Of a stretch of 64,000 nt of DNA, positions 1-64,000 are shown piece by piece. The stretch comes from Methanobrevibacter sp. (GTDB lineage: Archaea > Methanobacteriota > Methanobacteria > Methanobacteriales > Methanobacteriaceae): positions 1,533-65,532 of the forward strand of contig NZ_JAFSNZ010000043.1 in assembly GCF_017447225.1 (NCBI RefSeq). Direction: 5' to 3'. The translations under genes were made by a program, and so were the position numbers. Under the pieces are notes generated by a model. That model saw nothing but the letters and a program-made list of their open reading frames with translations. It was not told the DNA's origin and did no database searches. The stretch's first letter is position 1. The number at the start of each line of letters is the position of its first letter.

Positions 1-545
1 ACGACACTGTTGACCATTATATTTTCTCCGGGACTTACCCCGTGGATTGTACGTCTGGTCTGGCCCTTTTCATCATCTCTGATATGTTTTTCATAGATTT
101 CATCAGGCGTTACCATATTTAAATTCAGATTATCAGCAAACTCTTCGGCCAGACTGCTTTTGACTGCCCAGTTAATGACGCTTCCGTCAGCCTCGCCGGG
201 ACGTTCAATCTGGATTATTGGTATGGAGTTTTGAGAAATCTTGTTTTTATAGTGACTGTAAACCTTATATCCGAAGACCTGACCAGTAGTGGATGATTTT
301 CCATAATTCAGAAGAAATATGATATCCACTTTATCATCATGGAATATTTTAAGCGAATCGCTTGGAACCAGCTTTTTTGAAATGTCAATGATATTTTCTA
401 AGGATTTGTCGATGACGGCAGTTCTGCCCATTGTTCCGCCAAGCCTTACGGAAACTTCCCCATATTCTCTGATTAGGTCAATAAGCTTTAATGCATGGCC
501 TGAGTCTATGATGTTCGGGCCGTGAACCACAATTCCGATTTTCAT
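1..545 (-). CDS. conserved archaeal hypothetical protein, partial (C-terminus lies beyond the window start)
   Basis: Absent from the ORF track because it runs off the window. My reverse-strand translation from the ATG at 545-543 reads MKIGIVVHGPNIIDSGHALKLIDLIREYGEVSVRLGGTMGRTAVIDKS... with no stop down to position 1. Its ATG overlaps the TGA of the upstream gene (ATGA at 542-545). The + strand ORF 319..525 is its antisense shadow. Confidence 0.6.
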   Translation of the reverse strand, partial: MKIGIVVHGPNIIDSGHALKLIDLIREYGEVSVRLGGTMGRTAVIDKSLENIIDISKKLVPSDSLKIFHDDKVDIIFLLNYGKSSTTGQVFGYKVYSHYKNKISQNSIPIIQIERPGEADGSVINWAVKSSLAEEFADNLNLNMVTPDEIYEKHIRDDEKGQTRRTIHGVSPGENIMVNSV

Positions 546-1048
546 CTTTCCACCCTGATTCTTTTTTTGAATATTTCAGATCCGCACACGTCACAGTCAT
601 CAAAAGGATATTCCTCGCCAAACTCCTTTTTGCAGCCCTGACAAACTTTCTTCCAGTTGTAGATTTCCTTAATTCCCTCTGTTATGATACCGGAATAGGG
701 AATATCCATAATTTTTAAGGTATTCTGGATGGTGTAATCATCGCTTATGACCTTGACTGACTTTCCTTCATCTTTAAGCATCAGTGCAAGAGCGATTATC
801 TTTTTATCCGGCACAGATAACCTTAAGACATCACCTGATTTTGAAATTGACTCTTCTGTTTTATCCAAATATTCCTTTGTTACATCCTGAACGATTAAAA
901 TTCCATCATCCACTGCACTGTCATAGGCAAGTCGGGATTCGAAATCCTTAATTTCAGCAGTGATTTCAGGAACAGTATAATTATTTTTAGATGTCGGTTT
1001 AAAGCCGTTGATGAATGCTGATGCATCTAAAATATAGTAAATTTCCAT
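542..1048 (-). CDS. nob1: Nob1-like PIN-domain endoribonuclease with C-terminal zinc ribbon
   Basis: 168 aa. N-terminal PIN-like segment (YILDASAFINGF ... VISDDYTIQN) plus C-terminal CQGC-x12-CDVC zinc ribbon, the architecture of archaeal Nob1. Confidence 0.65.
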   Translation of the reverse strand: MEIYYILDASAFINGFKPTSKNNYTVPEITAEIKDFESRLAYDSAVDDGILIVQDVTKEYLDKTEESISKSGDVLRLSVPDKKIIALALMLKDEGKSVKVISDDYTIQNTLKIMDIPYSGIITEGIKEIYNWKKVCQGCKKEFGEEYPFDDCDVCGSEIFKKRIRVER

Positions 1049-1129
1049 GAGTATACCTTTGATTTAGAAATTTAAAATACTTTTTGATGAATTTATTTTA
1101 TTAAATACAACATCAATAATAGGAAAATA

Positions 1130-1510
1130 TTAAGACATATCGCCATATACTTCCATTAATGCTTTTTGGTCTTCAGCAGATCCTCCACCAATTATCTTGC
1201 CTGTTGCACTATCATATTGAGTATCCCCAATCCAATAATATCCTTGACCGGAATTCCATTCATCCATATGTTGCTGAGCATATTCCCTTGAAACATATTT
1301 GCTATCACTACCAGATTGCTGTGAACCGCCATCATTATTTACAACATCTTCACTGTTTACTTTATCTACATCCACAGAGGAAGAAGTATTATTGATTTCA
1401 GTGACCGGCTTGTCATTATTTTGTTGACTTATTAACATGAACCCACCAATAGCAATAACAACAAATATTATTACTAAAGCAAGTATTATTTTATTATAAT
1501 TCATAATCAC
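1130..1510 (-). CDS. small membrane-anchored hypothetical protein
   Basis: 126 aa. Single N-terminal hydrophobic helix (IILALVIIFVVIAIGGFMLI) followed by a polar Ser/Asp/Asn-rich domain. No recognisable family. Confidence 0.45.
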   Translation of the reverse strand: MIMNYNKIILALVIIFVVIAIGGFMLISQQNNDKPVTEINNTSSSVDVDKVNSEDVVNNDGGSQQSGSDSKYVSREYAQQHMDEWNSGQGYYWIGDTQYDSATGKIIGGGSAEDQKALMEVYGDMS

Positions 1511-1691
1511 ACACCATGTTATTACATTGTGTATTATTTATATTTTCAACAAAATATATTATTTTCTGACATACTAAAATATGCCATAATTAATTTGATT
1601 ATATTTATCAACTAGATTATGCATTAGAATTTCAAATGAACTCATAACTGAAACAAAGATTTAATATGCAGAAAAAATCATTATAATATTA

Positions 1692-2684
1692 ATGGCCTAT
1701 TTTAATAACAAAAAAGATAACAATAATATAATTTATTCATTAAATTTTCTAAAATTTTTAGCAGTTTTTGGAGTTATATGCATACATTGCAGCATATTTC
1801 CCACTGTACAGTACAAAGGTCTGGTCATTGACGCACTTGCAAGATTTTCAGTGCCTGCCTTTTTCCTTATATCCGGATTTTTTAGCTATTATGACGATAA
1901 TTCCATTGCATTGCACAAATATAAAACAAGAATGGTCAAATTAATTAAATTATTTATTATTGCCAATATCGTGTATTTTCTCTTTGAATTTTATACCGTT
2001 TACTTTGGGAACTTAACCGCATTAATACTGGAGAAATTTACTTTATATGATATATTTTATTATTTTACTTATGACGTTTCACCATTTGGAACCCATCTGT
2101 GGTTCATATTCGCTTTAATCTATTGTTATCTGCTATTTTATATTTTGACTAAATTTTGCGTTAAACCTAAGATATTGTACAAATTTATCCCCATATTAAT
2201 AGCTGCTACATTGTTTATGTCTGAGTTTTGTAAACTGATAGGAATGACATTTCCACTGGAATATTATAGAAACTTCCTATTTATGGGATTGCCTTTTTTC
2301 ACAATAGGCTATTATATCCATGACAATGAAAGTAATTTAAATAAATTATCAAACACCTCGGCAATCATTCTGGCTTTTTCAGGTATTTTACTGACCATTT
2401 TAGAAGTGTCTTTTGTTGGAATGTCCGAGATATTTGTGGGAACAGTAATATTTATAACATTTGTATTTATATGGTGCGTTAAAAATCCGAACAGATTATA
2501 TTTCAGAATTACTGATTTTATTGGCGGTAAACTGTTCACTTCAATGTATATTTTACATGTTTTGGTAATAATGATTCTGGCCGAAACGATTCAGACACCC
2601 TCATTCATCGCCTGCTCAGTATTGACTGTGTTAATATCAACTCTTATCTATCTCATTAATACTAAACTTAACATAAAGTTTTAA
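1692..2684 (+). CDS. acyltransferase family 3 membrane protein
   Basis: 330 aa polytopic protein. The N-terminal pattern (LNFLKFLAVFGVICIHC ... RFSVPAFFLISGFF) is typical of acyltransferase_3 O-acyltransferases. Paralog of 51100..52134. Confidence 0.65.
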   Translation: MAYFNNKKDNNNIIYSLNFLKFLAVFGVICIHCSIFPTVQYKGLVIDALARFSVPAFFLISGFFSYYDDNSIALHKYKTRMVKLIKLFIIANIVYFLFEFYTVYFGNLTALILEKFTLYDIFYYFTYDVSPFGTHLWFIFALIYCYLLFYILTKFCVKPKILYKFIPILIAATLFMSEFCKLIGMTFPLEYYRNFLFMGLPFFTIGYYIHDNESNLNKLSNTSAIILAFSGILLTILEVSFVGMSEIFVGTVIFITFVFIWCVKNPNRLYFRITDFIGGKLFTSMYILHVLVIMILAETIQTPSFIACSVLTVLISTLIYLINTKLNIKF

Positions 2685-2892
2685 ATTGGGTTGTCTAGTT
2701 GAAAAGTCTTCACCATCTACTGAATTTTTTATATTCAGATATTTTCCATCTTTTTAACTCTGTACAAAGAAAAAAACAACATTTTTCCTTTAAATTTTTT
2801 TTAATTGAAAATAAATTACCCAAATCACAACCACATCAAACCTGCACCAAAATAAACCCAATTAAAAAATCCAAAATAATTTTTGATGAATT

Positions 2893-3057
2893 TTCAGGAA
2901 ATGTTAAGGGAAATTTCAGCAAATCTTCATGGAAATTATAGTGAATATTAAGTGAATCTTCAGCAAATATTCATGGAATATTCACCAAATTTTCAGTGAA
3001 TATTCATAGAACTTTCAGGAAATATTAGGGCAATGTTCATGAAATTTTCATATATTT
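2893..3057. repeat. 15 gap-free tandem 11-bp units, consensus TTCAnnrAATn, with a 44-bp higher-order period
   Basis: Read directly: ttcaggaaatg ttaagggaaat ttcagcaaatc ttcatggaaat tatagtgaata ttaagtgaatc ttcagcaaata ttcatggaata ttcaccaaatt ttcagtgaata ttcatagaact ttcaggaaata ttagggcaatg ttcatgaaatt ttcatatattt. T1 and A8 are invariant and A9 is 14/15. Confidence 0.9.
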
Positions 3058-3145
3058 ATTTAAACATTTGAAAAAAAATTATTTACATGAACATATTTCA
3101 ATAACTCATGAAAAGTTATGGGACATAGAAAAATTTAATGCTGTG

Positions 3146-3943
3146 ATGAAAATGATGATAGATGAAAACTACATTGACAAGGACATATTATTTATAGTAA
3201 ATTCAGAAATCCGACTGCAGATATTAACGGAGCTTAAAAATGAACCCCAAACGGTAAGAGAGCTAGTTGACAGGACCAATATGGCATACAGTTCCGTATC
3301 AAATAACCTGAGCAAACTGGAGTACAAAAACCATGTGATTAAGGAGGACAGAATCTACACAATCAATCCGATGACCCGAATATACTTTGACCAGATTATG
3401 GAATTCAAGAAAAGCATAGACGTGGTACAAAATTTTAATAACTTCTGGTACAAACATGATATTACCTATATTAACATCAATTTAATAGAAGATATTACTA
3501 AGTTATACAAATCTAAACTAATAGAAACTAACCCGATTGACATATACAAGACACATAATAACATCAAAAAGAATCTGGAAAAATCCCGAAACGTTAAAGG
3601 AATTCTTCCATACATCCATCCGGAATATCCGAAATTAATGGAAAAGATTTTGAAAAGTAACGGCAAAATTGAGCTGATTATGGAAAAAAGCATATATCGG
3701 GGACTTATCTCACAGATAGATGAAAAAGTAAAAAGGCAGGCCAAGAAAGAGGGAAGATTGAAAATTCATGTTCTGAAAGAAAATTTAGAGATTTATCTGC
3801 TGATTTGTGATAATAAAATGAATCTGGGACTGTTTAAAAACGACGGAAGTTATGATCAAAACAGGATATTGACTTCAGATACGCATGAGTCCATCAATTG
3901 GGCTAATAGTCTGTTTGATACAATCAAAGAAAAAGTGATTTAA
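3146..3943 (+). CDS. winged-helix transcriptional regulator, DUF1724 (FilR1-type C-terminal domain) family
   Basis: N-terminal ArsR-like wHTH (SEIRLQILTELKNEPQTVRELVDRTNMAYSSVSNNLSKLEYKNHV) plus a ~180-aa C-terminal domain shared with the next gene. The track start is a TTG at 3068. I prefer the first in-frame ATG at 3146, which gives a length similar to the paralog, but the start is uncertain. Confidence 0.6.
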   Translation: MKMMIDENYIDKDILFIVNSEIRLQILTELKNEPQTVRELVDRTNMAYSSVSNNLSKLEYKNHVIKEDRIYTINPMTRIYFDQIMEFKKSIDVVQNFNNFWYKHDITYININLIEDITKLYKSKLIETNPIDIYKTHNNIKKNLEKSRNVKGILPYIHPEYPKLMEKILKSNGKIELIMEKSIYRGLISQIDEKVKRQAKKEGRLKIHVLKENLEIYLLICDNKMNLGLFKNDGSYDQNRILTSDTHESINWANSLFDTIKEKVI

Positions 3944-4753
3944 ATGGCAGCCAAAAACATGAACGAAACACGGGAATTCAAAAACGTCAAGTATCTGCTG
4001 ACCTCATCTATGCGCACTTTAATTCTGGTTGTACTCTATAACAACAACAAAACCCTCAATGAAATAAGAGACGAACTGCAAAAGCCTTCAGCAACAATAT
4101 TGCATGGACTAAAAGAACTTGAGGAAAACAATCTGATTAAAAAGGACAAAAAGGAGTACTCTCTTACTTCAAACGGATATCTTCTTTCGACAAACATAAT
4201 AAAACTGATAAACAACTGGTATTCCATTGAAACACACAAGGATTTCTGGAATAGCCACGACCTGAGTGGCATTCCAGAAGAATATCTGAATAAGCTGTAT
4301 CTCTTGAAAGATGCTGAATTAGTTTCATCCACAACCAGTGACTTATCCAATGCATTCAATACATACATACAACTGCTCAGGACTTCAGCAAGCATTAAAA
4401 TGATTCTGCCGATATACTCTGAAAATCATTTTAAATACATCATAAAGCTACTGAAAAGCGACAGCATACAACATCTGACAATACTGATTAACAAGAAAAT
4501 ACTTAGAACCATGAGAAAAAGCAGATATTTGAAAAAGACAATACTGAAAAACAGGAAAGTGACAGTGCTCGACATGGACAGGAATCCGAAAATATTTCTG
4601 ACATATTCAGAGGAATTCATGACATTGACATTGTTTTTTAAGGATAAGCACTACGATGATTCCCAAATGATAGTTGACAGAAGCGAAAACTCTATACGAT
4701 GGGCGAAAGGACTATTTAATTATTACATGGAAGATTCCAATGACAGACAATAA
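3944..4753 (+). CDS. winged-helix transcriptional regulator, DUF1724 family (paralog of the preceding gene)
   Basis: 269 aa. wHTH (MRTLILVVLYNNNKTLNEIRDELQKPSATILHGLKELEENNLI) and the same C-terminal architecture ending in a WA..LF motif (IRWAKGLFNYY versus INWANSLFDTI). The ATG directly abuts the TAA of the upstream gene. Confidence 0.6.
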   Translation: MAAKNMNETREFKNVKYLLTSSMRTLILVVLYNNNKTLNEIRDELQKPSATILHGLKELEENNLIKKDKKEYSLTSNGYLLSTNIIKLINNWYSIETHKDFWNSHDLSGIPEEYLNKLYLLKDAELVSSTTSDLSNAFNTYIQLLRTSASIKMILPIYSENHFKYIIKLLKSDSIQHLTILINKKILRTMRKSRYLKKTILKNRKVTVLDMDRNPKIFLTYSEEFMTLTLFFKDKHYDDSQMIVDRSENSIRWAKGLFNYYMEDSNDRQ

Positions 4754-5021
4754 CAATAAACTGAAAATACTATTATTTCAAAAGAAAGGCGGTAAAACTT
4801 CAGCAAGAATAATCGAACAGCTACTGATTAGGCCATATAATCCTAATCAGATTGCAGAATTGCTGGATATCAGCTACAACACAGCATACTATCATATGCA
4901 AATTCTGCAAAAATACCATTTCATTGAAAAAAAGAACGACGAATACGGTTCATTCTATGAAGCGACCGAAGCTTTATTAAAGGAAAGCGAATCCTTTTTT
5001 AAGTTGAAAGAACTTATATAA
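4740..5021 (+). CDS. small winged-helix (ArsR-like) DNA-binding protein
   Basis: 93 aa from the ATG at 4740 (MTDNNNKLKILLFQKKGGKTSARIIEQLLIRPYNPNQIAELLDISYNTAYYHMQILQKYHFIEKK). It overlaps the previous gene by 14 nt. The track start at 4674 would lie deep inside the upstream CDS. Confidence 0.5.
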   Translation: MTDNNNKLKILLFQKKGGKTSARIIEQLLIRPYNPNQIAELLDISYNTAYYHMQILQKYHFIEKKNDEYGSFYEATEALLKESESFFKLKELI

Positions 5022-5056
5022 GAAACAATTAATAATGGATTTAACTTGGTGATTGA

Positions 5057-5560
5057 ATGGAAAGTAAAACAACAAAAGAGCATCAGAGCGCATCTTCAAA
5101 AGACATAACTTGTGGAATCATTACATTAAGCGATAGCAGAAGCAAAAAGGAAGATTTATCCGGAGATTATCTTGAAGAGGAAATAAATAAAAGATATACC
5201 TTAAAATCAAGACTTGTAATCAAAGATGAAGCAGAGCCTTTGACAGAAGCTATTGAGAAAATGGTTGATGAAAATATTGATGTCATCCTAACTAATGGCG
5301 GTACAGGCCTTAGCATGAGAGATATTACAGTCGAAACCGTTGAAAAGTTATTTGACAAAAAAATCGATGGTTTTGGAGAAATATTCAGACATGAATCCTA
5401 TCTAGAAATAGGTTCAGGTGCTCTTCTTTCACGGGCAACAGCAGGTGTCTATAAAAAGTGTTGCATATTTTCCATGCCAGGATCACCTAACGCAGTTAAA
5501 ACCGCAACAAAAATAATAATTGATGAACTGCCACATATCGTTCATCATGCGCAAAAATAA
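5057..5560 (+). CDS. moaB: molybdenum cofactor biosynthesis protein B (MoaB/MogA family)
   Basis: 167 aa. MoCF_biosynth motifs ILTNGGTGLSMRDITVE and FSMPGSPNAV. GGTGAT Shine-Dalgarno sequence 4 nt upstream of the ATG. Confidence 0.75.
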   Translation: MESKTTKEHQSASSKDITCGIITLSDSRSKKEDLSGDYLEEEINKRYTLKSRLVIKDEAEPLTEAIEKMVDENIDVILTNGGTGLSMRDITVETVEKLFDKKIDGFGEIFRHESYLEIGSGALLSRATAGVYKKCCIFSMPGSPNAVKTATKIIIDELPHIVHHAQK

Positions 5561-5604
5561 AATTATTGATGGATTTATATCCATCATTTCTTTTTTTAAT
5601 GAAA

Positions 5605-6126
5605 TCAGAACTCATCAACTTTAATTAAAGGTTCTAAAGCAATACCTTCTTCTTCGAATGCTTCAATAGCCCCTTCCTGTCTGTCGACAACAACGAAAGC
5701 CCTTGTTACATTACCCCCATTATCCTGAATTGCCTTAATGGCTTTAAGAAGAGACCCTCCGGTGGTTGTTACGTCCTCAACGACAATTACATTGTCTCCG
5801 GAGTTCAGCTCACCTTCAATCAATTTAGATGTTCCGTATCCTTTCTTTTCCTTACGAATCATCAGCAATGGAGTTTTGCTTTCAAGAGAAACTGCTGTTG
5901 CGATAGGAACAGCACCCAGAGCCGGACCTGCAACCTTATCGATTCCGTCTTCGGCAATCATCTCAGTAATCAACTTGGCGATTGTAGATAGAATTTCAGG
6001 TTCCGTTATGGCCTTTTTCATGTTAATGTAGTAATCGCTCTTCTTACCTGAAGATAATGTGAAATCACCTTTAAGGAAAACCTCATTGTCCTTCAGCAGT
6101 TGAATCAAATAGTCTTTAGATGGCAT
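5605..6126 (-). CDS. pyrE: orotate phosphoribosyltransferase
   Basis: 173 aa. PRPP-binding loop [13 protein letters not shown], and [14 protein letters not shown] typical of PyrE. Confidence 0.85.
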
Positions 6127-6353
6127 TATATATCATCATCGCTTTTAAGTAATACTTTATCTCCAATAGCTTTTACAAGCTCTACCGGAATAACATTTTC
6201 ACTGTCACGGATTTGCTCTGAAATTCCGGTTTTTTTAATTACCAAATCAGTAATTTCAAAACTGTCCTCATCAAAAATCAGTTCGGAAACTTTACCAATA
6301 ATTTTTGCATTCGCATCAAGAATTTCCTTGTTAAATAATTCTTTAGTTCTCAT
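6126..6353 (-). CDS. PRC-barrel domain protein
   Basis: 75 aa ([26 protein letters not shown]...). Its stop overlaps the pyrE start by 1 nt (TAATG). Paralog-like to 21306..21584. Confidence 0.55.
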
Positions 6354-6421
6354 AAAAAATCACCTTATGTTATCAGTATTATATTTGAATTTTGAATTTA
6401 AAAAAGTTTAGTTTTAAAAAA

Positions 6422-7435
6422 TCAGGCTAAAAAGTCATTAATCCAGTAGGACAGTAACTTATCAACTGTGTTTCCGACACAATTTTTTAAAAGATTTGTT
6501 GATTGCGCATAAGCAATTTCCTTTTCGATAATGCCTTTATCAACATCATCCATCAGGTTAAGGATTGCTGATGTTACGGCAATATTTTCCTGAATTTTGG
6601 AATCAAATTTTAGCTGGCGAATGAAGTTATGTTTATCTTGATTTAAGCTATCATAAAATTCATTGATGTCCAACTTGTACCTGTTTAATAATACCAAAAC
6701 ATGAGATTGTGAACGTGGTGTAATCCAAACTTGTTTTTTAATTGCTACATGTATAGACTCAATGATAGTTTTAGCAATTACTTCACCTAACTTGGAATGT
6801 TTTCCGGCATTCCCAAGGATATTGTCCGAATCCATATTTGATGAGATTATCAGTCCGTCAGTGCCTGTTCCTGTTGCAAAAGAATTGGAAAACTGGGACG
6901 GAATCTTCAGTCTGTTCAGGGCAACGGTTTTGGCCTCACATGCAGTCATAAACGCCTCAACCAAAGTTGAATCATCAAGCTTTGAATTGATAAGCAAAAT
7001 CGTGTTGATAGTTCCCGGATGAAACTCGCCGTTTTCCTCATAATATGATGCATCATCACCTGCACATGTTGCATTTACACGGACTCCCGCAGTGGTTAAT
7101 GCAGTGACTTCAAGTTTTTTATATTTTTTTGTGACAATGGAAAGGTTTTTCATCCTTGCCAGCGTGACAATACCACTTGATTTGGCAGAATCAAACTTAA
7201 GTTGTCCGCATAGCTTTTCAAGATAGTCTTTCAGGTCATGATCTTCAAGATAATCAATATTTTCCTGTGAGAGATGATGATTGAATACGAATTTCAGGTC
7301 ATTTCGAATCCCACCATTGAGAAGAGATGTGGAAATGGTGTTTCGATTATTATTAAATTTAACAAAAATAGAATCTTTCAGATAATAAACTTCATCTGAA
7401 GTTGAAGTCTTAAAAATAAGTCTGTTGTTGTACAT
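6422..7435 (-). CDS. cbiZ: adenosylcobinamide amidohydrolase (CbiZ family)
   Basis: 337 aa. Segments TALTTAGVRVNA, PGTINTILLIN, ACEAKTVAL and FATGTGTDGLII match my memory of CbiZ conserved blocks. Confidence 0.55.
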   Translation of the reverse strand: MYNNRLIFKTSTSDEVYYLKDSIFVKFNNNRNTISTSLLNGGIRNDLKFVFNHHLSQENIDYLEDHDLKDYLEKLCGQLKFDSAKSSGIVTLARMKNLSIVTKKYKKLEVTALTTAGVRVNATCAGDDASYYEENGEFHPGTINTILLINSKLDDSTLVEAFMTACEAKTVALNRLKIPSQFSNSFATGTGTDGLIISSNMDSDNILGNAGKHSKLGEVIAKTIIESIHVAIKKQVWITPRSQSHVLVLLNRYKLDINEFYDSLNQDKHNFIRQLKFDSKIQENIAVTSAILNLMDDVDKGIIEKEIAYAQSTNLLKNCVGNTVDKLLSYWINDFLA

Positions 7436-7472
7436 AAAAAAGAGAAAAAAAGATGTAAATTAGATTTACATC
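7436..7472 (-). terminator. hairpin plus oligo-T terminator of the thermosome gene
   Basis: The minus strand reads ATGATGTAAATCTAATTTACATCTTTTTTTCTCTTTTTT. There is a perfect 9-bp stem GATGTAAAT/ATTTACATC (3-nt loop) that contains the TAA stop, followed by T7 and T6 runs. It fills the 30-nt gap before the cbiZ ATG. Confidence 0.55.
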
Positions 7473-9076
7473 ATTGGAGGCATACCGCCCATACCTGGGT
7501 CCATAGCCATATCGTCTGCTCCACCAGTGGAAGCAATTACGTCATCGATTCTTAAAATCATTTCAGCTGCTTCGGATGCAGATTGGATAGCTTGTTTTTT
7601 GACACGTTTTGGTTCAATTACTCCAGCTTCTTTCATATCTGCTACTTCACCAGTGAATACATCTAATCCCATGTAAGCGCTGTCTTCTTGAGCAGCTCTT
7701 AAATCTACTAAGGAGTCGATGCTGTCTAAACCTGCGTTTTCAGCTAAGGTTTTAGGTACGATTTCTAAAGCTTCTGCAAATGCATTTACAGCTAATTGTT
7801 CTCTGCCAGAAATGGATTCTGCGTAATCTTTGAGTTTTTTAGCCATAGCGATTTCAGGAGCACCTCCACCAGCTACAACTTGGTCATCTTCTACAGTAGC
7901 TGCCACTACACCGATTGCGTCTTCAATAGCTCTTACGATTTCGTCAACGATGTGTTTGGTACTTCCTCTTACGAATAAGGTTACTGCTTTAGCTGAGTCA
8001 CATTCTTCGACAAAGATCATGTCTTCACCGGAGATTTTTCTTTCTTCAACGATACCAGCATGACCTAAATCATCAGCGGATAAATCATCTAAGTTGGTTA
8101 CTACAGTAGCACCGGTAGCTCTGGATAATTTTTCGATATCGGATTTTTTGACTCTTCTTACAGCCATAATGCCTGATTTAGCTAAGTAGTGTTGTGCTAA
8201 GTCATCAATACCTTTTTGTGCGAATAATACGTTAGCTCCAGCATCAGCAACTTTTTGAACCATTTCTTTAATCATGTTTTCTTCACGTTCAATGAAAGCT
8301 TGCATTTGAGCAGGATCAGTTATTCTGATTTCAGCATCAGTTTCAGTCTCTTTAACTTCTAAAGGAGAGTTAACGAGAGCGATTTTTGCATCATTAATTT
8401 CAGATGGCATACCTGGATGTACTTTTTCTTTGTCAATGATAACTCCTTCAACTAAGCTGGATTCTTCGACAACAGCACCGTCTTTTTTCTCGATTTTAAT
8501 ATTGTCAATGTCAACATCTTTGTCATCAGCAACTTTTTGAACAGCTTCAACGATTAATTTTGCTAATGGTTCACGTGCTGCTTCGGTTCCTTTACCAGTC
8601 ATAGCAGTCATAGCTACTTTAGTTAAGGTTTCAGTGTCAATGTCATCGATTGCAATTTGGTCTAAGATTTCCTGAGCTTTTTCAGCTGCTTTTCTGTATC
8701 CCATTGCAATGATGGTTGGGTGAATGTCTGAGTCTAATAAGCTTTCTGATTTTTTCAATAATTCACCAGCAATGATAACTGCAGTAGTAGTTCCGTCTCC
8801 AACTTCGTCTTCTTGGGTTTTTGCTACTTCTACAAGCATTTTTGCTGCAGGATGTTCAATATCCATTTCTTTTAAAATAGTTACTCCATCGTTAGTTACA
8901 ACAATGTCTCCGAGACCATCCACTAACATTTTGTCCATTCCTTTTGGACCTAAAGTAGTTCTCACAGTTTCAGCTAATACTTTACCAGCTAAAATGTTAT
9001 TTCTTTGTGCGTCTCTACCGATGGATCTGTTAGTTCCTTCAGGTAAAATAAAAATTGGTTGTCCACCTTGTGCCAT
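7466..9076 (-). CDS. ths: thermosome subunit (group II chaperonin)
   Basis: 536 aa. [29 protein letters not shown], and the C-terminal Gly/Met tail [21 protein letters not shown] Shine-Dalgarno sequence upstream. Confidence 0.95.
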
Positions 9077-9285
9077 TTAATCACCTTTTATTAATTTTTA
9101 TAAATAATTAGATCAGTTTAACAATCAACATGAAAATAAGTTATAGTGTTGAATAAACCTTTCTACATATAAAATGAGTTTGAGGTTATATAAATACTTT
9201 GCTATTTAGTGAATTTTTGTAAGAAAAAGATAGGCAATATTGAATTTGGATAAAATGGAATGGAAAAAAAGTAATAGATAATGAA

Positions 9286-10443
9286 TTATCTATGTTCTTT
9301 TTTCTCAAATCTGAAAGGAGGTGTCCTTTCAATAGTTTCAAAGGATTCCTGTTCCTCCTGAAGCTCATTGAAGAATGCATTAATTTCTTCCAATCTTTTG
9401 ATTTTATCGTTTTTACGGATTAACTCATTTTGGAGATTAATATATTCCTCACGGGAAACAGTCTGATCCCTCAGGTATTTGAGCTCATTGTCTTTTGCAA
9501 CAATTTCATTCTGAAGCTGATTTTGCAAATCGACATATTCAGATTTAGGAACGCTTTGCTCTTTGAGATATTTCAATTCACTGTCACGTACGGAAATTTC
9601 ACTTTCCAGGTAGTTCTGAAGACTTACATACTCTTCACGAGGAATTGAATTTTCTTTTAATGCATTGATTTCCTTGTCCATTGCAGCAACTTCATTTTCA
9701 AGCAATTCCTTAAGATTAAGGTAATCCTGTCTAGGGATGCTTTGCTGTTTCAATTGAGTGATTTGAGCATCCATAGCTGCAATTTCATTTTCAAATTGAG
9801 TCTGTAAATTTTCATAATCCTGTTTTGGGATAGTTTGCTGTTTTAACAGAATCATTTCATTATCAATAGCGGTTATCTCATTATCCTTTTGCTGGAGTTC
9901 TCTGTTTTTGAACTCGATTTGTTTTTCGAGCTCCATGATTTCCTGCTGAGCGCCAGCATCATTTTCTAATTTGATAACCTGAATCTTATAATCATCAATA
10001 GTTCTTGAAAGACTGTTGATTTGAGCATCTTTTTCAGCGATACTTCTGTATGACTGGTTTAATCTTTCGTTTACTTCAGACAACTCATTTTTCTTATAAT
10101 CTCTTAACTGTTCTGCAAAATAAGTCTTAATTTCATCTAAAGAATTGTTAACGTAATCAAGCTCATAAATCCTGTCTTCCTGATTTTTGATTAACAGATC
10201 TTTTTCATCGAGTTGTCCCCGAAGCTGATTCAGTTCTTCTTCAGCTTTAAATTTAATAACAGAAACTTCTTTTTCTTTGTCAACAATATCCTGTTCAAGT
10301 TCTCGTATCCGTGAAGCAGAGTTATCGTTTGCTTTTTCTACTTCAAGCTGTGTTAAATCGAATTTAAGTTTATTGAGCTCTAATAAACAAGATCTGACTA
10401 AAGATTGTAAAGCATCTTTTTCAGCATCTATTCCATTTTCCAT
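9286..10443 (-). CDS. coiled-coil protein with five 31-aa tandem repeats
   Basis: 385 aa, Glu/Lys/Gln/Leu-rich. Residues ~201-355 contain five units of the form (I/V)P(K/R)x(D/E)Y.NLQ..LENEI.A.D.E...LK(Q/E)Q(S/T) spaced exactly 31 residues apart (I205, I236, I267, V298, V329). No enzymatic motif. Confidence 0.6.
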   Translation of the reverse strand: MENGIDAEKDALQSLVRSCLLELNKLKFDLTQLEVEKANDNSASRIRELEQDIVDKEKEVSVIKFKAEEELNQLRGQLDEKDLLIKNQEDRIYELDYVNNSLDEIKTYFAEQLRDYKKNELSEVNERLNQSYRSIAEKDAQINSLSRTIDDYKIQVIKLENDAGAQQEIMELEKQIEFKNRELQQKDNEITAIDNEMILLKQQTIPKQDYENLQTQFENEIAAMDAQITQLKQQSIPRQDYLNLKELLENEVAAMDKEINALKENSIPREEYVSLQNYLESEISVRDSELKYLKEQSVPKSEYVDLQNQLQNEIVAKDNELKYLRDQTVSREEYINLQNELIRKNDKIKRLEEINAFFNELQEEQESFETIERTPPFRFEKKEHR

Positions 10444-10626
10444 TTCTATCCCTTAACTTAAAATTTATCTCAATATTGAAATTTGCATATGATTAATTTT
10501 TAAATTTAAAAATTATGTTATACCATACACTATAATTATCTAATATTAAATATTGTTGTCATACTATTTAAATTAAACCCTTAAATTAACTAAAAATAGA
10601 AACAAAAAAGATATAGAAACCAGTAG

Positions 10627-10661
10627 AAAAATATAGAAAAAAATAGAAAAAATAAAAAAAA
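10627..10661 (-). terminator. oligo-T termination region downstream of asd
   Basis: The minus strand downstream of the asd TGA reads ...CATTTATTTTTTTTATTTTTTCTATTTTTTTCTATATTTTTC. A T8 run begins 14 nt after the stop and is followed by T6, T7 and T5 runs. Oligo-T is the canonical archaeal termination signal. Confidence 0.45.
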
Positions 10662-10674
10662 TAAATGAGTTAAA

Positions 10675-11724
10675 TCAGAGTATTTTCTCATTAATTAACT
10701 CTGCATTTAACACTGATGCTCCAGCAGCACCACGAATAGTATTATGTCCAACAAGAACATATTTTAAACTGTTATCAAAAGCTTGGTCTTTTCTTAATCT
10801 GCCAACACTAACGGACATACCATTACCGGCATTTCTATCCATTCTTGGCTGAGGCCTGTCCATTTCCTCTTTGATAATTACAGGATTTTCCGGAGCTGAG
10901 AATAAATTTAATTCTTGAGGCAATGCTTTGAAATTTGCCATTTTATCTTTCACATCAGCAATGTCAAAGTCATCATCCAACTCAATAAATACTGCCTCGG
11001 TATGGCCATCAATAACGGGAACCCTATGACATGAAGCACTTAATTTGAAATTTGCATCAGTAACTTTTTCACCGTCAAAAGAGCCCAATAAGTGTAAAGT
11101 TTCAGATTCCATCTTTTCTTCTTCACTGCCAATATAAGGAACAAGATTATCGACAATAGCCATTGAAGGAACACCATTATAGCCTGCACCAGATACTGCC
11201 TGCATGGTTGAAACCCTAATTGAATTAATATTGAAGTTATCGACAATAGGTTTCAATGTCAGGGTTAAAGCGATAGTTGAACAGTTAGGATTGGTTACAA
11301 TGAATCCGTCCCAGTTATTCTCTTTCTGTTGAGCATCAATCATGTCCAAGTACTCAGGATTTACTTCAGGAATCACTAAAGGAATATTCTTTTTCATCCT
11401 GTGAGCACTAGCATTACTTGCAACAACATAATCTTTTGCAAAGTCCTTTTCCACTTTTGCTGCAAATTCAGTTGGAAGAGATGAAAATACAATGTCCACA
11501 TCATTATCCATATCTTCAGGATTTGTTTCACATACAACAATATCTTTTACCTCTTCAGGCATTGCATCATTAAGATACCATGTAGTTGCATCCTCATACC
11601 TTTTGCCTGCAGAACGGCTTGATGCCGCAAGAGCAGTGATTTCAAAATCAGGATGATTGGCTAACAATTGGATGAATCTCTGACCAACCATACCTGTTGC
11701 ACCAAGTACACCAACATTTACCAT
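10675..11724 (-). CDS. asd: aspartate-semialdehyde dehydrogenase
   Basis: N-terminal NAD-binding VGVLGATGMVGQRF and active-site VTNPNCSTI. Start set at the ATG at 11724, preceded by AGGTG. The track GTG at 11733 is less likely. Confidence 0.9.
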   Translation of the reverse strand: MVNVGVLGATGMVGQRFIQLLANHPDFEITALAASSRSAGKRYEDATTWYLNDAMPEEVKDIVVCETNPEDMDNDVDIVFSSLPTEFAAKVEKDFAKDYVVASNASAHRMKKNIPLVIPEVNPEYLDMIDAQQKENNWDGFIVTNPNCSTIALTLTLKPIVDNFNINSIRVSTMQAVSGAGYNGVPSMAIVDNLVPYIGSEEEKMESETLHLLGSFDGEKVTDANFKLSASCHRVPVIDGHTEAVFIELDDDFDIADVKDKMANFKALPQELNLFSAPENPVIIKEEMDRPQPRMDRNAGNGMSVSVGRLRKDQAFDNSLKYVLVGHNTIRGAAGASVLNAELINEKIL

Positions 11725-11733
11725 AAAAAACAC

Positions 11734-12555
11734 CTATTCTAAACCTAAAACATCATTCATACTGCTGACAACACCTTTTTCAGCAGCAGGAGCATATCTG
11801 ATAGCTCTGATTACACCGGCAATGAAAACTTCTCTTGTATGAGCCTGGTGTTTAACTTCCAGTCTTTCACCGTCACCAACAAACATTACAGTATGGTCAC
11901 CGACAATATCTCCACCACGGATTGCGTGAACACCTATCTCTTCAGGAGTTCTTTTGCCGACAAGACCTTTTCTTCCATAGACCCCAACCTCTTCAGGATC
12001 ACGGTTGAGAGACTCGGCAATCACTTCAAATGCAGTCATTGCAGTTCCGGACGGAGCATCTTTTTTCTGATTGTGGTGAGCTTCAATAATCTCAATATCA
12101 AAATCATATAATAAAGGAGCCAGTTTCTTTAAGGTGTTGAAAAATACGTTTACACCAATAGCCATGTTTGATGAAATGACTGCACCGACTTTATTGTCTT
12201 CAACGTTTTTAATGTTTGATGCCATCTGTTCGTCAGTGAATCCTGTGGTACCTACAACAATATTAACTCCACAGGAAGTGGCAGTTTTGATTGTTTCAAC
12301 TGCAGCAGGAGCAATGGTAAAATCAACCAAAACATCAGGTTTTGCTGATTTTAAAGTTTCTTCCAAGTTTTCGGAACCGGTGATTTCAACACCTAATTCG
12401 CCTATGCCTGCCTGAATACCTGCATCTTTTCCAGCTAACGGAGTGTTTGGCATTTCAATGGCTGCTACAACTTCCATATCTTCTTGTTCTGTAACTTTTT
12501 TAATAATACCGGAGCCCATTCTTCCAGCAGCTCCAGTCACTGCTACTTTAATCAT
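11734..12555 (-). CDS. dapB: 4-hydroxy-tetrahydrodipicolinate reductase
   Basis: 273 aa. MIKVAVTGAAGRMG and the DapB signature EAHHNQKKDAPSGTA. Confidence 0.9.
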   Translation of the reverse strand: MIKVAVTGAAGRMGSGIIKKVTEQEDMEVVAAIEMPNTPLAGKDAGIQAGIGELGVEITGSENLEETLKSAKPDVLVDFTIAPAAVETIKTATSCGVNIVVGTTGFTDEQMASNIKNVEDNKVGAVISSNMAIGVNVFFNTLKKLAPLLYDFDIEIIEAHHNQKKDAPSGTAMTAFEVIAESLNRDPEEVGVYGRKGLVGKRTPEEIGVHAIRGGDIVGDHTVMFVGDGERLEVKHQAHTREVFIAGVIRAIRYAPAAEKGVVSSMNDVLGLE

Positions 12556-12564
12556 TTAAACACC

Positions 12565-13458
12565 TTAAATTAAATTTGAATCTTTTAAAGCTTTTTTAAG
12601 TATTTCTACATTTTCCTCTTTCATTGGAGCTAAAGGATCCCTTAATGGTCCTGAAGGAAGGCCCATGATATTCATTGCGGTTTTTACAGGAACAGGATTA
12701 CTTTCAATGAATAATGCTCTGATTAATTCCAACATTTCATAGTGAAGCTCCAATGCACGGCCATAATCGTCATTTAAAATACTGTCAACCATTAAGACCA
12801 TTCTTTTAGCGTCAACGTTAGCTGAAGCACTGATTACACCGGTTCCTCCGACAGCCATAATAGGCAGGGTCAGGGAGTCTTCACCGGATAATATGTTAAA
12901 GTCATCTTCAAGGCCTTCGTGTGTAAGAGCTCTGTAAATATCAGAAACTTTGTCAACACTTCCGCTTGCTTCTTTAACAGCATCAATATTGTCTATTTTT
13001 GCAAGTTCAACAATAGTTTCAACATCCATATTAACTCCGGTACGGGAAGGCACATTATAAGCAATAATCGGAATGTCTGCACTTTCAGCCAGAATTCTAT
13101 AATGGTTAACCATACCGTGCTGCTGCGGTTTGTTATAATAAGGAGTGATGACCAAAGCAGCGTCACAGTCAACATCTGCAGCATATTTTGTCAAATCCAA
13201 AGCTTCAGATGTGGCATTACTGCCCGTACCTGCAATAGTTTCCACTCTACCGTCAACTTCATCAACTAAAATATCAATTATTCTTCTGTGGTCTTCATGA
13301 GATACTGTAGCTGATTCCCCAGTAGTTCCGGCACCAACCAAACCTGTTACGCCCTGATCAATCAGATAATTGATATTTGACCTAAAACCTTCTTCATCTA
13401 TTTCCCTATTTTTATCGAAAGGAGTTACCATCGCAACGTAAGTTCCTTCAAAATTCAT
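12565..13458 (-). CDS. dapA: 4-hydroxy-tetrahydrodipicolinate synthase
   Basis: 297 aa. [20 protein letters not shown] and the Schiff-base lysine context AVKEASG. Confidence 0.9.
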
Positions 13459-14678
13459 TCTAAAACCTCATTGAGTAAGTCATAAGCTTTTTTCGCATCT
13501 TTAACATCAACATAAATAACAATAGCTGTCTGGGATGAAGCTATTTCTATAATATTAATATTATTTATCCTTAACGGCTCCGTAATAGCCGAAATAATTC
13601 CAGGAGTTTCGTCGGTGAAATCCGGACTTACAATTGTAATCATTGAAGCATCGGAACCTAAGGATAGTGAACTGAAAACATCATCTTCAACCACTAAAGT
13701 GTGCAATATAGGATATGCTTTTTCAGAATCTTCTTTTTCTACAAATACCGTCATTGAGTTTTGCCCGGCCAAAATGCCAAGAATATTTATATTATTTTCT
13801 GCAAGGCATGAAGTCACTTTAGCCAAAAGACCTGCTTTTTTAAGCATTCCGTCTCCGACTATGGCTATAATAGAAATAGGATTCTTATGTAAAGATATGT
13901 GTTTTGTCATATCTCCTTCAAAAGGGCCTGTAATACGGGTACCTTTTGCATTTAAATCGCCGTGGGCAAAATTGATAATCTTAGCACTTATTAATGGATC
14001 TTTATATTTCAATGCATGAGGATGTAAAACCTGCGCTCCATGAGTAGCCAAATCCCTCATTTCCTCAACAGTGATTTCATCCAATAACTCTGCACTTTCT
14101 ATTTTATTAGGATCTGTTGACATTACGCCGTCCACATCTGTAACGATAACTACATCACTGGCATCCAAACAGTGTCCGATTAAAAATGCTGATATGTCAC
14201 TTCCGCCACGTCCCAGTGTAGTGATTTCACCGCTAGGTCCTTTTCCTAAAAATCCGCAGATAACAGGAATGATTCCTTGATTTAAAAGGTCCTGTATTCC
14301 GCTGAACTTCTCGTTTGTAGTGGCGAAGTCTATTTTTGCTTCCAAAGAATTGGAATCAGTCATGATTGGCCATATTGGGTTATATGGATCAATATATTCT
14401 GATTTAACACCTAAAGATTCAACAGTTGCTGAGAATAATCTTGCACTAGTTAATTCACCCATAGCCATTATTTCTGCCTTCTGCTTGTCAGTTAAAGTTT
14501 CGCCAATAGCTGCATTGGATAAATCAATTAATTCGTCGGTAGTCTTGTTTACTGCGGAAACTACAACTACTACCTGTTTGCCTTTCATATACTCATTTAC
14601 TACGGACTGCGCCGCTTTTTTAATTCTGGAGCCATCTCCTACCGATGTGCCACCAAATTTTGCTACTATTAAATCCAT
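13455..14678 (-). CDS. lysC: aspartate kinase
   Basis: 407 aa. [18 protein letters not shown] and a C-terminal ACT-like region. 4-nt overlap with dapA. Confidence 0.9.
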
Positions 14679-14853
14679 TAATATTCACACCTATTTCTAA
14701 AGAATATTTTATATTTTCATTAAAATTTTTGATTATTCAAAAATACGATATATATCTTTATTAAAAGACATTAATAAACTTTTAAAAAGAATTGTAAAAA
14801 ATTATTTTGAAAATTTATAAAAAATAGTTAAAAAAGAATAAGGAAAATTAATC

Positions 14854-15051
14854 TTATTCTTGAGTTTGTTCTAATCTGACAAGTCTGGTAACGTAACCAG
14901 CAATTTTATTTCTTAAATGTTTAGTACTTACAGTTGAGTATTCTGATACTAATTTTTTGTTTTCTTCAAAATCAGTAGTGAAAACACCTTTGTGAGTTTC
15001 TATAAGTTCTCTTGCTAAACGTTTAACAAATGAAGTTCTAATATTACCCAT
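14854..15051 (-). CDS. rps17e: 30S ribosomal protein S17e
   Basis: [35 protein letters not shown]... is a typical S17e N-terminus. Start set at the MGNIR ATG (15051). Confidence 0.9.
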
Positions 15052-15379
15052 CAACATTCCTCCTCAATATTTCGTTTTGCTCATTTTTACTTAATATAGT
15101 TAGCATATTTACGATTTGATCAATAATTGTTGCGTCAATATCGTTTTCTTCAGACAACCTCTCGATTTTTGCATATATTGCATCTTCCCTTTTTTTATCA
15201 TAAATTGGCATGCCCAAATAATCTTTTGCAAGTGCAATATCCTTTGCAATTGAAGTTCTCTGGCAAATTAAATTAAATATCTCATTATCAATCTCATCAA
15301 TGCGATTTCTAGATTCTAATAAAAGATTTTCAGCATCTTCCTTATTTTCAAAAGAAATTATCTCATTTTCCTTAGTCAA
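15044..15379 (-). CDS. chorismate mutase (AroQ class)
   Basis: 111 aa all-helical. [42 protein letters not shown] matches the AroQ pattern. Its stop overlaps the rps17e start by 8 nt. Confidence 0.75.
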
Positions 15380-15481
15380 AAAATCACCAAAATCTGATAA
15401 TAATGATAATAATATAATTTATAATAATCATAGTATATAAACTATGGCATAAATCATGAAATAATGGAAATTTATAACATG

Positions 15482-16348
15482 TTATAAAAATAAACAGCCA
15501 TCGTTATCAACATGGGTCTCTATTACATTTCCTTCCAATGTACTCCAAGCATCCTTAATGTCATCACATGATGATTCGTCACATACCGCCACAAAAGATG
15601 AACCGGTACCTGAAAGGCCTGATGCAATTGCACCTGACTGAAGCGCATCAATTGCAATGGCTGAATCAAAGCCTAAAGCTGATGCATAAATCAGACCGTT
15701 TAAATTAAGGGCTTTAAAATAATCCCTGTTTTTAGCAAAATCAAAAGCAGTTTCAACAAGAGGAGCCATAATGCGCATACGGTTGACATCACTGTCTCCG
15801 GATTTTGAATGGAAATTCGGCATGTAAACCAATATCTTATGGTCATCCATCTTTTCCCTGATGATAAACTCCCTGTTTTTATTGTCAGTCACGACAACGC
15901 CGCCGAAATAAGATGCTGTTGCATCGTCAAAAGATCCAGTTATGGTAACTCCTGCCTCGATTGAAGCATCAATTGCCAGATTAATTATTTCCATATCAGT
16001 CAAAGGATTTAAGTCAAATTCCTCACTGATTATTTTTGATGTGACGGCAACAATCGCATTGGAAGAGGCACTGCTGCTTGAAAGGCCTGAAGCCATAGGC
16101 AAGCTGGACTCGGTTGTTAATTTCAAACCGAAATCATTATTATCGACACCATATCTTTCAAAAACCTTATTTACACATAAATCCATCAAATCAGTGCTTG
16201 CCCCAACATCGTTAGAGCATTCAATTCCTTCACTTATCGTTTTGGCTTCGCATCTGATATCAAGTCCTATTCCGAATGCGGATCCGAAACCTGTTGCTAT
16301 AGCATTAATTATTGTGGCTGAACCAGGACATCTAATTTTTTTAATCAT
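15482..16348 (-). CDS. aroK: archaeal GHMP-type shikimate kinase
   Basis: 288 aa. GHMP motif LPMASGLSSSSASSNA and N-terminal CPGSATIINAIATG, as in the MJ1440 family. Confidence 0.75.
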   Translation of the reverse strand: MIKKIRCPGSATIINAIATGFGSAFGIGLDIRCEAKTISEGIECSNDVGASTDLMDLCVNKVFERYGVDNNDFGLKLTTESSLPMASGLSSSSASSNAIVAVTSKIISEEFDLNPLTDMEIINLAIDASIEAGVTITGSFDDATASYFGGVVVTDNKNREFIIREKMDDHKILVYMPNFHSKSGDSDVNRMRIMAPLVETAFDFAKNRDYFKALNLNGLIYASALGFDSAIAIDALQSGAIASGLSGTGSSFVAVCDESSCDDIKDAWSTLEGNVIETHVDNDGCLFL

Positions 16349-17418
16349 TATTTTACCTCATCATAAGGAATTTCAACATTGCTGAAGTCAGCAGCTCTTT
16401 TTCTCGCATTTGAAGATAATTTCTGTCTAAATTCATCATCTCCAATGATCTTGTCAATGGATTGAGCCAAGCTGGAAGCGTCATTCGGGTCAATAAGCAA
16501 TCCGACATCATCAGTTATGATTTCGGATATTCCTCCAACGTCACTTCCGATAACTGCCTTTTCACATGCCAATGCCTCAATCAGCACCAGGCCAAAGCTT
16601 TCTGAAAATGACGGCAGCACCAGCACGTCACATCCCGGAATGATATTTTCAACATCACTTCGAGACCCTAAAAATCGGACATCTGAAATATTTTCATTTG
16701 CAACCTTATTTTCCAGATCTTTTTTAAGCGGACCGTCACCGACAACAACCACTTCATAATCGGTTTTTGATAGTTTTTTTGCTTCCAAAATCAGATTGAC
16801 ATTTTTACGTTTGATAATATTTCCGACAAACAGAACAATAGGTTTTCCATTGCTTTCAAGCAGATTCTTATTTTCACCGGAAAACTTATCTATGTCGACG
16901 GAATTCCAGTAAAGCCTTGTTTTTGACTCGATTCCCTTGACACCTGTAGCCAATATTTCATTTTTCAGGGCGTTGCTGACTGCAAAAACAACATCCGCCT
17001 TTTTCAATACATTATTGATAAACGGCCTCATAAATGACTGTTTCTTATACATTTCAAACATGTCTGAACCGTGGGCAGTCACATATGTCTTTATCTTATG
17101 TTTTTTGCCGACATCACATGCCGCAGCACCTGCAGGAAATAGATAATGGCCATGTATGATGTCAATATCAACTTCCTTTACCAGCTTTTCAAGTGCTTTT
17201 CCGGCATTTCTTTTAAACATCAGCCCCCTGATTCCGGGAATGTTAAGACCTGTCGTTCCTATGACGTGAATTCCATCAATATCCGCCAAATCAGAATGGG
17301 GATAAGTGATTACATAAACCTCATGTCCCTGTCTGACAAGCTCCTTGGATAACGTATGAATATGAACACCTACACCTCCAACATGAGGTGGAAATTGACC
17401 AACCATAGCTATTTTCAT
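16348..17418 (-). CDS. glycosyltransferase family 4 (GT-B fold)
   Basis: 356 aa. MKIAMVGQFPPHVGGVGVHIHTLSKEL N-terminus and C-terminal E-x7-E region (PSFSESFGLVLIEALA). Confidence 0.75.
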   Translation of the reverse strand: MKIAMVGQFPPHVGGVGVHIHTLSKELVRQGHEVYVITYPHSDLADIDGIHVIGTTGLNIPGIRGLMFKRNAGKALEKLVKEVDIDIIHGHYLFPAGAAACDVGKKHKIKTYVTAHGSDMFEMYKKQSFMRPFINNVLKKADVVFAVSNALKNEILATGVKGIESKTRLYWNSVDIDKFSGENKNLLESNGKPIVLFVGNIIKRKNVNLILEAKKLSKTDYEVVVVGDGPLKKDLENKVANENISDVRFLGSRSDVENIIPGCDVLVLPSFSESFGLVLIEALACEKAVIGSDVGGISEIITDDVGLLIDPNDASSLAQSIDKIIGDDEFRQKLSSNARKRAADFSNVEIPYDEVK

Positions 17419-18491
17419 ATAAATCCTTCCATATTGTCATTCAAATAATTTCCTTCCATATCAACCAGAATAACGTCAAGTTCCAGTTCAAAACGCTGCT
17501 GGCAACGCTGCTTTATTGCAAGAGCAATGCTGTTTGCAACATCCTTTTGAAGATTGATTTCACTTAATATATCAAGCATATCATCAGTCGTTGCCGAATC
17601 ATACAATGCAAGCAGAACATCCCTGTGGGCCCCGCAAAGAGCGGCATGAGTTATCATTATTTCGCGTCTGCCGTCAGCAACCGCATGTTTGGTGTTGAAT
17701 ATTCCTCCGGCGATTTTAATCAGCTTTCCGATGTGTCCGAAAAAGGTGAACCTGTCTATTCCACGTTTTTTGGCCTCTTCAAACATGAATCCCACATAGT
17801 TGCCTGTCTGAATGACCTGCTGCTTGGATATTGGCAGTCTCTTTAAGGCCAATTTTTCACCAATATTACCCGGAACAAAGACCAAATCATTCAGGTTTGA
17901 AGCAATTGCAACATCAATTTGAGTTACAATGGAATTCTTATATGCTTCGCTGGACATTGACCTTGCAATACCTGTAGTTCCCAAAACGGAAATACCGTCA
18001 ACAATACCTAATTTGGGATTCATTGTCTTTTTGGCAATTTCACGACCTTTTGGGATTGAAATTGTGACCTTTGCAGACTTGCCTTCAGGAATTTTGTCTT
18101 GAAGGTTCTTTTTAATCATCTTGCGCGGAACGGGATTGATTGCATGCTGCCCGACAGGTATCTGAAGACCGGGTTTTGTAATTACTCCAACACCTTCCCC
18201 ACCGGTGATTATAACCTTTTGCGAATCAAAATCAATCAGTTCGACATGAGCCACTATAGCCAGATTAACCGTTACGTCAGGATCATGATATGGATTTTTA
18301 TGGGCAACGGCACAGGCGGAATTGGAAGATAACTTGCGACATTCATCTATTATAATGTCTAATGTTTTTTTAGGAGTTTCAACCTTAACACAGGCAATAT
18401 CCGGTGAGTCCAAAATGGCGTCAATAGCAGCAAGAGAACAGGCTGTAGCTACAGTGCCTGTTGTGACACCAGTATAATTATCATCAGTCAT
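17415..18491 (-). CDS. cbiD: cobalt-precorrin-5B (C1)-methyltransferase
   Basis: 358 aa. GVTTGTVATACSLAA, GGEGVGVITKPGLQIPVGQHAINPVPRKMI and GTTGIARSMS are CbiD hallmarks. Confidence 0.85.
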   Translation of the reverse strand: MTDDNYTGVTTGTVATACSLAAIDAILDSPDIACVKVETPKKTLDIIIDECRKLSSNSACAVAHKNPYHDPDVTVNLAIVAHVELIDFDSQKVIITGGEGVGVITKPGLQIPVGQHAINPVPRKMIKKNLQDKIPEGKSAKVTISIPKGREIAKKTMNPKLGIVDGISVLGTTGIARSMSSEAYKNSIVTQIDVAIASNLNDLVFVPGNIGEKLALKRLPISKQQVIQTGNYVGFMFEEAKKRGIDRFTFFGHIGKLIKIAGGIFNTKHAVADGRREIMITHAALCGAHRDVLLALYDSATTDDMLDILSEINLQKDVANSIALAIKQRCQQRFELELDVILVDMEGNYLNDNMEGFI

Positions 18492-18518
18492 TTTTACAAA
18501 AATAAAAAAAGAGAGAAT

Positions 18519-18779
18519 CTATAATAAAGATTCTAATTTTTCGATTAATTCACTGTCACTAGGTGCACCAATAAATTCAACATTTCCGTCAATGACAACA
18601 GTTGGTACTGCCATAATCTGGTATTGTCTGGCTCTGTCGATGTTATCAGGATCATTAGCATTGACGATTTCAACATCAATCTGGTCACCTAATTTGGCTT
18701 TAGCACTTTCTGCAGCAGCAACTGCAGCAGGACAATGTGGACATGAATCTGTTTTAAAAACTTCTATTTTAATTGCCAT
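18519..18779 (-). CDS. small thioredoxin/glutaredoxin-like protein
   Basis: 86 aa from the ATG at 18779 (AGGTG 9 nt upstream). CPHC redox motif and cis-Pro context MAVPTVVIDG. Confidence 0.75.
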   Translation of the reverse strand: MAIKIEVFKTDSCPHCPAAVAAAESAKAKLGDQIDVEIVNANDPDNIDRARQYQIMAVPTVVIDGNVEFIGAPSDSELIEKLESLL

Positions 18780-18910
18780 ATTATCAAACACCTATAATTA
18801 TATTTTTGTGAATATTTTATATATTCATACTATTTAATTGTTAAGGTTACTGGTCAAATGCTCTCTCATAATATATTAATATATAAAAAAACAATATTTA
18901 ATTGATTAAA

Positions 18911-20983
18911 ATGGAAAATTTACCTGAAGATATTAAAAAAATAATTAACAGTGCTTACCCATACATAGAAGAGTTCAACCCGGCACAGAAAGCCGTCATT
19001 GAATCCGGATATCTTGATGACAAATCAAATTATATAATTTGTATTCCAACAGCAAGCGGTAAAACAGTTTTAGGAGTATTGCCTGCTTTAAAAACCATTT
19101 TAAACGGAGGAAAAGCAGTTTATGCCGCACCGTTACTATCCATTCAGAATGAGAAAGTGCAGGAATTCAAAGCTTTTGAAGAGCATGGAATCAGCGTTGG
19201 AAAACACCCGTCAAGCTCCGATTTGTCAGTGATGGTCTTTGAGTCATTTGATGCCCTAACACGTTTTTCATGGGACACTCTTCGTGACGTGGACACACTG
19301 ATTATTGACGAGTTTCACATGATTGGTGAGTACAGCAGAGGACCAACACTTGAAGCGGCAATCACAAGAGCCAAAATAATCAATCCCTCAATGAGAATAA
19401 TAGCCCTTTCCGCTACGCTGAGAAACATTGAAGAGATTGAAGGATGGCTTGAAGGAAAATGTGTGGAACACGATTACAGGCCGGTGCCACTGAACAAAGA
19501 GGTTCTGGACGCTGAAATGTTCAATACCAAAAACAAAAATGATGTTATCGTTAAAATTGTTGAAAAAGCAATGCAGGACAATTCACAGGCACTGTCATTT
19601 GTTTCAACCAGACGATTTACTGAAAGTCTGGCCACATATGTCGCTAAAAAGATTAACAAGAAGCTTTCAAAAGAACAGAAAAAGAGATTTAAGGAAGTTG
19701 CAAACCAGTTGCTTGAAGTTCCCAAAAAGAAAGGGTCACTTCCGACAACAACCTGTGTGAAACTGGCCGAAGCTGCGGAAAAGGGTGTTGCATTTCACCA
19801 TGCAGGCCTTTTCAATGAGCAAAAGGAGATTATTGAAGATGAATTCAGAAAAGGAAACATACTGATGATTAGTGCAACTCCAAGTTTAATGTATGGAGTT
19901 AATCTACCTTCAAAATCCGTGGCAATAAGAGACACAACCCGCTGGACAAGCAACGGACCTCAGCCAATACCTGTTTTTGATTATGAGCAGATGTCCGGTC
20001 GTGCAGGAAGGCCTCAATATGACGATGTGGGCTATTCCTATCTTGTCGCCAAGACTTCGGATGAAGCCATTAACCTGCAGGACTATTACATTAATGGAGA
20101 AATCGAACTTACCAATTCCAAACTGATTGACAACAAGGACGCTATTCTAAAACAGATTATAGCTCAGATTGCATCAACACTATCCAGAGATTTGGATGAG
20201 CTGGTTGATTTCTTTGGAAAAACATTATACGGTTATCAGATGAGCAACAACCCGTCAATGTCACTGTTTGCAGCGGACAGCCTGAAATGGGAAATTGAAC
20301 AGGATTTGCAATTCCTAATCCAAAACGGAATAATAAGGGCGACTCCGGAAGGACTTAAAACAACTGACTTCGGTAATCTTATAGCAAAATCAAATTATGC
20401 CGTAGAGACCGCAGTTAAAATCAAGGAATATATTTCAACATCAGACACTTTCAATATTCCGGAATTTATCTATGCATTAGCTCAGACTCCAGACCTGCCT
20501 TTAATATCATTTAAAGGAAGAAAAAGCAAGGATCCTGTGCGTGACAAAATGTCTGAAGTTGGCCTTTTTGCAGTTGACATCGGAAATGCCGAAGCCACAA
20601 CAGTGTCACTGATTGAATGGATTGACGAGAGAAACGAGTTTGAAATTGAAAACAAGTACAGCGTTTATTCCGCATCAACCAGAAGATCCGCTTATGAGGC
20701 TTCAAGACTTATACGTTTCGCCAAAAATACATCCGAGATATTGGGAGACTATTCCAACCTGAAAGATTACGATTACCTATCAGCAAGATTGTATTATGGC
20801 GTTAAAGAAGACATTATTCCTCTTGTTGTCGGCGTTAAGCGTCTTGGAAGAAAACGTGCGAGAAACATTGTGGAAATCTTTGGCCATAATTTAAAATCAG
20901 TCAGCGAAAAAGAGCTGCAAAAAATCGATGGTATCGGTGAAACATTATCCAAAAAAATAAAACAGTTTACAGAGAATTATTGA
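18911..20983 (+). CDS. Ski2-family ATP-dependent helicase, Hel308-like
   Basis: Walker A PTASGKT, DEFH box, SAT and QMSGRAGRP. C-terminal helix-hairpin-helix (IDGIGETLSKKI), as in Hel308 domain 5. Start set at the ATG at 18911 (track TTG at 18902). Confidence 0.6.
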   Translation: MENLPEDIKKIINSAYPYIEEFNPAQKAVIESGYLDDKSNYIICIPTASGKTVLGVLPALKTILNGGKAVYAAPLLSIQNEKVQEFKAFEEHGISVGKHPSSSDLSVMVFESFDALTRFSWDTLRDVDTLIIDEFHMIGEYSRGPTLEAAITRAKIINPSMRIIALSATLRNIEEIEGWLEGKCVEHDYRPVPLNKEVLDAEMFNTKNKNDVIVKIVEKAMQDNSQALSFVSTRRFTESLATYVAKKINKKLSKEQKKRFKEVANQLLEVPKKKGSLPTTTCVKLAEAAEKGVAFHHAGLFNEQKEIIEDEFRKGNILMISATPSLMYGVNLPSKSVAIRDTTRWTSNGPQPIPVFDYEQMSGRAGRPQYDDVGYSYLVAKTSDEAINLQDYYINGEIELTNSKLIDNKDAILKQIIAQIASTLSRDLDELVDFFGKTLYGYQMSNNPSMSLFAADSLKWEIEQDLQFLIQNGIIRATPEGLKTTDFGNLIAKSNYAVETAVKIKEYISTSDTFNIPEFIYALAQTPDLPLISFKGRKSKDPVRDKMSEVGLFAVDIGNAEATTVSLIEWIDERNEFEIENKYSVYSASTRRSAYEASRLIRFAKNTSEILGDYSNLKDYDYLSARLYYGVKEDIIPLVVGVKRLGRKRARNIVEIFGHNLKSVSEKELQKIDGIGETLSKKIKQFTENY

Positions 20984-20992
20984 AGAGGAGGA

Positions 20993-21289
20993 TTATCCTC
21001 CACCTTCTGCAACATTGGAATCCATTTGCATGTTTTCCATATTTGCTGCTTTTTCTTTTAAATCCTCAATATCAAGTTCACGACCAGTTGGAGTGAATTT
21101 GACTTTGATATCTTTTTCATCTAAAACTTCAACTAATTTGGATTTGTACCATAAATTAGTCTTGTCAATTAAAACCCAACCGACTTCATCTTCAGTCTTG
21201 ATGTCAAGAACTTTTCCGATAGTTCCTGTATCAACGTAACGGACATAATCATCGGTTGAAATTTCCTTATCACGAGCATCGAATGCCAT
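20993..21289 (-). CDS. small conserved hypothetical protein
   Basis: 98 aa acidic soluble protein. No motif that I can name with confidence. Confidence 0.4.
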   Translation of the reverse strand: MAFDARDKEISTDDYVRYVDTGTIGKVLDIKTEDEVGWVLIDKTNLWYKSKLVEVLDEKDIKVKFTPTGRELDIEDLKEKAANMENMQMDSNVAEGGG

Positions 21290-21305
21290 GATATTACTCC
21301 TGAAT

Positions 21306-21584
21306 CTATTCTTCTTCTACTTCGATGGTAACTTGTTCAGCTTCTTCAGCTTCTTCTTCTACTTCTTCTTCAATTTCAGTGTTTAAGAGAATGTAGTCAC
21401 CAATGGTTTCAATGCTGTCGAAGTCAACTTCGATGGAATCGTTGGATAAGATACCTTTTTGTAATGAGATAATGAGAGTGGTAACTTTACCGGTTTCAAC
21501 ATCGATTTCTACATCGTCAACTTTACCTACAGCTTTTACTTTTTTATCTAATACGGTAATACCGAATAATTGTTTTGCACGCAT
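21306..21584 (-). CDS. PRC-barrel domain protein with acidic C-terminal tail
   Basis: 92 aa. MRAKQLFGITVLDKKVKAVGKVDDVEIDVETGKV resembles 6126..6353. The tail is EEEVEEEAEEAEQVTIEVEEE. Confidence 0.5.
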   Translation of the reverse strand: MRAKQLFGITVLDKKVKAVGKVDDVEIDVETGKVTTLIISLQKGILSNDSIEVDFDSIETIGDYILLNTEIEEEVEEEAEEAEQVTIEVEEE

Positions 21585-21678
21585 TTTATCGCCTCAAAAA
21601 ATTTAATTATAATAAATATTAATAACATCACGCATATATAAAATTAACTATTATATAATAAATATAGGTGAACAATAA

Positions 21679-23334
21679 ATGAAAAATGCATGTCGAATTA
21701 TTATCAATGATATTATTGAAGGTAGAATATCCACTCGACGTGATTTGGAAGTTAAAAAAAGGCAGCTTTGCCGTGAACTGAAATTATCAAGATTTATGAG
21801 CAACGCAGACATTCTTGAATATGCAACAGAAGAGGAAAAGGAGCTTGTTTCAGATACCCTGAAGAAAAAGCCGACAAGAACCAAATCCGGCGTTGCCATA
21901 GTTGCAGTGATGTGCCATCCCCACAAATGTCCTCATGGACGATGTCTGTACTGTCCTGAAAGCGACATAGCCCCTCCAAGCTATACTGGTGAAGAGCCAG
22001 CGGCATTGAGGGGAAGAATGTTTGAGTATCATCCTTATGTTCAATGTTTCAATAGACTGTCCCAGCTTAAAAAGATAGGTCATCCTATAGACAAGGTTGA
22101 ACTGATTATCATGGGCGGAACATTTCCTTCAAGAGACTTATGTTATCAGGAATGGTTTGTATCACAGTGCCTTAAGGCAATGACCGATTTCGGACTGATT
22201 CTTGAAAACAATGCCGAATTTGAAATAGACAAACCTTTAATCAGAGAATTTGAAAAAGACATTCTTAAGACATATCCTCCAAGCGATTATGTTCTCATTG
22301 ACGATGTTCAGCTTGCAAATGAAAATTCAAAAGTCAGATGCGTTGGAATGACTTTTGAGACACGTCCGGATTATTGTAAAAAAGATCATATCAACAGAAT
22401 GCTTGATTTCGGAGTTACAAGAGTTGAACTGGGAGTTCAGACACTATCCGATGAATTATACACAAAAGTCAAAAGAGGACATACGATAGCGGACGTCATT
22501 GAATCAAATCAGCTGTTAAGAGATTCAGCAATCAAAGTGGCCATGCATATGATGCCCGGATTATTCGTGGGCCAGAAAGAGGATTTGAAAATGTTCAAAC
22601 AGCTGTTCAGCGACGACAACTTCAAACCTGACATGCTCAAGATTTATCCGTGTCTTGTTACTGAAGGAAGCGAACTGTACGATATGTGGAAAGAGGGAAT
22701 TTACAGTCCGTATACTGATGAGGAAGCCGTTGAGCTCATTGTTGAAATCAAAAAAATTCTTCCGAAATGGGTCAGGACAATGCGTATCCAAAGGGATATT
22801 CCTTCCACGCTGATTGAAGCGGGCGTTCAAAAGTCCAACCTCGGAGAGCTGGTCTACAATAAACTGGAAGAGCACAACATCAATTGCCAGTGCATACGCT
22901 GCCGTGAAATCGGACATAAAAAAACTTCAAGGAATTACACGCTGGAAGATTTCAAATTATTCAAGGAATCATACAATGCATGTGGTGGTGAAGAAACTTT
23001 CATTTCGATTGAGGATATAAATGAAGAAAGTATTGCAGGATTTTTAAGATTCAGAATACCTTCTGAAAATACATTCAGACCAGAAATTACCGATAAGACA
23101 GCTCTTATTCGTGAACTTCACGTTTACGGAAATATGATTCAGATAGGAGACAAGAATCCGTCAATAGGACAGCACACAGGCTTTGGTGAAAGACTGCTTA
23201 GAGAAGCTGAAAACTTGGCTATTGACAATGACAAAGATGAAATTGCCATTATCAGCGGTATCGGTTCAAGAAATTACTATCGTAAATTCGGATATGAAAG
23301 AAAAGGACCATATATGGCAAAAAAATTAATATAA
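21679..23334 (+). CDS. elp3: Elp3-type tRNA uridine(34) modification radical SAM/GNAT enzyme
   Basis: 551 aa. Radical SAM cluster [10 protein letters not shown], central ELGVQT block and a C-terminal GNAT domain ([13 protein letters not shown]). Confidence 0.85.
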
Positions 23335-23405
23335 AAATTCAAGACAAAAGTTATATATAGTTTCATTCGTATATTAACTAACAAATAAATAAATAGAGTG
23401 GTAAT

Positions 23406-24131
23406 ATGTACAGAGTAAAAAATTCAAAACACCTGGCAAGTGTTATTAATTATACAAATTTAAATAACATGATTAGTGAAGCTGAAATGAAGGAATTTCT
23501 GATGCAGGCTCGGGAAATGAACTTCAATGCAGTCACAATTAATCCCACATACGTTCCATTGGCCAGTGAAATATTGGCTGATTGCGATACGAAAGTGGGT
23601 AGTGTTGTTGGATTTCCATTAGGATGTGAAAATACAGAATCCAAAATTGCTGAAGCTACTTCATTGATTGAAAATGGAGCAGACGAAATCAACGCTGTAA
23701 TCAACTTAAATCATGTTGCAAGCGAAAAATATGATTTGATAGAAGAGGAAACCAGATCATTGAAAGAAGCAATCGGAGATATAACATTAAAGATGATTAT
23801 TGAAAGCAAAATCCTCGAGGATGAACAGAAGGCAAATATTGTCATAAGGCTTGAAAATGCAGGCGTTGACTATATCAAGACATCAACAGGATTTGTAACA
23901 CCAAACCACATTTATGAAATAGTAAATGACATCAATATTTTCCTGAAATATGCTCCTAAAACAAAAATAGAAGTCTATGATGGTATTGACATTTGGAAAT
24001 TAACCCATCAGGTATTAACTGCAGGTGCAGACATTGTCGCATCAAATAATGCTTATGAAATCGTTTCCAAATACAAAGAACTAAGAGAAAACACACAAAT
24101 CAAACCAAAACCAATAACTCTAGGCAGATAA
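23406..24131 (+). CDS. deoC: deoxyribose-phosphate aldolase
   Basis: 241 aa. VGFPLG and the Schiff-base lysine context DYIKTSTGF. The true start may be a downstream Met. Confidence 0.75.
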   Translation: MYRVKNSKHLASVINYTNLNNMISEAEMKEFLMQAREMNFNAVTINPTYVPLASEILADCDTKVGSVVGFPLGCENTESKIAEATSLIENGADEINAVINLNHVASEKYDLIEEETRSLKEAIGDITLKMIIESKILEDEQKANIVIRLENAGVDYIKTSTGFVTPNHIYEIVNDINIFLKYAPKTKIEVYDGIDIWKLTHQVLTAGADIVASNNAYEIVSKYKELRENTQIKPKPITLGR

Positions 24132-24213
24132 GTTGGAAAAAAACCGTCACCATATATTTTTTAAAAAATAATCTGATTTTAAAATAAGTTATGAAAAATA
24201 AGAAAATTAGTAA

Positions 24214-24286
24214 TGCCATGGGCCGGACTTGAACCAGCGACATCTAGATCTTCAGTCTAGCGTTCTCCCATCTGAACTACCATGGC
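24214..24286 (-). tRNA. tRNA-Phe (GAA)
   Basis: The reverse complement folds by hand: GCCATGG TA GTTC AGATGGGA GAAC G CTAGA CTGAAGA TCTAG ATGTC GCTGG TTCAAGT CCGGC CCATGGC A. All four stems are intact, the anticodon is GAA, and no CCA is encoded. Confidence 0.92.
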
Positions 24287-24289
24287 ACA

Positions 24290-24361
24290 TGGACCGAACG
24301 AGATTCGAACTCGTGATCTCCTCCACGTCAAAGAGGAATCATACCCCTAGACCACCGGTCC
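24290..24361 (-). tRNA. tRNA-Val (GAC)
   Basis: The reverse complement is GGACCGGTGGTCTAGGGGTATGATTCCTCTTTGACGTGGAGGAGATCACGAGTTCGAATCTCGTTCGGTCCA. Acceptor GGACCGG/TCGGTCC, anticodon stem CCTCT/GGAGG, loop TTGACGT, T-arm ACGAG-TTCGAAT-CTCGT. Confidence 0.88.
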
Positions 24362-24483
24362 TGCACAACATAATATAATTTATTGAAAGTAATATATAAA
24401 ACTTTGCAATAAGCAGAACCTAAAAAAATAAAAATAATTGACCAAGAAAATGGCCAATAGATTTTATATAACGAGTAAAAAGC

Positions 24484-24684
24484 CTATTTGATAGCTAATT
24501 TGATATCTTCAGCTTTTACAGTTTTTCTACCAGCGTGGCGTGCGAAATTAACTGCTTTTTTAGCGATTTCGTCACCTTTTTCTTCTAATGCTTCAGCTAA
24601 TGCAATTTTAGCTTCATCACTAATTCTTTGAGCTCCAGCATTTTTTAAGATACGACCTACTGGTGCGATTGGTAATTCACTCAT
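24484..24684 (-). CDS. archaeal histone (HMf family)
   Basis: 66 aa from [73 protein letters not shown] Shine-Dalgarno sequence 5 nt upstream of this ATG. The track N-terminal extension is not credible. Confidence 0.92.
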
Positions 24685-24719
24685 TATTTCACCTCCAATT
24701 AAAAGATAGTACAACATAA

Positions 24720-24727
24720 TATATAAA
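24720..24727 (-). promoter_or_regulatory. candidate TATA box of the histone gene
   Basis: The minus strand reads ACATTTATATATTAT. TTTATATA lies 36-43 nt upstream of the ATG, compatible with a short Shine-Dalgarno-containing leader. Position-based inference only. Confidence 0.35.
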
Positions 24728-24889
24728 TGTTTTGATAAAAAGCCCTAATTTTCACTTATATATTAACCATAAAGCTATTAACAAATAGTTTTAAATTTAC
24801 AAAAATATTACTATAAAAAATTAATCTTTAAAGACAAAAATTATATAAAAATATAGAAAAAAAGAATTTAGAAAAAACTAAAAAACAAA

Positions 24890-26164
24890 CTATTCTACAA
24901 TCCCCTTTAGATAAGTTGCCGTAGCATCAGTTATTTTTACACGAATAAACTCACCCAAATTAACATCATCAACAATAACTGGAATATATGAATCTGTTTT
25001 GGCTATAAATCCTCCTTTAGAACCTACTTCAACAACCAGCGCATTCTGATAGGAATTCAATAGTTCTTGGTTTTCAGACTGAGTTATTTCGCTCTTAATT
25101 TCGGATAAAAATTTTGAACGTTCTTTCATGACTTGGCGGGGAATTTCTTCAAGTGATGATGAGATAGCACCTTTCCTGTGCTGATATTTTGATAAATGAA
25201 TAAGACTCGGTCCCACATTTTCAAGCAGTTCAACAGTTTTTGAAAAATCATCATCGGTTTCAGTCGGATAACCTACAATGATATCTGTTGCCAAAGTCAA
25301 ACCAGGAATTTCACTTTTGAATTTATTTACTATTTCAAGATACTGATCTACGTTATGTCCACGTCTCATCTCTTTGAGTACCTTATCACTACCACTTTGT
25401 ATCGGCAAATGAATGAAATCATATACCTTAGGTAATTTAATCGCATCGATTATATCATCAACATCACTTAAAATGTTTTTAGGATGCATCATTCCAACAC
25501 GGACACGAAAATCTCCTTCCAGATTGGCCACTTCTTTAATTAAATCAGACAGTTTTTCACCAGTGTCCCGGCCGAAAGCTGCAGTGTCCTGTGCTGTGAG
25601 CTGAATTTCACATGCACCATTTTCAATAGCCTGCCTTGCTTCCTCAACGATATCAGCAATAGGATAGCTGTTTAAAGGACCACGGGCAAAACGAGTACAG
25701 CAAAATGTGCAGGCTCCCAAACAGCCTTCACAAATTTGAATGATATGGATTAGACTATCGTCAGTTACTTTTGCAACACCGACCTTGCTTTCTTTAGACA
25801 AACCGTATTCACGTACAATTTCACCACAGTAAGTCTGTTCTACAACATCAGCTGTTTTATTTAACTGATGAGGTCCGATCCAGCTGCAATTAGGCCCAAT
25901 CTTATCTAGCTTTTCAGGATCTATTTCCACCATACATCCTCCGACAATAATTTTCTTCTCAGGGAATTTTTCCTGAAGCTGCTGGATTTTATATACGACC
26001 TTGTTTTCAGTCGGCAATTTAACATAACATGTGTTTACGATAATAACATCCGCCTCATCGATATTATCAACCAAATCAATGTTATTTTCATTTAAAACAC
26101 CAGCCATTATCTGGCCATCTGCCTTGTTAAATGTGCATCCATATGATTCAATATATACTTTCAT
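24890..26164 (-). CDS. MiaB/MtaB-family radical SAM methylthiotransferase (archaeal t6A37 methylthiotransferase type)
   Basis: 424 aa. N-terminal MKVYIESYGCTFNKADGQ, radical SAM cluster region CEGCLGACTFCCTRFARG and a C-terminal TRAM-like domain. Confidence 0.8.
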   Translation of the reverse strand: MKVYIESYGCTFNKADGQIMAGVLNENNIDLVDNIDEADVIIVNTCYVKLPTENKVVYKIQQLQEKFPEKKIIVGGCMVEIDPEKLDKIGPNCSWIGPHQLNKTADVVEQTYCGEIVREYGLSKESKVGVAKVTDDSLIHIIQICEGCLGACTFCCTRFARGPLNSYPIADIVEEARQAIENGACEIQLTAQDTAAFGRDTGEKLSDLIKEVANLEGDFRVRVGMMHPKNILSDVDDIIDAIKLPKVYDFIHLPIQSGSDKVLKEMRRGHNVDQYLEIVNKFKSEIPGLTLATDIIVGYPTETDDDFSKTVELLENVGPSLIHLSKYQHRKGAISSSLEEIPRQVMKERSKFLSEIKSEITQSENQELLNSYQNALVVEVGSKGGFIAKTDSYIPVIVDDVNLGEFIRVKITDATATYLKGIVE

Positions 26165-26182
26165 AAAATAAGTCTCACAAGT

Positions 26183-26800
26183 TTATGTTTTTTTGAAAAT
26201 GTTTTTAGTTAAATCATAATCATAATTATTGAATTTAACAGGTTTTGAATAGACTCTTTTTATTACTCCAGCTTTAGCAAATCCTGAAGTGAGCTTTCTT
26301 TCGTTGGTTTTGATTACATGAACTTTAACAATATGATTTTCAATCTTTACTACATCGCCCGGAGCGATTTCAAAGTCCCTTTCCAAATCCAGCTTGTATG
26401 AATCAACTTTTCCATGCAAGTCAACTGAAAATCCGATACGGGCTGGAATTTCAACTGATGTTGCCCAGATTGTTTCAACATTTTCAAGCAGTGCCTTGTT
26501 TACTCTTGTATCATTCACTTCAATGCTTGTGACTTCAACCTGACCTAAATCGGACAGTAAAACATCACCTACTTTAAGTTCATCGCTTGGTGACAATTCA
26601 ATTGAAGTTTTATGTGATTTGTTCTGTTCTGATATGATAAGTCTATAATCTTTAGGTTTTTGAGCGGAAACAACATCCTTAAAAACGTGACCACAGTCAA
26701 AACATTTTAAAAGATATTCTTCCATGAATTTCTTTTTTGATTCCTTCTGTTTTGAATTTAATATTTCAATTTCATCAGAACCGCAAATTGGACATTCCAT
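26183..26800 (-). CDS. conserved archaeal zinc-ribbon protein
   Basis: 205 aa from MECPICGSDEIE...CFDCGH (C4 ribbon). GGAGG 7 nt upstream of the ATG at 26800. The longer track ORF (to 26857) would start inside the IS inverted repeat. Confidence 0.55.
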   Translation of the reverse strand: MECPICGSDEIEILNSKQKESKKKFMEEYLLKCFDCGHVFKDVVSAQKPKDYRLIISEQNKSHKTSIELSPSDELKVGDVLLSDLGQVEVTSIEVNDTRVNKALLENVETIWATSVEIPARIGFSVDLHGKVDSYKLDLERDFEIAPGDVVKIENHIVKVHVIKTNERKLTSGFAKAGVIKRVYSKPVKFNNYDYDLTKNIFKKT

Positions 26801-26821
26801 ATTATGCCTCCTTAAAAAAAA

Positions 26822-28081
26822 TTTAGGGGTCTGAATTTTTGACCCTATTGAACTCAATGATTTGAGCTTATTTTTTTAATTTTTCATATAAATTTTGATT
26901 GCCTTTTGATAGTACAAAAGGATGTTTATTTTTATTAAAAATTAGAGTCAATATCATCGTAATATATAAATATTAGTTCATACATACATTATATTGGTGA
27001 AACAATGATGCATGGACTTAATTTTGATGAAACTGACTCTAATTATATATTATTGAATGAAATATTTAATATTATTGGTTCTCGTGAATCTAAACAAATA
27101 ATGGCTAGAAATGGTCTTAAACCATTAAATAAAGTTATTTCTTTGTTTAAAACTGTTATTGTTGCTGCTTATTTTGAATGTAGTATTTCTTTTGTTGTTG
27201 ATGAGTTGAAATGTAAATCTGAACTCAGAGAAGGTTTGAATTTTGATATTGTTTTGGAAGCACAGGAAATTTATGATAGATTATCTAGATTAAATCCAGA
27301 ACAATTGGAAAATACTGTTAATAGTATTTTGAATAATCTTAGAAATGATTATCGTCGTGGTAGAAGAATTTTTATTATTGATGCTACTCCTGGAGACTTA
27401 AATATTAATTTTAGTGGTAAAAAAATTTCTAAAGAATCATTGGAAGAAAAAGATTATGCATGGGCTTGGGGAACATCAATTGGGTTTTATATAGGCTACA
27501 AAATCACATTAGTCCTGGATTACAGGACTAAAATGCCAGTTTACTTTATGATAGATAGAGGTTCACCAAATGACACTACCATGGTTAGTAAAATACTTCC
27601 AGTATTGCAAAGAAAAAGAATTATACGTAGAGGAGACTATATTTTGATGGATAGAGGTTATTACGCCTATGAAAACTATAAAATTGCATTGCAGAAATAT
27701 CACATAATTCCATTAATTTTAACAAGATCCAAATTCAACAAAGAAAAGCTTAAAAGCATGTTAAACTATCCACTACATTTATTCCATGCAAAATCCAACT
27801 TAAAAAAAGTTAAAAAAGCATATTATAAATTAATAACTGAATTTTTAGAAAAAATAGATGAAAGAAAGAAAATTAAATATCATCGAGGATTCATTGAAGA
27901 TTTCTTCAAATTACTCAAAGAAGGATTGGGATTTAAACAATTAAACAGATATACATTAGATTCAATGTCAAAATACACCTCAATAGTTGTACTATTAGCA
28001 GGCATAATCACATATTTGAGAATTAATTCAAAAACCGATTTTCAGAAGTTCTCAGAAGGGAAATTTTTCTAGACCCCTAAA
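26822..28081 (+). mobile_element. complete insertion sequence (~1.26 kb, single DDE transposase, 11-bp perfect terminal inverted repeats)
   Basis: TTTAGGGGTCT at 26822-26832 and its exact reverse complement AGACCCCTAAA at 28071-28081 bracket one transposase ORF. The TAG stop (28070-28072) lies inside the right repeat. A-rich flanks prevent calling a target-site duplication. Confidence 0.8.
27005..28072 (+). CDS. DDE transposase (IS4/IS5-like)
   Basis: 355 aa. Candidate catalytic residues in IFIIDATPGD and ILMDRGYYAYENY, and the R-x3-E-x6-K signature in YHRGFIEDFFKLLKEG. Confidence 0.8.
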   Translation: MMHGLNFDETDSNYILLNEIFNIIGSRESKQIMARNGLKPLNKVISLFKTVIVAAYFECSISFVVDELKCKSELREGLNFDIVLEAQEIYDRLSRLNPEQLENTVNSILNNLRNDYRRGRRIFIIDATPGDLNINFSGKKISKESLEEKDYAWAWGTSIGFYIGYKITLVLDYRTKMPVYFMIDRGSPNDTTMVSKILPVLQRKRIIRRGDYILMDRGYYAYENYKIALQKYHIIPLILTRSKFNKEKLKSMLNYPLHLFHAKSNLKKVKKAYYKLITEFLEKIDERKKIKYHRGFIEDFFKLLKEGLGFKQLNRYTLDSMSKYTSIVVLLAGIITYLRINSKTDFQKFSEGKFF

Positions 28082-28084
28082 AAA

Positions 28085-28564
28085 TTATTCTTTGAGATAA
28101 TGATTTACCAAACCACCATCTTCCAAAATGTTTAACATGAATTCTTTGAATGGTTCGAAACTTGCCTCTTCTCCTGAAGTTTCATTGACTAAACGTCCTT
28201 CAGATAAGTCAATTTTAATAATATCTCCATCTTTAGCTTCAATATCACTTACAATAACAGGCAAACCTATGTTAATTGAATTCCTATAGAAAATTCTTGC
28301 AAATGACTTAGCTATGATTGCACTTACTCCCGCAGTTTTAATGGCGACAGGTGCCTGTTCACGGGAAGACCCGCATCCGAAATTGTCACCTGCAACTATA
28401 ACATCACCTTTTTGAACATTTTTGGTGAAATCCGGCCTTTCCCCTTCAAGAACATGGTCCGCCAAATCCTGAGGATTGAATGTTCTTAAGTATCTGCCGG
28501 GAATTATAACATCAGTATCTATATTTTCACCGAAAGTCCAAGTTTTTCCAGAAATAATATCCAT
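28085..28564 (-). CDS. hacB: aconitase-family small subunit, homoaconitase HacB type (LeuD paralog)
   Basis: 159 aa. LeuD-like [14 protein letters not shown]. The substrate loop reads GRYLRT, and from memory YLRT marks methanogen HacB whereas isopropylmalate isomerase LeuD has YLVM. Start set at the ATG at 28564. Confidence 0.6.
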
Positions 28565-28572
28565 AATAATCA

Positions 28573-29562
28573 CTATTTTTTAAGAATATGGCCATGATTT
28601 TGAGCTTTGGTTGTGATAACTATCCCATCATCGCCAACATAATCTTTAATTTCATCAACTATATGTTTGTTGGTTTCATCATAGAATGAATAAACAGTCG
28701 GTCCGAAAGAACTCATTCCCACAGCATATGCTCCTATTTCAGTTAGTTTAGCCATTAATTTTTTAATGTTATCTGATTGTAGTTTAACTTCAATGTTTTT
28801 AAATCCAATTGTTTGTATCTTGTTTATTATGTTTCCAAAGCAAGGTAAATCTTTTTCCAATAAAAACGGAATCATATTCATAAATATCAAATGAGAATAA
28901 AGTTCCACTTCCTTTTTGTCAATCGGACAATACTCCTGGAAAATATTGACTTCTTTCTGTCCGTTTACACTGACATCAGACTTTAATATAACTAATAATA
29001 CACCCCATTCTTCAGGGAATTCATAACGGCCAAATAGCTGAGGAGGACTGGCTTTTGAAGCAGAAGAAGGTAAAAAAGAGGATTTTTCTTTTCTGCTGTG
29101 CCCACCATCAACAATAAAACCTCCATGGTCAAAGGCAAATACGCCGATACCGGATGTTCCTCCACGGCCGGTGATTTTTCCTAATGAAATACCATTGGAT
29201 TCCTGACCGATATGTTCAGTGATAAGTTTTCCTGTGGATAAGGCTATCTGAGTTCCTGACCCCAAACCTGAATGGGGAAGATATGCCCTGTCAACCCTGA
29301 AATAAAATCCTTCATCCACATCATAATAATCAATGACCTTTTGGGCTGCAGAGGTGATTTTCTTTATGCATTCGTTTCTTATAGTATCATTGAAGTTAAA
29401 GTTTTCATTAAAGTCAATTGTTATTCCTTTTTCAGCGCTTTCACCATATAACAGAAAGTTTGGATCTTTTATAGTGAGCCCAATTCCTCCATCTAACCTA
29501 CCATATGAACCGTTCATATCAATAAGTCCCAAATGGAGTCTTGAAGGTGATTTGATGTACAT
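28573..29562 (-). CDS. beta-ribofuranosylaminobenzene 5'-phosphate (beta-RFAP) synthase, methanopterin biosynthesis
   Basis: 329 aa GHMP-like protein. MYIKSPSRLHLGLIDMNGSYGRLDGGIGLTI and PHSGLGSGTQIALS resemble the MJ1427 family. Confidence 0.7.
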   Translation of the reverse strand: MYIKSPSRLHLGLIDMNGSYGRLDGGIGLTIKDPNFLLYGESAEKGITIDFNENFNFNDTIRNECIKKITSAAQKVIDYYDVDEGFYFRVDRAYLPHSGLGSGTQIALSTGKLITEHIGQESNGISLGKITGRGGTSGIGVFAFDHGGFIVDGGHSRKEKSSFLPSSASKASPPQLFGRYEFPEEWGVLLVILKSDVSVNGQKEVNIFQEYCPIDKKEVELYSHLIFMNMIPFLLEKDLPCFGNIINKIQTIGFKNIEVKLQSDNIKKLMAKLTEIGAYAVGMSSFGPTVYSFYDETNKHIVDEIKDYVGDDGIVITTKAQNHGHILKK

Positions 29563-29585
29563 AAAGTTAACCTCTAAGAAATGAA

Positions 29586-31091
29586 TTATTCTTTAGATTT
29601 TTTTAATGCAGTTGAGAATTCCTCTTCAACGCCTTCACGATACATTGAATTGTATGTACAGAACGGGATGATTCTGCCGTCCGGGGTTGCATAATGAATA
29701 ACACATTTTTTAACCCTGTCTTCATCGAAATTAAATGGATCCATGAAGTGCATGCATGAAATAAGCATTGAATCTTTTGAAAAGTCACCTAATGCATCAT
29801 ATGATCTTTTAGTAAATACGTTGAGCAAAATTTTCTTAATATCCAAATTTTCAGGAGTCTCATTAGTGTCAACCAATTTAGGAAGAGCTTTGGTTGCGCT
29901 GGCAATGACTCTTTTTCTGATTCCAAAACCGCCTTCATTCAATCTGTCTGTCAATTCGGTTAATTTTTCAAATAATCCGTCAACATCAATGAATCTGGTA
30001 ATTGGAATTAACTTGTCTTTTCCAGGCCCTTCAGTTTTGTCCCTGAATACGTAAGTAGCTATACCACAATGCTGGTGGCAGTTAAGGGTAACACTTGGCT
30101 TTTCACCATCAAGTGCACCGATAAAATTAGCGATAGGTTCAACTGAAGATGGAGGATAGAAATCAGAGGTTTTAACTTCACCGTCAGTCTGCTCTTCAAT
30201 GATTTTGACAAAATCCGGAATGGTAATTCTCTGGTCTTCCACCTGATCGGCAGGTGTTCTTCCTGCAAATGAAACCGGCTGGAAGTTGACTCCATAAATA
30301 TTTTCATTATGGTCAAATGCAAACTTGATTATTTCTCCGACTTGGTGGTCATTAACTCCTTTGATTAATGTAGGAACCAATACAACACCCAAATCAGCTT
30401 TTCTACAGTTTTCAATTGCATCCAATTTATATTTGAGCAAATCTCTTCCTCTATTGTTGATATATGGTTCCGGAGTGACACCGTCAAATGCAAGATAGAC
30501 TGTGTTTAAACCGGCATCCTTCAATTCTTGAGCCAGATTCTCTTTCATTGCTAACTTTAAACCGTTTGTAGCAATTTGAACATGGGTGAAACCTTCTTCC
30601 TTAGCCATTTTAACTAATTCTACAATGTCTTTTCTTACAGTAGGCTCTCCACCTGCATATTGAATAGCTGGAGTTGGATTAGGTTTCAAGTTTCTTAAGT
30701 TTTTAAGCATTTGCCTTATTTCATCTTGAGTAGGTTCGAATAAGCGTCCTGAGGCTGCTGCGTTTGCAAAACAAACCGGACATCTTAAATTACACCTATT
30801 GGTTACATCAATTAATCCTAATACAGTAGATGTTTCATGCTTGGAACAAAGTCCACAGTTAGATGGACAGGCAGCAACGCCATCCACGCAAGGATTTTCT
30901 ACTGAAGTAATTGACGGTTCATAATTATTTACTCTATTATAAATTTCATCATCACTCCAATAAGTATTGATAAACTCCCCATGCTCGTCGCAGGTTTTCT
31001 TAATGAAAACTTTTCCCTCTTCATCATAGACTTCCGCATCGAGAGGTTTACCGCACTCTGGACATAAACTTTTTGTATCTTTTATTTTCAA
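29586..31091 (-). CDS. tes: MJ0619/Tes-family radical SAM enzyme (tetraether lipid synthase GDGT-MAS; historically annotated as a methanopterin methylase)
   Basis: 501 aa. N-terminal zinc ribbon TKSLCPECGK...CDEHG, radical SAM RCNLRCPVCFA and a large C-terminal domain. Confidence 0.6.
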   Translation of the reverse strand: MKIKDTKSLCPECGKPLDAEVYDEEGKVFIKKTCDEHGEFINTYWSDDEIYNRVNNYEPSITSVENPCVDGVAACPSNCGLCSKHETSTVLGLIDVTNRCNLRCPVCFANAAASGRLFEPTQDEIRQMLKNLRNLKPNPTPAIQYAGGEPTVRKDIVELVKMAKEEGFTHVQIATNGLKLAMKENLAQELKDAGLNTVYLAFDGVTPEPYINNRGRDLLKYKLDAIENCRKADLGVVLVPTLIKGVNDHQVGEIIKFAFDHNENIYGVNFQPVSFAGRTPADQVEDQRITIPDFVKIIEEQTDGEVKTSDFYPPSSVEPIANFIGALDGEKPSVTLNCHQHCGIATYVFRDKTEGPGKDKLIPITRFIDVDGLFEKLTELTDRLNEGGFGIRKRVIASATKALPKLVDTNETPENLDIKKILLNVFTKRSYDALGDFSKDSMLISCMHFMDPFNFDEDRVKKCVIHYATPDGRIIPFCTYNSMYREGVEEEFSTALKKSKE

Positions 31092-31240
31092 AAAATCACC
31101 TTACTAACATACTACATTAGTACAAACAAAAACATAATATAATTATTATAGTTAATTTAATATTTAAAGTTATTTAAAATATATATACTTTAATGATTAT
31201 AGACTATATTAATAAGAAATTAAAATGGAGCAAAAATTAA

Positions 31241-31807
31241 ATGAATCTTGACTTTTCGATGCTAGCTATAATGTGTGTCACAATCCTGTACTTCCTGCTT
31301 CCAGCATATATATCCAACAGTGGCGGATTAATATTCGGCGGCGGTATTCCTGTTGATTTCGGGAAAAGCGATTCAAACGGGAACAGATGGATTGGAGACG
31401 GTGTAACATGGAGAGGTCTGATTGGAGGAACTCTTTTAGGAACATTAGTTGGTGCAATACAGGGATACTTCGGACCTGACTTATTAACATTATACGGAGA
31501 ATATATCGTTACTCCTATTGCTGTTGGTGTTTTAAACGGTGTCTTAATCGGATTTTTACTTGCCTTCGGAGCACTGGTCGGTGATGCTGCAGGCAGTTTC
31601 ATAAAAAGAAGACTGGGAATCGGACGTGGAAAACCAGCACCAATACTTGATCAGATTGATTTTTTAGTGGTTGCACTGCTATTTGCTTCATTAGTCGTTA
31701 ATTTTACATTAGAATTTATAGTGATAGCTATTATATTAACAATGATAATTCATTTGATAGCCAATACCGGAGCATATCTGCTTGGAATAAAAGACGTGTG
31801 GTATTAG
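31241..31807 (+). CDS. carS: CDP-archaeol synthase
   Basis: 188 aa polytopic protein. LLPAYISNSGG, PVDFGK, GDGVTWRG, GDAAGSFIKRRLGI and PILDQIDF match the CarS (DUF46) family. GGAG upstream of the ATG. Confidence 0.8.
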   Translation: MNLDFSMLAIMCVTILYFLLPAYISNSGGLIFGGGIPVDFGKSDSNGNRWIGDGVTWRGLIGGTLLGTLVGAIQGYFGPDLLTLYGEYIVTPIAVGVLNGVLIGFLLAFGALVGDAAGSFIKRRLGIGRGKPAPILDQIDFLVVALLFASLVVNFTLEFIVIAIILTMIIHLIANTGAYLLGIKDVWY

Positions 31808-32358
31808 GCATGCCCGGATTTTCCACCTAACAAATCATCATCTTTACCGCTATATCCTACTGTTTTTTGAGACTTGAAAGCTTCACTTTTAGCAGAAACT
31901 GCAAGTTCATCTGCCATATTATTGAATCTGTCTGATGAATGGCCTTTGACTTTAATGAAATTGAGAATGCATGACTTATTTTTAATTTCAGACATTAATT
32001 TCCAGATTGCTTTGATGATTTCAAGGTTTTCAATTGGCTTGTTTCCTTTTCTTTTCCACCCGTTTTTCTGCCAATTGATACCCCATTTAGTAAATATATC
32101 AATGCAGTAAGATGAATCTGAGCATATTTCAATGACATCTTCGGCATTTGCTTTTGACAGAAAATCCTTCATGGAAGCATATATTGCATATAGCTCCATT
32201 TCATTGTTTGTTGTTAGGGGACATCCTCCTGATTGATTTAAGCTTTTTTTGCCATCAATCAGCAAAACGAAAGCCCAACCACCAGCTTCACGAAGATATT
32301 TGCCGTTTTTGTGAATCATAGTGGCTGCGCCATCAGTATAATAAGTGAATTTTGACAT
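31804..32358 (-). CDS. rnhA: ribonuclease HI (type 1 RNase H)
   Basis: 184 aa. YTDGAA..., TNNEMELYAI, CSDSSYC and VKGHSSDRFNNMADELA provide the D-E-D-D catalytic pattern. Its 3' end overlaps the carS 3' end by 4 nt (convergent). Confidence 0.75.
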   Translation of the reverse strand: MSKFTYYTDGAATMIHKNGKYLREAGGWAFVLLIDGKKSLNQSGGCPLTTNNEMELYAIYASMKDFLSKANAEDVIEICSDSSYCIDIFTKWGINWQKNGWKRKGNKPIENLEIIKAIWKLMSEIKNKSCILNFIKVKGHSSDRFNNMADELAVSAKSEAFKSQKTVGYSGKDDDLLGGKSGHA

Positions 32359-32359
32359 A

Positions 32360-33382
32360 TTAATCCAGGTATTTTTCCATCATTACAGCTGTTCCGACAG
32401 CAGGCGCTACAACACATTCCTCATCAGTCAGAATATCACCCATAGACTTAACTTCCAAACCCAAAAGTTCAGCTGCAGGTTTATCCAGAATGTCTTTTCC
32501 TAAACCTGTTGTTACAATCAAATCAAGGTTCTGGGTTTCATGAACCTGTTTCAGGCTATCTGCAATCTGTTCGATTTGTTTTTGATGAATGAATTCAGAC
32601 ATCTCAACAATATCTTCTTCTGATAACATTTCCAAATCAGCGCAGACGACACGTGCAATACGTTTGGCGCAATCTGTCTTGGATTTGGACTCTCCGTCGA
32701 AAGTGTCGCAGACATAATCATCTTGTGAAATCAAGTCAAGAACTGTGTAAACATCAGCTGTCTGTGCGAACAGTTCGCTGGCCACGCGATACTCTTTACC
32801 GTTTAGCTCAACCTTATCCAAAAAGCTGGCCAGATTGGTTCTCAATGTTCCTGTATATACCAGTTCACCTGTTGCTGATCTGTCAAAGTCTGATTTGCCG
32901 ATAGCACATTCCTTTCCATCTTTAATAGGAATAATGTCTGTTGTTGTACTTCCGGTATCAATGAAAATGCAATTGTCAGAAATCAATGTTGCAATTTGGG
33001 CTGTAGCTATCCAATTTGCCGCAGCTGCCTTTAAAGGAGTCTCTTCTATTTCGCTTTTAGACATCATTCCATCAATACCGACATATGCTATCGGGCATGA
33101 AAAAGTGTCCTCACATTTTTTAACAACATCCAAAACTCCGTCTTTTTTGGTGTCATAAGCGTCGACAAGCTCGGCGGTCATTGATATTCCCATAGCATCG
33201 ATTTCAGATACCTGGCAGATGTTTTCAATCAATTCAACCAGAACCCGTGACAAGTCATCGTTATTACTCCACATAGGAAGGTATGCAAAGTCAACTTCAA
33301 TATTTTTAATTTCACCGTCTTCAAAATCAATTACCGCCAAATCGGTATTTGCTCCACCTATGTCAAAACCTGCAATTTTCAT
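32360..33382 (-). CDS. hydantoinase/oxoprolinase-family protein (H4MPT-linked C1 transfer pathway protein type)
   Basis: 340 aa. ASKHA-fold N-terminus MKIAGFDIGGANTDLAV and a second phosphate motif FIDTGSTTTD. Confidence 0.6.
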   Translation of the reverse strand: MKIAGFDIGGANTDLAVIDFEDGEIKNIEVDFAYLPMWSNNDDLSRVLVELIENICQVSEIDAMGISMTAELVDAYDTKKDGVLDVVKKCEDTFSCPIAYVGIDGMMSKSEIEETPLKAAAANWIATAQIATLISDNCIFIDTGSTTTDIIPIKDGKECAIGKSDFDRSATGELVYTGTLRTNLASFLDKVELNGKEYRVASELFAQTADVYTVLDLISQDDYVCDTFDGESKSKTDCAKRIARVVCADLEMLSEEDIVEMSEFIHQKQIEQIADSLKQVHETQNLDLIVTTGLGKDILDKPAAELLGLEVKSMGDILTDEECVVAPAVGTAVMMEKYLD

Positions 33383-34465
33383 TTAAATTCTCCTAATATC
33401 CAGATTGTTTCCCTGTTTTTTAAATTCCACTTCACCGTCAAGAGAAACATCAATTTCTTCAATGTTTCCTTCAATAATCGTTTTTGCTATGTTGAAATTA
33501 GCTATTTTCCTAAGTCCCACATAAGGAGTCGTGAATCTTGAGTTAACTTCAAGCAAATAAACAGGATGTATATCCTTTTCATCGGAACTGATTATCAAAT
33601 CAACACCTACAAAACCGTTTAAGCCTTCAACAGATTCACATGCTTTTTTAGCAATTTCAAATGCATCTCGCTTATATTCACTTTTAAAAGGAAGTTTTCC
33701 ACCAATATATGTTCCCTTATCATTTTTAAGTTCAACGAACTGTTTGTTTAGGCTGATTGGAGTTGCTTTGCCGTTATGACAAATCAGACTGACGCTGACA
33801 TCACTTCCTTCAATGAATTCCTGAACTATTATTCTGGATTCCGGTGGAAATATCTCTTCCAAATCATAGCTTAAATCATTAATGTCTTCGATTATGACAA
33901 TATCTTCACAGTCCACACCGATTAATGGCTTTATTATTAACTTGAGTGGAGTCAACGGATCTTCTGCCTGCCATTTTTCATGCAGGTTTGTGATAGCCCT
34001 TTTCCAGTATCCTTTTGAGTCTATTTTAAAGCGGAAAGTTCTTGGTTGGGGAACATCATTTGAAATACTTTCATATGTTAATGATTTATCGGACGAAATG
34101 AGGCACGCTTCGCTTGATGAAGTGTAAATGAAGACATTATTTTCCTCTAAAATTTTAGTGATATTATATAAATTATTGTTATTTTCCGCTGCAATGAAAA
34201 TAGCCTTATCAAAATTGCAGGCGTTATCCTTTAACCAGGAAATAATGTCAGTTTCAATCAATATAGGATTAACATTATCATATTTAGACACAATACTTCC
34301 ATAGGATTCATTCAAAACAACATCAAGATTGTAATCGCTTAAGTCTTCAATTAATCCAAACAGCATTGCTTCCGCTTCTGAAATTATGCATTTATCCTTT
34401 TCACCGGAAGCAGTGAAATATTCAAATAACAAAATTGAATCATTCGTAGACATCATAAGTAACAC
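33383..34465 (-). CDS. ATP-grasp domain protein (MfnD/MptN-like ligase candidate)
   Basis: 360 aa. The C-terminal half has an ATP-grasp pattern (IIVQEFIEGSDVSVSL, GFVGVDLI, LLEVNSRFT). Directly abuts the hydantoinase-like gene. Confidence 0.5.
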   Translation of the reverse strand: MLLMMSTNDSILLFEYFTASGEKDKCIISEAEAMLFGLIEDLSDYNLDVVLNESYGSIVSKYDNVNPILIETDIISWLKDNACNFDKAIFIAAENNNNLYNITKILEENNVFIYTSSSEACLISSDKSLTYESISNDVPQPRTFRFKIDSKGYWKRAITNLHEKWQAEDPLTPLKLIIKPLIGVDCEDIVIIEDINDLSYDLEEIFPPESRIIVQEFIEGSDVSVSLICHNGKATPISLNKQFVELKNDKGTYIGGKLPFKSEYKRDAFEIAKKACESVEGLNGFVGVDLIISSDEKDIHPVYLLEVNSRFTTPYVGLRKIANFNIAKTIIEGNIEEIDVSLDGEVEFKKQGNNLDIRRI

Positions 34466-35762
34466 ACATCTCGTTTAAGTTTAAATCATCTGCAGGGAAG
34501 CGCATTTTTTCTCCATCAAACACCATATGAATTAATGCATTGTTTTTGTCTTCAAAGTCTTTGACTGTTATATCCTCATCAATTAATGCCATTTTTCTTT
34601 CAAATGACGTCATGATGTCTTCCGGAGCTTCAATGTTGAGAAGTCCTTTATCATAGTAATCCTGGATTGCATCGACAGTCTGTTCTGCAGAGTTTCCCTG
34701 TCCATAAGGGTTTGGTGCATTTCTCATTTTTTCAGCGAATTCATCATCATTCAATATTTTGTTTGCATTTTCCAAAATTACATCCTTATCTGAACCGACA
34801 AGTATGTTTCCCCCTGCAGTTACGGTTTCCGGCCTTTCAGTATTGTATCTTAATGTCAATGCAGGAACATCCAGGGTAATCGCTTCTTCCTGAAGACCTC
34901 CGGAATCAGTTAAAATCAAGGTTGATTTAGCAGTCAGCTGCAAGAAATCCAGATAGCCTAAAGGCTTAATGATATGAACGTGATCCAAGTCATTGAGCTC
35001 ATCAAAGAGGCCAAAGTTCTGTAATGTGTTTTTGGTTCTCGGATGTATCGGGAAGATAATATTCATCTGGTTAAGCTCTTTTAAAGCTTCGATGATGTTA
35101 GTTACACGGGTTTTATCATCAACATTTTCGGCCCTGTGCATTGTTAATGTTAAGATATTGTCCATATTGTCAATGTCTAAGTTAGCAAGAGATTCTTCTT
35201 CAAATCCTCTTTTTTTAGCTATTTCCAAATGTCTGAAACATGCATCGACAACAGTGTTTCCTGTAATGAACAGGTTTTTTCTTGAAAATCCCTCAGCCAA
35301 AAGATTTATAGCTGATTCTTCTGTTGGGATAAAATACATTGTGGATGTCACATCGCAGGCTCTGCGGTTAACCTCTTCAGGCATTGTCATGTCAAATGAT
35401 CTGAGTCCGGCTTCAACATGTCCAACAGCAATGTGGAGTTTGGAAGCAACAAGTGCTCCTGCAAGAACAGCATTGGTATCTCCCTGAACTAAAACGATAT
35501 CAGGTTTTTCATCCATTAATACTTCTTCAATACCTTTCATCATCAGTCCAGTCTGTTTACCATGAGAACCTGACCCTACATGAATGTTATAATCCGGAGC
35601 AGGAATTTCAAGATCTCTAAAGAAGTTATCAGACATTTCCTTATCATAATGCTGACCAGTGTGAAGAAGACACAAATCAATATCACGATTGACAATTTCA
35701 TCTATTATTGGGGCCATCTTAATAATTTCCGGCCTCGTTCCAAGTACAACAGCTATCTTCAT
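34440..35762 (-). CDS. wecB: UDP-N-acetylglucosamine 2-epimerase (non-hydrolysing) with a C-terminal extension
   Basis: 440 aa. MKIAVVLGTRPEIIKMAPI, HVEAGLRSFD and TDSGGLQEEA. About 70 extra C-terminal residues lie after the epimerase core. Confidence 0.85.
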   Translation of the reverse strand: MKIAVVLGTRPEIIKMAPIIDEIVNRDIDLCLLHTGQHYDKEMSDNFFRDLEIPAPDYNIHVGSGSHGKQTGLMMKGIEEVLMDEKPDIVLVQGDTNAVLAGALVASKLHIAVGHVEAGLRSFDMTMPEEVNRRACDVTSTMYFIPTEESAINLLAEGFSRKNLFITGNTVVDACFRHLEIAKKRGFEEESLANLDIDNMDNILTLTMHRAENVDDKTRVTNIIEALKELNQMNIIFPIHPRTKNTLQNFGLFDELNDLDHVHIIKPLGYLDFLQLTAKSTLILTDSGGLQEEAITLDVPALTLRYNTERPETVTAGGNILVGSDKDVILENANKILNDDEFAEKMRNAPNPYGQGNSAEQTVDAIQDYYDKGLLNIEAPEDIMTSFERKMALIDEDITVKDFEDKNNALIHMVFDGEKMRFPADDLNLNEMCVTYDVYE

Positions 35763-35882
35763 AATATCACTTAACTATAATATTTCATATTTCAAATAAT
35801 TAAAAATTTTTGTTGAAAAACAAATTATTATAAAAATATATTTATTTATGATGAATTCATTAACTAAAAACAAGTGATTTAC

Positions 35883-36539
35883 ATGAAATTAATTGCAATC
35901 AATGGAAGTCCGCGTAAGAACTGGAACACAGATAGTCTTTTAAAGGAAGTGATTGATGGAGCATCATCTGCAGGTGCTGAAACAGAAATGATTTATTTAT
36001 ATAACCTTGATTTTAAAGGATGCAAAGGATGTATGGCATGTAAAATCAAGAACGGGAAAAGTTTAGGAAGATGCAATAAAAAGGATGATTTGAAAGAGGT
36101 TTTGGATAAGGTTCATGAAGCAGATGTTTTGGTTTTAGGCTCTCCAATCTACTGGCATGACGTGACCGGCGTGATGCGTTGCTTTATTGAGAGATTATTT
36201 TTCCAATATCTCAATTATGATGATCATGATTCCCCACTAAGCACTCCAAAAAGAACGGCAATGATTTATACCATGAATATGCCTTCTGAATTACATGAAG
36301 AGAATAAATATGAGACATTGATATTTAAAAAATATGAAAACCTGATGAAAGAATTTTTCGGGCACTGCGAGACATTATACACCACACAGACATTATTTGT
36401 CAAAAACTATGAAAAATACCATTTAGGCGTCTTTGATGAAGAATTTATGAAAGAAAGACATGAAACTCATTTTTCAAAGATAACAGAAAAAGCCTATGAG
36501 TTAGGTGTTAACCTAATAGAAATGAGTGATAGGAAGTAA
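35883..36539 (+). CDS. flavodoxin-like fold NAD(P)H-dependent FMN reductase / iron-sulfur flavoprotein-like protein
   Basis: MKLIAINGSPRKNWNT, Cys cluster CKGCMAC-x13-C, and GSPIYWHDVTG. Start set at the ATG at 35883. Confidence 0.65.
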   Translation: MKLIAINGSPRKNWNTDSLLKEVIDGASSAGAETEMIYLYNLDFKGCKGCMACKIKNGKSLGRCNKKDDLKEVLDKVHEADVLVLGSPIYWHDVTGVMRCFIERLFFQYLNYDDHDSPLSTPKRTAMIYTMNMPSELHEENKYETLIFKKYENLMKEFFGHCETLYTTQTLFVKNYEKYHLGVFDEEFMKERHETHFSKITEKAYELGVNLIEMSDRK

Positions 36540-37994
36540 AAACAAACCTGTCAGGCATATTATAATAAATGTGAAAATGTAGATTTCATCAATTTCTATT
36601 TCTTTAATTTTTGTATTGATTATTAAAGGCAGTAAAGCTATTATCGGAAGGAAATATCTTGATTGGACACCTAAAATAGTGCTGCTTCCCAGCGGACTCC
36701 ATGTCAGGTAGAAAATAATATTAATTCCGACATACGTTATTAAAAATATCAGCGCTAAAATAATTCTTTCTTTTTTTCTTAATTCGATGTCTATTTTATA
36801 GAATAGTGAAAATACCAAATAAAATATTACATACATGAAGTTAATCAGTTTTATTCCTTTATATCCGGTATAATGGAAAAAATTGGCTTTCAGCAGGAAC
36901 AAATCAGGAATTGAAACCACCATGTCCTTGATTAATGTGAATATTATCAAAGGATTGGAGAATATGAATCTGGTCTGGCCAACAAATGACACATTAGTCG
37001 TGGATGACGTGTTATACGTCTGAATGGCCGTTGTTGTAAATAATGATGAAAACAGTGACCCCACGCTCAATACCGCCAATACAACCATTGCAATTATAGC
37101 CACAATACTTATCTTTTTAAGTTTTTCATCTTCAAAAGGAAGAACGAACACCAGAAATGCAAGTATTATGTAAGGCTGCTTTATCAGACTAATCAGCAAT
37201 ACGGAAATGAAAAATATAGCCAGATTCTTTCCATTAACCTCACCCAGATACATCTTGATGAAATAGGTTAAGATAACCAGTGTAAAAGTCAGTATGAATG
37301 CATCATAGCTTGAAAAAGACGCCTGTGATATGCATAAGGGTATCGTTGAGAAAACAAGCAGATGAAGCTTATACTTCGGAATAATCTTAATCATAAAATA
37401 AGCAACTACCCCATAAAATAGCAGATTGGCAATTCTGGACAGGTATAAAGCCCATATTGTAGTCAGATTCAACATTTTTGCAATCAATATTCCCAATGCG
37501 GAAAGAAGATATGAATAGAATGGAGATGATGTTGTCCACTCCCAATATCCTTTATGGTCAGTTATCGGGTCATTATAGCTGCCGTTATCAAGGATTGTGG
37601 TTCCGTAATATGACTGCTGCAGACCGAAATAATAGCTGTCAACATAGATTCCCTTGTCCGTGATTTCAGGATACAGCTGTCCTTCCGTTATCAGTTCAGC
37701 TCTTGTAAAATGAGCGGATTCATCCGGAAAACTCATTGGTGGTGTGAAAAATATCATCAATAAACCGAAAACAATTATCAGCACCAGCGCAACATTGTGC
37801 AGTTTCAGCTTATTTTTATATGAAACATATATTGAAAAAAGCCCTAAAACAGTCACCAATAATATAAACATTACTTCATTTTGGGAATCTGCAAAGTTTT
37901 CGGGCGTAAACATTACAAAAATAAATACAAATATGAATGCAATAAAAACAAGCATGCATTTTCTGTAGTCCGTGAAGTAATTTTTTATATTCAT
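36513..37994 (-). CDS. DUF2142-type polytopic membrane protein (putative glycosyltransferase-C-like)
   Basis: 493 aa, more than 10 predicted TM helices. The first-loop motif PPMSFPDESAHFTRAE resembles DUF2142. Its 3' end overlaps the convergent flavoprotein gene by 27 nt. Confidence 0.55.
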   Translation of the reverse strand: MNIKNYFTDYRKCMLVFIAFIFVFIFVMFTPENFADSQNEVMFILLVTVLGLFSIYVSYKNKLKLHNVALVLIIVFGLLMIFFTPPMSFPDESAHFTRAELITEGQLYPEITDKGIYVDSYYFGLQQSYYGTTILDNGSYNDPITDHKGYWEWTTSSPFYSYLLSALGILIAKMLNLTTIWALYLSRIANLLFYGVVAYFMIKIIPKYKLHLLVFSTIPLCISQASFSSYDAFILTFTLVILTYFIKMYLGEVNGKNLAIFFISVLLISLIKQPYIILAFLVFVLPFEDEKLKKISIVAIIAMVVLAVLSVGSLFSSLFTTTAIQTYNTSSTTNVSFVGQTRFIFSNPLIIFTLIKDMVVSIPDLFLLKANFFHYTGYKGIKLINFMYVIFYLVFSLFYKIDIELRKKERIILALIFLITYVGINIIFYLTWSPLGSSTILGVQSRYFLPIIALLPLIINTKIKEIEIDEIYIFTFIIICLTGLFLLPITHFY

Positions 37995-38036
37995 TATTAA
38001 ATATTTTTTAAGTAATAGAATAAATATTTTAAGATA

Positions 38037-38585
38037 TTAAAAATCCAACTGTTCTGCAATGCACATTTTACAGACTGCATTTGGAGATTCGAGATTTGCC
38101 TCTTTAACCGGACAGTAAAAGACGCCGTCTTTTTCTTCCACTTTTAATGAACCGGGAAATGGAGTGCCTACAGGATGGATTGGTTCCTCCAAAACAAAAG
38201 TAGTGTACAATGATACGATTGCATAAATCAGAGGAAACTTTGTTTTAGAGGTGATGGATTCATTTTCATGATATGTCTTCAATGTGGCCACTGCATCAAT
38301 GAATTCCTCCTTATTGACATCATTATCATAATAATTGTCATCATTGCGTATCTCACGGATGCGTCCTAAAAAATATTTGGCATATACTGCATGGCTTTTA
38401 TCCTTATAATTTTCCTGAACGTATTTGCTTTCCTCAATCATTTCTGCATTGACCGCCATTAAATCAAAAACGGAAATCGTACCGGAATAATCCTTCAATA
38501 CCTCCAGAATAGCCTGTGGAGATACCTTTTCTTCCCCAACAGCAATATTTGAAAAGTCATCATATAAACCCATATTCTCCCTCAC
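38037..38585 (-). CDS. conserved methanogen hypothetical protein (possibly DUF2115/UPF0305)
   Basis: 182 aa soluble protein with a C-terminal Cys pair context (FYCPVKE...AVCKMCIAEQ). The family assignment is from memory only. Confidence 0.35.
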   Translation of the reverse strand: MRENMGLYDDFSNIAVGEEKVSPQAILEVLKDYSGTISVFDLMAVNAEMIEESKYVQENYKDKSHAVYAKYFLGRIREIRNDDNYYDNDVNKEEFIDAVATLKTYHENESITSKTKFPLIYAIVSLYTTFVLEEPIHPVGTPFPGSLKVEEKDGVFYCPVKEANLESPNAVCKMCIAEQLDF

Positions 38586-39064
38586 AATTCAATGAAATAC
38601 GGACAGATATTTTCATATGTCCCATCCTTCAGCCTAAATCCGTTAGGTATCGTTCCCAACTGTTTAAATCCTAAACTTTCATATAAGTGCCTTGCAGAAG
38701 CGTTGCTTTCAACAACAGCATTGAACTGAAGTATCTTAAAATTTAATTCACGAGCCCTTTCAATAGAATCCAAAACAAGACTTTTGCCAATATGCTTTCC
38801 ACGTACACCTGCATCAACCGCATAGCTCGCATTTGCGATATGTGAACAGCGCCCGACATTATTGGGATGCAATATATAAAGCCCAACAATCTGACCGTCA
38901 ATGACGGCGACTCCAGTAAAGCTCTGATAACTAAAAAACTCAAATCCGCTTTCCAAATTTAAAATATCTTCCTGAGGAAATGCATTGCCTTCGCTTACAA
39001 TATCATTCCATATTTTAATCATCTGATTTAAATCTGATTTATCGAATTTACGAATTAACATCAT
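38582..39064 (-). CDS. GNAT family N-acetyltransferase
   Basis: 160 aa. Acetyl-CoA pocket VRGKHIGKSLV and C-terminal YESLGFKQLG. Confidence 0.75.
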   Translation of the reverse strand: MMLIRKFDKSDLNQMIKIWNDIVSEGNAFPQEDILNLESGFEFFSYQSFTGVAVIDGQIVGLYILHPNNVGRCSHIANASYAVDAGVRGKHIGKSLVLDSIERARELNFKILQFNAVVESNASARHLYESLGFKQLGTIPNGFRLKDGTYENICPYFIEL

Positions 39065-39079
39065 ATCAAAAAAAAGTTA

Positions 39080-39415
39080 TTAGAATAATAATCCGTTATC
39101 CGGAATATAATTACCAATATATAATGATCCGCCTACAAATCCGAATCCGAAACATACTGCAGTCATAGCCAGGTTAAGAAGATATGCTTCAACGAGCTGC
39201 GCTATAGAAATCTCCTCTGAGTCTTTGACTTTGGAATAAACTGCAACACCAATCGGTATCAGTGTTATGATAAAGGCAAAAATAATTACAAAAATAGTTC
39301 CCATAACCCATAACTGGGAATCATTATGGTGAACAGCCATATAAAAACCGGCAATGAACCCGACAATTATATCAATGATGCAATATTTATCAAAAACACT
39401 ATAAATTTTTCCCAT
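39080..39415 (-). CDS. small membrane protein (3 predicted TM helices)
   Basis: 111 aa, strongly hydrophobic, no recognised family. Confidence 0.4.
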   Translation of the reverse strand: MGKIYSVFDKYCIIDIIVGFIAGFYMAVHHNDSQLWVMGTIFVIIFAFIITLIPIGVAVYSKVKDSEEISIAQLVEAYLLNLAMTAVCFGFGFVGGSLYIGNYIPDNGLLF

Positions 39416-39568
39416 TATTATACCTCATAATTAAATATCTTATTAATCATTTATAACTATTTGTGTAATTACAATGTGAAATACTTTGCACTTCAAAAGA
39501 TAACTTTTTTAATATAATTGACATATAAATATTAATATCAAAATTTTAAGTTTTGATGAGAGGATTAT

Positions 39569-40906
39569 ATGTTAGACAATTTTTTTAATTTTAAGGAAAA
39601 TGGTACAGATTTTAAAACAGAAATAATCGCAGGGATTACTACTTTTCTAGCCATGGCATACATTTTAGGTGTAAACCCTACAATGTTGGCTGACGGTGGA
39701 ATGCCTGCAACAGGAGTCTTTTTCGCAACAGCACTTGCATCCGGTATCGCTTGTATCATAATGGGTCTTGTTTCCAAGTACCCTGTTGGTCTTGCTCCGG
39801 GAATGGGACTTAACGCACTATTTACATATACAATTATCTTAACTATGGGAAATACATGGGAAGCAGCTCTTGCAGCAGTATTCATTTCAAGCATAATCTT
39901 TTTATTAATCACAATATCAGGATTAAGGGAAGCTATCTTAAATATCATCCCTGTTGACTTGAAATTAGCTATCGGTGCAGGTATCGGTATGTTCCTTGCA
40001 TTTATCGGACTTAAAGGAGCAGGAATAATCGTTGATGACCCATCAACATTAATTGCTATGGGATCACTTACTGCAGCACCAGCATTACTCGCATTAATAG
40101 GTGTTTTAATCACTTTAATATTATTTGTCAGAAAAGTGCCTGCAGCAGTATTTTTAGGTTTAGTCATAACCGCTATCTTAGGTTTAATATTTACCGCATT
40201 CGGATACGGCACTGGAGACATGCTAATGCCTTCACTACCTGCAGAAGTAATATCCACAAACATTGATACATCATTATTCTTCGGATTTGCATCCGGATTC
40301 GGACAGCTGTTCTCAAACATTCCTAACTTAATAATGATGGTGTTCTCATTAGTCTTTGTTACTTTCTTCGATACTACAGGAACTTTAATTTCCTTAGGCA
40401 GACAATGCGGCTTCATCGATGAAGATGGAAAAGCACAAAACATCGAAAAAGCATTCTTAAGTGACGCTGTAGGTGGAATCATCGGTTCCATGATCGGTAC
40501 AAGTACCGTAACAGCTTATGTAGAAAGTGCAACAGGTATCGGTTTAGGCGGAAGAACTGGTTTGACTGCTATTGTAACCGGTATATTATTCATTTTATCC
40601 ATATTCTTCGCACCTTTAGTTTTATCATTATTTACTTCACCAGTAACTGCAGCTGCATTAGTTATTGTTGGTATCTTAATGATTGTTCAACTTAAAGATG
40701 TTGACTGGGATAATATAGTTGTTGTGGCACCTGTCTTCATGACAATAATAATGATGCTTTTAACCTATTCAATCTCATTAGGTATTGCATGGGGATTCGT
40801 AACCTACGCTGTTGCTACAATTGCTACCGGCAAATGGAAAGAAATGAGCTGGGGAATCTGGGTTCTTGTTATTGTATTTTTAATCTACCTGTTCTTCGGT
40901 TTATAG
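39569..40906 (+). CDS. NCS2/AzgA-family purine (adenine/guanine/hypoxanthine) permease
   Basis: 445 aa. N-terminal FNFKENGTDFKTEIIAGITTFLAMAYILGVNP is typical of AzgA-type permeases. About 12-13 TM helices. Confidence 0.8.
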   Translation: MLDNFFNFKENGTDFKTEIIAGITTFLAMAYILGVNPTMLADGGMPATGVFFATALASGIACIIMGLVSKYPVGLAPGMGLNALFTYTIILTMGNTWEAALAAVFISSIIFLLITISGLREAILNIIPVDLKLAIGAGIGMFLAFIGLKGAGIIVDDPSTLIAMGSLTAAPALLALIGVLITLILFVRKVPAAVFLGLVITAILGLIFTAFGYGTGDMLMPSLPAEVISTNIDTSLFFGFASGFGQLFSNIPNLIMMVFSLVFVTFFDTTGTLISLGRQCGFIDEDGKAQNIEKAFLSDAVGGIIGSMIGTSTVTAYVESATGIGLGGRTGLTAIVTGILFILSIFFAPLVLSLFTSPVTAAALVIVGILMIVQLKDVDWDNIVVVAPVFMTIIMMLLTYSISLGIAWGFVTYAVATIATGKWKEMSWGIWVLVIVFLIYLFFGL

Positions 40907-40944
40907 TTGTATGATCAATTCATACAACTTCTTATTTTTTTAAA

Positions 40945-41385
40945 GTGATAATTATGATTAAAAATATTTCACTGATTTTAATAATTCTGATTTTTGCGAC
41001 TAATTTTGCTTTTGCATCACAGAACATCAATGATTTGGAAATTCCGAGTGATTTTTCTGAGAAAAAAGCCGACGGATACTTTTTCATGCCAAAAGCATAC
41101 GATAATCCAAGATTCATAATCTCAGAATATAATGAAAGCAGCCATAATTTTGAAAACTCATCACTATACGGATTCTGGTCAAGTACAGAAGAAAACATAT
41201 ATTTCTTTTCCAATCATCAGGCAAGCGATATGGGAGCTGTTGAACTGATTGAACTGGATGGAAAAAAATACACCGTTTCAGTATTATATGCAAGCACTCT
41301 GATAGATGAGGATTATTTGGAGGATTCTCTGGAATACATTAAAGAATTCAATTCCGAAAACAATATTGTTCCAATTTCACCTTAG
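40945..41385 (+). CDS. secreted hypothetical protein
   Basis: 146 aa. Signal-peptide-like N-terminus (ISLILIILIFATNFAFASQ), no family recognised. Confidence 0.45.
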   Translation: MIIMIKNISLILIILIFATNFAFASQNINDLEIPSDFSEKKADGYFFMPKAYDNPRFIISEYNESSHNFENSSLYGFWSSTEENIYFFSNHQASDMGAVELIELDGKKYTVSVLYASTLIDEDYLEDSLEYIKEFNSENNIVPISP

Positions 41386-42617
41386 ATTTCATTACCTTTT
41401 AAGAAATCTATAATATTCATATGTTTTATACCATCACGAGACATATCCTCATCATCCATACTTAAAACATAAGCATCATATTTATCTGGAATACTTAATA
41501 ATGGACCAAATTCTCTATTAATTGTATCTTCACGTTCCATCAGATAAGAAACTTGAATATATATTCGTTTATCAACTTTTTGACAAACAAAATCTATTTC
41601 TTTTTTATTGATTATGCCAACATCGACTTCATATCCTCTTCTTAAAAGTTCGACAAAGACTATGTTTTCCAGTACTCGAGGAATTCTCTTTTGATTACTT
41701 TCAACAATTGCATGATGAAAACCATGATCCATTGCATAATATTTTTCTTGAAACTTCAGTAATTTCTTACCTATTAAGTCTTGACGCCTACATTTTATCA
41801 AGAAAAAGGATTGTTGAAGAAACTCATTGTATTTTAACAGAGTATCCTGTGTTGTATGAATATTTTTATCCTTTAAATAATTTTTAATACTGTTTGATGA
41901 GAATGTCTGACCTACAGTATTCATCATATACCTAACAAAACGATTAAACAAATCGATTTTTTTAATGCTAAATCTATTAACAACATCATTTAGAATTATG
42001 GTGTTGAAAATATCCCTCAAAGCAGATTTTCTAAACTCATCGGTGTTGAATGCTAAAATACTGGGCATACCCCCATAGTTTATATAATAATTATTAAATA
42101 ATTTACGTTCATCAGCTTCGGATAAATCAATTTTTTCGATTTGTTTTTTATATTGCAGTAATTCTTTAAATGAAAATGGATAAACTTTTATTTCAAGATA
42201 TCGTCCAGATATCAAAGTTGATAACTCATTAGACAATAATTTTGAATTTGAACCAGTTATATAGATATCACAATCCAACTTAACTCTATAACCATTGATA
42301 CTTTTTTCCCACTTGTCAACTTCCTGAATTTCATCAAAAAATAGGTAAATCTTTCCAGAGATGTCTTTTACCTTTTCATATACAAGTTTATCCAAATCTT
42401 TAAAATTTTCAACCAAATAATAATCTGGGTCTTCAAAGGAGATGAAAATAATATTATCATCATTAATTCCCTTGTTTTTTAGCTCATCAATAATGCTATA
42501 AAGTATACTTGTTTTACCGCAACGTCTAATTCCGGTAAAAACTTTGATAAAATCTGAATCTACATATTCATCAAAATATTTTAAATAATCCATTCGTTTG
42601 ATTAAATTTTTAGCCAT
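41382..42617 (-). CDS. AAA-type ATPase with DUF4143-like C-terminal domain
   Basis: 411 aa. Walker A GIRRCGKTS, Walker B LFFDEIQEV and a long C-terminal domain, as in the archaeal/bacterial AAA_14-DUF4143 family. Its stop overlaps the convergent upstream gene's stop (TTAG). Confidence 0.7.
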   Translation of the reverse strand: MAKNLIKRMDYLKYFDEYVDSDFIKVFTGIRRCGKTSILYSIIDELKNKGINDDNIIFISFEDPDYYLVENFKDLDKLVYEKVKDISGKIYLFFDEIQEVDKWEKSINGYRVKLDCDIYITGSNSKLLSNELSTLISGRYLEIKVYPFSFKELLQYKKQIEKIDLSEADERKLFNNYYINYGGMPSILAFNTDEFRKSALRDIFNTIILNDVVNRFSIKKIDLFNRFVRYMMNTVGQTFSSNSIKNYLKDKNIHTTQDTLLKYNEFLQQSFFLIKCRRQDLIGKKLLKFQEKYYAMDHGFHHAIVESNQKRIPRVLENIVFVELLRRGYEVDVGIINKKEIDFVCQKVDKRIYIQVSYLMEREDTINREFGPLLSIPDKYDAYVLSMDDEDMSRDGIKHMNIIDFLKGNEI

Positions 42618-42680
42618 ATTAACAACCCAAATTATAAAGTTTTTATTTTACTTTATACTGTTAATATGATATAAATATTT

Positions 42681-42770
42681 CTAGTATACTATGATAAATT
42701 TAAAAAAATAGAAAACTACCCTAGTATACTCGAAAGAAAATAGAAAAATAAAAAACTATCATAGTATACT
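42681..42770. repeat. three copies of TAGTATACT (containing the perfect 8-bp palindrome AGTATACT) phased at exactly 40 bp
   Basis: ctagtatact at 42681, ctagtatact at 42721 and atagtatact at 42761. The 40-bp units also share an aaaatagaaaa(n)aaaacta(c/t)c tail. Confidence 0.85.
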
Positions 42771-42791
42771 CTATAGTCTATAAAAAACAAG

Positions 42792-43655
42792 TTAATCCAA
42801 TAAATCATTCAAACTGAATATCATCGATTCTCTAATTGCATATTTTTTCTGCAAATTATCCAAAGAATCAACTAAATTTCTCTTAAACCTCTCACAGGCA
42901 TAATCATCATATTTAAATTTAATACCGTCATACTGAATATCCATTAAAATCAAATAATCCGGTTCCGTTACCTTAATGCTTGCTCTTGGTGAATTTTCAG
43001 GAGGGTTCAACAGTTCACGAACATCATCCAGAGTCATCTTATCATTTGCAACGTCAATAAAAACTCGCATCATCTTTCTGACCATATTCCATAAAAAGGA
43101 TTCTCCGTAAATATCAACGAATATTGGAGATAATGTATCATGCAGATTAGGAAACTCCCTTTTGTGATAGTCATCCAATCCCACTTTAGAGATTTTAATG
43201 TCATCAATTGTTCTTGTGGTGGTCTTCTGATATCTTTTTGTAAAATTAGTGAAGTTATGAGTTCCCTTAAATACTTCAGCAACTTCATTTAGCTTATCCA
43301 TGTCAAGATCCTGAAACAACAGATATCTGTATTGTCTCATCTGAGCATATCTTGGCTTGAATGCATAGCGAACAGGAGCTTTTGCAAGAATTTGGATATC
43401 ATCAGGCAGGCTGTTGTTGATTTCATTTACCTGAACTTCCTTTTCAGACTGGAAACTGATAACATTACCCAAACTATGGACACCCGCATCGGTTCTTCCA
43501 GCAATTCTGAATCTGGACTTTTTTAAATCATCAATATAGCCCAATTTACGCAAATGATAAATCAGTTCCTCTTCAACAGTCCTTAAATCAGGCTGTCTTT
43601 GAAAACCATGAAAATTAGTTCCTATATATCCAATTTTTAGTGCTGTTCTTTTCAT
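42792..43655 (-). CDS. truA: tRNA pseudouridine(38-40) synthase
   Basis: Catalytic-Asp motif GRTDAGVHS and N-terminal LKIGYIGTNFHGFQRQ. Start set at the ATG at 43655 (track TTG at 43676). Confidence 0.85.
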   Translation of the reverse strand: MKRTALKIGYIGTNFHGFQRQPDLRTVEEELIYHLRKLGYIDDLKKSRFRIAGRTDAGVHSLGNVISFQSEKEVQVNEINNSLPDDIQILAKAPVRYAFKPRYAQMRQYRYLLFQDLDMDKLNEVAEVFKGTHNFTNFTKRYQKTTTRTIDDIKISKVGLDDYHKREFPNLHDTLSPIFVDIYGESFLWNMVRKMMRVFIDVANDKMTLDDVRELLNPPENSPRASIKVTEPDYLILMDIQYDGIKFKYDDYACERFKRNLVDSLDNLQKKYAIRESMIFSLNDLLD

Positions 43656-43705
43656 TAATAATAATTTTAACTTCAATATAAAAAAATATATCTATAAAAT
43701 GATAA

Positions 43706-44209
43706 TTACAAATTTTTTACCATATGGCTGGTTTCGTCATAATCATCTTCTTCAACAGTTATTTCATAACCTAAAGATTTCCAGAATGACAAAGCTGCAT
43801 CAAGATATCTATGTGTATGCAGATACATTTTATCATACGATTGAGACCTTGCAAAATCTTCCATTCTGCTTACAATATTTCGTGCAAGACCATGTCTTCT
43901 ATACGTTTCATCGACCATCAGTCTCCATATGCTTGCAGTATTTTCTTTGGAATAAATGCCCTTAAACATTTCATAATCCTTATCATATGCCCTTACAGCA
44001 CCTGTTGCAACTATTTTATCCCCATCCCAGGCTATAAAAAAGTTATTTCTTTCAGGTAAAATATAATACTCTCCAATTCCATCGATATCATAATGAAACT
44101 TAGGATTCGGACCAATACCATATTCTTTCATGATTTGGTCATATAAAAAGTCCTGAACAAGACGAATCTCATTTTCATTATCATTAATTTCTCTAATTTC
44201 AATATTCAT
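43706..44209 (-). CDS. GNAT family N-acetyltransferase (paralog A)
   Basis: 167 aa from MNIEIREIND. Acetyl-CoA motif YRRHGLARNIV. Clearly paralogous to 48805..49368 (shared ...ERNNFF(I/V)A..., (V/I)RAYDKD..., SSIWRL.VD...RR.GLA..., YLHTH..LD.A..FW...G). Confidence 0.75.
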   Translation of the reverse strand: MNIEIREINDNENEIRLVQDFLYDQIMKEYGIGPNPKFHYDIDGIGEYYILPERNNFFIAWDGDKIVATGAVRAYDKDYEMFKGIYSKENTASIWRLMVDETYRRHGLARNIVSRMEDFARSQSYDKMYLHTHRYLDAALSFWKSLGYEITVEEDDYDETSHMVKNL

Positions 44210-44271
44210 AGTATCCCCATATTTTAAAAAAAGATTTGAAGAGAAATGAAGAATTTCTCTTAACATGATTT

Positions 44272-45135
44272 TTATTCCTGTGCAGTTTCAGGATTAAGTA
44301 ATTTTTCAACATTTTCTCCAATCAAATCGAACAATAAAACAACTATCAACAAGGACATACCAGGATAGAATGCTAACCACCAATATCCTGATGATAAATA
44401 ATTCATTGATTCAGACAATATTACTCCAATTGCAGGTTCATGAGGAGGCAAACCAAAGCCTAAGAAAGTAATTGCTGCTTCGTGCATAATAGCATGAGGA
44501 AACATCAGAATTACACCAACAATAATTTGAGATACGATTAATGGGAAAATGTGTTTAAGAGCAATCCAAAATCTGCTCCTGCCCAGATTTTCAGCTAAAG
44601 AAATATATTCTTTAGTTTTAATTTCCTTTACTTCAGATCTAAGAACTCTTGCAAGTGGTGTCCAGTGCGTTAAACCTACACCCATAATAACACCATATAC
44701 GCCCCCACCAAACATTATTGAAACAATAATGATTAAAAGAATATGGGGAATAGAACCAAATAAATCAATAATTCCGGCAACACATTCATCAGCAAATTTG
44801 TTGAAACTGGAAAACAATCCCAAAACAATAGAAATGCATGTACTAACAGCAGATGCGATGAAACCTACCATCAGACTTAATCCAAGACCTGCAATGGTCC
44901 GCTGAAACATGTCTCTTCCCATCCAGTCAGTTCCGAAAAGATGTTCTAAAGAGGGCATCTGATTAGCATTTACAAAACTGGTTGGGATATCCCTTATAAA
45001 ATAACCGGAAACAAAAATGCTTATGATAACCAATGCAGAAATACCAATAATTACAAAGGTCTTTACCCTAAGATTTGCAGAGTATAAAAACCATTGCCTT
45101 TTATCATCAGTCTTTTTCTTAATCATTGAACTCAT
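44272..45135 (-). CDS. ABC transporter permease (peptide/nickel OppC/NikC type)
   Basis: 287 aa, 6 TM helices. N-terminal TM then LGTDWMGRDMFQR, typical of DppC/OppC/NikC. Confidence 0.8.
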   Translation of the reverse strand: MSSMIKKKTDDKRQWFLYSANLRVKTFVIIGISALVIISIFVSGYFIRDIPTSFVNANQMPSLEHLFGTDWMGRDMFQRTIAGLGLSLMVGFIASAVSTCISIVLGLFSSFNKFADECVAGIIDLFGSIPHILLIIIVSIMFGGGVYGVIMGVGLTHWTPLARVLRSEVKEIKTKEYISLAENLGRSRFWIALKHIFPLIVSQIIVGVILMFPHAIMHEAAITFLGFGLPPHEPAIGVILSESMNYLSSGYWWLAFYPGMSLLIVVLLFDLIGENVEKLLNPETAQE

Positions 45136-46108
45136 TCTCCTTAATTCTTGGATCTATGAAATAATATGAAATATCTGCAAGCAGGTTTCCAACAAATACA
45201 AATATTGCACTAATTACTACAATTCCTAAAAACAATGGCACATCATTTTGAAGACCTGCAGCTACTGCCGTTTGACCAATACCCGGATAGGAAAATACCT
45301 GTTCCACCATAACTGCACCACCAAATAATTCACTGAATGATAAGAATTGCAATGTGATTGCAGGCAATAATATATTTCTTATTCCATGATTTTTAATTAA
45401 ATCCCAGCCTTTTTCTCCTCTAGATTTTGCGAATAATACATAATCAGAAGATAAAACTTGAACTAATTCATTACGTGTATACATTGCAATTGGCGCCAAA
45501 CCAACTAAACTCAAAGTCAATGTAGGAAGAACCAGCCTTGATGCCCATTCCATAAATGTCGCATCCGTACTTTTTACACCTATTGGAACTCCAAACCCTA
45601 TTGGGAACCAACCTAAATAGACTGAAAATACCATTAAAACAAGCATTCCAACCCAAAAAGATGGAGCTGATTGAATTGCATAGCAATATACTTTTATAGC
45701 CTTATCAATCCATGAACCTTTATTTTTACCAGCGACTACCCCAAATACAAAACCGAGAATTCCACTTAATACCCAAGAGATAGCCATTAAAACTACAGAA
45801 GCAGAAAACTTATCTATAATTACATCCATGACAGGGGCACGATATATCAATGAAGTACCAAGATTGCCTTGAATTAAATCTAAAAGCCAATGATATATTT
45901 TTGTCGTTAACGGAACATTAGTACCAAAATACTGCTCTAAAATTTGGCGTTGTGCTTCTGATACCGCAGCACCTTTTAAATAAGCATTAACTGGATCAAT
46001 AGGGGATAAATCTAATAATACAAAACTAAAAATTGCAACAGCAATCATCAATATTATAAAACGAATTAACTTATAACCAAAATATTTTGCTATTTTTTGT
46101 TTATTCAA
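45119..46108 (-). CDS. ABC transporter permease (peptide/nickel OppB/NikB type)
   Basis: 329 aa. YKLIRFIILMIAVAIFSFVL N-terminus and DYVLFAKSRGEKGW (EAA-loop region). Confidence 0.8.
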   Translation of the reverse strand: MNKQKIAKYFGYKLIRFIILMIAVAIFSFVLLDLSPIDPVNAYLKGAAVSEAQRQILEQYFGTNVPLTTKIYHWLLDLIQGNLGTSLIYRAPVMDVIIDKFSASVVLMAISWVLSGILGFVFGVVAGKNKGSWIDKAIKVYCYAIQSAPSFWVGMLVLMVFSVYLGWFPIGFGVPIGVKSTDATFMEWASRLVLPTLTLSLVGLAPIAMYTRNELVQVLSSDYVLFAKSRGEKGWDLIKNHGIRNILLPAITLQFLSFSELFGGAVMVEQVFSYPGIGQTAVAAGLQNDVPLFLGIVVISAIFVFVGNLLADISYYFIDPRIKENEFND

Positions 46109-46160
46109 TGAAATAAACCCCCTTGAAAAACTTTAAAAAAAAAATAAAAAAAGGAAATGA

Positions 46161-47771
46161 TTAAGCGGAGTTGGTTCTGGTCCACTCACAGATATTAATC
46201 AAAACATCATTTCCTAAACCATCAGGTTGATTTCCGATATCAATACCGTTTTTAATGAAATAATTGTAGTCGTAGTTTACAAGCCATGCAAATGGAGCAT
46301 CACCAGCAGGACCCCATCCTCCGCCGTTAACAAGAGCAGATTGTGCCCATAAAGTGTTAGCAGTAGATAAATCATTGGAGTGCATTGCCTCTTCCATCAA
46401 TTTATCAGAATCAGAGTTATTGTATAAGTTTGGATTCATATAGAAATCATCTGCTTCTTTACTGTGATATTGTTGATAAATTGATTTGTATGGGTCTGGA
46501 GAAGTCTGTTGCATTACTGCTGCTGAACTGTACATATTTGCATAAATGGTATCCCAGTCAGCACCTACGAGTTTTACTTCTATACCTAATTCTTTAGCTT
46601 GTTCAGCAAATACTGTTGCGAGAGATTGTCTGTCAAGATAATCTGGCTGGTAGTATAAATCAAATGATGCTTTTGTTCCGTTTTTCTCCACGATTCCATC
46701 ACCATCAGTATCTTCCCATCCTCCATCTTTCAGGATTTGTTTTGCTTCATCAACATTAGCATCTTGGACTTTAGCATCAGGATTTGCATAGTCTCTTGTA
46801 TCTACACTTGTGAATTCAGGAGTAGCATGACCAGAAAATATTTCATCACACATTTTTTGACGGTCAATACCAACATTTAATGCTTCCCTAATTGCTTTAT
46901 CAGCAGTTACATTGTTACCTATTTTGGAACCTGCCGGACTTACAGCACCGGTATCTTCAAGATATGGTAAGGATATACCCTGTGCTCTTCCTGCAGATAC
47001 TTCATAGAACTGATAACCATCCACAGTTTGGTTTAATGCTGAAGTTGCAACTGGTACAACATCAACTTGACCTGATTTAGCGAGTTCTAACCAAGTAGCT
47101 TCATCAGGGAATAATAATGTAACTTGAGTAAAGTATGGTTTATCTCCGTAATAATTATCATTTATTTTGAAGATTGCTTGTTGACCTTTATCCCAGTGGT
47201 CCAATACATATGGTCCAGTACCAACAGGATTTTGGCCATAAGTGGAATTATCATATTCTTCAGGTACAATACCAAGATATCTTAAATCATAAATAAAAGT
47301 TGATCTTGGTTCTACTAATTGAAATTCAACACATGTAGCGTTTTTAGCAACAGCTTTATCAAGATTGGTTAAATCCAAGTCTGATTCAGTTTCTTTTGCT
47401 TTGTTAAATGTGAATGCAACATCATTTGCGTCAAATGTTGAATTGTCTGAGAATTTAACATCATCTCTTACATTTACAGTCCATGTTAAACCATCTTCAC
47501 TGATTGAATAATCAGTAGCTAAATCTGGAACAATAGTTCCATTTGCATCTGTTTTGAATAAACAGCTTTGTACTAATGGATTGTAGTTCTGGTGTCCGCA
47601 TCCCCAACCGGTAAGTGGGTCAAAACCAGATTCAGGTTCTTTAATATTACTGTGTGCTGCAACAGTTAAATGAGTAGGATCAGTATCTGTTGAACCCCCC
47701 ATAAACATAGCGGCAGCAGCAATAATAGCCACAAGAACCACAGCTCCACCGATTAATATTTTTTTATCCAT
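46161..47771 (-). CDS. ABC transporter substrate-binding protein, family 5 (peptide/nickel/opine type)
   Basis: 536 aa from MDKKILIGG (GGAG 8 nt upstream; track TTG at 47786). N-terminal membrane anchor, then family-5-like blocks (GTGPYVLDHWDKGQ). Confidence 0.75.
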   Translation of the reverse strand: MDKKILIGGAVVLVAIIAAAAMFMGGSTDTDPTHLTVAAHSNIKEPESGFDPLTGWGCGHQNYNPLVQSCLFKTDANGTIVPDLATDYSISEDGLTWTVNVRDDVKFSDNSTFDANDVAFTFNKAKETESDLDLTNLDKAVAKNATCVEFQLVEPRSTFIYDLRYLGIVPEEYDNSTYGQNPVGTGPYVLDHWDKGQQAIFKINDNYYGDKPYFTQVTLLFPDEATWLELAKSGQVDVVPVATSALNQTVDGYQFYEVSAGRAQGISLPYLEDTGAVSPAGSKIGNNVTADKAIREALNVGIDRQKMCDEIFSGHATPEFTSVDTRDYANPDAKVQDANVDEAKQILKDGGWEDTDGDGIVEKNGTKASFDLYYQPDYLDRQSLATVFAEQAKELGIEVKLVGADWDTIYANMYSSAAVMQQTSPDPYKSIYQQYHSKEADDFYMNPNLYNNSDSDKLMEEAMHSNDLSTANTLWAQSALVNGGGWGPAGDAPFAWLVNYDYNYFIKNGIDIGNQPDGLGNDVLINICEWTRTNSA

Positions 47772-47815
47772 AAATATTCTCCACAATATAATTGAAAAAG
47801 ATATATTAAAATCAA

Positions 47816-47856
47816 AGTATTACTTTTTATTGAAAAATTCTTCAATAAGTAATACT
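47816..47856. promoter_or_regulatory. dyad AGTATTACTT-N21-AAGTAATACT (core TATTACT-N23-AGTAATA) upstream of the binding-protein/permease operon
   Basis: 10-bp perfect inverted arms at 47816-47825 and 47847-47856. A second inner inverted pair lies at ATTGAA/TTCAAT. The dyad sits 45 nt upstream of the ATG at 47771. The same core and spacing recur at 49390-49426. Confidence 0.55.
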
Positions 47857-48117
47857 TTTTTTTATTATTTTAATATGATTATTAGTTTATGATGAAACCA
47901 TATAAAAATATATTTATTACTATTAAACAAAATTTGATAGATAAACATTTTTTAATAATTAGTCCATTAAATAAACAGTTTCTAAATTTTAAAATAAATA
48001 AAATATAATAGATAAATAGTTTTATAATATAAAAATTGTACAAATTAAATATATCCTACCTAATGAAAAGTAATACAAAAATTAAATTTAAATAATATCT
48101 CATTTAAATATTTGCCC

Positions 48118-48810
48118 ATGACCTTATCTTCAAAACTTAAAAAATTTCTAATTAATAACGGTGCAAACGAAGTAGGTTTTGCAGACATCACCAATTTTAC
48201 ACCAAAAAAAAGACTGAATACAGGAGTAGTTTTTTACATCACATATCCAAAAGAAATCATCAAAAATATGCAAAATGCACCGACACAAGAATATCTTGAG
48301 GAATTAATAAGTTTGAATACAAGATTAGACGCACTTGGAATGAAATGTGAAGATTTTCTCATTAATAAAGGATATGAAGCCTATGCTCAAACAAAAAAAA
48401 GATTAGGATCAGATTTTGGTGAAAATAACGGGTTTGAATTACCACATAAAACAATAGCTACCCGTTCAGGTCTTGGATGGATCGGCAAATCAGCATTATT
48501 TACCACATTCAAATATGGGTCTGCTTTAAGATTATCATCCGTATTAACTAATGCACCATTAACTATTGGAAAACCCATACTTAAATCAAAATGCGGAAAA
48601 TGTGAAATTTGTAAGGACGCCTGTCCTGGAGAAGCCATAACCGGGAAAGAATGGAACTATAAACTTAAAAGAAACGATTTTTATGATGATAAAAAATGTG
48701 AAAAATACGCCCTTATCATTTCTAAGGAAAATTTAGGAAAAGCAGATACCGTATGTGGAAAATGTATCTTTGCTTGCCCACATACTCAGAAGTATATTAA
48801 AAAATCATAA
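48118..48810 (+). CDS. 4Fe-4S dicluster protein, epoxyqueuosine-reductase (QueG)-like C-terminal half
   Basis: 230 aa. CGKCEICKDACP and CGKCIFACP ferredoxin motifs, and GLGWIGKSALF as in the QueG/RdhA superfamily. Too short to be a full QueG. Confidence 0.5.
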   Translation: MTLSSKLKKFLINNGANEVGFADITNFTPKKRLNTGVVFYITYPKEIIKNMQNAPTQEYLEELISLNTRLDALGMKCEDFLINKGYEAYAQTKKRLGSDFGENNGFELPHKTIATRSGLGWIGKSALFTTFKYGSALRLSSVLTNAPLTIGKPILKSKCGKCEICKDACPGEAITGKEWNYKLKRNDFYDDKKCEKYALIISKENLGKADTVCGKCIFACPHTQKYIKKS

Positions 48811-49368
48811 TTTTACAGCATATCTAAAATCAGTTGCTTGAGAATTAATTTTCAATTCATGAATTTGCTTATCCATATGAACAGTTTGAAGCTCATCCTC
48901 CGAATCCAGCGCAACAACAAATCCCATTTTTGTCCAGAATTCAATAGCTCCATCTAAATTTTTATGCGTATGCAAATAAATATCTTTAAAACCCACCTCA
49001 TTTGCAAATCTTTCAGCAATACAAAACATTTTAGACGCCAAACCACAACGCCTACATCTTCTATCTACAAATAATCTCCATATGCTTGATGTTATATCTT
49101 TAGAGTATAAATGTCTAAATTCTGGAAAATCTTTATCGTAAGCCCTTATTCCAATTGTTGCTATTATTTCACCGGTTTCTTCTGCATATGCTACAAAAAA
49201 ATTGTTTCTTTCAGAATTAATATAATATTCATCCATATGTACAATATCCTGATGCCATTCAGGAACATAATCATATCCAAATTCAATTTTAATCATTTTA
49301 AATAAAAATTCCTGAACATCATGAATTTGTTTTGGATTATTTCCTAATTCTTTAATTACAACATTCAT
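48805..49368 (-). CDS. GNAT family N-acetyltransferase (paralog B)
   Basis: 187 aa from MNVVIKELGN. CRRCGLASKMF acetyl-CoA motif. Paralog of 43706..44209. Its 3' end overlaps the convergent Fe-S gene by 6 nt. Confidence 0.75.
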   Translation of the reverse strand: MNVVIKELGNNPKQIHDVQEFLFKMIKIEFGYDYVPEWHQDIVHMDEYYINSERNNFFVAYAEETGEIIATIGIRAYDKDFPEFRHLYSKDITSSIWRLFVDRRCRRCGLASKMFCIAERFANEVGFKDIYLHTHKNLDGAIEFWTKMGFVVALDSEDELQTVHMDKQIHELKINSQATDFRYAVKL

Positions 49369-49389
49369 CATAACACCCAATTGAAAACT

Positions 49390-49426
49390 TATTACTTTAT
49401 AGTTAAAAATTATGTTATAAGTAATA
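49390..49426. promoter_or_regulatory. second copy of the TATTACT-N23-AGTAATA dyad, between GNAT paralog B and the ABC ATPase genes
   Basis: TATTACT at 49390-49396 and AGTAATA at 49420-49426, with the same 23-nt spacer as at 47818/47848. The flank ATAAGTAATACTTTTTT is identical over 17 nt to 47845-47861. Confidence 0.55.
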
Positions 49427-49514
49427 CTTTTTTATTGATTTTGAATAACTTTAATATTGATAAAGTACAAAATAGTATTTAAAAGTTATCATTTATTATC
49501 AAAAAGGTGATTTA

Positions 49515-50474
49515 ATGGAAAAATTATTAGATGTTGAAAATGTTTCAATTTCATTCATCCAATATACTAAAGGATTAAATCAGCGCGATTTAAAAGTTAT
49601 CACTGATTTAACATTAGATATATCTGAAGGAGAAATTTTGGCAGTATTGGGTTCAAGCGGTTCTGGAAAAAGCCTACTTGCACATGCAATATTTGGAATA
49701 CTTCCAGAAAATGCAAATTTAAATGGAAAAATCAAATTTAAAGGAAAAGAATTATCCCAAAAAGATAAAGAAGAAATAAGAGGTAAAGACATAGTTTTAG
49801 TACCTCAATCAGTAAACTTTTTAGACCCATTAATGAAAATTTCAGATCAAGCTATTGGACATACCGAAAGTGACAGTGAAAAAGCCGAAAAGAAATTGAA
49901 ACAGAGAGAAATCTTTGAACATTATAATTTAGGCCCCGAAGTAGATGATATGTACCCATTCCAATTATCCGGAGGAATGGCTAGAAGAGTGCTGGTTTCA
50001 ACCGCATTGCTGTCAGATCCGAAACTCGTTGTAGCAGATGAACCAACGCCAGGACTTGATGAAAAAACTGTAGAAGAAACATTAAATCATTTTAAACATA
50101 TGAAAGAAGATGGTATTGGAGTGCTTCTAATCACACATGACATTCATGCAGCATTGGATGTTGCAGACAGAATCGGAATATTCTATTCAGGTTATGTGAT
50201 AGAAATCGCTGAAACAAAAGACTTCTCCGGAGATGGAGAAAACCTGCTTCACCCATACACAAAGGCATTATACAAGGCACTGCCTGCAAACGGATTTGAA
50301 CTGACAAAAGGACATCAGCCACTACACGGAGAAATCCCTGAAGGATGTCCATATTACGACAGATGCGAAATGGCATTTGACAGATGCAAAAAAGAAAGAC
50401 CTCAGCTAATAAGCCTTGGAAACAAAAAAGTCAGATGCTTTAAATATGAAGAAGGTGAAATAAATGAAGCTTAA
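49515..50474 (+). CDS. ABC transporter ATP-binding protein (OppD/NikD type)
   Basis: 319 aa. Walker A GSSGSGKS, signature LSGGMARR, Walker B VVADEPT and the C-terminal Cys-rich oligopeptide-type extension (EGCPYYDRCEMAFDRC). AAAGGTGAT Shine-Dalgarno sequence. Confidence 0.85.
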   Translation: MEKLLDVENVSISFIQYTKGLNQRDLKVITDLTLDISEGEILAVLGSSGSGKSLLAHAIFGILPENANLNGKIKFKGKELSQKDKEEIRGKDIVLVPQSVNFLDPLMKISDQAIGHTESDSEKAEKKLKQREIFEHYNLGPEVDDMYPFQLSGGMARRVLVSTALLSDPKLVVADEPTPGLDEKTVEETLNHFKHMKEDGIGVLLITHDIHAALDVADRIGIFYSGYVIEIAETKDFSGDGENLLHPYTKALYKALPANGFELTKGHQPLHGEIPEGCPYYDRCEMAFDRCKKERPQLISLGNKKVRCFKYEEGEINEA

Positions 50475-51078
50475 GGCAGAAAATATCTCATTCAAATATC
50501 CGTCCGCCAAAGACTATATTTTAAAAGACATCAATCTGGAATTGGATAACAAAAAAATCATCGGACTGATTGGAGACAGCGGAAGCGGAAAATCAACATT
50601 ATGCAAAATACTTTCAGGTCATATTCAGAAATATGAAGGTGAAGTGAAATTCAATGATGAAAAACTTCCAAACAAAGGTTTCAAACCGGTTCAATTAATA
50701 TATCAACATCCTGAAAAGGTAATGAATCCCAAATGGAAAATGGATAAAGTGCTGTCTGAATCATGGGATGTAGATGATGCAACATTATCAGAATTCGGTA
50801 TTCAAAAATCCTGGCTGACACGTTTCCCACAGGAGCTGTCCGGCGGAGAACTTCAAAGATTTTCAGTTCTAAGAGCAGTGAATCCGAAAACACAGTTCCT
50901 GATAGCTGATGAGATGACAACGATGCTTGATGCGATAACACAAGTTCAAATCTTAGATTCAGTGATAAAAATAGTGAAACAGAGAGATATGGGATTTTTA
51001 CTTGTAAGTCACGATATGGATTTAGTAGACACCATATGTGATGATAAAATCTATTTCAAAGATATTAATGGTATCTAA
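50464..51078 (+). CDS. ABC transporter ATP-binding protein (short OppF/NikE type)
   Basis: 204 aa. Walker A GDSGSGKST, signature LSGGELQR, Walker B LIADEMT. 11-nt overlap with the preceding gene. Confidence 0.85.
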   Translation: MKLKAENISFKYPSAKDYILKDINLELDNKKIIGLIGDSGSGKSTLCKILSGHIQKYEGEVKFNDEKLPNKGFKPVQLIYQHPEKVMNPKWKMDKVLSESWDVDDATLSEFGIQKSWLTRFPQELSGGELQRFSVLRAVNPKTQFLIADEMTTMLDAITQVQILDSVIKIVKQRDMGFLLVSHDMDLVDTICDDKIYFKDINGI

Positions 51079-51099
51079 CCATAATATCAATTAATTTTT

Positions 51100-52134
51100 T
51101 TAATGATAACCTGAAAACCTTTTTAATTTAAGCAGTTTATCAACAAACAATACCAGCAGCCATGTACCTAAAACTACCATTATAGAAAGCAGAATTACTG
51201 AAAGTAAAGTTTGTGTACCTGTTGATGAAAGAGATTTGAAAATCTGAGATATTGGAATTAATATTGCCATATGAGCAAGATACATACCATAACTAGCCCT
51301 GCTTACTGAAGTTATAAAACGTTTTATTATAGATCTGTCCAATATAATATAATTCAAATTCTTAAAAAGCAGGAATACAGCTGAAGCTTGAATTATCTCT
51401 AAAAAGCTAATATCATAACCGGAACTCAGATAGATTGCATCATTTACAAAAAATATCGTTGAATCATGAAAAGTTAACTTTAAAAGGGTTGATATTGAAA
51501 ACAACATAATTGAAACCAGAATTATTTTATTTCTAGATATTTTAAATTCATAATTGGCTAAAAAATAGCCAAGAACAACATAAGATATTGGCAAGACAAA
51601 AAATCTTAAATCAAAAAATGTCCCATATCCCAAAATCACACAGACTGAATAAAAGACACTTGCAAACATCATTAGAATAATCATATATTTACATGCTTCA
51701 AAACCTTTATTTAAAATAAACTCATTGACAACAGGAATGATGAAATAAACTCCCATTATCATCCAAAAATACCAATTCCAACTTGCATTAAAAAATTGAT
51801 CAATTATTACAAACGGATAATCCTGAATCAATGTCCCTGAAATAAATAAAAAAGTGATTATTGTTATAATAATCCAGAAGATATATGGAAATACTATTCT
51901 GGAAAACCTTTTCTTTAAGAACTGACTGATTGAAATATCCTTATTCAAAAGCAACGTTCCAGTTATCATTAAAAAGACAGGAACAGCAAAACGAAAGATT
52001 TCAGACAGATAGGATATTCGAAAATTCAATATTTCACTGTGGCCCGTGAAACCACACAGATGAATAAATATAACTCCAAATATTGCGATAAATTTTAATA
52101 AATCAATGTAATAAATTCTATCATTTTTATACAT
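51100..52134 (-). CDS. acyltransferase family 3 membrane protein
   Basis: 344 aa. YIDLLKFIAIFGVIFIHL ... RFAVPVFLMITG parallels 1692..2684. Confidence 0.65.
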   Translation of the reverse strand: MYKNDRIYYIDLLKFIAIFGVIFIHLCGFTGHSEILNFRISYLSEIFRFAVPVFLMITGTLLLNKDISISQFLKKRFSRIVFPYIFWIIITIITFLFISGTLIQDYPFVIIDQFFNASWNWYFWMIMGVYFIIPVVNEFILNKGFEACKYMIILMMFASVFYSVCVILGYGTFFDLRFFVLPISYVVLGYFLANYEFKISRNKIILVSIMLFSISTLLKLTFHDSTIFFVNDAIYLSSGYDISFLEIIQASAVFLLFKNLNYIILDRSIIKRFITSVSRASYGMYLAHMAILIPISQIFKSLSSTGTQTLLSVILLSIMVVLGTWLLVLFVDKLLKLKRFSGYH

Positions 52135-52145
52135 TGATATATATT

Positions 52146-53507
52146 TTAACTGTCAAAATATATAAGCTTATTAATACATGAATTAGCCCAAATCAATGTA
52201 ACATTATTTGATACAACCTCACCAAGGACAATACCCATCCAGGCACCCCAAACACCCCATCCAAATACTAAAGTGAACAATAAGGCAAAGCACAACGTGA
52301 AACCTGTTTCTCTTAAAATTGTCTGAAACATCGCAGTTATTCCACGTCCGACACCCTGGAAAACATAAGTTGAAGCTACCCCTACAGCCATTGTCGGATA
52401 GTAAAGCACAATCCACATCAGAAAGCTTGTTAACTCACTTGATATTCTTGCACTGCTTCCGGAAGCAAATACTGATGCGATTTGGGGAGCAAAAACAATC
52501 GTTAAAATCATCACGATAACTGCAAAAATCATTGATATTTTCATTGAGTATCTGTGAGCGATTCTGATATTTTCGTAATTGCGGGCACCATAATTAGCTG
52601 CAATAACTGATACCAGAGCGGTTCCGATAGCCAAAATCGGAGTTGTTCCTATTGTAACAACTCTCCAGCCTGTGGAATATACTGCAACGGAATCTGTTGA
52701 TGATATGAATGCAAGAAGCGCTGAAAATACTGCTGCAAAAAATGCATTGTTGAGAAGCTGCAGGCTTGCCGGAAGCCCTACTTTTATGATATCAAATGTT
52801 ATCTCTTTTTTAAACTTGAAATTAGCTAAATTTGGCTTTAAATAAGTGTCCTTTTTAATGTAAAACCAGTAACTTAAGACAAGTATCACAAACAATGATG
52901 AAATCAGAGTTGCAACAGCCGCACCCGTTACTCCCAAGCCCAATGTGTAAATAAATATGGGATCCAATATAATATTCAAAACGGCAGATGCAATCATTGC
53001 ATACATCGGTCTTGATGAGTCACCTTCGCCTCTGAAAATTCCGTATAATGCATTGGACAATATTACAAATACTGAACCTGTGACAATAACAGCACCATAG
53101 TCCATTGCGAAGTCAACAGTCTGGCCGGCACCCATCAGAATCAGAATATCTTTTAAGAACACTAACAAAATAATAGTTAAAATAATTGAAATGACAATTG
53201 TGATTAATATCGAATGTATTGAACCGTTGTCCGCTTTCTGTTTGTTTTTCTCACCGATATATTTGGATAATGCAAAAGCGGAACCTGCACCAAGCCCGTT
53301 ACCGAATCCTATTAAAATCATGAATATTGGAGTTACAAATCCGACGCCTGCAAGGGCATCCGCTCCAAGCGAAGACACCCACATCGCATCAATGAGATTG
53401 TATAAACTTGATATTAATAGCGATATAATTAAAGGTATTGACATGCTTAACAGTGCCTTTTTAGGGTTTCCAAGCAATACATCAACATTATTTTCACTAA
53501 ACATCAA
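52146..53507 (-). CDS. MATE family efflux transporter
   Basis: 453 aa, 12 TM helices. N-terminal LLGNPKKALLSMSIPLIISLLISSLYNLIDAMWVSSLG is a typical MatE repeat start. Confidence 0.8.
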   Translation of the reverse strand: MMFSENNVDVLLGNPKKALLSMSIPLIISLLISSLYNLIDAMWVSSLGADALAGVGFVTPIFMILIGFGNGLGAGSAFALSKYIGEKNKQKADNGSIHSILITIVISIILTIILLVFLKDILILMGAGQTVDFAMDYGAVIVTGSVFVILSNALYGIFRGEGDSSRPMYAMIASAVLNIILDPIFIYTLGLGVTGAAVATLISSLFVILVLSYWFYIKKDTYLKPNLANFKFKKEITFDIIKVGLPASLQLLNNAFFAAVFSALLAFISSTDSVAVYSTGWRVVTIGTTPILAIGTALVSVIAANYGARNYENIRIAHRYSMKISMIFAVIVMILTIVFAPQIASVFASGSSARISSELTSFLMWIVLYYPTMAVGVASTYVFQGVGRGITAMFQTILRETGFTLCFALLFTLVFGWGVWGAWMGIVLGEVVSNNVTLIWANSCINKLIYFDS

Positions 53508-53579
53508 TAATAATATGTCAGAAAAGTAAATAAAATTTTTTGATAAATGGTTAAAAAAAAGTTATGAAATGAAGAAAGA

Positions 53580-53858
53580 TTATTCTTCTTCATCTTCAGA
53601 TACGTAGATTTCTTTTTTGACTTCAGAGTTTGCATCGACAACAATGTCTTCAGCGTTTTCTCTCATGTCCTGGAATGCTTCTTCAGCGTCCCTTTTAGCA
53701 GACATAACTGCAGCCATTCCTTTGGTGGTTGCTTCTTTAACTGCTTCAGATTCCAATACTTTTTTACCTACGATAGCTGTTGCAACACCTGCTGCAAAGA
53801 TTAATACATGCTTGTGTTTTAAAGCTTCATCAACATATCTTCTTACCATATTTTTCAT
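53580..53858 (-). CDS. small hypothetical protein with one hydrophobic helix and an acidic tail
   Basis: 92 aa (VLIFAAGVATAIVGKKVL ... VSEDEEE). Lies directly downstream of the metal ATPase. No family assigned. Confidence 0.4.
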   Translation of the reverse strand: MKNMVRRYVDEALKHKHVLIFAAGVATAIVGKKVLESEAVKEATTKGMAAVMSAKRDAEEAFQDMRENAEDIVVDANSEVKKEIYVSEDEEE

Positions 53859-53889
53859 CTCCCAAATGTCAAATTTTCAAATATAAAAA

Positions 53890-53907
53890 TTAAGTAATAT
53901 TACTTAA
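53890..53907. promoter_or_regulatory. perfect 18-bp palindrome TTAAGTAATATTACTTAA upstream of the small gene
   Basis: Read directly. It lies 32 nt upstream of the ATG at 53858 and is built from the same AGTAATA/TATTACT words as the ABC-locus dyads. About one such palindrome per window could arise by chance in this AT-rich DNA. Confidence 0.3.
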
Positions 53908-54053
53908 ATATAGGTTAGTACATTTTAGTATATAAATTATTCGATTTTTAGAGCTTTTTTAGGCTAAACAAATAATTAAATTTAGTTATATCAAAATTAG
54001 GCTTGTCTAAATTATTTAAATTTTTAGTAATGCCAAAAAATGAAAAAGTAAAA

Positions 54054-56642
54054 TTAGAATAGTGGATCTTTCACCATTCCAATTCTAAATGAATTCAGGA
54101 TAACCAAAAGGGTTAATCCCAAGTCTCCGAAACCTACAGACATCATCAATGTGATTATTCCCAGAATAGCCAATACTACACAGAGTAACTTAACTGCAAT
54201 AGCTACTGTAATGTTCTGTTTGATGATGCTCATTGTCTTATGGCTTAAAGAGAACAGGTAAGGCAATTTGGAAATATCATCCTGCATTAATGCAACATCA
54301 GCTGTTTCAATAGCAACATCAGATCCTGCAGCACCCATAGCAATACCGATATTAGCTCTCGCAAGTGCCGGTGCATCGTTAATACCGTCACCAACCATAG
54401 CAACATCACCGAATTTATTTCTGATTGTATCCAGGATATTCAATTTGTCTTCAGGCATCAGATTTGAATAAACATATTTTATTCCAATCTCATCTGCAAC
54501 CTTGTGAGCGGCAATCTTGTTATCACCTGTCAACATTACTGTCTGTACTCCCTGTTTATTTAAATCAGCAATGACTTCTGATGCGTTGTCCCTGATTTTA
54601 TCGGATACTGTAATTAATGCCAAAACATTTTGTGAGTTTCCGACAAATACCACAGTTTTTCCTTCTGCAGAGTATTTGTTGACATCATCATGTGAAATTT
54701 CAAAGCTGCTGCCTTCAATCAGTGATTCGTTGGCTGCGTAATACTGTTCGCCATCAATGAATCCCACAATTCCTTTACCAGGAACGTTTTTGAAATCGCT
54801 TATTTCTTCAAATTCTATGTCATTTAATGTAGCATAATTTACAATAGCCTGTGCAATAGGGTGTGAAGACTGGTTTTCCAGAGACGCTGCAATTTTAACA
54901 GCATCATCTTTTGAGATTGAATCATCTAAAACTTCAATTTCACTTAATTCCAATTTACCTTCTGTTAATGTACCTGTTTTATCAAATATGACTGCTTTTA
55001 TCCCTTTCATTTCCTCAACATATGTACTTCCCTTAATCAAAACACCGTTTCTGGTAGCGGAAGTAATAGCAGACACCATACCGACAGGTGTTGAAATCAG
55101 GAATGCACAAGGACATGAAATTACCAGAAGTGAAAGTGCCTTATAAATCCAGTCAATCAAATTCTGACCGAATAACAATGGAGGAATGAATGCGACACAA
55201 GCTGCAGCAACCATCATGACAGGAGTATAATATTTAGCAACTTTTTCAACTAAAGACTCTGTTTCAGATCTGTTGAGCTGTGATCTTTTGACTAAAGTTA
55301 CAATCTTGGAAATTACAGAATCCTTTGCCTTTTTAGTTACAACCATTTCAAAGTATCCATCTTCGTTAACAGTTCCTGAAAATACCTCATCACCAACTTC
55401 CTTAAGGACAGGAACACTTTCACCAGTAATTGAAGCCTGATTGACTGAAGATGAACCTGAAATAACATTACCGTCCAATGGAACTTTATCTCCAGGTTTA
55501 ACAATTACAATATCGCCGATGTTTACGTCATCAACATTTTTCAGCTCTTCGGAATCCCCCACTTTAACTCTAGCGGTTTCAGGAGCGATTTCGACTAAGG
55601 ATTTGATTGAACGTTTAGCTCTGTGTTCAGCATAGTCTTCAAGGAATTCTGCAATATAGTAAAGGAATGTTACAGCAGCACCTTCTTCAGGGTGTCCAAT
55701 GATAAATGAAGCAACACAAGCAATACACATAAGCATTGCCGGACCGACAGTGTGCCTTTTAACCAATGACCTGTAAGCCATTCCTGCAATTTCATAACCT
55801 GCAATTATAGCTGCAATCATGAAAATGATTGTGACAACAGTTGAATTGAATGATAAGAATTCTAAAATGTGGCCTGCTGCAAACATGATTCCGCTTGCAA
55901 CGATGATTTGGATAGGTCTGTTAGCTATTAAAGGTTTTCCTTCAGCTAAAAGTTCCTCTTCCTCATGTCCGTGATCATGGTCATGGTCATCATCTGCACA
56001 GTCAGGACAACCGCAAATGCTTATTTCCACATCATCGTCATCGTGGTCATGGCAGGAACAATCCGGGTCTGAACAGGTATCCTTTTCTTCATGTTCATGG
56101 TCGTGGTCATGACAATCACAATCCGGGTCACTACAGGAATCCTCTTCATGCTCATGCTCATCAGAACAACAATCATCATCACAACAAGAATCCTCATGCT
56201 CGTGTTCATGCTCATGCTCGTGTTCATGCTCATGCTCATCAGAACAACAATCATCATCACAACAAGAATCCTCATGTTCATGTTCATGTTCATGGTCGTG
56301 ATCATGACAATCACAATCAGGATCGCTACAGGAATCCTCCTCTTCATGCTCATGCTCATGATGATGTTCATGGTCGTGGTCGTGATCATGGTCATCTGCA
56401 CAGTCAGGACAGCCACAAATGTTTATATCCACGTCTTCATCATAATCTATTTCTTCTCTGTGATCATGCACACTTAAATCTGTATTTGCTTGATAATCTC
56501 TTAATAATTGTTTATCAAAGTGCTGTCTATTCTCACAGTGAATTTCCTCACAATTAGGATCAAAACAAATGAAATTGAAATGTTCTGGATTGTGACAGTC
56601 TTTATCATCACAATCATGTTCATAACACTTATTTTCTGTCAT
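54054..56642 (-). CDS. heavy-metal translocating P1B-type ATPase (Cd/Zn/Co/Pb class) with a His/Cys/Asp/Glu-rich N-terminal domain
   Basis: 862 aa. TM6 CPC (LLVISCPCAFLISTPV), phosphorylation site FDKTGTLT, SSHPIAQAI and hinge VGDGINDAPAL. No ferredoxin-fold HMA (GMxCxxC) domain is visible; the first ~230 aa are low-complexity metal-ligand repeats. Confidence 0.9.
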   Translation of the reverse strand: MTENKCYEHDCDDKDCHNPEHFNFICFDPNCEEIHCENRQHFDKQLLRDYQANTDLSVHDHREEIDYDEDVDINICGCPDCADDHDHDHDHEHHHEHEHEEEDSCSDPDCDCHDHDHEHEHEHEDSCCDDDCCSDEHEHEHEHEHEHEHEDSCCDDDCCSDEHEHEEDSCSDPDCDCHDHDHEHEEKDTCSDPDCSCHDHDDDDVEISICGCPDCADDDHDHDHGHEEEELLAEGKPLIANRPIQIIVASGIMFAAGHILEFLSFNSTVVTIIFMIAAIIAGYEIAGMAYRSLVKRHTVGPAMLMCIACVASFIIGHPEEGAAVTFLYYIAEFLEDYAEHRAKRSIKSLVEIAPETARVKVGDSEELKNVDDVNIGDIVIVKPGDKVPLDGNVISGSSSVNQASITGESVPVLKEVGDEVFSGTVNEDGYFEMVVTKKAKDSVISKIVTLVKRSQLNRSETESLVEKVAKYYTPVMMVAAACVAFIPPLLFGQNLIDWIYKALSLLVISCPCAFLISTPVGMVSAITSATRNGVLIKGSTYVEEMKGIKAVIFDKTGTLTEGKLELSEIEVLDDSISKDDAVKIAASLENQSSHPIAQAIVNYATLNDIEFEEISDFKNVPGKGIVGFIDGEQYYAANESLIEGSSFEISHDDVNKYSAEGKTVVFVGNSQNVLALITVSDKIRDNASEVIADLNKQGVQTVMLTGDNKIAAHKVADEIGIKYVYSNLMPEDKLNILDTIRNKFGDVAMVGDGINDAPALARANIGIAMGAAGSDVAIETADVALMQDDISKLPYLFSLSHKTMSIIKQNITVAIAVKLLCVVLAILGIITLMMSVGFGDLGLTLLVILNSFRIGMVKDPLF
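55962..56423 (-). repeat. in-frame repetitive DNA encoding the HEHE/DSCC/CGCPDC metal-ligand modules
   Basis: A near-identical ~50-nt block (catgctcatgctcatcagaacaacaatcatcatcacaacaagaatcctcatg) occurs twice, starting near 56148 and 56225. Other cat/gtc/aca-rich units recur throughout. Confidence 0.8.
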
Positions 56643-56659
56643 TTAAAACACCATTAAAT

Positions 56660-57037
56660 TTATTCTAAAATGTGTTCCAAACCAACTTTATATATCATTT
56701 CGATGTGTAAATCGGTAAGTGAATACCTTGCCATTTTACCTTCTTTTTGATATTTTACAATATTATTTGCTCTTAAAATTCTTAATTGATTTGAAACAGT
56801 AGTTTGATTTAAATTTAATGTTTCAGAAATGTCACAAACACATAAATCTTCGATAGCTAGTAATGAAAGTATTTTTAATCTTGTAGGATTGCCAAATATT
56901 TTAAAAAACTCAGCTAATTCAGAATATTGGTCTTCTTCAATCATACGATCCTTTACACGATCAACAACATCCTGATGTGTACATACTACTTCACATACAT
57001 CATCATTGTTATTTTCAAGATTTTTATTGTCTGCCAT
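56660..57037 (-). CDS. ArsR/SmtB-family metalloregulator, CadC-like
   Basis: 125 aa. wHTH with the alpha3 motif DLCVCDISETLNLNQTTVSNQLRILR plus an N-terminal Cys pair (VCEVVCTH), as in alpha3N sensors. It ends 17 nt before the ATPase start, so the two genes are probably one operon. Confidence 0.8.
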   Translation of the reverse strand: MADNKNLENNNDDVCEVVCTHQDVVDRVKDRMIEEDQYSELAEFFKIFGNPTRLKILSLLAIEDLCVCDISETLNLNQTTVSNQLRILRANNIVKYQKEGKMARYSLTDLHIEMIYKVGLEHILE

Positions 57038-57099
57038 TTTTAATCACATTAAATTATATCTACTTCATATTTTATAATGTTAATATATATAAATATTTT

Positions 57100-57121
57100 C
57101 ATATCACAATATTATGATATG
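57100..57121. promoter_or_regulatory. candidate ArsR/CadC operator: 22-bp near-perfect palindrome CATATCAcAATATTaTGATATG
   Basis: Arms CATATCA/TGATATG flank a palindromic AATATT core (20 of 22 positions symmetric). It lies 63 nt upstream of the regulator ATG. ArsR/SmtB repressors typically autoregulate through such imperfect 12-2-12-type repeats. Confidence 0.45.
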
Positions 57122-57143
57122 TTAATGTAAAAAAATAAAAAAA

Positions 57144-59402
57144 TTATTCCACATCTTTAAGGGCTTCAACCATATTCTGGTTTTTGATTTTTCCAGAAAA
57201 GAGCAGATTAACAACAATGGACACAGTAAATGTTATTACTGCGCTTAGGGCAATGTTTCCCAACGTTAATGAAGGAATATAATACAGGGATTCTCCTGCA
57301 GCATCCATCATGAGTGTCATCAGATAGAATCCCAAAGGAATTCCTAAAATAAATCCTATTGCTGTAAATACCAGATTCTGCGTTAATAATAATTTCCTCA
57401 AATCACCTGTTTTAAAACCCAATACTTTTAGAGTAGCTATTTCACGCTCGATTTCTGTAAATGACAGTATACCTAAATTATACAACACCACAATAGCTAA
57501 AAGCACTGCAAAGAAAATTAGAATTGAAACCATCATCATTACAGAAGAGGTCATCTTATCCCATGCATCAACCATTTCATCAATTGAACTGACGCTTTTT
57601 ATTGAATCGTAATCATCATCCACTTTTTCAGAAGTTATGATGCTGGTTGGAGTGAAATCTAAATCCAAATCATTTAACTTATCCGCAGATAAGATAATTC
57701 CCTGACTTAAAGGCTCACCATGAATGTTGGTTACTTTACATGTTATCCAATCGTCAGAGCCTATGATATGCCATTTTATAGTATCTCCAACACCAACATC
57801 AAGACTTTCTGCCATTTTTTGTGAAAGTGATATATCTGTATCAGACAAGTTAATAGGATTTTCATTCTTATCCGTCTGAGATATCAAATCCGTGTCATTT
57901 AATACAAGTAACATTGCAGTCTCCTCATTTCCTTGAGCCTTTATTTCAATAGCTTGCTCCATAATTTGACTGCCGTTGACTTCATCGGTTACGCTATCAA
58001 TATCTGCAAGTGAAGCGCCGCTGTCAATGATCAGTTTGGATTCGAAATGTGAAATGTCATCATATTCCCAGGTCTTTAAGTTATCCATTGAATCGCCCAT
58101 ACCAAAAGCAGACACCAGAAGAGCTACACAACCCATTACACCGACAATCGCCATCAATGCCCTGAACTTGTTTCTTTTTGCATCACGATAATTCCAGCGA
58201 AGATTGAATGACAGTTTATCCCAAAGCCTTGATTTTTCCATAAATCCCGAAGATGAAATGTTTGGAGATTTAGGCCTCATGGTATTTGCAGGATTTTCCT
58301 TTGAAATGTTACGGGCTGCAAAATAGGAAACTGCAAGTGAAGATATAACCATCAAAGCAGCCACAACGACAAAACTGATATCAAAGCCAGGATTCCATTC
58401 AGGAAGTGAATATCTGGCAGTCATTGTAGGATAAAACAAATCAGGAATAATCATAGGGCCCAAAATCAGACCTAAAACTGCACCTGCAAGCACCAGCCAG
58501 AATCCATAGGACATAAAATGGAAAATAATTGTCCGGTTTTTATATCCTACAGCCTTTAAAACACCGATTTGGGTTCTTTGATGGGCAATGATACGGGTCA
58601 TTGTTGTTAAAAGAGTCAGAAATGTAACTAGAATAAACACAATTGGGAAAACATTACCTATCATTTTGTGCTGAGCCATTTCCTCATTGAACTGGGCAAC
58701 ACTTACATGATCATCACGTTTTGTAAATGAAAGATATTCCACAGAGTCATCCAGGGATTGTTTGAAATCATCCGGCGTATCATTGAATTTAACCAGCAAA
58801 ACATTATACTGAATATCAGTTGGAAATGCCTTATGAGACATGTAAGCAAAACCTATATCCTTAAAATCCGGAATTATTGAAGTTGGGGATGCTTCATAAA
58901 CATATTCCGGAGAATAACCGATTCCCTTAATCTCTTTTTCTATTGAAATTCCATTGAAATCAAATGAAATGTTATCCCCAACAGTCAGATTCTGGGCATC
59001 TGCAAATCTTTTATCAAGCCATACACCAGAATCATCAGAGAGATTAAAGTCCTCACCTTCAGACACATAAAATTTAGATATTTCATTATCCTCTACAAAA
59101 TGCAGAGTAATGTCCGGATCATTTGAAAAGTTTCCAACGGACTGTACGACAAGTTGCTTTTCACTATCCGTTGTGAAATTGTTTATTTCATCCAAAGCAT
59201 CATCTGTAATGGTAGTATTATAAATCCATCCATCAGCAAGATTAGTTTCACTGTAAAAATCTGAACTGGTCTGTTCAAGACCATAATACTCCCCACAAAC
59301 CCCACAGAATGCAAAAATGCCTAGAAAAGCCATTAAAAATATTGAAATGAATTGTGTTTTATTGATTTTAATGTCTCTAAGCATCTTTTTAGATAATGAC
59401 AT
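57144..59402 (-). CDS. FtsX/MacB-type ABC transporter permease with two FtsX domains (no adjacent ATPase gene)
   Basis: 752 aa. N-terminal MLRDIKINKTQFISIFLMAFLGIFAF, two 4-TM bundles each preceded by a large extracytoplasmic domain, and conserved (I/L)(G/A)VLKA(V/L)G(Y/F)K blocks (IGVLKAVGYK, IATLKVLGFK). Confidence 0.75.
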   Translation of the reverse strand: MSLSKKMLRDIKINKTQFISIFLMAFLGIFAFCGVCGEYYGLEQTSSDFYSETNLADGWIYNTTITDDALDEINNFTTDSEKQLVVQSVGNFSNDPDITLHFVEDNEISKFYVSEGEDFNLSDDSGVWLDKRFADAQNLTVGDNISFDFNGISIEKEIKGIGYSPEYVYEASPTSIIPDFKDIGFAYMSHKAFPTDIQYNVLLVKFNDTPDDFKQSLDDSVEYLSFTKRDDHVSVAQFNEEMAQHKMIGNVFPIVFILVTFLTLLTTMTRIIAHQRTQIGVLKAVGYKNRTIIFHFMSYGFWLVLAGAVLGLILGPMIIPDLFYPTMTARYSLPEWNPGFDISFVVVAALMVISSLAVSYFAARNISKENPANTMRPKSPNISSSGFMEKSRLWDKLSFNLRWNYRDAKRNKFRALMAIVGVMGCVALLVSAFGMGDSMDNLKTWEYDDISHFESKLIIDSGASLADIDSVTDEVNGSQIMEQAIEIKAQGNEETAMLLVLNDTDLISQTDKNENPINLSDTDISLSQKMAESLDVGVGDTIKWHIIGSDDWITCKVTNIHGEPLSQGIILSADKLNDLDLDFTPTSIITSEKVDDDYDSIKSVSSIDEMVDAWDKMTSSVMMMVSILIFFAVLLAIVVLYNLGILSFTEIEREIATLKVLGFKTGDLRKLLLTQNLVFTAIGFILGIPLGFYLMTLMMDAAGESLYYIPSLTLGNIALSAVITFTVSIVVNLLFSGKIKNQNMVEALKDVE

Positions 59403-59456
59403 AATATACTATAAGAAAAAAATAAGATTTAAATTTTAGTAAAAAAATTAGGGTTT

Positions 59457-59699
59457 TTAAAAGAATAATAATGATAAAAACCCTATGAAAATAAAAAAGA
59501 AATTCAATCCATATAAGGACAAAGCTCCTTTTAAAAATTTATCCTCTTTTGATTTTGTATAGAAATAATAAGTAACAATACAACCTATTATTAAAATAGG
59601 AAGCGTTATAACTATACTTATATACTTTCTAAACATGAATATTGCTATTGGAATAATTATTGCTATAATCTGTTTTGCATCCATATTTAATCCCTCCAA
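59457..59699 (-). CDS. small membrane protein (3 predicted TM helices)
   Basis: 80 aa hydrophobic. Overlaps the upstream gene by 13 nt (or starts at the internal Met at 59684). Confidence 0.4.
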   Translation of the reverse strand: MEGLNMDAKQIIAIIIPIAIFMFRKYISIVITLPILIIGCIVTYYFYTKSKEDKFLKGALSLYGLNFFFIFIGFLSLLFF

Positions 59700-60406
59700 C
59701 TTTGCATCAATCCAGTAAAAGTAACTGTATCAAATTGATTAATTAACAATGAAAATACAACCAATATAAAACCAAGATAGATTATAAGTCCAATGAGTTC
59801 CCTATTGTCAAATGGCAGATATTTGTTAACCTTATCAGGAAATATAATCCACAAATAACTTAATGTTGTAATGATGAAAATAATGACTCCGCCAGCTATA
59901 GAAGAACAGTGAAATGCAGAATAATAACCCTGCAAAACAACAAACATTGCACACCAAAGAAAATATAAAGGTCTGTAGCCTATTACTTCTTTATCACCAA
60001 TCCATCTGCTTTCATCACCAAATGCATTGAATCTCAAACTAACACCTAAAAAAGGCAACAGATAGATTAATGCATATAAAACTGATTTAAATATTCCAAT
60101 ATCATATAAAAAAAACAAAAATAAAAAAACAGCAATTGACGAACCATAAAATGAAATATAACCAAATGCCTCAGTCGTATAACTCTTAAAATATTCTCTT
60201 TTAAAATGAAATTTCTCATTTAATTCATTGTGAAAAAATGTATAGATAAAGCCGCCTAAAAATGTGAAAATCACAGATATTTCAAAAACAATTGAAAATA
60301 AATTTATTTTAAAAAAATAAAATATAACAACAGCAAAAAAGCTACACATGCCCACAAATATCAAAAGAGCATTTTTTTTAGATATTGGTTCATTGAAATT
60401 AAACAT
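59687..60406 (-). CDS. 7-TM membrane protein, paralog 2 of a local pair
   Basis: 239 aa. Shares with 60452..61210 the blocks LPFL(G/A)(V/I)(S/G)LRF..F.D.S, (W/I)(I/L)(I/V)FPDK(V/I)NKY(L/M)PF(D/E)NR and a C-terminal SQF(D/T)TV.F. Confidence 0.5.
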   Translation of the reverse strand: MFNFNEPISKKNALLIFVGMCSFFAVVIFYFFKINLFSIVFEISVIFTFLGGFIYTFFHNELNEKFHFKREYFKSYTTEAFGYISFYGSSIAVFLFLFFLYDIGIFKSVLYALIYLLPFLGVSLRFNAFGDESRWIGDKEVIGYRPLYFLWCAMFVVLQGYYSAFHCSSIAGGVIIFIITTLSYLWIIFPDKVNKYLPFDNRELIGLIIYLGFILVVFSLLINQFDTVTFTGLMQSWRD

Positions 60407-60451
60407 GATTACTCGTCCTATCGGTTTCTGATATTTAGTTCACATCCTTAT

Positions 60452-61210
60452 TCAATCTACAAATCCCATTACTTTTACAAATGGAACAGTAGTGAATTGA
60501 CTGAATAATATGAAAAATATAATCAATGCGATTGCTAAATATATTGCTTCTCCTTTTTTATTTCTATTTTCAAATGGCATATATTTATTGATTTTATCTG
60601 GAAATACCAGCCAAATGAAGCAGAATGATGTTGATAATATTAAAGCAATTATATTTGTTGGTGAAGTTTCAAAAAATCCTTGAACATAGCCCAAATAACA
60701 ACAGATAGCTAAAACTGGACAATAATAATTAGGTTCATATCCTGCATCATATACTATTTTACCGTTTTCTTCCAGACTAGCATCATTGAATGTTTTAAAT
60801 CTCAAACCTATTGCCAAAAATGGCAATGCAAAGATGATAGATAGTAAAATTGATGTGTATACGTTAATATCCGCACATAAACATATTAAGAGCAAAGCTA
60901 ATGCAGTTGTTGAAAAACCCAAAAGAGTAAATGCACCAATTTGTCGTGAATATCCTCTAAAATTATTGAAATTATACAAGCCATATTTTTTGTCCAATTC
61001 GTCACTATAATACTCTACAAGAAATATTCCACCTAAAGAAAATAAGAGCAGGAAGAAAAATAGAAAGCCTAATAAAGTAAAACTTGACATGGCTATTGCA
61101 ATAATTAAAAATATTCCAAATATTTTCAGTGCACGTTTTTTCACAGTTTCCTTATCTGAAAAATATTTATCATTTCCATCAAAATCGAATAAACCAAATA
61201 TATTCATCAT
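60452..61210 (-). CDS. 7-TM membrane protein, paralog 1 of a local pair
   Basis: 252 aa polytopic protein. See the paralog. No recognised family. Confidence 0.5.
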   Translation of the reverse strand: MMNIFGLFDFDGNDKYFSDKETVKKRALKIFGIFLIIAIAMSSFTLLGFLFFFLLLFSLGGIFLVEYYSDELDKKYGLYNFNNFRGYSRQIGAFTLLGFSTTALALLLICLCADINVYTSILLSIIFALPFLAIGLRFKTFNDASLEENGKIVYDAGYEPNYYCPVLAICCYLGYVQGFFETSPTNIIALILSTSFCFIWLVFPDKINKYMPFENRNKKGEAIYLAIALIIFFILFSQFTTVPFVKVMGFVD

Positions 61211-61255
61211 ACCCCTCGAAATAAAACAAACAAAATATATTCATCATTTCATCAG

Positions 61256-63514
61256 TTACGGTAAAGGAACACCAGTAAAACTAGAAACATAACCCTCCCC
61301 AGTATCTGTAACTGCTTTATAAAAATTTTTTCCACTTGGATCTCTTAATACCCCATTTGATAAACAATTAAGTCCCAAACCACCTAAACCAAATATTACT
61401 GCAGAACCTAATAATGGTTTTGCTAAAGCAGGGTATCTTATAGCAGATACTATACACATAGATGATGCTTCAATTGCAAAATCAGCGAAAATTCCTGTTG
61501 CATATTCAAATGCAATCCATTGGTCTTCAGTAATAGTTAAACTATTAAAATTTTCACTGAAACGATTATTAATAGAAGATTGTGAATTATTTACAATAAA
61601 TATTTCATAGACTTTTCCACTATTATTTTGTGTATTATCAGTCAAACCATCACAAAAACAATATGAATAATCTGAAGATAATGCTCCCTTATATAAAAAT
61701 CCATCAAATTCAGTAGTTACAGAAACAATTCCTGACGATTGATTAATTATTAACTTTTCAGAATAATCTTTCAAATCAACAATCAATAGTTCATTATTTT
61801 GTGCTAAACCAAACCAATCACCACATAAAATATGTTGTGATAATGAAGAAAGAGATCCGATAGAATTTATATTTGAAAATCCTAAAACTATACTTTCCAT
61901 ATCACTTAGCATGATTGAACATTCAAATCTGAAGTTTTTCATATTTGTATCATTATTGCTAGACAATATCATGTTCATACTTGGGTTAGGTACATGAATA
62001 TAACTCACACCACCATTCATTACTCCTGACATTACTACAGTATTTTCATTACGTGTCCATGTTAAATTATAAAAATCATCCTTTTCATTAGCTAAATTAT
62101 CACTCATATACATTGTCATTAAACCATTTAAAAATGTTCCATAACTAGCTTTTCTAATACCCATAGTATAGTTCTTATTTAACCAATAATTTATATCTTC
62201 ATTGGATATTTTTCTATCAGCAATCGTGAATGTTTGTATTGTGTTATATCCTGCTTGAGAATCAACGAAAACACCTGTATTGATTTTTTCTGTTTTTTCA
62301 ATTATTTCATTATTAATTATCAATTCTGTATCCATATATTCAAAATCAGGATTTTTATCAATCCTATCAGTTTCAGGAGTATAATGTAAAGTAGTATTTG
62401 TGTTTGTATAATTTAATAAATTTAAATTTCCATTTAAAAATTGATTATATGTAACATTATAAAAGAATATACCATTATAATAAACGTTTCCATTTGCTAA
62501 TTGTATTTTAAGTCCCGCATCATCATTAAACATTGAATTAGAGTATAAAACTTCTCCCCATTGATTGAAGTTTTTAATAAATGAAATTGCTTGTAAATCA
62601 AAACCATTTCTGTAAAGAGATGAATATGCGACACTGAATCCATTAATGTTGTTTTCATTGATTGTGTCATAATAATAAATTTTAACGTAATCTTTTTCAG
62701 TTTTAAGAAGGATTCCTTGAACTGTAGGCACATAATTTTGATTTACAGTAATTTTTTCTCCTGTTTTAGAAATGAAATAATTATCACCATCTGATAATTT
62801 TGTATAATTATTACTATATGCAAGACTAGCTTGACCATATACAAAAGCAAATATCTGTGATGTTGTAATTACAATTTCTCGAGTTTCATATACTTTTATT
62901 ATTCCATTTTCACCAGATTTAGCTATATATTCAGGAAGTAAACTATTAGGATTTACATAATTTAAGCCACTTACATTAAAATACATTGGAATATTTACAT
63001 TGTAAACTAAATTTGGTGTTAAATTTACAGTTATTATATTATTTTTTATAATTGAATTATAATATGTTGATCCAGTGTATGTTGTTGAAATTGAATATTG
63101 GCCATGAGGTAAATTTATATTAAGTTTAGCAATACCATTTTCATCAGTCATTATGGTGTGGGAAACACCATTGATTTGGAAAATAATGTTTTGATTTGGC
63201 ATTGAAAAATTATTGTTATCTTTTAAAACGGCATCAAAAGTATATCCTGTGTCTCTGAGAAGAATATTTTGTGTATTTAAATTGACATTTAATTTTGTGG
63301 AAGAGTCTACTCGTGTAATAATTTTTGTAGGTCCGGTATAAGCATTGTATTGAAATGTTCCTGAAAATGAACAATGTATAGGATAATCCTGAGGGTTTAG
63401 AAAATTGATTTTTAATTTAGCAATTCCATTATTATCACTTGTTCGTACATATGTAACACCATTAACATAGAAATTTACGTCTATATTGGGTAATGCTTTG
63501 TTTGATGGATCCAT
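61256..63514 (-). CDS. adhesin-like surface protein, distal portion (two Ig-like INGV modules, ~480-aa Asn/Tyr-rich region, C-terminal hydrophobic Gly-rich segment); probably the 3' part of a frameshifted larger gene
   Basis: 752 aa. Modules NIDVNFYVNGVTYVRTSDNNGIAKLKINF and QNIIFQINGVSHTIMTDENGIAKLNINL match the modules of the upstream fragment. The reading frame stays open 10 codons upstream of the annotated ATG and continues the module consensus there. Confidence 0.6.
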   Translation of the reverse strand: MDPSNKALPNIDVNFYVNGVTYVRTSDNNGIAKLKINFLNPQDYPIHCSFSGTFQYNAYTGPTKIITRVDSSTKLNVNLNTQNILLRDTGYTFDAVLKDNNNFSMPNQNIIFQINGVSHTIMTDENGIAKLNINLPHGQYSISTTYTGSTYYNSIIKNNIITVNLTPNLVYNVNIPMYFNVSGLNYVNPNSLLPEYIAKSGENGIIKVYETREIVITTSQIFAFVYGQASLAYSNNYTKLSDGDNYFISKTGEKITVNQNYVPTVQGILLKTEKDYVKIYYYDTINENNINGFSVAYSSLYRNGFDLQAISFIKNFNQWGEVLYSNSMFNDDAGLKIQLANGNVYYNGIFFYNVTYNQFLNGNLNLLNYTNTNTTLHYTPETDRIDKNPDFEYMDTELIINNEIIEKTEKINTGVFVDSQAGYNTIQTFTIADRKISNEDINYWLNKNYTMGIRKASYGTFLNGLMTMYMSDNLANEKDDFYNLTWTRNENTVVMSGVMNGGVSYIHVPNPSMNMILSSNNDTNMKNFRFECSIMLSDMESIVLGFSNINSIGSLSSLSQHILCGDWFGLAQNNELLIVDLKDYSEKLIINQSSGIVSVTTEFDGFLYKGALSSDYSYCFCDGLTDNTQNNSGKVYEIFIVNNSQSSINNRFSENFNSLTITEDQWIAFEYATGIFADFAIEASSMCIVSAIRYPALAKPLLGSAVIFGLGGLGLNCLSNGVLRDPSGKNFYKAVTDTGEGYVSSFTGVPLP

Positions 63515-63522
63515 TACATTAA

Positions 63523-64000
63523 CTACGAAGTATTGCCTGCTCTATTTATAACAAAATTACTGTAATTTAAATAAACGCTTTGTTTGATTACTGTTATTGT
63601 GTATCCTAAAGAAAGTCCGTCATTATTATTATAGACTGTTATTATGTATTCTTCTGGGCTAAGATTGATATTTAGTTTAGCTACTCCGGTTTTGTCTGTG
63701 GTTCTATTATAGAATACTCCATTTATATTGAATGTGGCGTTTGTGTTTTTCAAACGATTTCCGTTACTATCAAATAGCATGACATTAAATTGTGAATCAT
63801 TTTTATATGATTTAACCAAGTCATGAGCTAGTATAGTGGAAACTACGTAGGCATTATTTTCTATAAAAGAAGATTTATATAAATCATTTCCTAAAAATAG
63901 TGCGTTAACAGAATAATTTCCGGGGTTTAAATTAATATTTAGTGAAGCATGACCATTACTATCTGTGATTCTGGTATAACTTACTCCATTAATAGTGATA
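63523..64000 (-). CDS. adhesin-like surface protein, Ig-like repeat region, partial (N-terminus beyond window end)
   Basis: My translation shows the frame is open from the window edge: ITINGVSYTRITDSNGHASLNINLNPGNYSV...AHDLVKSYKNDSQFNVMLFDSNGNRLKNTNATFNINGVFYNRTTDKTGVAKLNINLSPEEY... The track TTG start at 63819 is internal. The ORF ends at the TAG at 63523. Confidence 0.65.
   Translation of the reverse strand, partial: ITINGVSYTRITDSNGHASLNINLNPGNYSVNALFLGNDLYKSSFIENNAYVVSTILAHDLVKSYKNDSQFNVMLFDSNGNRLKNTNATFNINGVFYNRTTDKTGVAKLNINLSPEEYIITVYNNNDGLSLGYTITVIKQSVYLNYSNFVINRAGNTS

Follow-up and report, generated by a model that had tools for sequence, protein, structure and literature searches.

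A run of 11-bp direct repeats lying directly upstream of three genes for winged-helix regulators in a Methanobrevibacter sp. raises the question of what such a repeat does, and whether it is read by the proteins encoded next to it. In the window, i.e., the whole 64-kb stretch of DNA that was analysed, the array is the sole one of its kind and occupies positions 2893–3057 of the forward strand, where 15 successive 11-mers of the form TTCAnnGAAtn follow each other without a gap. Recutting the stretch gave the same units as had been proposed in an earlier sequence-only reading, and the column counts agree as well, with T1 and A8 present in every unit (15/15 each), T2, A4 and A9 in 14/15, T10 in 12/15 and C3 in 11/15. 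The 11-mer at 2882–2892 (+; TTTGATGAATT) also matches the pattern, so that the array arguably comprises 16 units; this distal unit is degenerate, keeps the register of the array and is conserved with the closest relative of the window locus (L081). Fourteen units of the TTCAnnGAAtn type cover 2893–3046 (+), corresponding to 2892–3045 when they are written as nTTCAnnGAAt in the register anchored on the TATA box described below. In this latter register, the logo of the window clade (84 units) shows T2 at 98%, T3 at 96%, C4 at 83%, A5 at 95%, A9 at 99% and A10 at 100%.

The periodicity stands out from the rest of the window by several measures. Tandem Repeats Finder reported periods of 11, 22, 33 and 44 across 2888–3050, the top row being a period of 44 with 2.5 copies and a score of 116, while in self-similarity lag 11 scores 17 and the other lags from 5 to 15 score at most 6. 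A two-unit pattern with up to two mismatches was found 16 times in the window against 2.2 ± 1.5 expected, a number reached by none of 100 shuffles, and 12 of these 16 matches fall inside the array. The four matches outside it (1736, 27889, 36431 and 46092) were considered as further operators and rejected, being at chance level. Matches to the unit PWM are likewise concentrated, with 16 between 2800 and 3200 and at most five in every other 200-bp bin. No ORF of at least 40 aa spans the whole array, and its original description as a non-coding, strictly 11-bp-phased element directly upstream of the three-regulator cassette is supported. An 80-aa ORF at 2699–2941 terminates within the array and looks spurious. 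The distances first given from the array to a TTG (3068; 10 bp) and to the ATG (3146; 88 bp) are both correct, but the TTG is not the start codon, and the orthologues begin at ATG 3146 or 3152.

The genes that follow the array form a compact cluster on the forward strand. Regulator 1 (3146–3943) consists of an ArsR-like winged helix-turn-helix (wHTH) and a FilR1_middle domain (DUF1724; Pfam PF08350, E 5e-26) and has 77 homologues. Regulator 2 (3944–4753; PF08350, E 5e-16), whose start codon comes immediately after the stop codon of regulator 1, is its paralogue with 22–25% identity. Regulator 3 is a small ArsR-like wHTH protein of 93 aa (4740–5021) whose gene shares its first 14 nt with the end of regulator 2, its start most likely being 4740 and not 4674. 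The fourth gene of the cluster, in the window (5057–5560) as in all orthologous loci, is a moaB-like molybdopterin-binding gene (Pfam PF00994). The bit scores for PF08350 (91.6 for regulator 1 and 59.4 for regulator 2, at a cut-off of 27) place both proteins in the Msr/FilR1 (DUF1724) family, and membership of the TrmB family was not found by sequence, PF01978 scoring 18.4 bits, under its cut-off of 25.6. For regulator 1, NCBIfam gave only MsvR/ArsR HTH matches below threshold, and a sequence search against the PDB returned nothing significant. The AlphaFold model of regulator 1 (mean pLDDT 73.6) shows a wHTH, a long helix and then a PLD-like C-terminal FilR1_middle domain, and the best full-length PDB match to this model is TrmBL2 (E 1.7e-10), with a TM-score of 0.42 that is low because the domain orientations differ. 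Based on this model, regulator 1 is predicted to resemble TrmBL2 in fold only. The single-sequence model of regulator 3 is poor, with a pLDDT of 64.8 and long helices throughout. On its upstream side, the window carries an acyltransferase-3 gene, a small hypothetical gene and a PIN/Nob1-like gene on the opposite strand.

Between the array and regulator 1 lies a putative TATA box, TATTTAAA (3057–3064, +; 89 nt before the ATG), which is the most conserved element of the intergenic region, with at least 90% column identity over 69 loci and a distance of about 90 nt to the start codon. Archaeal promoters have their TATA box centred about 26 nt upstream of +1, and from this standard geometry transcription is predicted to start near 3087, in the sequence TTAC|A (3085–3089, +), which lies at the usual archaeal spacing; 'ATTAC(A/G)' is conserved at the matching offset in other clades. 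The promoter-proximal unit, TTCATATATTT (3047–3057, +), abuts the TATA box. Its 5' half is repeat-like and co-varies with the upstream units in every clade (TTTCA, TTGGA, TTTGA, GTTA), and its A/T-rich 3' half stays A-rich and, judged by archaeal promoter architecture, probably takes the position of the BRE. The last unit is thus a hybrid of a repeat unit and the BRE/TATA element.

An alignment of regulator 1 homologues gave 80 loci, about 68 of which are syntenic orthologues with the order PIN(-), intergenic region, reg1-reg2-reg3-moaB(+), PRT(-), PRC(-) and, further on, cbiZ, the loci closest to the window coming from rumen and gut Methanobrevibacter MAGs. In about 65 of the Methanobrevibacter orthologous loci, with regulator 1 identities down to about 42%, an array with a period of 11 bp lies directly 5' of regulator 1. 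The lag-11 self-similarity of the orthologous loci amounts to 10–85, with any other lag from 5 to 15 scoring at most 13.5, and in the paralogue loci (L070–L080) the lag-11 score is at most 7. When 11-mers are cut upstream from TATTTAAA, units are found in register in essentially every locus, with the TATA box marking the exact end of each array, and the array is therefore phase-locked to the TATA box. A phase relation to the divergent PIN gene was also considered and discarded, the distance modulo 11 being scattered over 10 classes. In the window itself, PIN and the array are separated by two inserted genes, and it is regulator 1 that the array remains beside. The arrays thus keep their period, their position and their register relative to the TATA box, and vary in copy number and in the core of the unit. 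The comparison of orthologous loci in related Methanobrevibacter had been proposed as a check together with the sequence-only reading of the array as a strong candidate for a multi-site operator or architectural element; the presence of arrays at the same place in about 65 genomes and their phase-lock to the TATA box strongly reinforce that reading.

The units themselves differ between lineages. In the TATA-anchored register, the unit reads nTTCAnngAAt in group A, the window clade (84 units), TTGGaAnAagt in group B (75 units), tttGAAnAaat in group C (50 units), ttggangaAAa in group D (50 units), GGTAGGGAATT in group E (two loci, 10 units) and TTTAAGGGAAG in group F (two loci, 10 units). Common to all unit types are a TT at the unit start and an AA near the unit end, i.e., the pattern is one of an A/T-rich junction each 11 bp and a lineage-specific, G/C-containing core. 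Two features that had been pointed out in the window do not extend beyond its own lineage. The super-period of 44 bp is real in the window, where it gives the best Tandem Repeats Finder row, but it is absent even from the closest relative, and other clades have higher-order blocks of 22 or 33 bp or none. Similarly, the TTC-N-GAA dyads are confined to the window lineage, other clades having pure direct repeats, e.g., TTGGAAnAAGn. A functional role of the dyads and of the super-period is thus not supported by the sequences compared.

The dyads had also been the basis for a loose comparison with archaeal origin-recognition boxes, by which the array would be a replication-origin element with mini-ORB-like boxes. 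The likeness of TTCAnTGAA to ORB cores is a loose one, and no test supported an origin. The units are direct and unidirectional and not inverted pairs flanking an unwinding element, only one clade has the dyad, no GC-skew switch was found in the 64 kb, no orc1/cdc6 gene is among the conserved neighbours, and the array is phase-locked to a promoter, all of which makes an origin function extremely improbable.

Outside the window clade, the top strand of the array is purine-rich and C-poor, and in clades B–F it holds one GGA or GAA per unit. Together with the small ORFs that gene callers place over the array, this would suit an array that functions at the RNA level, being transcribed into a repeat-rich leader or into a protein sponge with many GGA/GAA motifs. 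However, the best-conserved TATA box, itself correctly spaced to the start codon, comes downstream of the array, and the upstream neighbour is divergent in most genomes, leaving no evident promoter for sense transcription. Moreover, there is no Rfam match, the folding z-scores are modest (-1.5 to -3.0), and the predicted structures are unrelated between clades. A role as RNA is thus very unlikely.

How the arrays change can be followed by comparing loci at different distances. Copy number ranges from about 2 to about 20 units among loci. The automated unit count is liberal in A/T-rich DNA (a random-anchor control gave a mean of 0.5 and a 95th percentile of 3) and is too high at some loci (16 counted against 8 by eye at L065), and the copy numbers given for individual pairs of loci come from visual inspection. 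When the window is compared with its closest relative L081, whose regulator 1 is 89% identical, the sole length change is one clean 11-bp unit (16 vs 15 units). The four degenerate positions of the unit (5, 6, 7 and 11) account for 15 of the 21 substitutions (Fisher p = 0.0005), and the 28 A8/A9 sites have none. The flanks and the promoter/leader are well conserved, with five differences in the 99 nt downstream. In pairs of loci whose regulator 1 is 99% identical, the arrays are exactly three units apart in length (5 in L005 vs 8 in L065, and 10 in L042 vs 7 in L045). On the other hand, five independent assemblies with identical regulator 1 share the same array and the same 676 nt upstream, and a second lineage, represented by two assemblies, does likewise; copy-number differences appear only at about 1% protein divergence. 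A contingency locus with phase-variable repeats was rejected on the grounds that arrays are identical among assemblies with identical regulator 1 in the two lineages sampled. Judged from these alignments, the evolution of the array is fast and proceeds by whole-unit indels under position-specific constraint, and it is not phase variation.

A turnover of this kind could also be that of a functionless, self-perpetuating minisatellite, in which slippage or unequal exchange copies a promoter-proximal element that is tolerated and not selected. The wide range of copy numbers without an obvious optimum, the homogenisation of units within genomes, the blocks of 22, 33 and 44 bp typical of recent duplication and the near absence of the array at L012 (two units; L020 is ambiguous) are in line with such an origin. 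However, the site, the period and the TATA register persist genus-wide despite complete turnover of the unit sequence, the substitution pattern between close relatives is non-random, and the arrays are stable within a lineage, in the five assemblies as in the second pair. We thus consider the minisatellite explanation improbable. In a sample of about 850 kb, made up in part of the whole window and of paralogue loci from the same MAGs, genome-specific unit PWMs gave 73 runs of at least three in-phase matches in the array vs one elsewhere, and this single run is the same array region on the opposite strand. No second site with the same units was found in the sampled DNA (about 850 kb). Since the runs are confined to the array, the observation that had been named in advance as speaking against an operator, a minisatellite dispersed over unrelated loci, was not made. 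In a metagenome scan, a degenerate three-unit pattern was found on at least 120 contigs, almost all of them unrelated 11-bp satellites from other organisms, and among the matches listed Methanobrevibacter is represented by L137 and probably L156 only. These satellites are not homologous to the promoter array and are uninformative on a regulon.

Full-text literature searches did not turn up any report on an array of repeats at this locus of Methanobrevibacter; the array is real, conserved and, as far as the searched literature shows, undescribed. Several known systems come close to it. PHO boxes, the operators of PhoP and PhoB in Streptomyces coelicolor and E. coli, usually comprise two to four units. 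Like the array, they consist of 11-nt direct repeats with a conserved block and an A/T-rich spacer, vary in unit number and lie at or upstream of the core promoter. In their direct repeat units (DRus), contiguous 11-nt direct repeats are each bound by one winged-helix protomer, head to tail and on one face of the DNA (PMC2275107). The contiguous, in-phase 11-nt direct repeats that mark a DRu operator are present here (15 units, with period 11 dominant in about 65 loci). However, the Methanobrevibacter arrays are longer (up to about 20 units) and stand at an archaeal BRE/TATA promoter, protein docking is proposed from their architecture, and the regulators have an ArsR-like HTH and FilR1_middle only, with neither a receiver nor an OmpR-type domain. 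An assignment to the PhoB/PhoP operator class was therefore rejected, as the adjacent regulators are not of the OmpR/PhoB family (no receiver, no Trans_reg_C).

The second close parallel is parC of plasmid R1, in which two sets of five 11-bp iterons are bound cooperatively by ParR, with about one dimer per iteron, and the par promoter is autoregulated (PMC2241845). In both systems, direct repeats of 11 bp stand in tandem at the promoter from which the operon with the gene for the binder, here a proposed one, is transcribed. PhoP on its DRus and ParR on the parC iterons are thus working precedents for a single protein on every 11-bp direct repeat. They differ in that the Methanobrevibacter repeats stand on the upstream side only and in that parC is strongly curved, while the Methanobrevibacter array is not predicted to be. 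A type II (ParMRC) centromere was rejected, the operon consisting of three wHTH regulators and moaB without a ParM-like ATPase or a ribbon-helix-helix ParR, and so was a plasmid or mobile replicon setting, since the chromosomal synteny (PIN, PRT, PRC, cbiZ, thermosome) is kept across the genus. The array is thus closest in architecture to the 11-nt DRus of PhoP/PhoB and to the ParR iterons of R1 parC, and is a member of neither class. A further likeness is that to heat-shock elements, i.e., contiguous inverted nGAAn, as the window-clade array reads as alternating TTC/GAA half-sites; the period here is 11 and not 10, however, the inverted arrangement is missing in other clades and the proteins are unrelated.

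The Msr/FilR1 (DUF1724) family is methanogen-specific and controls methanogenesis genes, and we know of no member with a defined binding motif or repeat architecture. DUF1724 proteins have been described as the Msr family (10.1101/2021.03.04.434021). MsrA and MsrB, which are paralogues encoded side by side as regulators 1 and 2 are, are co-transcribed and work jointly as activators (PMC3419521). FilR1 stimulates its own promoter, to which it binds, with no motif defined (PMC3991700); it differs from the present regulators in having a receiver domain. TrmBL2, the Thermococcales chromatin protein and global repressor whose structure best matches the full-length model of regulator 1, forms filaments that coat DNA and is also found at discrete AT-rich sites (PMC4877046; PMC11840125). 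It is, however, abundant and of low sequence specificity, whereas the present locus has a dedicated repeat track at one promoter.

Considering these observations, we propose that the array most likely serves DNA-binding proteins controlling the three-regulator operon as a multi-site docking platform, one that has so far gone undescribed. As to its more specific form, we are evenly divided on whether the array is a helically phased operator or upstream activating array reaching to the BRE/TATA element, with one protomer per turn and the operon's own regulators as candidate occupants. The array would then act as the cis-regulatory docking platform of the reg1-reg2-reg3-moaB promoter, where each 11-bp unit would offer one binding position per helical turn and the units would run head to tail, uninterrupted, to the BRE/TATA element. 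The most likely occupants would be the operon's own winged-helix regulators, which would close an autoregulatory loop. Regulators 1 and 2, with their TrmBL2-like fold and invariant recognition helices, may form a polymerising scaffold through shape readout of the A/T-rich junctions, and the fast-evolving regulator 3 may contact the lineage-specific core of the unit. A protomer on the proximal hybrid unit would touch or overlap the BRE, so that occupancy of the array could either recruit TFB/TBP or block them. Activation is favoured because the characterised members of the Msr/FilR1 family are activators that bind their own promoters. Array length would set the cooperativity and the threshold of the response, and the arrays would evolve by gain or loss of whole units or of blocks of two to four units, with the phase always preserved. 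What the analysis shows is the anatomy of the array, its conservation, its phase-lock to the TATA box, the pattern of constraint, the way in which it turns over, its uniqueness in the DNA sampled and the protein families; that the array is bound, by which proteins and with activation or repression as the outcome, is what we infer in this scheme.

The recognition helices of the regulators bear on who may read the units. The recognition helix of regulator 2 (KPSATILHGLKELE) has two variants in 62 loci, and the core of that of regulator 1, (A/T)YSS(V/I)S(N/S)N, is almost invariant. Regulator 3, the fastest-evolving gene of the cluster, has 55 variants of its recognition helix in the same number of loci. 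Since the helices of regulators 1 and 2 are near-invariant while the unit cores differ, regulators 1 and 2 cannot read the variable core base by base. This tension pushes toward shape readout at the junctions, toward regulator 3 as the specificity subunit, or toward an unrelated binder. Unit divergence correlates best with divergence of the regulator 3 helix (Mantel r 0.51, the highest), with a partial r of 0.415 after controlling for moaB and PRT distance. The full-length regulators give partial correlations of 0.37–0.40 with unit divergence, about equal to that of the regulator 3 helix, so that shared ancestry may underlie these values. No clean residue-to-base rule was found for regulator 3, as a K/N position tracks G-rich units in some clades and fails in clade D. 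The correlation between the regulator 3 helix and the units is thus a lead and not evidence.

The same tension would also fit a DNA-shape or chromatin element that is not read by the operon's regulators at all. What is conserved would then be an A/T-rich junction (AAnTT) that alternates every 11 bp with a core containing G/C, and this pattern would exclude or position archaeal histones or another abundant nucleoid protein, or confer sensitivity to supercoiling on the promoter, whose surroundings would be kept in a defined state. Across clades, the units have only their initial TT and the AA close to their end in common, the core changes, and the invariant helices of regulators 1 and 2 are poorly suited to base-specific reading of the core. 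Furthermore, in most genomes the array takes up the interval that separates two divergent core promoters, and a period of 11, and not of about 10, has the wrong phase for histone wrapping and could serve exclusion instead. However, within a clade the non-A/T positions are strongly constrained (C4 at 83% in the window clade, G4 at 96% in clade B) and substitutions avoid them, which indicates sequence readout and not shape alone, and the array is found at one promoter only in the DNA sampled. Its curvature is also unremarkable in wedge models. The predicted end-to-end/contour ratio is 0.883 against a window median of 0.915, i.e., the 32nd percentile, with approximate wedge parameters, and the ratio would drop to 0.626 if identical units were spaced by 10 bp. 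In an AA-wedge model, whose parameters are likewise approximate, the array is straighter than average. No intrinsic planar curvature is predicted for repeats spaced by 11 bp, which does not favour the intrinsically curved DNA suggested in the sequence-only reading; curved DNA with phased A-tracts was accordingly rejected as unsupported in two wedge models. Overall, we consider it unlikely that the array is a shape or chromatin element of this kind.

For the docking platform of the operon's regulators, the interest of the locus lies in that it offers the Msr/FilR1 family a legible candidate target, with up to about 20 phased units abutting a conserved BRE/TATA element, and that about 65 natural variants in unit number and sequence form a ready mutational series. 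Binding of the regulators as proposed would mean that a long direct-repeat operator occupied by one protomer per helical turn is seen in archaea for the first time. A specific transcription factor family would thereby be connected with filaments of the TrmBL2 kind, and the locus would show array length tuning an archaeal promoter, in rumen and human-gut Methanobrevibacter that are relevant to methane emission. Should the regulators fail to bind, the array would still be a conserved, phase-locked DNA element in need of another explanation.

The docking proposal can be carried one step further. The sequence of the array might provide a track on which the operon's own regulators nucleate a TrmBL2-like nucleoprotein filament, with one protomer on each 11-bp unit and the last one on the BRE. 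The cooperativity and the threshold of a self-regulating switch would then depend on array length, and gain and loss of whole units, with the unit core changing in concert alongside the fast-evolving regulator 3, would turn it into an evolvable rheostat. We regard this possibility as doubtful. If it holds, tunable tandem-repeat promoters would have a counterpart in archaea, and a DNA target architecture would be defined for the first time for the Msr/FilR1 (DUF1724) family. A geometrical detail of the repeat counts against the docking proposal. Relative to a 10.5-bp helix, the 11-bp spacing drifts by about 17 degrees per unit, and a filament over 15 units must therefore either spiral around the DNA or untwist it.

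The leader that links the TATA box to the start codon of regulator 1, the first winged helix-turn-helix gene of the operon (window 3065-3145), is unusually highly conserved, with 5 differences in 99 nt relative to L081, the locus of the closest relative. Clade-conserved motifs surround and follow the predicted transcription start, with ATTAC(A/G)GAAAAATTCAT found at the same offsets in many comparison loci (L002-L068), while the window carries its own leader motif, CATGAACATATTTCAA, near that predicted start. Some of the clade-conserved motifs also contain inverted repeats. We propose the leader as a candidate for a second operator, to be bound by those regulators whose recognition helices are invariant, i.e., regulator 2 and, nearly so, regulator 1.

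In the predicted model of regulator 1 (3146-3943), the FilR1_middle/DUF1724 domain adopts a phospholipase-D-like fold and matches NucT, Nuc, Zucchini, and FAM83. The best match of the whole model was the chromatin protein TrmBL2; despite this match in fold, regulator 1 fails TrmB membership at the sequence level.

Upstream of the array of 11-bp repeats, the window contains an acyltransferase-3 gene and a gene for a 126-aa hypothetical protein (1130-2684), which separate the array from the PIN/Nob1-like gene. The PIN/Nob1-like gene is the direct divergent neighbor in most relatives, with the TATA box 130-430 nt away, and thus this gene pair looks like a lineage-specific insertion. At the corresponding position, L081 has approximately 900 nt without a called gene. 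Small open reading frames have also been called across the repeat array, i.e., an 80-aa ORF in the mechanical ORF list of the window (2699-2941) and a 59-aa ORF annotated by the gene caller in the comparison contig L207 (532-711). Both are probably spurious annotations, since the purine-rich repeats are poor in stop codons.

Four unrelated high-GC metagenome contigs (L089, L142, L145, and L157; GC 0.56-0.59) have in common a set of three to four 11-bp repeats (CTTCAGAAAAT), after which comes a conserved CCTGATGTTTGGTTTCCCTGGGAGGTGATAAAC. These may represent an independent bacterial case, with 11-bp repeats just 5' of a ribosome-binding site. Among the other comparison loci, L062 is labeled as Bacteroidaceae yet contains the full syntenic Methanobrevibacter locus, and is therefore probably a mis-binned contig. 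The Prevotella-labeled L080 contains only more distant homologs of regulators 1 and 2 (32-35% identity). A single source MAG yielded two differing versions of the locus (L042 and L071), whose arrays also differ, suggesting that the bin mixes strains.

Elsewhere in the window, Rfam and ARAGORN matched only the adjacent tRNA-Phe(GAA) and tRNA-Val(GAC) genes (24213-24361, minus strand). An apparently intergenic stretch (10592-10663) holds an A-rich 9/20-bp repeat (AAAAATAGA), and a 37-bp repeat (61159-61254; 2.6 copies, score 115) spans the junction of the minus-strand ORFs 60452-61210 and 61256-63514. Within the minus-strand ORF 54054-56642, repeats of 6, 18, 66, and 78 bp (TCATGC/TCATGT...) form a dense cluster (56145-56395) that, on the coding strand, would give a His/Glu/Asp-rich low-complexity stretch of an 862-aa protein.

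Follow-up and report, generated by a model that had tools for sequence, protein, structure and literature searches.

A split nickel importer and two GNAT acetyltransferases under a shared operator in Methanobrevibacter sp.: a possible nicotianamine-type nickelophore system

Introduction

The window analyzed here, a stretch of 64,000 nucleotides from a contig (NZ_JAFSNZ010000043.1) of the gut methanogen Methanobrevibacter sp., carries a peptide/nickel-type ABC importer in two divergent halves, interleaved with two GNAT acetyltransferases and a Fe-S protein. This arrangement raises the question of whether the genes work as a unit and on which compound the acetyltransferases would act.

Results

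Organization of the locus

ORF calling found all eight genes of the preliminary description present as described:

43706..44209, minus strand: GNAT_A acetyltransferase, 167 aa (ORF; Pfam Acetyltransf_1, 60.8 bits)
44272..45135, minus strand: permease C, NikC/YntC-like (BPD_transp_1; NCBIfam Opp2C nickel permease)
45119..46108, minus strand: permease B, NikB/YntB-like (BPD_transp_1; NCBIfam Opp2B nickel permease)
46161..47771, minus strand: SBP, YntA/NikA-like (SBP_bac_5, 226.9 bits)
48112..48810, plus strand: Fe-S protein, QueG/RDH-superfamily core, 232 aa (Fer4_16)
48805..49368, minus strand: GNAT_B acetyltransferase, 187 aa (Acetyltransf_1)
49515..50474, plus strand: ATPase D, NikD/OppD-like, with an oligo_HPY C-terminus (ABC_tran and oligo_HPY)
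50464..51078, plus strand: short NikE-like ATPase, 204 aa (ABC_tran)

The gene calls are crude ORFs. A longer GNAT_A ORF extends to 44266, an alternative TTG start would place the SBP start at 47786, and an alternative GNAT_B ORF reaches 49380. The Fe-S gene and GNAT_B overlap tail-to-tail by 6 nt (48805-48810, counting stop codons), and the transporter halves, described as about 1.7 kb apart, are separated by 1.74 kb from SBP start to ATPase start. GNAT_A is the last gene of the SBP-permease unit. The gap of 5 nt first given between permease C and GNAT_A holds only with the long ORF start at 44266; GNAT_A homologues start, in the alignment, at the Met of 44209, and therefore the gap is 62 nt. 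The two GNATs are paralogous, as proposed, with 43% identity over 169 residues (E 8e-50).

Nickel importer and Fe-S protein

According to its sequence matches, the transporter is one Nik/Ynt-type nickel ABC importer, whose SBP-permease half and ATPase half form separate transcription units. The closest solved chains to the SBP are those of Yersinia YntA, a nickel-binding protein (4ofl, E 1.6e-85; 3ry3, E 3.2e-86; 291 bits), whereas the match to the CntA model of NCBIfam, at 127 bits, is far below the 800-bit cut-off; nickel_nikA reaches 168 bits, also under its cut-off. The top NCBIfam matches of the importer components are all nickel systems, each under its cut-off: Opp2C nickel permease for permease C (179.9 bits, cut-off 300), Opp2B nickel permease for permease B (227 bits, cut-off 350), nickel_nikD for ATPase D (150 bits), and nikD (113 bits) and nikE (111 bits) for the 204-aa ATPase, with which the homologues of relatives align over residues 1-202 of 204. 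A search of the genome found no paralogue of either permease, the SBP is single-copy and the next-best genomic paralogue of ATPase D is at most 32% identical; neither importer half has a paralogue in this genome.

NikA/YntA systems import free Ni(II) or Ni-(L-His)2. The position of YntA as closest solved SBP would also suit a plain importer of these two forms of nickel, with the GNATs and the Fe-S protein acting on something else in the starvation response; the GNATs might then acetylate protein or another small amine.

Profile and structure matches agree with the description of the Fe-S protein as truncated and QueG-like, since it has the QueG/RDH-superfamily core without the C-terminal part of QueG. 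Its RDH (59.5 bits) and QueG (58.2 bits) matches are both sub-threshold, and Foldseek with its model (pLDDT 78.5) retrieved QueG (5d0b, E 1.1e-8) and PceA (TMq 0.68). Eight Cys are invariant across 15 homologues, and the protein is predicted to bind two [4Fe-4S] clusters. It would be a co-regulated accessory reductase, its reaction being presumptive.

An operator shared by the four transcription units

The palindrome AGTAWTACT precedes all four transcription units, at positions conserved in relatives, which agrees with the proposal that the genes are a functional unit. Its copies are usually paired, 32-33 bp apart, and typically flank a TATA-like box. The sites in the window are:

47816..47856: composite operator, AGTATTACT (47816-47824) and AGTAATACT (47848-47856), with centres 32 bp apart
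48069..48077: AGTAATACA, which departs from the palindrome by one mismatch, 35 nt before the start of the Fe-S gene
49389..49428: operator common to GNAT_B and the ATPase unit, exact AGTAATACT (49420-49428) and degenerate CTTATTACT (49389-49397)

The composite operator of the SBP has its sites 45 and 77 nt upstream of the start, beside the TATA-like TTTTAATATAT. The pair is found 37-51 and 69-83 nt upstream in loci L005, L006 and L010, and 34 and 66 nt upstream in L033; an exact site precedes the SBP in 21 of 30 loci. Seven of nine Fe-S orthologue copies show the site 33-35 nt upstream, exact in L032, L033 and L035, and with one mismatch in the window, L005, L006 and L010. At the GNAT_B/ATPase operator, CTTATTACT has two mismatches and lies 31 bp from the exact site. 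The exact site stands at distances of 52 and 87 nt from the starts of GNAT_B and ATPase D, respectively. All six split loci have an exact site 79-88 nt upstream of ATPase D, in contrast to only one of the 23 other loci. The operator also precedes the GNAT_B homologues of 48 of 65 genomes, at a modal distance of 50-57 nt, against a genome-wide background of 16 in 1822 genes. Furthermore, AAGTAWTACTT occurs 15 times in this genome and its reversed control twice, 14 of the 43 site pairs spaced 9-80 bp apart in this genome are at 32-33 bp, and the paired site is found in 54 of 121 genomes of the family (reversed control, 0/121).

Arrangement in relatives

The split, with GNAT_B, the Fe-S gene or both lying between the halves, recurs in relatives G031, G080, G103, G114 and G083. 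The proposed pairing of every half with a GNAT copy of its own is not conserved: G114 and G083 have the Fe-S gene without a GNAT, G031 and G103 have GNAT_B without the Fe-S gene, and in G037 and G082 the importer operon is unsplit, with the GNAT_A orthologue between its permease C and ATPase D genes. These last two copies and GNAT_A are one clade of the GNAT tree (support 100/100). Fifty of 69 GNAT genes adjoin a nicotianamine synthase (NAS), ABC genes or both, seven loci contain NAS, GNAT and ABC genes together, and the NAS/ABC context switched at least six times along the tree, in genomes that are related and not independent.

This variable composition, and the many Fe-S family paralogues present elsewhere in 94 of 121 genomes, would be expected if the GNATs and the Fe-S gene lay near the transporter by chance and were regulated independently. 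Such a fortuitous neighborhood is highly improbable, given the operator at conserved distances before every unit and the adjacency of the GNAT genes to NAS or ABC genes through these changes of context.

Nickel as the putative signal

In this genome, operator clusters are also found between hmd and hcgG and upstream of two CbiM-type Ni/Co transporters, namely CbiM-PDGLE-CbiQ-CbiO and a second CbiM divergent from the gene of a 948-aa FmdE-domain protein. They likewise precede a P-type ATPase that is accompanied by a wHTH-CBS regulator. Hmd of Methanothermobacter increases when nickel is limiting (PMC3087415, PMC12350162). The operator thus appears to mark a nickel-limitation regulon, with nickel as the presumed signal. 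Only 12 of 30 hmd loci have an exact site within 300 nt, G321, a genome of higher GC content, shows no enrichment of the operator 8-mer (47 matches versus 175 for the control), and a nickel-limitation proteome of M. marburgensis has no induced protein among those named acetyltransferase, a comparison of names and not of mapped orthologues.

With nickel in sufficient supply, all four units would be turned off by a metal-sensing repressor, for which the candidates are NikR, which is present in the genome, and the co-regulated wHTH-CBS protein. The operator half-site GTATTAC resembles the published NikR half-site GTGTTAC (PMC545781); however, the heptamer spacing is N25 here and N13-16 in published NikR sites. 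No operator site was found near nikR itself. In relatives, the regulon would also take in thermonicotianamine synthase (tNAS).

GNAT family and thermonicotianamine synthase

The GNAT family was found in 68 of 121 genomes. In this set of related genomes, GNAT and tNAS are both present in 56 and both missing in 47, while 12 have only the GNAT and six only the synthase. The synthase adjoins the GNAT in 31 of 64 GNAT loci and is its immediate divergent neighbor in 24. The NAS of G321 shows 100% identity over 263 residues to crystallized MtNAS (PDB 3fpe), and its divergent neighbor, 221 nt away, is the GNAT. In G320 and G328, NAS is frameshifted and the GNAT has an early in-frame TAG. In a NAS-centred, Methanobrevibacter-rich set, only 18 of 80 loci have the GNAT at a distance of 600 nt or less, and 50 lack it in the fetched flanks; an exact operator is found upstream of NAS in only 27.

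A plain nickel importer is unlikely, since it leaves unexplained this co-occurrence, the divergent NAS-GNAT promoter common to 24 loci, the joint disruption in G320 and G328 and the presence of GNAT_A inside the importer operon. On its side, 24 of the 68 genomes with the GNAT have no SBP, and genera in which no importer was found still have the GNAT with its operator. Structure search with GNAT_B (model pLDDT 90.9) gave generic fold matches, and the top neighbors include the protein acetyltransferase HP0935, PaiA and N-terminal acetyltransferases.

The preliminary description had preferred detoxification of the Trojan-horse kind, in which toxic antibiotics, peptide-like or aminoacyl-nucleotide, would enter through the Opp/Nik-type permease and be acetylated by GNATs of the MccE/RimL or phosphinothricin type. 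In its favor, the sequence search retrieved aminoglycoside and streptothricin acetyltransferases with weak similarity (E 3e-4 to 6e-3), and the putative phosphinothricin acetyltransferase 1vhs stands at rank 14 of the fold matches. Against it, Pfam gave no RimL/MccE-type (Acetyltransf_3) match and no resistance equivalog came near its NCBIfam cut-off; the genes are in the same metal regulon as hmd/hcgG and Ni/Co transporters, the partner gene of the GNAT is a chelator synthase, and the GNAT is conserved, with its operator, where the importer was not found. We consider this explanation very improbable.

The chelator would also be the substrate if the GNAT capped the terminal amine of thermonicotianamine before export, with N-acetyl-thermonicotianamine as the secreted nickelophore and the GNAT in the place held in bacteria by the opine dehydrogenase CntM. 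The occurrence of NAS and GNAT as a divergent pair or as a GNAT-then-NAS operon, their joint disruption in G320 and G328, and the lack of a CntM family match above cut-off in the five genomes searched (four with NAS) are in agreement with such tailoring. It is nevertheless rather doubtful: among the 12 genomes with the GNAT and without NAS, 11 have the SBP and nine, the window included, have the GNAT within 900 nt of ABC genes; the genome studied here keeps two intact GNATs and tNAS was not found in it; and acetylating a ligand amine should lower the affinity for the metal. Under the tailoring reading, the GNATs of synthase-less genomes would be relics or act on imported, uncapped chelator.

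Discussion

From the gene content, the conservation and positions of the operator and the phyletic and positional linkage of GNAT and tNAS, all observed in silico, we infer, with about even confidence, that the locus is part of a regulon for nickel starvation that includes a nicotianamine-type nickelophore system, in which the GNATs act on the chelator after import. The GNATs would N-acetylate the free primary amine of the nickel chelator, either lowering its affinity and releasing nickel or neutralizing free chelator. The chelator is thus the putative substrate of both importer and GNAT, and the post-import timing is suggested by the SBP in 11 of 12 synthase-less genomes with the GNAT, the GNAT near ABC genes in nine of them, and GNAT_A in the importer operon of G037 and G082. 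Modification of an imported metallophore, a secondary idea of the preliminary description, is favored, the GNAT family being the positional and phyletic partner of tNAS.

The genome studied here is probably a non-producer of the chelator, although its assembly, 96.65% complete in 117 contigs, may have missed a tNAS. Since no tNAS is detectable and the importer and two GNATs are kept, the importer most likely takes up a Ni(II)-chelator made by other methanogens. The GNAT beside thermonicotianamine synthase in relatives suggests a nickel-scavenging chelator system in methanogens.

Gene content of the locus and the importer

An ORF check of the locus recovered all the ORF placements of the preliminary description, and the 6-nt overlap that it had reported between the Fe-S gene and GNAT_B is also present, stop codons counted in. 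Gene calls are crude ORFs, the genomes compared are mutually related and all the evidence is comparative. The term operator is used for the palindrome AGTAWTACT (11-mer AAGTAWTACTT), as an exact match unless mismatches are stated. The locus and its flanks show the following features:

42792-43676, truA, flank on one side of the locus
43706-44209, minus strand, acetyltransferase GNAT_A
46161-47771, minus strand, substrate-binding protein (SBP), with permeases B and C on the same strand
47816 and 47848, operator pair before the SBP gene
48069, one-mismatch operator, 35 nt before the Fe-S gene
48112-48810, plus strand, Fe-S gene
48805-49368, minus strand, acetyltransferase GNAT_B
49420, operator in the GNAT_B-ATPase D interval; a degenerate copy is 31 bp off
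49515-51078, plus strand, ATPases D and E
51100-53507, Acyl_transf_3 gene and MATE gene, opposite flank
53893-53904, variant palindrome AGTAATATTACT, with the operator arms and two central bases instead of one, upstream of a minus-strand run of a 92-aa ORF, the MATE gene and the Acyl_transf_3 gene, and just downstream of the His-rich P-type ATPase gene
54054-56642, minus strand, P-type ATPase of 862 aa whose long N-terminal region has HEHEHE, HDHD and Cys-rich repeats

The N-terminal repeats of the 862-aa P-type ATPase resemble a metal-binding tail. The MATE gene adjoins the importer or a GNAT gene in four further genomes of the same genus (loci L010, L011, L012 and L047), and its product could be the chelator exporter. 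The closest homologues that carry a name belong to Methanobrevibacter.

According to Pfam and NCBIfam, the locus encodes a family 5 binding protein, two BPD_transp_1 permeases and two ABC ATPases, one of them with an oligo_HPY tail; permeases and ATPases are of the peptide/nickel family and form one system, and in NCBIfam the permeases match the nickel permeases Opp2B and Opp2C best. The nearest solved structures to the SBP are those of Yersinia YntA (3ry3, E 3.2e-86; 4ofl, E 1.6e-85), followed by E. coli NikA (about E 1e-33), and the match to the CntA model is weak (127 bits, cut-off 800). All components stay below the NCBIfam equivalog cut-offs (nikA 168 vs 393, NikB 186 vs 447, NikC 148 vs 358, NikD 150 vs 319 and NikE 111 vs 333 bits), therefore the importer is considered a relative of the Nik/Ynt systems and not an annotated equivalog. 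Neither the SBP nor the permeases have a paralogue in the genome of the window (G000), and the next-best matches of the ATPases are at most 32% identical. The two halves are, by these sequence criteria, one nickel-type importer, with nickel transport and nickel response predicted from an operator common to CbiM transporters and hmd/hcgG. The split arrangement recurs in five relatives (G031, G080, G103, G114 and G083); G037 and G082 have an unsplit operon in which GNAT_A separates permease C from ATPase D.

Both GNATs show an Acetyltransf_1 domain, and the paralogy proposed for them is borne out (43% identity, E 8e-50). The suggestion that they detoxify imported compounds, as MccE/RimL or PAT-type enzymes do, found no support, their Pfam matches being limited to Acetyltransf_1, 7, 10 and 4. 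All names of GNAT homologues are generic ("GNAT family" or "RimI-like"), and searches of the ESM Atlas and with Foldseek returned generic GNAT clusters and generic GNAT folds only. A resistance acetyltransferase identity was also considered and rejected, the top NCBIfam resistance models scoring 19-27 bits against cut-offs of 125-200.

Operator sites in the locus and in orthologous loci

The palindrome AAGTAWTACTT was seen by reading the two intergenic regions of the locus. Its count in the window alone (6 vs 2.56 expected; a count as high in 3 of 100 shuffles) is weak, so the case rests on genome-wide and cross-genome counts. In 21 of 30 loci the SBP gene is preceded by an exact site within 300 nt; as a pair, the site is found 37-51 and 69-83 nt upstream in the window and in loci L005, L006 and L010, and 34 and 66 nt upstream in L033. 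ATPase D is preceded by an exact site at 79-88 nt in all six split loci (the window, G031, G080, G103, G114 and G083) and in only one of the 23 loci in which its gene is internal to the operon. Fe-S orthologues show a site 33-35 nt upstream in seven of nine copies, three exact and four with one mismatch, and in 48 of 65 genomes GNAT_B homologues have an exact site in the 250 nt before the gene, most commonly at 50-57 nt. The background rate of an upstream site is 16 in 1822 crude genes of G000. Since the operator stands at a conserved position before every unit, the split appears to be conserved and co-regulated rather than a broken operon.

Rfam gave no match at E up to 0.1 over positions 42500-54500. 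The RNA data comprise just three runs with small shares of the stretch (0.06-0.07), all of them from relatives' contigs that are 90-95% alike.

Genome-wide operator sites and candidate regulators

The genome G000 contains 15 copies of the 11-mer, against two of the reversed motif used as control, and 46 copies of the 9-mer core. Among 43 site pairs 9-80 bp apart in this genome, 14 are spaced 32-33 bp. The paired operator is present in 54 of 121 genomes of the family (reversed control, 0/121), and many of the instances listed show a TATA-like box between both palindromes. Operator clusters of G000 are found upstream of CbiM-PDGLE-CbiQ-CbiO, before a second CbiM gene (two sites) which is divergent from a gene encoding a 948-aa FmdE-domain protein, and between hmd and the FeGP-cofactor gene hcgG. 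A further cluster is located in contig C47 of G000, where it precedes genes for a P-type ATPase and, next, an HrcA-type regulator of 303 aa with wHTH and CBS domains:

6844-7098, five operator sites within C47 3743-7106 (L027), before a P-type ATPase of 672 aa with no HMA domain match

Across relatives, exact sites lie within 300 nt of hmd in 12 of 30 loci. The operator 8-mer was not enriched in G321, a genome of the sister family. According to parts of PMC3087415 and PMC12350162, Hmd is up under nickel limitation in Methanothermobacter, and the operator set is therefore read as a nickel-limitation regulon.

NikR is encoded in G000 (NikR_C 106.8 bits, contig C8, ORF 7989-8441). No operator was found near nikR in this genome, and the known spacing of NikR boxes (N13-16) is not matched by the GTAWTAC heptamers, which are about 25 nt apart. 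The wHTH-CBS protein encoded behind the five sites of C47 is an alternative candidate to NikR as the operator-binding factor.

Several other genes were observed beside these sites. A secreted FmdE-domain protein of 948 or about 950 aa recurs beside regulon members (G000 C17 13657-16503, L026; G321, L249 176-3076). In G321, an operator pair (one exact and one single-mismatch site, 31 bp apart) precedes a gene encoding a 591-aa ChlI/ChlD-like chelatase subunit (L239 1987-3860), and chelatase-like proteins are listed as nickel-limitation-induced in M. marburgensis in part of PMC12350162. In contig C79 of G000 (8543-9929, L030), an operator pair (9888 and 9921) precedes a HisA-related (His_biosynth) gene, after which comes a gene of the cation-efflux family; M. 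marburgensis, as far as parts of PMC12350162 describe it, has a gene annotated as HisA-related, c10510, near the transporter c10530. Within the M. marburgensis nickel-limitation proteome, one part of the source (PMC12350162 supplement 5) reports the predicted transporter c10530 up about 35-50 fold, its uncharacterised neighbour c10540 detected only under limitation, and nikR1 up. In the nickel sheet of the same supplement, none of the seven proteins named acetyltransferase rises under limitation, a comparison made by name.

Linkage of the GNAT and thermonicotianamine synthase

Clustering of the neighbours of GNAT genes in 64 loci highlighted one dominant family, found in 31 of them and as the immediate divergent neighbour in 24. 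This family is thermonicotianamine synthase (NAS), with Pfam scores of 76-94 bits and the Methanothermobacter thermonicotianamine synthase as its nearest structures (E 2e-83). An operator pair lies within the intergenic region common to NAS and GNAT, as in locus L008 (sites 10386 and 10417). NAS is found in 62 of the 121 relatives: 56 genomes have both genes, 12 only the GNAT, six only NAS (a set that takes in two fragments and one 32% paralogue) and 47 neither. The match between them holds where both are sporadic within the genus, with, for example, one genome each in genera g17, g18 and g25. On a tree of 69 GNAT genes, 24 have NAS as neighbour, seven have both NAS and ABC genes, 19 have ABC genes only and 19 stand alone, and this context has switched at least six times.

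The linkage extends to the sister family. The NAS of G321 is 100% identical over 263 residues to PDB 3fpe, and the GNAT is its divergent neighbour, 221 nt off; the interval contains two one-mismatch sites spaced 32 bp. In G320 (L226, L235 and L237) and G328 (L225, L236 and L238), NAS is frameshifted into two pieces and the neighbouring GNAT carries an early in-frame TAG, at about residue 16 in the family alignment; both genes appear to have decayed together.

In a counter-sample of 80 NAS-centered loci, most of them from Methanobrevibacter, only 18 have the GNAT within 600 nt and six have it 1.7-6.2 kb off; in 50 it is not in the fetched flanks, and six loci have short flanks. Of the 80 NAS genes, 27 are preceded by an exact operator.

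Other arrangements around NAS were observed. In G066, NAS is split by a transposase-like ORF of 401 aa (6134-7339 within L007 5560-7800), and the adjoining GNAT and operator pair are intact. The sites of G037 orthologous to the five-site cluster of G000 C47 adjoin NAS, and in G321 the FmdE-domain protein is encoded directly downstream of the synthase. Several genomes that lack the Ynt-type importer (G075, G081, G120, G036 and G084) have hmd 5-13 kb from the NAS-GNAT pair, which suggests a nickel-limitation gene neighbourhood.

The open literature searched, with key subscription papers outside the search, gave no account of the GNAT-NAS pair or of an operator of the AGTAWTACT type. NAS in Methanobrevibacter receives only a passing mention, in part of PMC8485483.

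Synthase not found in G000, and proposed chemistry

In G000, whose genome is 96.65% complete, NAS was not found by tblastn, protein search or Pfam PF03059. The binding protein is present in 11 of the 12 genomes with GNAT and no NAS. Nine of these 12, counting the window, have the GNAT no more than about 900 nt from ABC genes, and in G031 and G103 the SBP-permease unit begins with GNAT_B. That the GNAT stays with the importer where no synthase was found argues for action on an imported compound, and not only in biosynthesis.

Bacteria cap the amine of a nicotianamine-like chelator with CntM. A search for CntM (PF10100) gave no match over the cut-off in five of five genomes (G000, G006, G037, G111 and G321), with control genomes likewise blank. 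Thermonicotianamine consists, according to parts of PMC10248798 and PMC10491745, of a glutamate starter and two aminobutyrate units, from which we infer a free primary amine at its end. Given this free amine and no CntM found, we propose that the GNAT would acetylate the terminal primary amine of thermonicotianamine. In G000, acetylation would follow uptake of the nickel-chelator complex, and would lower its affinity or neutralise the chelator.

We tentatively propose, at somewhat less than an even chance, that Methanobacteriales have a nickel-starvation-induced nickelophore system which combines thermonicotianamine synthase with a dedicated GNAT and a Ynt/Cnt-like ABC importer, joined in some lineages by a small putative QueG-like cobalamin/Fe-S reductase, under one palindromic operator that would also switch on the nickel-free hydrogenase Hmd.

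The Fe-S protein

The Fe-S protein has 232 aa and a Fer4_16 domain, with sub-threshold scores for RDH (59.5 bits) and QueG (58.2 bits); the full-length QueG equivalog TIGR00276 is not matched (58.2 vs 200, profile positions 131-234 of 337). The QueG chains matched have 370-384 resolved residues and 399-437 aa as deposited. In the structural model (pLDDT 78.5), the whole protein superposes on QueG and on the PceA/NpRdhA dehalogenase cores. All 15 sequences compared share the Cys residues of its two [4Fe-4S] motifs (C161, C164, C167, C171, C196, C215, C218 and C222). The family includes many paralogues of about 235 aa in Methanobacteriaceae and is present in 94 of 121 genomes. Close orthologues (at least 64% identity) are encoded next to importers of this clade in G037, G082, G080 (two copies), G114 and G083, but not in G002 and G118. 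The protein is read as a co-regulated accessory.

Comparison with known systems

The importer shares with YntABCDE and NikABCDE its five components (one family 5 SBP, two permeases and two ATPases) and, as predicted for the window locus, a metal-responsive operator at the promoter. It differs in that the ATPase pair is a separate divergent unit with its own operator copy, the SBP-permease unit ends in an acetyltransferase, a second acetyltransferase and the QueG-like Fe-S gene lie between the halves, and the operator spacing is unlike that of E. coli and delta-proteobacterial NikR boxes.

The Cnt systems of Staphylococcus, Pseudomonas and Yersinia, which serve nicotianamine-like (opine-type) metallophores, combine synthesis by CntKLM, import by CntABCDF and export by CntE or CntI, and are controlled by zinc and iron. 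Likewise, relatives of G000 cluster a NAS-like synthase with a family 5 SBP ABC importer under metal control, and seven loci have NAS, GNAT and ABC genes. However, the conserved partner in these relatives is the GNAT, the opine dehydrogenase CntM was not found in five genomes, the predicted signal is nickel, and G000 has importer and GNATs, with the synthase not found. The methanogen synthase is also of the archaeal thermonicotianamine type, which starts from glutamate and makes two aminobutyrate additions, according to parts of PMC10248798 and PMC10491745. The locus resembles a Nik/Ynt nickel importer embedded in something like a Cnt-type metallophore system.

MtNAS of Methanothermobacter thermautotrophicus (PDB 3fpe, 3fpf and 3o31), of known structure and mechanism, is orthologous to the GNAT's partner gene in relatives. 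In the literature searched, with the main review and primary paper outside the search, its physiological role, regulation and GNAT neighbour are not described.

The proposed acetylation has a precedent in the ferrichrome pathway of Pseudomonas aeruginosa, where an imported metallophore is acylated in the cytoplasm, by FiuC, during metal release and recycling; Hannauer et al. in 2010 reportedly described this desferrichrome acylation. That pathway is bacterial and handles iron with a hydroxamate siderophore, and is likened by description, not by sequence. As for QueG and RDH, which use cobalamin and two [4Fe-4S] clusters, the Fe-S protein superposes on their cores and keeps the cluster Cys motifs, but it is without the C-terminal part of QueG.

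NikR operators are GTATGA-N16-TCATAC in enterobacteria and GTGTTAC-N13/14-GTAACAC in delta-proteobacteria (spacing from part of PMC545781, whose Table 4 lists the half-site GTATTAC as a NikR variant). The sites described here are similarly paired, at promoters of nickel transporters and a nickel-independent hydrogenase; however, each element is itself a 9-bp palindrome, and the centres of the two elements are 32-33 bp apart, which makes three helical turns and not two.

Significance

Methanogens have an unusually large need for nickel (F430, [NiFe]-hydrogenases and CODH), and nickel is often in unavailable forms in their habitats; to our knowledge, their nickel scavenging is poorly known. The synthase of archaeal thermonicotianamine is solved, with no biological role described in the literature searched, and the nickelophore reading, if true, would give it a physiological role. 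It would also make some gut Methanobrevibacter, G000 included, non-producers which import the nickelophore of other methanogens. The conserved operator ties nickel importers, the Hmd switch, thermonicotianamine synthase and a dedicated acetyltransferase together in a way that is testable by standard assays. This suggests that nickel is subject to public-good/cheater dynamics in gut and rumen methanogens, which would bear on methane mitigation aimed at nickel supply.

What the first reader, a model, noticed from the sequence alone, without database searches (positions are those of the whole stretch)
55953..56642. P1B ATPase with a ~230-aa His/Cys/Asp/Glu N-terminus arranged in mirrored module order instead of an HMA domain
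By my count the first 230 residues contain about 41 His and 29 Cys, with most of the remainder Asp/Glu. Recognisable modules are: A = I(N/S)ICGCPDCADD(D)HDHDH (residues ~73-90 and ~207-226); B = EDSCSDPDCDCHDHDHEHE (~102-120 and ~167-184, plus a variant KDTCSDPDCSCHDHDDDD at ~187-204); C = EDSCCDDDCCSDEHEHE (~124-140 and ~150-166), with a (HE)n run between the C copies. The order A-B-C-C-B-B'-A is quasi-palindromic at the protein level. A further Cys/His-rich leader (CYEHDCDDKDCHNPEH...CFDPNCEEIHCENRQH) precedes it. No GMxCxxC ferredoxin-fold domain is visible. His-rich tails are known in some Zn/Cd/Co P1B pumps, but this length, the vicinal CC pairs and the mirrored organisation are exceptional. 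They suggest a high-capacity metal-buffering or metal-sensing domain. The repetitive DNA, with two ~50-nt near-identical blocks, should be prone to in-frame expansion and contraction.
Basis: seen in the sequence. Interest (0 to 1): 0.65.

Follow-up and report, generated by a model that had tools for sequence, protein, structure and literature searches.

The report
Modular Cys/His metal-binding arm on zinc pump
A gut methanogen's zinc/cadmium export pump carries, in place of the usual small metal-binding domain, a 230-residue arm of nine Cys3His-type modules and His/Asp/Glu runs; the arm is conserved in its clade, changes module number quickly, and its "mirror" order is a by-product of that growth.

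Summary

The protein is a P1B-2 (ZntA/CadA-type) ATPase: CPC, the M5 Lys and the M6 Asp align with solved Shigella ZntA. No HMA domain is detected. It sits 17 nt downstream of an SmtB/CadC-like ArsR repressor.

The N-terminus is not a one-off. About 88 species-level genomes, nearly all herbivore-gut Methanobrevibacter plus a few Methanosphaera, share one plan:
- two CX4CX4CX4H modules and a conserved linker;
- an ICGCPDCADD module;
- 0 to 6 or more internal D-x-C-x-D-x-D-C-x-C-H-D modules with (HD/HE)n tails;
- a second ICGCPDCADD module.

The mirror order comes from this conserved bracket plus a recent 78-nt tandem duplication containing a 54-nt exact repeat. An otherwise identical protein from another assembly lacks exactly that unit. 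Among proteins whose cores are at least 98.6% identical, arrays range from 88 to 182 aa.

The leader has no Pfam or PDB match and is confined to this clade.

It most likely acts as a cytoplasmic multi-site Zn/Cd sensor and capture domain that regulates the pump; this is inferred, not shown. I rate it a new variant of a known kind, of moderate interest.

The parts
54054..56642 (-). CDS of the 862-aa P1B-2 heavy-metal ATPase (whole gene, stop included)
   Evidence: ORF. Pfam E1-E2_ATPase 8.9e-53 and Hydrolase 9.1e-34. TIGR01525 609 bits and TIGR01512 (Cd family) 514 bits, both above cutoff. Best PDB match is Shigella ZntA 4UMV, 8.8e-113.
54054..55952 (-). ATPase core, residues 231-862: MA/MB plus M1-M6 helices and the A, P and N domains. 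Motifs: TGES 406, CPC 510-512 (55107-55115), DKTGT 554-558 (54969-54983), SSHP 592, GDGINDAP 751, and M5 NITVAIAVK / M6 GDLG
   Evidence: Motif scan and hydropathy. Residue-by-residue alignment to SsZntA places CPC, K and D on C392/C394, K693 and D714 (alignment; residue numbers from my knowledge of 4UMV).
56520..56627 (-). Leader, residues 6-41: two tandem CX4CX4CX4H (Cys3His) modules, L1 and L2
   Evidence: Sequence. C6, C11, C16, H21, C26, C31, C36 and H41 are invariant in 57 homologues. Only 28 hits among 1.84 billion representatives, all N-terminal fragments resembling this family's leader. No Pfam or PDB match.
56427..56519 (-). Conserved linker, residues 42-72 (FDKQLLRDYQ..DLSV.DHREEIDYDEDVD), partly helical in models
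   Evidence: Near-invariant columns K44, L46, L47, Q51, D55, S57, H61, E63, I65, D66, Y67, E69, D70 and V71. A helix at 39-53 / 44-53 appears in both low-confidence AF2 models.
56340..56426 (-). Module A1, residues 73-101: INICGCPDCADD plus an HD/HE run
   Evidence: Present as the first array module in all 80 loci that reach it.
56274..56339 (-). Module B1, residues 102-123: EDSCSDPDCDCHDHDHEHEHEH
   Evidence: Matches the family B consensus E-x-D-x-C-[ST]-D-[DP]-D-C-[GD]-C-H-D-H.
56196..56273 (-). Module C1, residues 124-149: EDSCCDDDCCSDE(HE)n, a Cys4 variant. This is the 78-nt unit absent from the 836-aa allele (the deletion can be placed in any register of the repeat).
56145..56195 (-). Module C2, residues 150-166: a second copy of the Cys4 variant, sharing a 54-nt exact repeat with C1
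   Evidence: About 2x unitig depth on the shared block.
56085..56144 (-). Module B2, residues 167-186: same peptide as B1, 47/51 nt identical, all differences synonymous
56025..56084 (-). Module B' (B3), residues 187-206: KDTCSDPDCSCHDHDDDDVE, the penultimate module seen with little change in most of the longer homologues inspected
55953..56024 (-). Module A2, residues 207-230: ISICGCPDCADDDHDHDHGHEEEE, followed by the invariant ELLAEGKP junction to helix MA
   Evidence: A second A module is present in 57 of 61 full-length family members.
56660..57037 (-). ArsR/SmtB-family metalloregulator (125 aa), 17 nt upstream of the ATPase start and probably co-transcribed
   Evidence: HTH_5 2.1e-16. NF033788 84 bits, above the 55-bit cutoff. 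Best PDB matches are SmtB 6.6e-20, CadC and CzrA. CX3C at 15-19, CVC in alpha3 and DLHx10Hx2E at the C-terminus, read from the sequence. The same gene lies directly upstream in 78 of 79 related loci.
57038..57143 (-). AT-rich intergenic region upstream of arsR: candidate promoter (TATA-like TTTATATATA) and candidate operator palindrome CATATCAtaatattGTGATATG
   Evidence: Read from the sequence. Inverted repeats are listed, but in so AT-rich a stretch these can arise by chance; not tested further.

Best explanation
The gene encodes a Zn(II)/Cd(II)/Pb(II)-exporting P1B-2 P-type ATPase of an uncultured herbivore-gut Methanobrevibacter, in a two-gene operon with an SmtB/CadC-like repressor.

The usual ferredoxin-fold HMA domain is replaced by a clade-specific cytoplasmic N-terminal domain with the plan LL-A-[B]n-A:
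- two CX4CX4CX4H modules and a conserved, partly helical linker;
- an ICGCPDCADD module;
- an expandable array of D-x-C-x-D-x-D-C-x-C-H-D modules, each followed by an (HD/HE)n run;
- a closing ICGCPDCADD module next to the first membrane helix.

Inferred mechanism:
- Each module offers a Cys3His ligand set (Cys4 in the C variant). That would give about nine thiolate-based Zn/Cd sites in this protein, plus weaker His/carboxylate sites.
- By analogy with the N- and C-terminal metal-binding domains of other P1B pumps, metal loading of this arm senses cytoplasmic Zn/Cd. It then relieves inhibition of, or feeds metal to, the transmembrane CPC/K/D site. It is a regulatory antenna rather than part of the transport path.

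Shown:
- The number of internal modules changes by in-frame gain and loss of direct DNA repeats.
- The A-B-C-C-B-B'-A order is the product of the conserved A...A bracket and a recent tandem duplication of C.
For: Pump class:
- Pfam and NCBIfam place it in the P1B / Cd family.
- The best solved relative is ZntA 4UMV, with CPC, the M5 Lys and the M6 Asp aligned.
- TGES, DKTGT and GDGINDAP are present.

Regulator:
- It is SmtB/CadC-like, with alpha3N-type Cys and the alpha5 DxHx10Hx2E motif (plus the sequence).
- The synteny holds in 78 of 79 loci.

Domain plan and conservation:
- The plan is seen.
- The leader Cys/His residues are invariant.
- The B-module consensus from 79 modules has C 100%, D+2 100%, H+8 97% and D+9 97%.
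- Cys counts are mostly multiples of three.
- B1 and B2 differ only synonymously.

Clade restriction:
- 88 genomes, nearly all Methanobrevibacter, with two labelled Methanosphaera and a few Methanobacteriaceae or unnamed archaeal MAGs.
- 28 fragment hits among 1.84 billion representatives.
- No Pfam, PDB or plasmid match.

Expansion and contraction:
- 54-nt exact repeat within a 78-nt period.
- P0001 has an identical leader (75/75) and core (634/634) but lacks 26 aa. Its DNA is identical upstream and has 5 SNPs downstream, offset by exactly 78 nt.
- Arrays of 88, 127, 153 and 182 aa sit on cores at least 98.6% identical.

Literature analogies:
- The HMA4 C-terminus, with 13 di-Cys motifs and a His stretch, binds about 10 Zn with nanomolar affinity through the di-Cys motifs (PMC6255694; PMC10654040).
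- The 35-aa His-rich N-terminus of Bxa1 is needed for Cd/Zn/Ag tolerance (PMC2681177).
Against: - No metal-binding, transport or expression data exist for any member, and no RNA run could be found.
- Both AlphaFold models of the N-terminus have very low confidence (pLDDT 25-45). Neither a fold nor the Cys3His site geometry is supported structurally.
- The free variation in module number (0 to 6 or more) argues that the exact number is not critical. Part of the array may therefore be near-neutral.
- His-rich tracts also bind Ni and Co, which methanogens handle in quantity, so the metal specificity of the arm itself is untested.
- Whether the arm inhibits, activates or delivers metal cannot be decided from sequence.
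Confidence: 0.65

Rival explanations
1. The arm is mainly a metal store or buffer: a membrane-tethered, metallothionein-like sink that sequesters Zn/Cd or hoards Ni/Co for the methanogen, rather than a regulator of the pump.
For: - High ligand density: 29 Cys and 41 His in 230 aa.
- CxC and CC motifs as in metallothioneins.
- The HMA4 C-terminus has been described as a high-capacity chelator (PMC10654040, PMC6255694).
- Module number varies as if capacity were being tuned.
Against: - It is always fused to the pump and always sits under an efflux-type repressor. A low-copy membrane pump gives little bulk capacity.
- The 28 leader hits were all short N-terminal fragments, and those inspected looked like truncated pump N-termini rather than a separate soluble protein.
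- The transmembrane signature is for export of Zn/Cd, not Ni/Co.
Confidence: 0.12
2. The mirrored A-B-C-C-B-B'-A order is itself functional: the two halves fold back on each other module by module, as a protein-level palindrome.
For: - The order is shared with the related genome L002.
- The two A modules are conserved family-wide and tend to carry the same variant, CGC/CGC or CAC/CAC.
- A very low-confidence AF2 model pairs the two CGC strands.
Against: - Most family members are simply LL-A-Bn-A with identical or near-identical B units. Minimal members are LL-A-A.
- P0001 has B-C-B, so C-C is a recent tandem duplication.
- With two B and two C units, 2 of the 6 possible orders are palindromic by chance (my count).
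- B' breaks the symmetry.
- All DNA repeats are direct, with no inverted repeats.
- Only pairing of the two A modules, a clasp that closes the array into a loop, remains a live idea, and it is untested.
Confidence: 0.08
3. The array is an assembly artefact, or a neutral low-complexity expansion without function.
For: - Many MAG contigs end inside the array or carry frameshifted ORFs there.
- Logan unitigs fragment across it.
- No long reads are available.
- Module number is highly variable.
Against: - The exact 862-aa product is recovered on 11 contigs from several samples and, by contig names, at least two assembly pipelines.
- The shared 54-nt block has about twice the depth of its flanks, and linker-spanning unitigs exist.
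- Cys spacing and flanking Asp/His are near-invariant across 79 modules.
- B1 and B2 differ only at synonymous sites.
- The reading frame is kept across about 60 full-length species versions.
Confidence: 0.05
4. The pump and its arm handle Cu(I), or Ni/Co, rather than Zn/Cd.
For: - CxC and CC clusters are typical Cu(I)-thiolate ligands, and His-rich tracts are typical Ni binders (my knowledge).
- The Cu-ATPase model TIGR01511 scores 399 bits, just above its 397-bit cutoff.
- An Opp/Nik-type ABC importer lies nearby.
Against: - The M5 Lys and M6 Asp, aligned with ZntA K693 and D714, are the P1B-2 signature. There is no Cu-type YN / MxxSS pattern and no P1B-4 SPC/HEGT pattern.
- TIGR01512 (Cd family) scores 514 bits against a 313-bit cutoff.
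- The regulator carries the Zn-type alpha5 motif and CadC-type Cys, without the NmtR-type C-terminal His extension (plus the sequence).
Confidence: 0.07

Closest known systems
ZntA / CadA P1B-2 Zn(II)/Cd(II)/Pb(II) ATPases (Shigella/E. coli ZntA, PDB 4UMV; Cupriavidus ZntA)
   Same: - The core aligns end to end with 4UMV (8.8e-113), including the CPC, M5 Lys and M6 Asp ligands and TGES/DKTGT/GDGxNDxP.
- It is controlled by a metal-sensing repressor.
- CmZntA also has His/Cys-rich sequence flanking its metal-binding domain (PMC10246665).
   Different: - There is no ferredoxin-fold HMA domain at all.
- Instead there is a 230-aa modular Cys3His/His-Asp-Glu domain with a clade-specific leader that has no Pfam or PDB relative.
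- The regulator is ArsR/SmtB-type rather than MerR-type ZntR.
C-terminal extension of plant HMA4/HMA2 (P1B-2)
   Same: - A long, probably disordered, Asp/Glu-rich extension with many Cys motifs (13 di-Cys in AtHMA4) plus a His stretch.
- It binds about 10 Zn with nanomolar affinity through the Cys motifs.
- It diverges much faster than the pump core: 64% against 96% identity between Arabidopsis species (PMC6255694). Here the core is at least 98.6% identical while the array changes from 88 to 182 aa.
   Different: - It lies at the opposite terminus and is not homologous.
- HMA4 retains an N-terminal HMA-like domain.
- The modules here are regular Cys3His units (CX4CXC-H), and di-Cys occurs only in the two C modules.
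- This is an analogy, not family membership.
His-rich N-termini of Bxa1 (Oscillatoria brevis) and CopB-type P1B-3 ATPases
   Same: A non-HMA, His-rich N-terminal metal-binding segment on a CPx-ATPase. In Bxa1 the first 35 aa are required for Cd/Zn/Ag tolerance in E. coli (PMC2681177).
   Different: - Those segments are short (about 35 to 100 aa), essentially His-only and not modular.
- Here there are nine Cys clusters, a conserved leader and linker, and a variable-number repeat array.
S. aureus cadCA and cyanobacterial smtB-type operons (ArsR/SmtB repressor plus efflux or sequestration gene)
   Same: An ArsR/SmtB repressor immediately upstream of its target. It carries N-terminal CX3C plus alpha3 CVC (CadC-like alpha3N) and DxHx10Hx2E (SmtB/CzrA alpha5) (plus the sequence; motif definitions in PMC11672702).
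   Different: It is in an archaeal host. Which of the two sites is allosterically active is unknown, and the operator has not been identified.
Metallothioneins (for example bacterial SmtA/BmtA)
   Same: CxC / CC / CxxC-rich sequence with some His ligands. Multi-metal thiolate binding is expected.
   Different: - It is not a small free protein, and there is no Pfam metallothionein hit.
- It is strongly acidic and His-rich.
- It is tethered to a pump.

Membership tests
P-type ATPase, subfamily P1B (heavy-metal) | DKTGT phosphorylation motif, TGE(S) A-domain motif, GDGxNDxP hinge, and HP in the N-domain | tested here: met
   TGES 406, DKTGT 554, SSHP 592 and GDGINDAP 751. Pfam E1-E2_ATPase plus Hydrolase. 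TIGR01525 609 bits against a 346-bit cutoff.
P1B-2 (Zn/Cd/Pb; ZntA/CadA) | CPC in M4, a conserved Lys in M5 (NX7K), and Asp in M6 (DxG) | tested here: met
   SCPCAFLISTP, NITVAIAVK and GDLG align column for column with the CPC, K and D of SsZntA 4UMV. TIGR01512 514 bits against a 313.5-bit cutoff. The equivalog models for E. coli-type ZntA are not reached (465 against 1240; 511 against 1005), as expected for a distant archaeal member.
P1B-2 (Zn/Cd/Pb; ZntA/CadA) | Eight transmembrane helices (MA, MB, M1-M6) with a cytoplasmic N-terminus | tested here: inconclusive
   Hydropathy finds the MA/MB, M1, M3, M4 and M5-M6 blocks, and the AF2 helices agree. However, M2 falls below my threshold and the model is of low confidence. 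The topology is inferred from homology to 4UMV.
P1B-2 (Zn/Cd/Pb; ZntA/CadA) | N-terminal HMA (ferredoxin-fold, GMxCxxC) domain; typical of the family but not obligatory | tested here: not met
   No PF00403 or any other Pfam hit in residues 1-235 at E<=10. The ZntA alignment starts at residue 253-260.
P1B-2 (Zn/Cd/Pb; ZntA/CadA) | Zn/Cd/Pb-stimulated ATPase activity and transport | not testable with these tools
   Needs biochemistry.
P1B-4 (Co/Zn/Cd; CzcP/CoaT) | SPC in M4, HEGxT in M6, and only six transmembrane helices | tested here: not met
   The M4 motif is CPC, not SPC; no HEGxT is present; MA/MB helices are present. The P1B-4 structure 7QBZ is only the second-best match.
ArsR/SmtB metalloregulators | Winged HTH_5 domain; metal sites alpha3N (N-terminal Cys plus CxC in alpha3) and/or alpha5 (DxHx10Hx2E/H) | tested here: met
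   HTH_5 2.1e-16. NF033788 84 bits against a 55-bit cutoff. The SmtB alignment covers D, H, H and E of alpha5. C15-x3-C19 and C66-V-C68 are read from the sequence. Metal response has not been tested.
Metallothionein | A small (<10 kDa) free Cys-rich protein forming metal-thiolate clusters, matched by family profiles | tested here: not met
   No Pfam metallothionein family is hit. The region is a domain of an 862-aa membrane protein.
New clade-specific N-terminal domain 'LL-A-[B]n-A' (proposed here) | Two CX4CX4CX4H modules, an HYDKQLLRDYQ...DHREEIDYDEDVD linker, a first ICGCPDCADD module, n CX4CXC-H modules, a last ICGCPDCADD module, and an ELLAEGKP junction | tested here: met
   All elements are present in the window protein and shared with 57 aligned homologues and 80 species loci.

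The most novel reading that the evidence does not exclude
The LL-A...A scaffold is a previously undescribed, metal-folded domain. The two invariant ICGCPDCADD modules would clasp together, with the two Cys3His leader modules, next to the pump core. The internal Cys3His/His array would form a loop whose module number sets how much Zn/Cd must be bound before the pump is released. In-frame repeat gain and loss would then make this an evolvable 'rheostat' for the efflux set-point, tuned between strains living in guts with different zinc loads.
Probability: 0.15. Interest if true: 0.7.

Novelty: new variant of a known kind. Interest (0 to 1): 0.45.

Why it matters
- Mechanism. The role of terminal metal-binding domains in P1B pumps is still debated: delivery, sensing or autoinhibition. 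Nearly all work concerns the ferredoxin-fold HMA domain. Here a whole clade of abundant gut and rumen methanogens has replaced it with a regular, countable array of Cys3His modules. Natural alleles range from 0 to 6 or more internal modules on almost identical cores. That is a ready-made allelic series for testing how the number of binding sites relates to pump activation.
- Annotation. The findings define a conserved leader domain with no Pfam or PDB relative.
- Assembly. The array is a hotspot where short-read MAG assemblies break or frameshift.
- Ecology. Zinc is heavily supplemented in livestock feed (my knowledge). Zinc tolerance of Methanobrevibacter therefore bears on rumen ecology and methane mitigation.

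Tried and rejected
- AlphaFold2 of the full protein with 57 homologues gave mean pLDDT 45, with the N-terminus at 23-33. A minimal LL-A-B-A N-terminus (P0082, 5 sequences) gave pLDDT 37. Both are too poor to interpret, so no fold search was run on them. The apparent pairing of the two CGC strands is noted only as an unreliable hint.
- Pfam at E<=10 on residues 1-235 and 1-90 found nothing. A profile of the leader against PDB sequences gave only chance-level hits, E>=0.34. tblastn of the N-terminus against 72,556 plasmids found nothing.
- No long-read (Nanopore) or RNA run could be listed, so transcription and long-read confirmation remain open. Logan unitigs (k=31) cannot by themselves count copies of a 54-nt repeat. 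I used depth ratios and independent assemblies instead.
- Literature searches on Methanobrevibacter together with P-type ATPase, histidine-rich or heavy-metal terms found no description of this N-terminus. The 2014 P1B diversity survey by Smith et al. is not held in the library, so I cannot exclude that it lists such sequences.
- I considered a second database search with the array alone. I did not run it, because the 120 best hits would again be this family.
- The 'skips 366' and similar joints rest on overlaps of 18-32 nt with unrelated His-coding contigs and were not interpreted.
- The off-frame ORFs 56021-56416(-) and 56091-56477(+) are artefacts of the CAT/GAT-rich repeat.


Full report
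**Observation.** The finding lies on the minus strand. ORF 54054..56642 encodes 862 aa, and 55953..56642 is exactly residues 1-230.
- The counts are exact: 41 His, 29 Cys, 55 Asp and 39 Glu, so 71% of the 230 residues are D/E/H/C. There are 94 acidic against 7 basic residues. The other 632 residues hold 8 His and 6 Cys.
- At the DNA level, C1 and C2 share a 54-nt exact repeat within a 78-nt period. B1 and B2 are 47/51 nt identical with only synonymous differences. A1 and A2 are 39/51 identical. All repeats are direct, with no inverted repeats.
- One small correction: each A module contains a CxxC (CPDC), though not in an HMA context.

**Is it assembled correctly?**
- The exact 862-aa product is called on 11 contigs from several ENA assemblies. 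By their contig names these come from at least two pipelines.
- In Logan unitigs of runs X1 and X2, the 54-nt shared block has about twice the depth of its flanks (35 against 16-20; 19 against 6-9). Unique unitigs span the linker between the copies.
- No long-read or RNA run was available.
- I consider a gross artefact unlikely, but long-read proof is missing.

**The pump.**
- Pfam finds E1-E2_ATPase and HAD domains only. NCBIfam puts it in the P1B and 'Cd family' subfamilies.
- The best solved relative is Shigella ZntA (4UMV, 8.8e-113), ahead of a P1B-4 pump and CopA.
- In the residue-level alignment, SCPCAFLISTP, NITVAIAVK and GDLG fall on the CPC, M5 Lys and M6 Asp of ZntA. TGES, DKTGT, SSHP and GDGINDAP are present.
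- The ZntA alignment begins around residue 253-260, at helix MA/MB. Nothing N-terminal to that matches any Pfam family, even at E<=10.

**The regulator.**
- Seventeen nucleotides upstream lies a 125-aa ArsR/SmtB protein. Its best solved relatives are SmtB, CadC and CzrA.
- Reading the sequence, it has a CadC-like N-terminal C-x3-C, the alpha3 C-V-C, and the alpha5 motif D-L-H-x10-H-x2-E. The motif definitions are in PMC11672702.
- The same gene sits directly upstream of the pump in 78 of 79 related loci.
- The pair therefore looks like a classical metal-derepressed Zn/Cd efflux operon. The AT-rich 106-nt region upstream (57038-57143) contains TATA-like sequence and a small palindrome, which I did not test.

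**The N-terminus across the family.** The 120 best homologues are all Methanobrevibacter and range from 774 to 922 aa. The length differences lie in the N-terminus. Broken at the Cys clusters, they all follow one plan:
- two CX4CX4CX4H modules (L, L);
- a conserved linker (HYDKQLLRDYQ..DLS..DHREEIDYDEDVD);
- a first I(S/N)(I/L)CGCPDCADD module (A);
- n internal modules (B);
- a last A module;
- the invariant ELLAEGKP junction to the membrane.

A profile of the leader recovered 88 species-level genomes. Nearly all are Methanobrevibacter MAGs from ruminants, deer, horse and other guts, including M. millerae and M. thaueri MAGs. A few are Methanosphaera, one of which has four L modules. Internal module number runs from 0 (LL-A-A, 766 aa) to 6 or more (928 aa).

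From 79 B modules the consensus is E-x-D-[VST]-C-[ST]-D-[DP]-D-C-[GD]-C-H-D-H. Cys is 100% conserved, D+2 100%, D+4 92%, H+8 97% and D+9 97%. This is a defined motif, not random low complexity. Like the L modules, it offers a Cys3His ligand set. Consistently, Cys counts in most homologues are multiples of three. The window's 29 arises because its two C modules are Cys4 variants (CC-x3-CC), which are rare in the family.

The leader is near-invariant at all its Cys and His positions. It is essentially confined to this clade. An exhaustive HMMER scan of 1.84 billion representative proteins gave 28 hits, all short N-terminal fragments resembling this family's leader. There are no PDB or plasmid matches.

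**The 'mirror'.**
- The A...A bracket is a conserved family feature, present in 57 of 61 full-length proteins. The penultimate KDTCSDPDCxCHDHDDDD module also recurs in most of the longer homologues inspected.
- Within that frame the window has B-C-C-B. An otherwise identical protein (P0001: leader 75/75, core 634/634) has B-C-B and lacks exactly 26 aa.
- Its DNA is identical upstream, differs by 5 SNPs over 3.7 kb downstream, and is offset by exactly 78 nt. It is therefore a different strain with one unit fewer.
- The related species genome L002 has the same order but an (HE)17 run, giving 891 aa. L001 has only A-B-B'-A, giving 797 aa. Both have cores at least 98.6% identical and an ArsR that is 100% identical.
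- The quasi-palindrome is thus the by-product of a conserved bracket plus a recent tandem duplication. B' breaks it. With two B and two C units, a third of the possible orders are palindromic anyway (my count).

**How it most likely works.**
- Shown: the pump class, the operon, the conserved modular plan, the clade restriction and the repeat dynamics.
- Inferred: each module is a Zn/Cd site (Cys3His or Cys4), giving about nine thiolate sites plus weaker His/Asp/Glu sites. The arm is cytoplasmic, as in all P1B pumps. Metal loading of the arm regulates or feeds the CPC/K/D transport site.
- The inference rests on analogy. HMA domains of ZntA and CopA are regulatory and dispensable for transport (PMC10246665, PMC11970713). 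The HMA4 C-terminus binds about 10 Zn through di-Cys motifs and modulates function (PMC6255694, PMC10654040). The His-rich N-terminus of Bxa1 is required for Cd/Zn tolerance (PMC2681177).
- Structure prediction did not help: pLDDT was 25-45 for the N-terminus.

**Rivals.**
- A storage or buffer role is possible. It is disfavoured by the obligate fusion to an efflux pump under an efflux repressor.
- A functional mirror is rejected, except for an untested A-A clasp.
- An artefact or neutral-junk reading is disfavoured by independent assemblies and by strong motif conservation.
- Cu or Ni/Co specificity is disfavoured by the transmembrane and regulator signatures.

**Comparison and novelty.**
- The gene is a member of the P1B-2 family: the defining motifs were tested and met, the HMA domain is absent, and activity cannot be tested here. 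Public databases already label homologues 'heavy metal / cadmium-translocating P-type ATPase'.
- What I could not find described is the N-terminal architecture (literature searches). The architecture comprises a conserved Cys3His leader and linker, two bracketing CGCPDC modules, and a variable-number Cys3His/(HD/HE)n array replacing HMA.
- It works like the HMA4 C-terminus or Bxa1/CopB His-rich termini but is not related to them.
- I rate it a new variant of a known kind, of moderate interest. Its main value is the natural allelic series of module numbers on near-identical pumps.

Noticed in passing
window 53580-53858 (-): A 92-aa protein lies about 200 nt downstream of the ATPase. It has one hydrophobic helix and an acidic tail, and is annotated PF19605/DUF6110 in the contig gene tables. 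It is conserved downstream of the pump in only 9 of the related loci, mostly the closest relatives.
   Followed up: partly
window 44272-47786 (-) and 49515-51078 (+): Opp/Nik-type ABC importer genes: an SBP_bac_5 binding protein at 46161-47786 and two ABC ATPases at 49515-51078, one with an oligo_HPY domain. ORFs 44272-46108 may be the permeases but were not scanned. This could be a nickel or peptide uptake system a few kb from the Zn/Cd efflux operon.
   Followed up: no
window 59687-60406 and 60452-61210 (-): Two tandem ORFs encoding hydrophobic, probably polytopic membrane proteins of 239 and 252 aa that look paralogous by eye. Neither has any Pfam match.
   Followed up: no
loci L010, L013, L031, L039, L047, L052, L058, L059, L062, L064, L070, L072, L075, L080: In many public MAGs the contig ends inside the His/Cys array, or the ORF is cut short soon after it (apparent frameshifts). 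The repeat is a systematic break or error point for short-read assemblies, so pump genes in these genomes may be mis-annotated as fragments or pseudogenes.
   Followed up: partly
L076 (Methanosphaera stadtmanae MAG) 4001-4252 onward; protein P0139: The Methanosphaera version has the leader duplicated (four CX4CX4CX4H modules) and uses CSC/CGC-type internal modules. Both of its A modules carry CxCDDC instead of CxCPDC, hinting at concerted evolution or co-adaptation of the two A modules.
   Followed up: partly
window 56021-56416 (-) and 56091-56477 (+): Two 128-131-aa ORFs overlapping the array in other frames or on the other strand, rich in M/I/T/V. They are mechanical products of the stop-free CAT/GAT/GAA repeat, not genes.
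   Followed up: yes
window 57144-59402 (-) and 61256-63514 (-): Two 752-aa ORFs of equal length. The first is an FtsX-family (MacB-like) permease immediately upstream of arsR. The second carries bacterial Ig-like (Big_3_5) domains, typical of Methanobrevibacter adhesin-like proteins.
   Followed up: no
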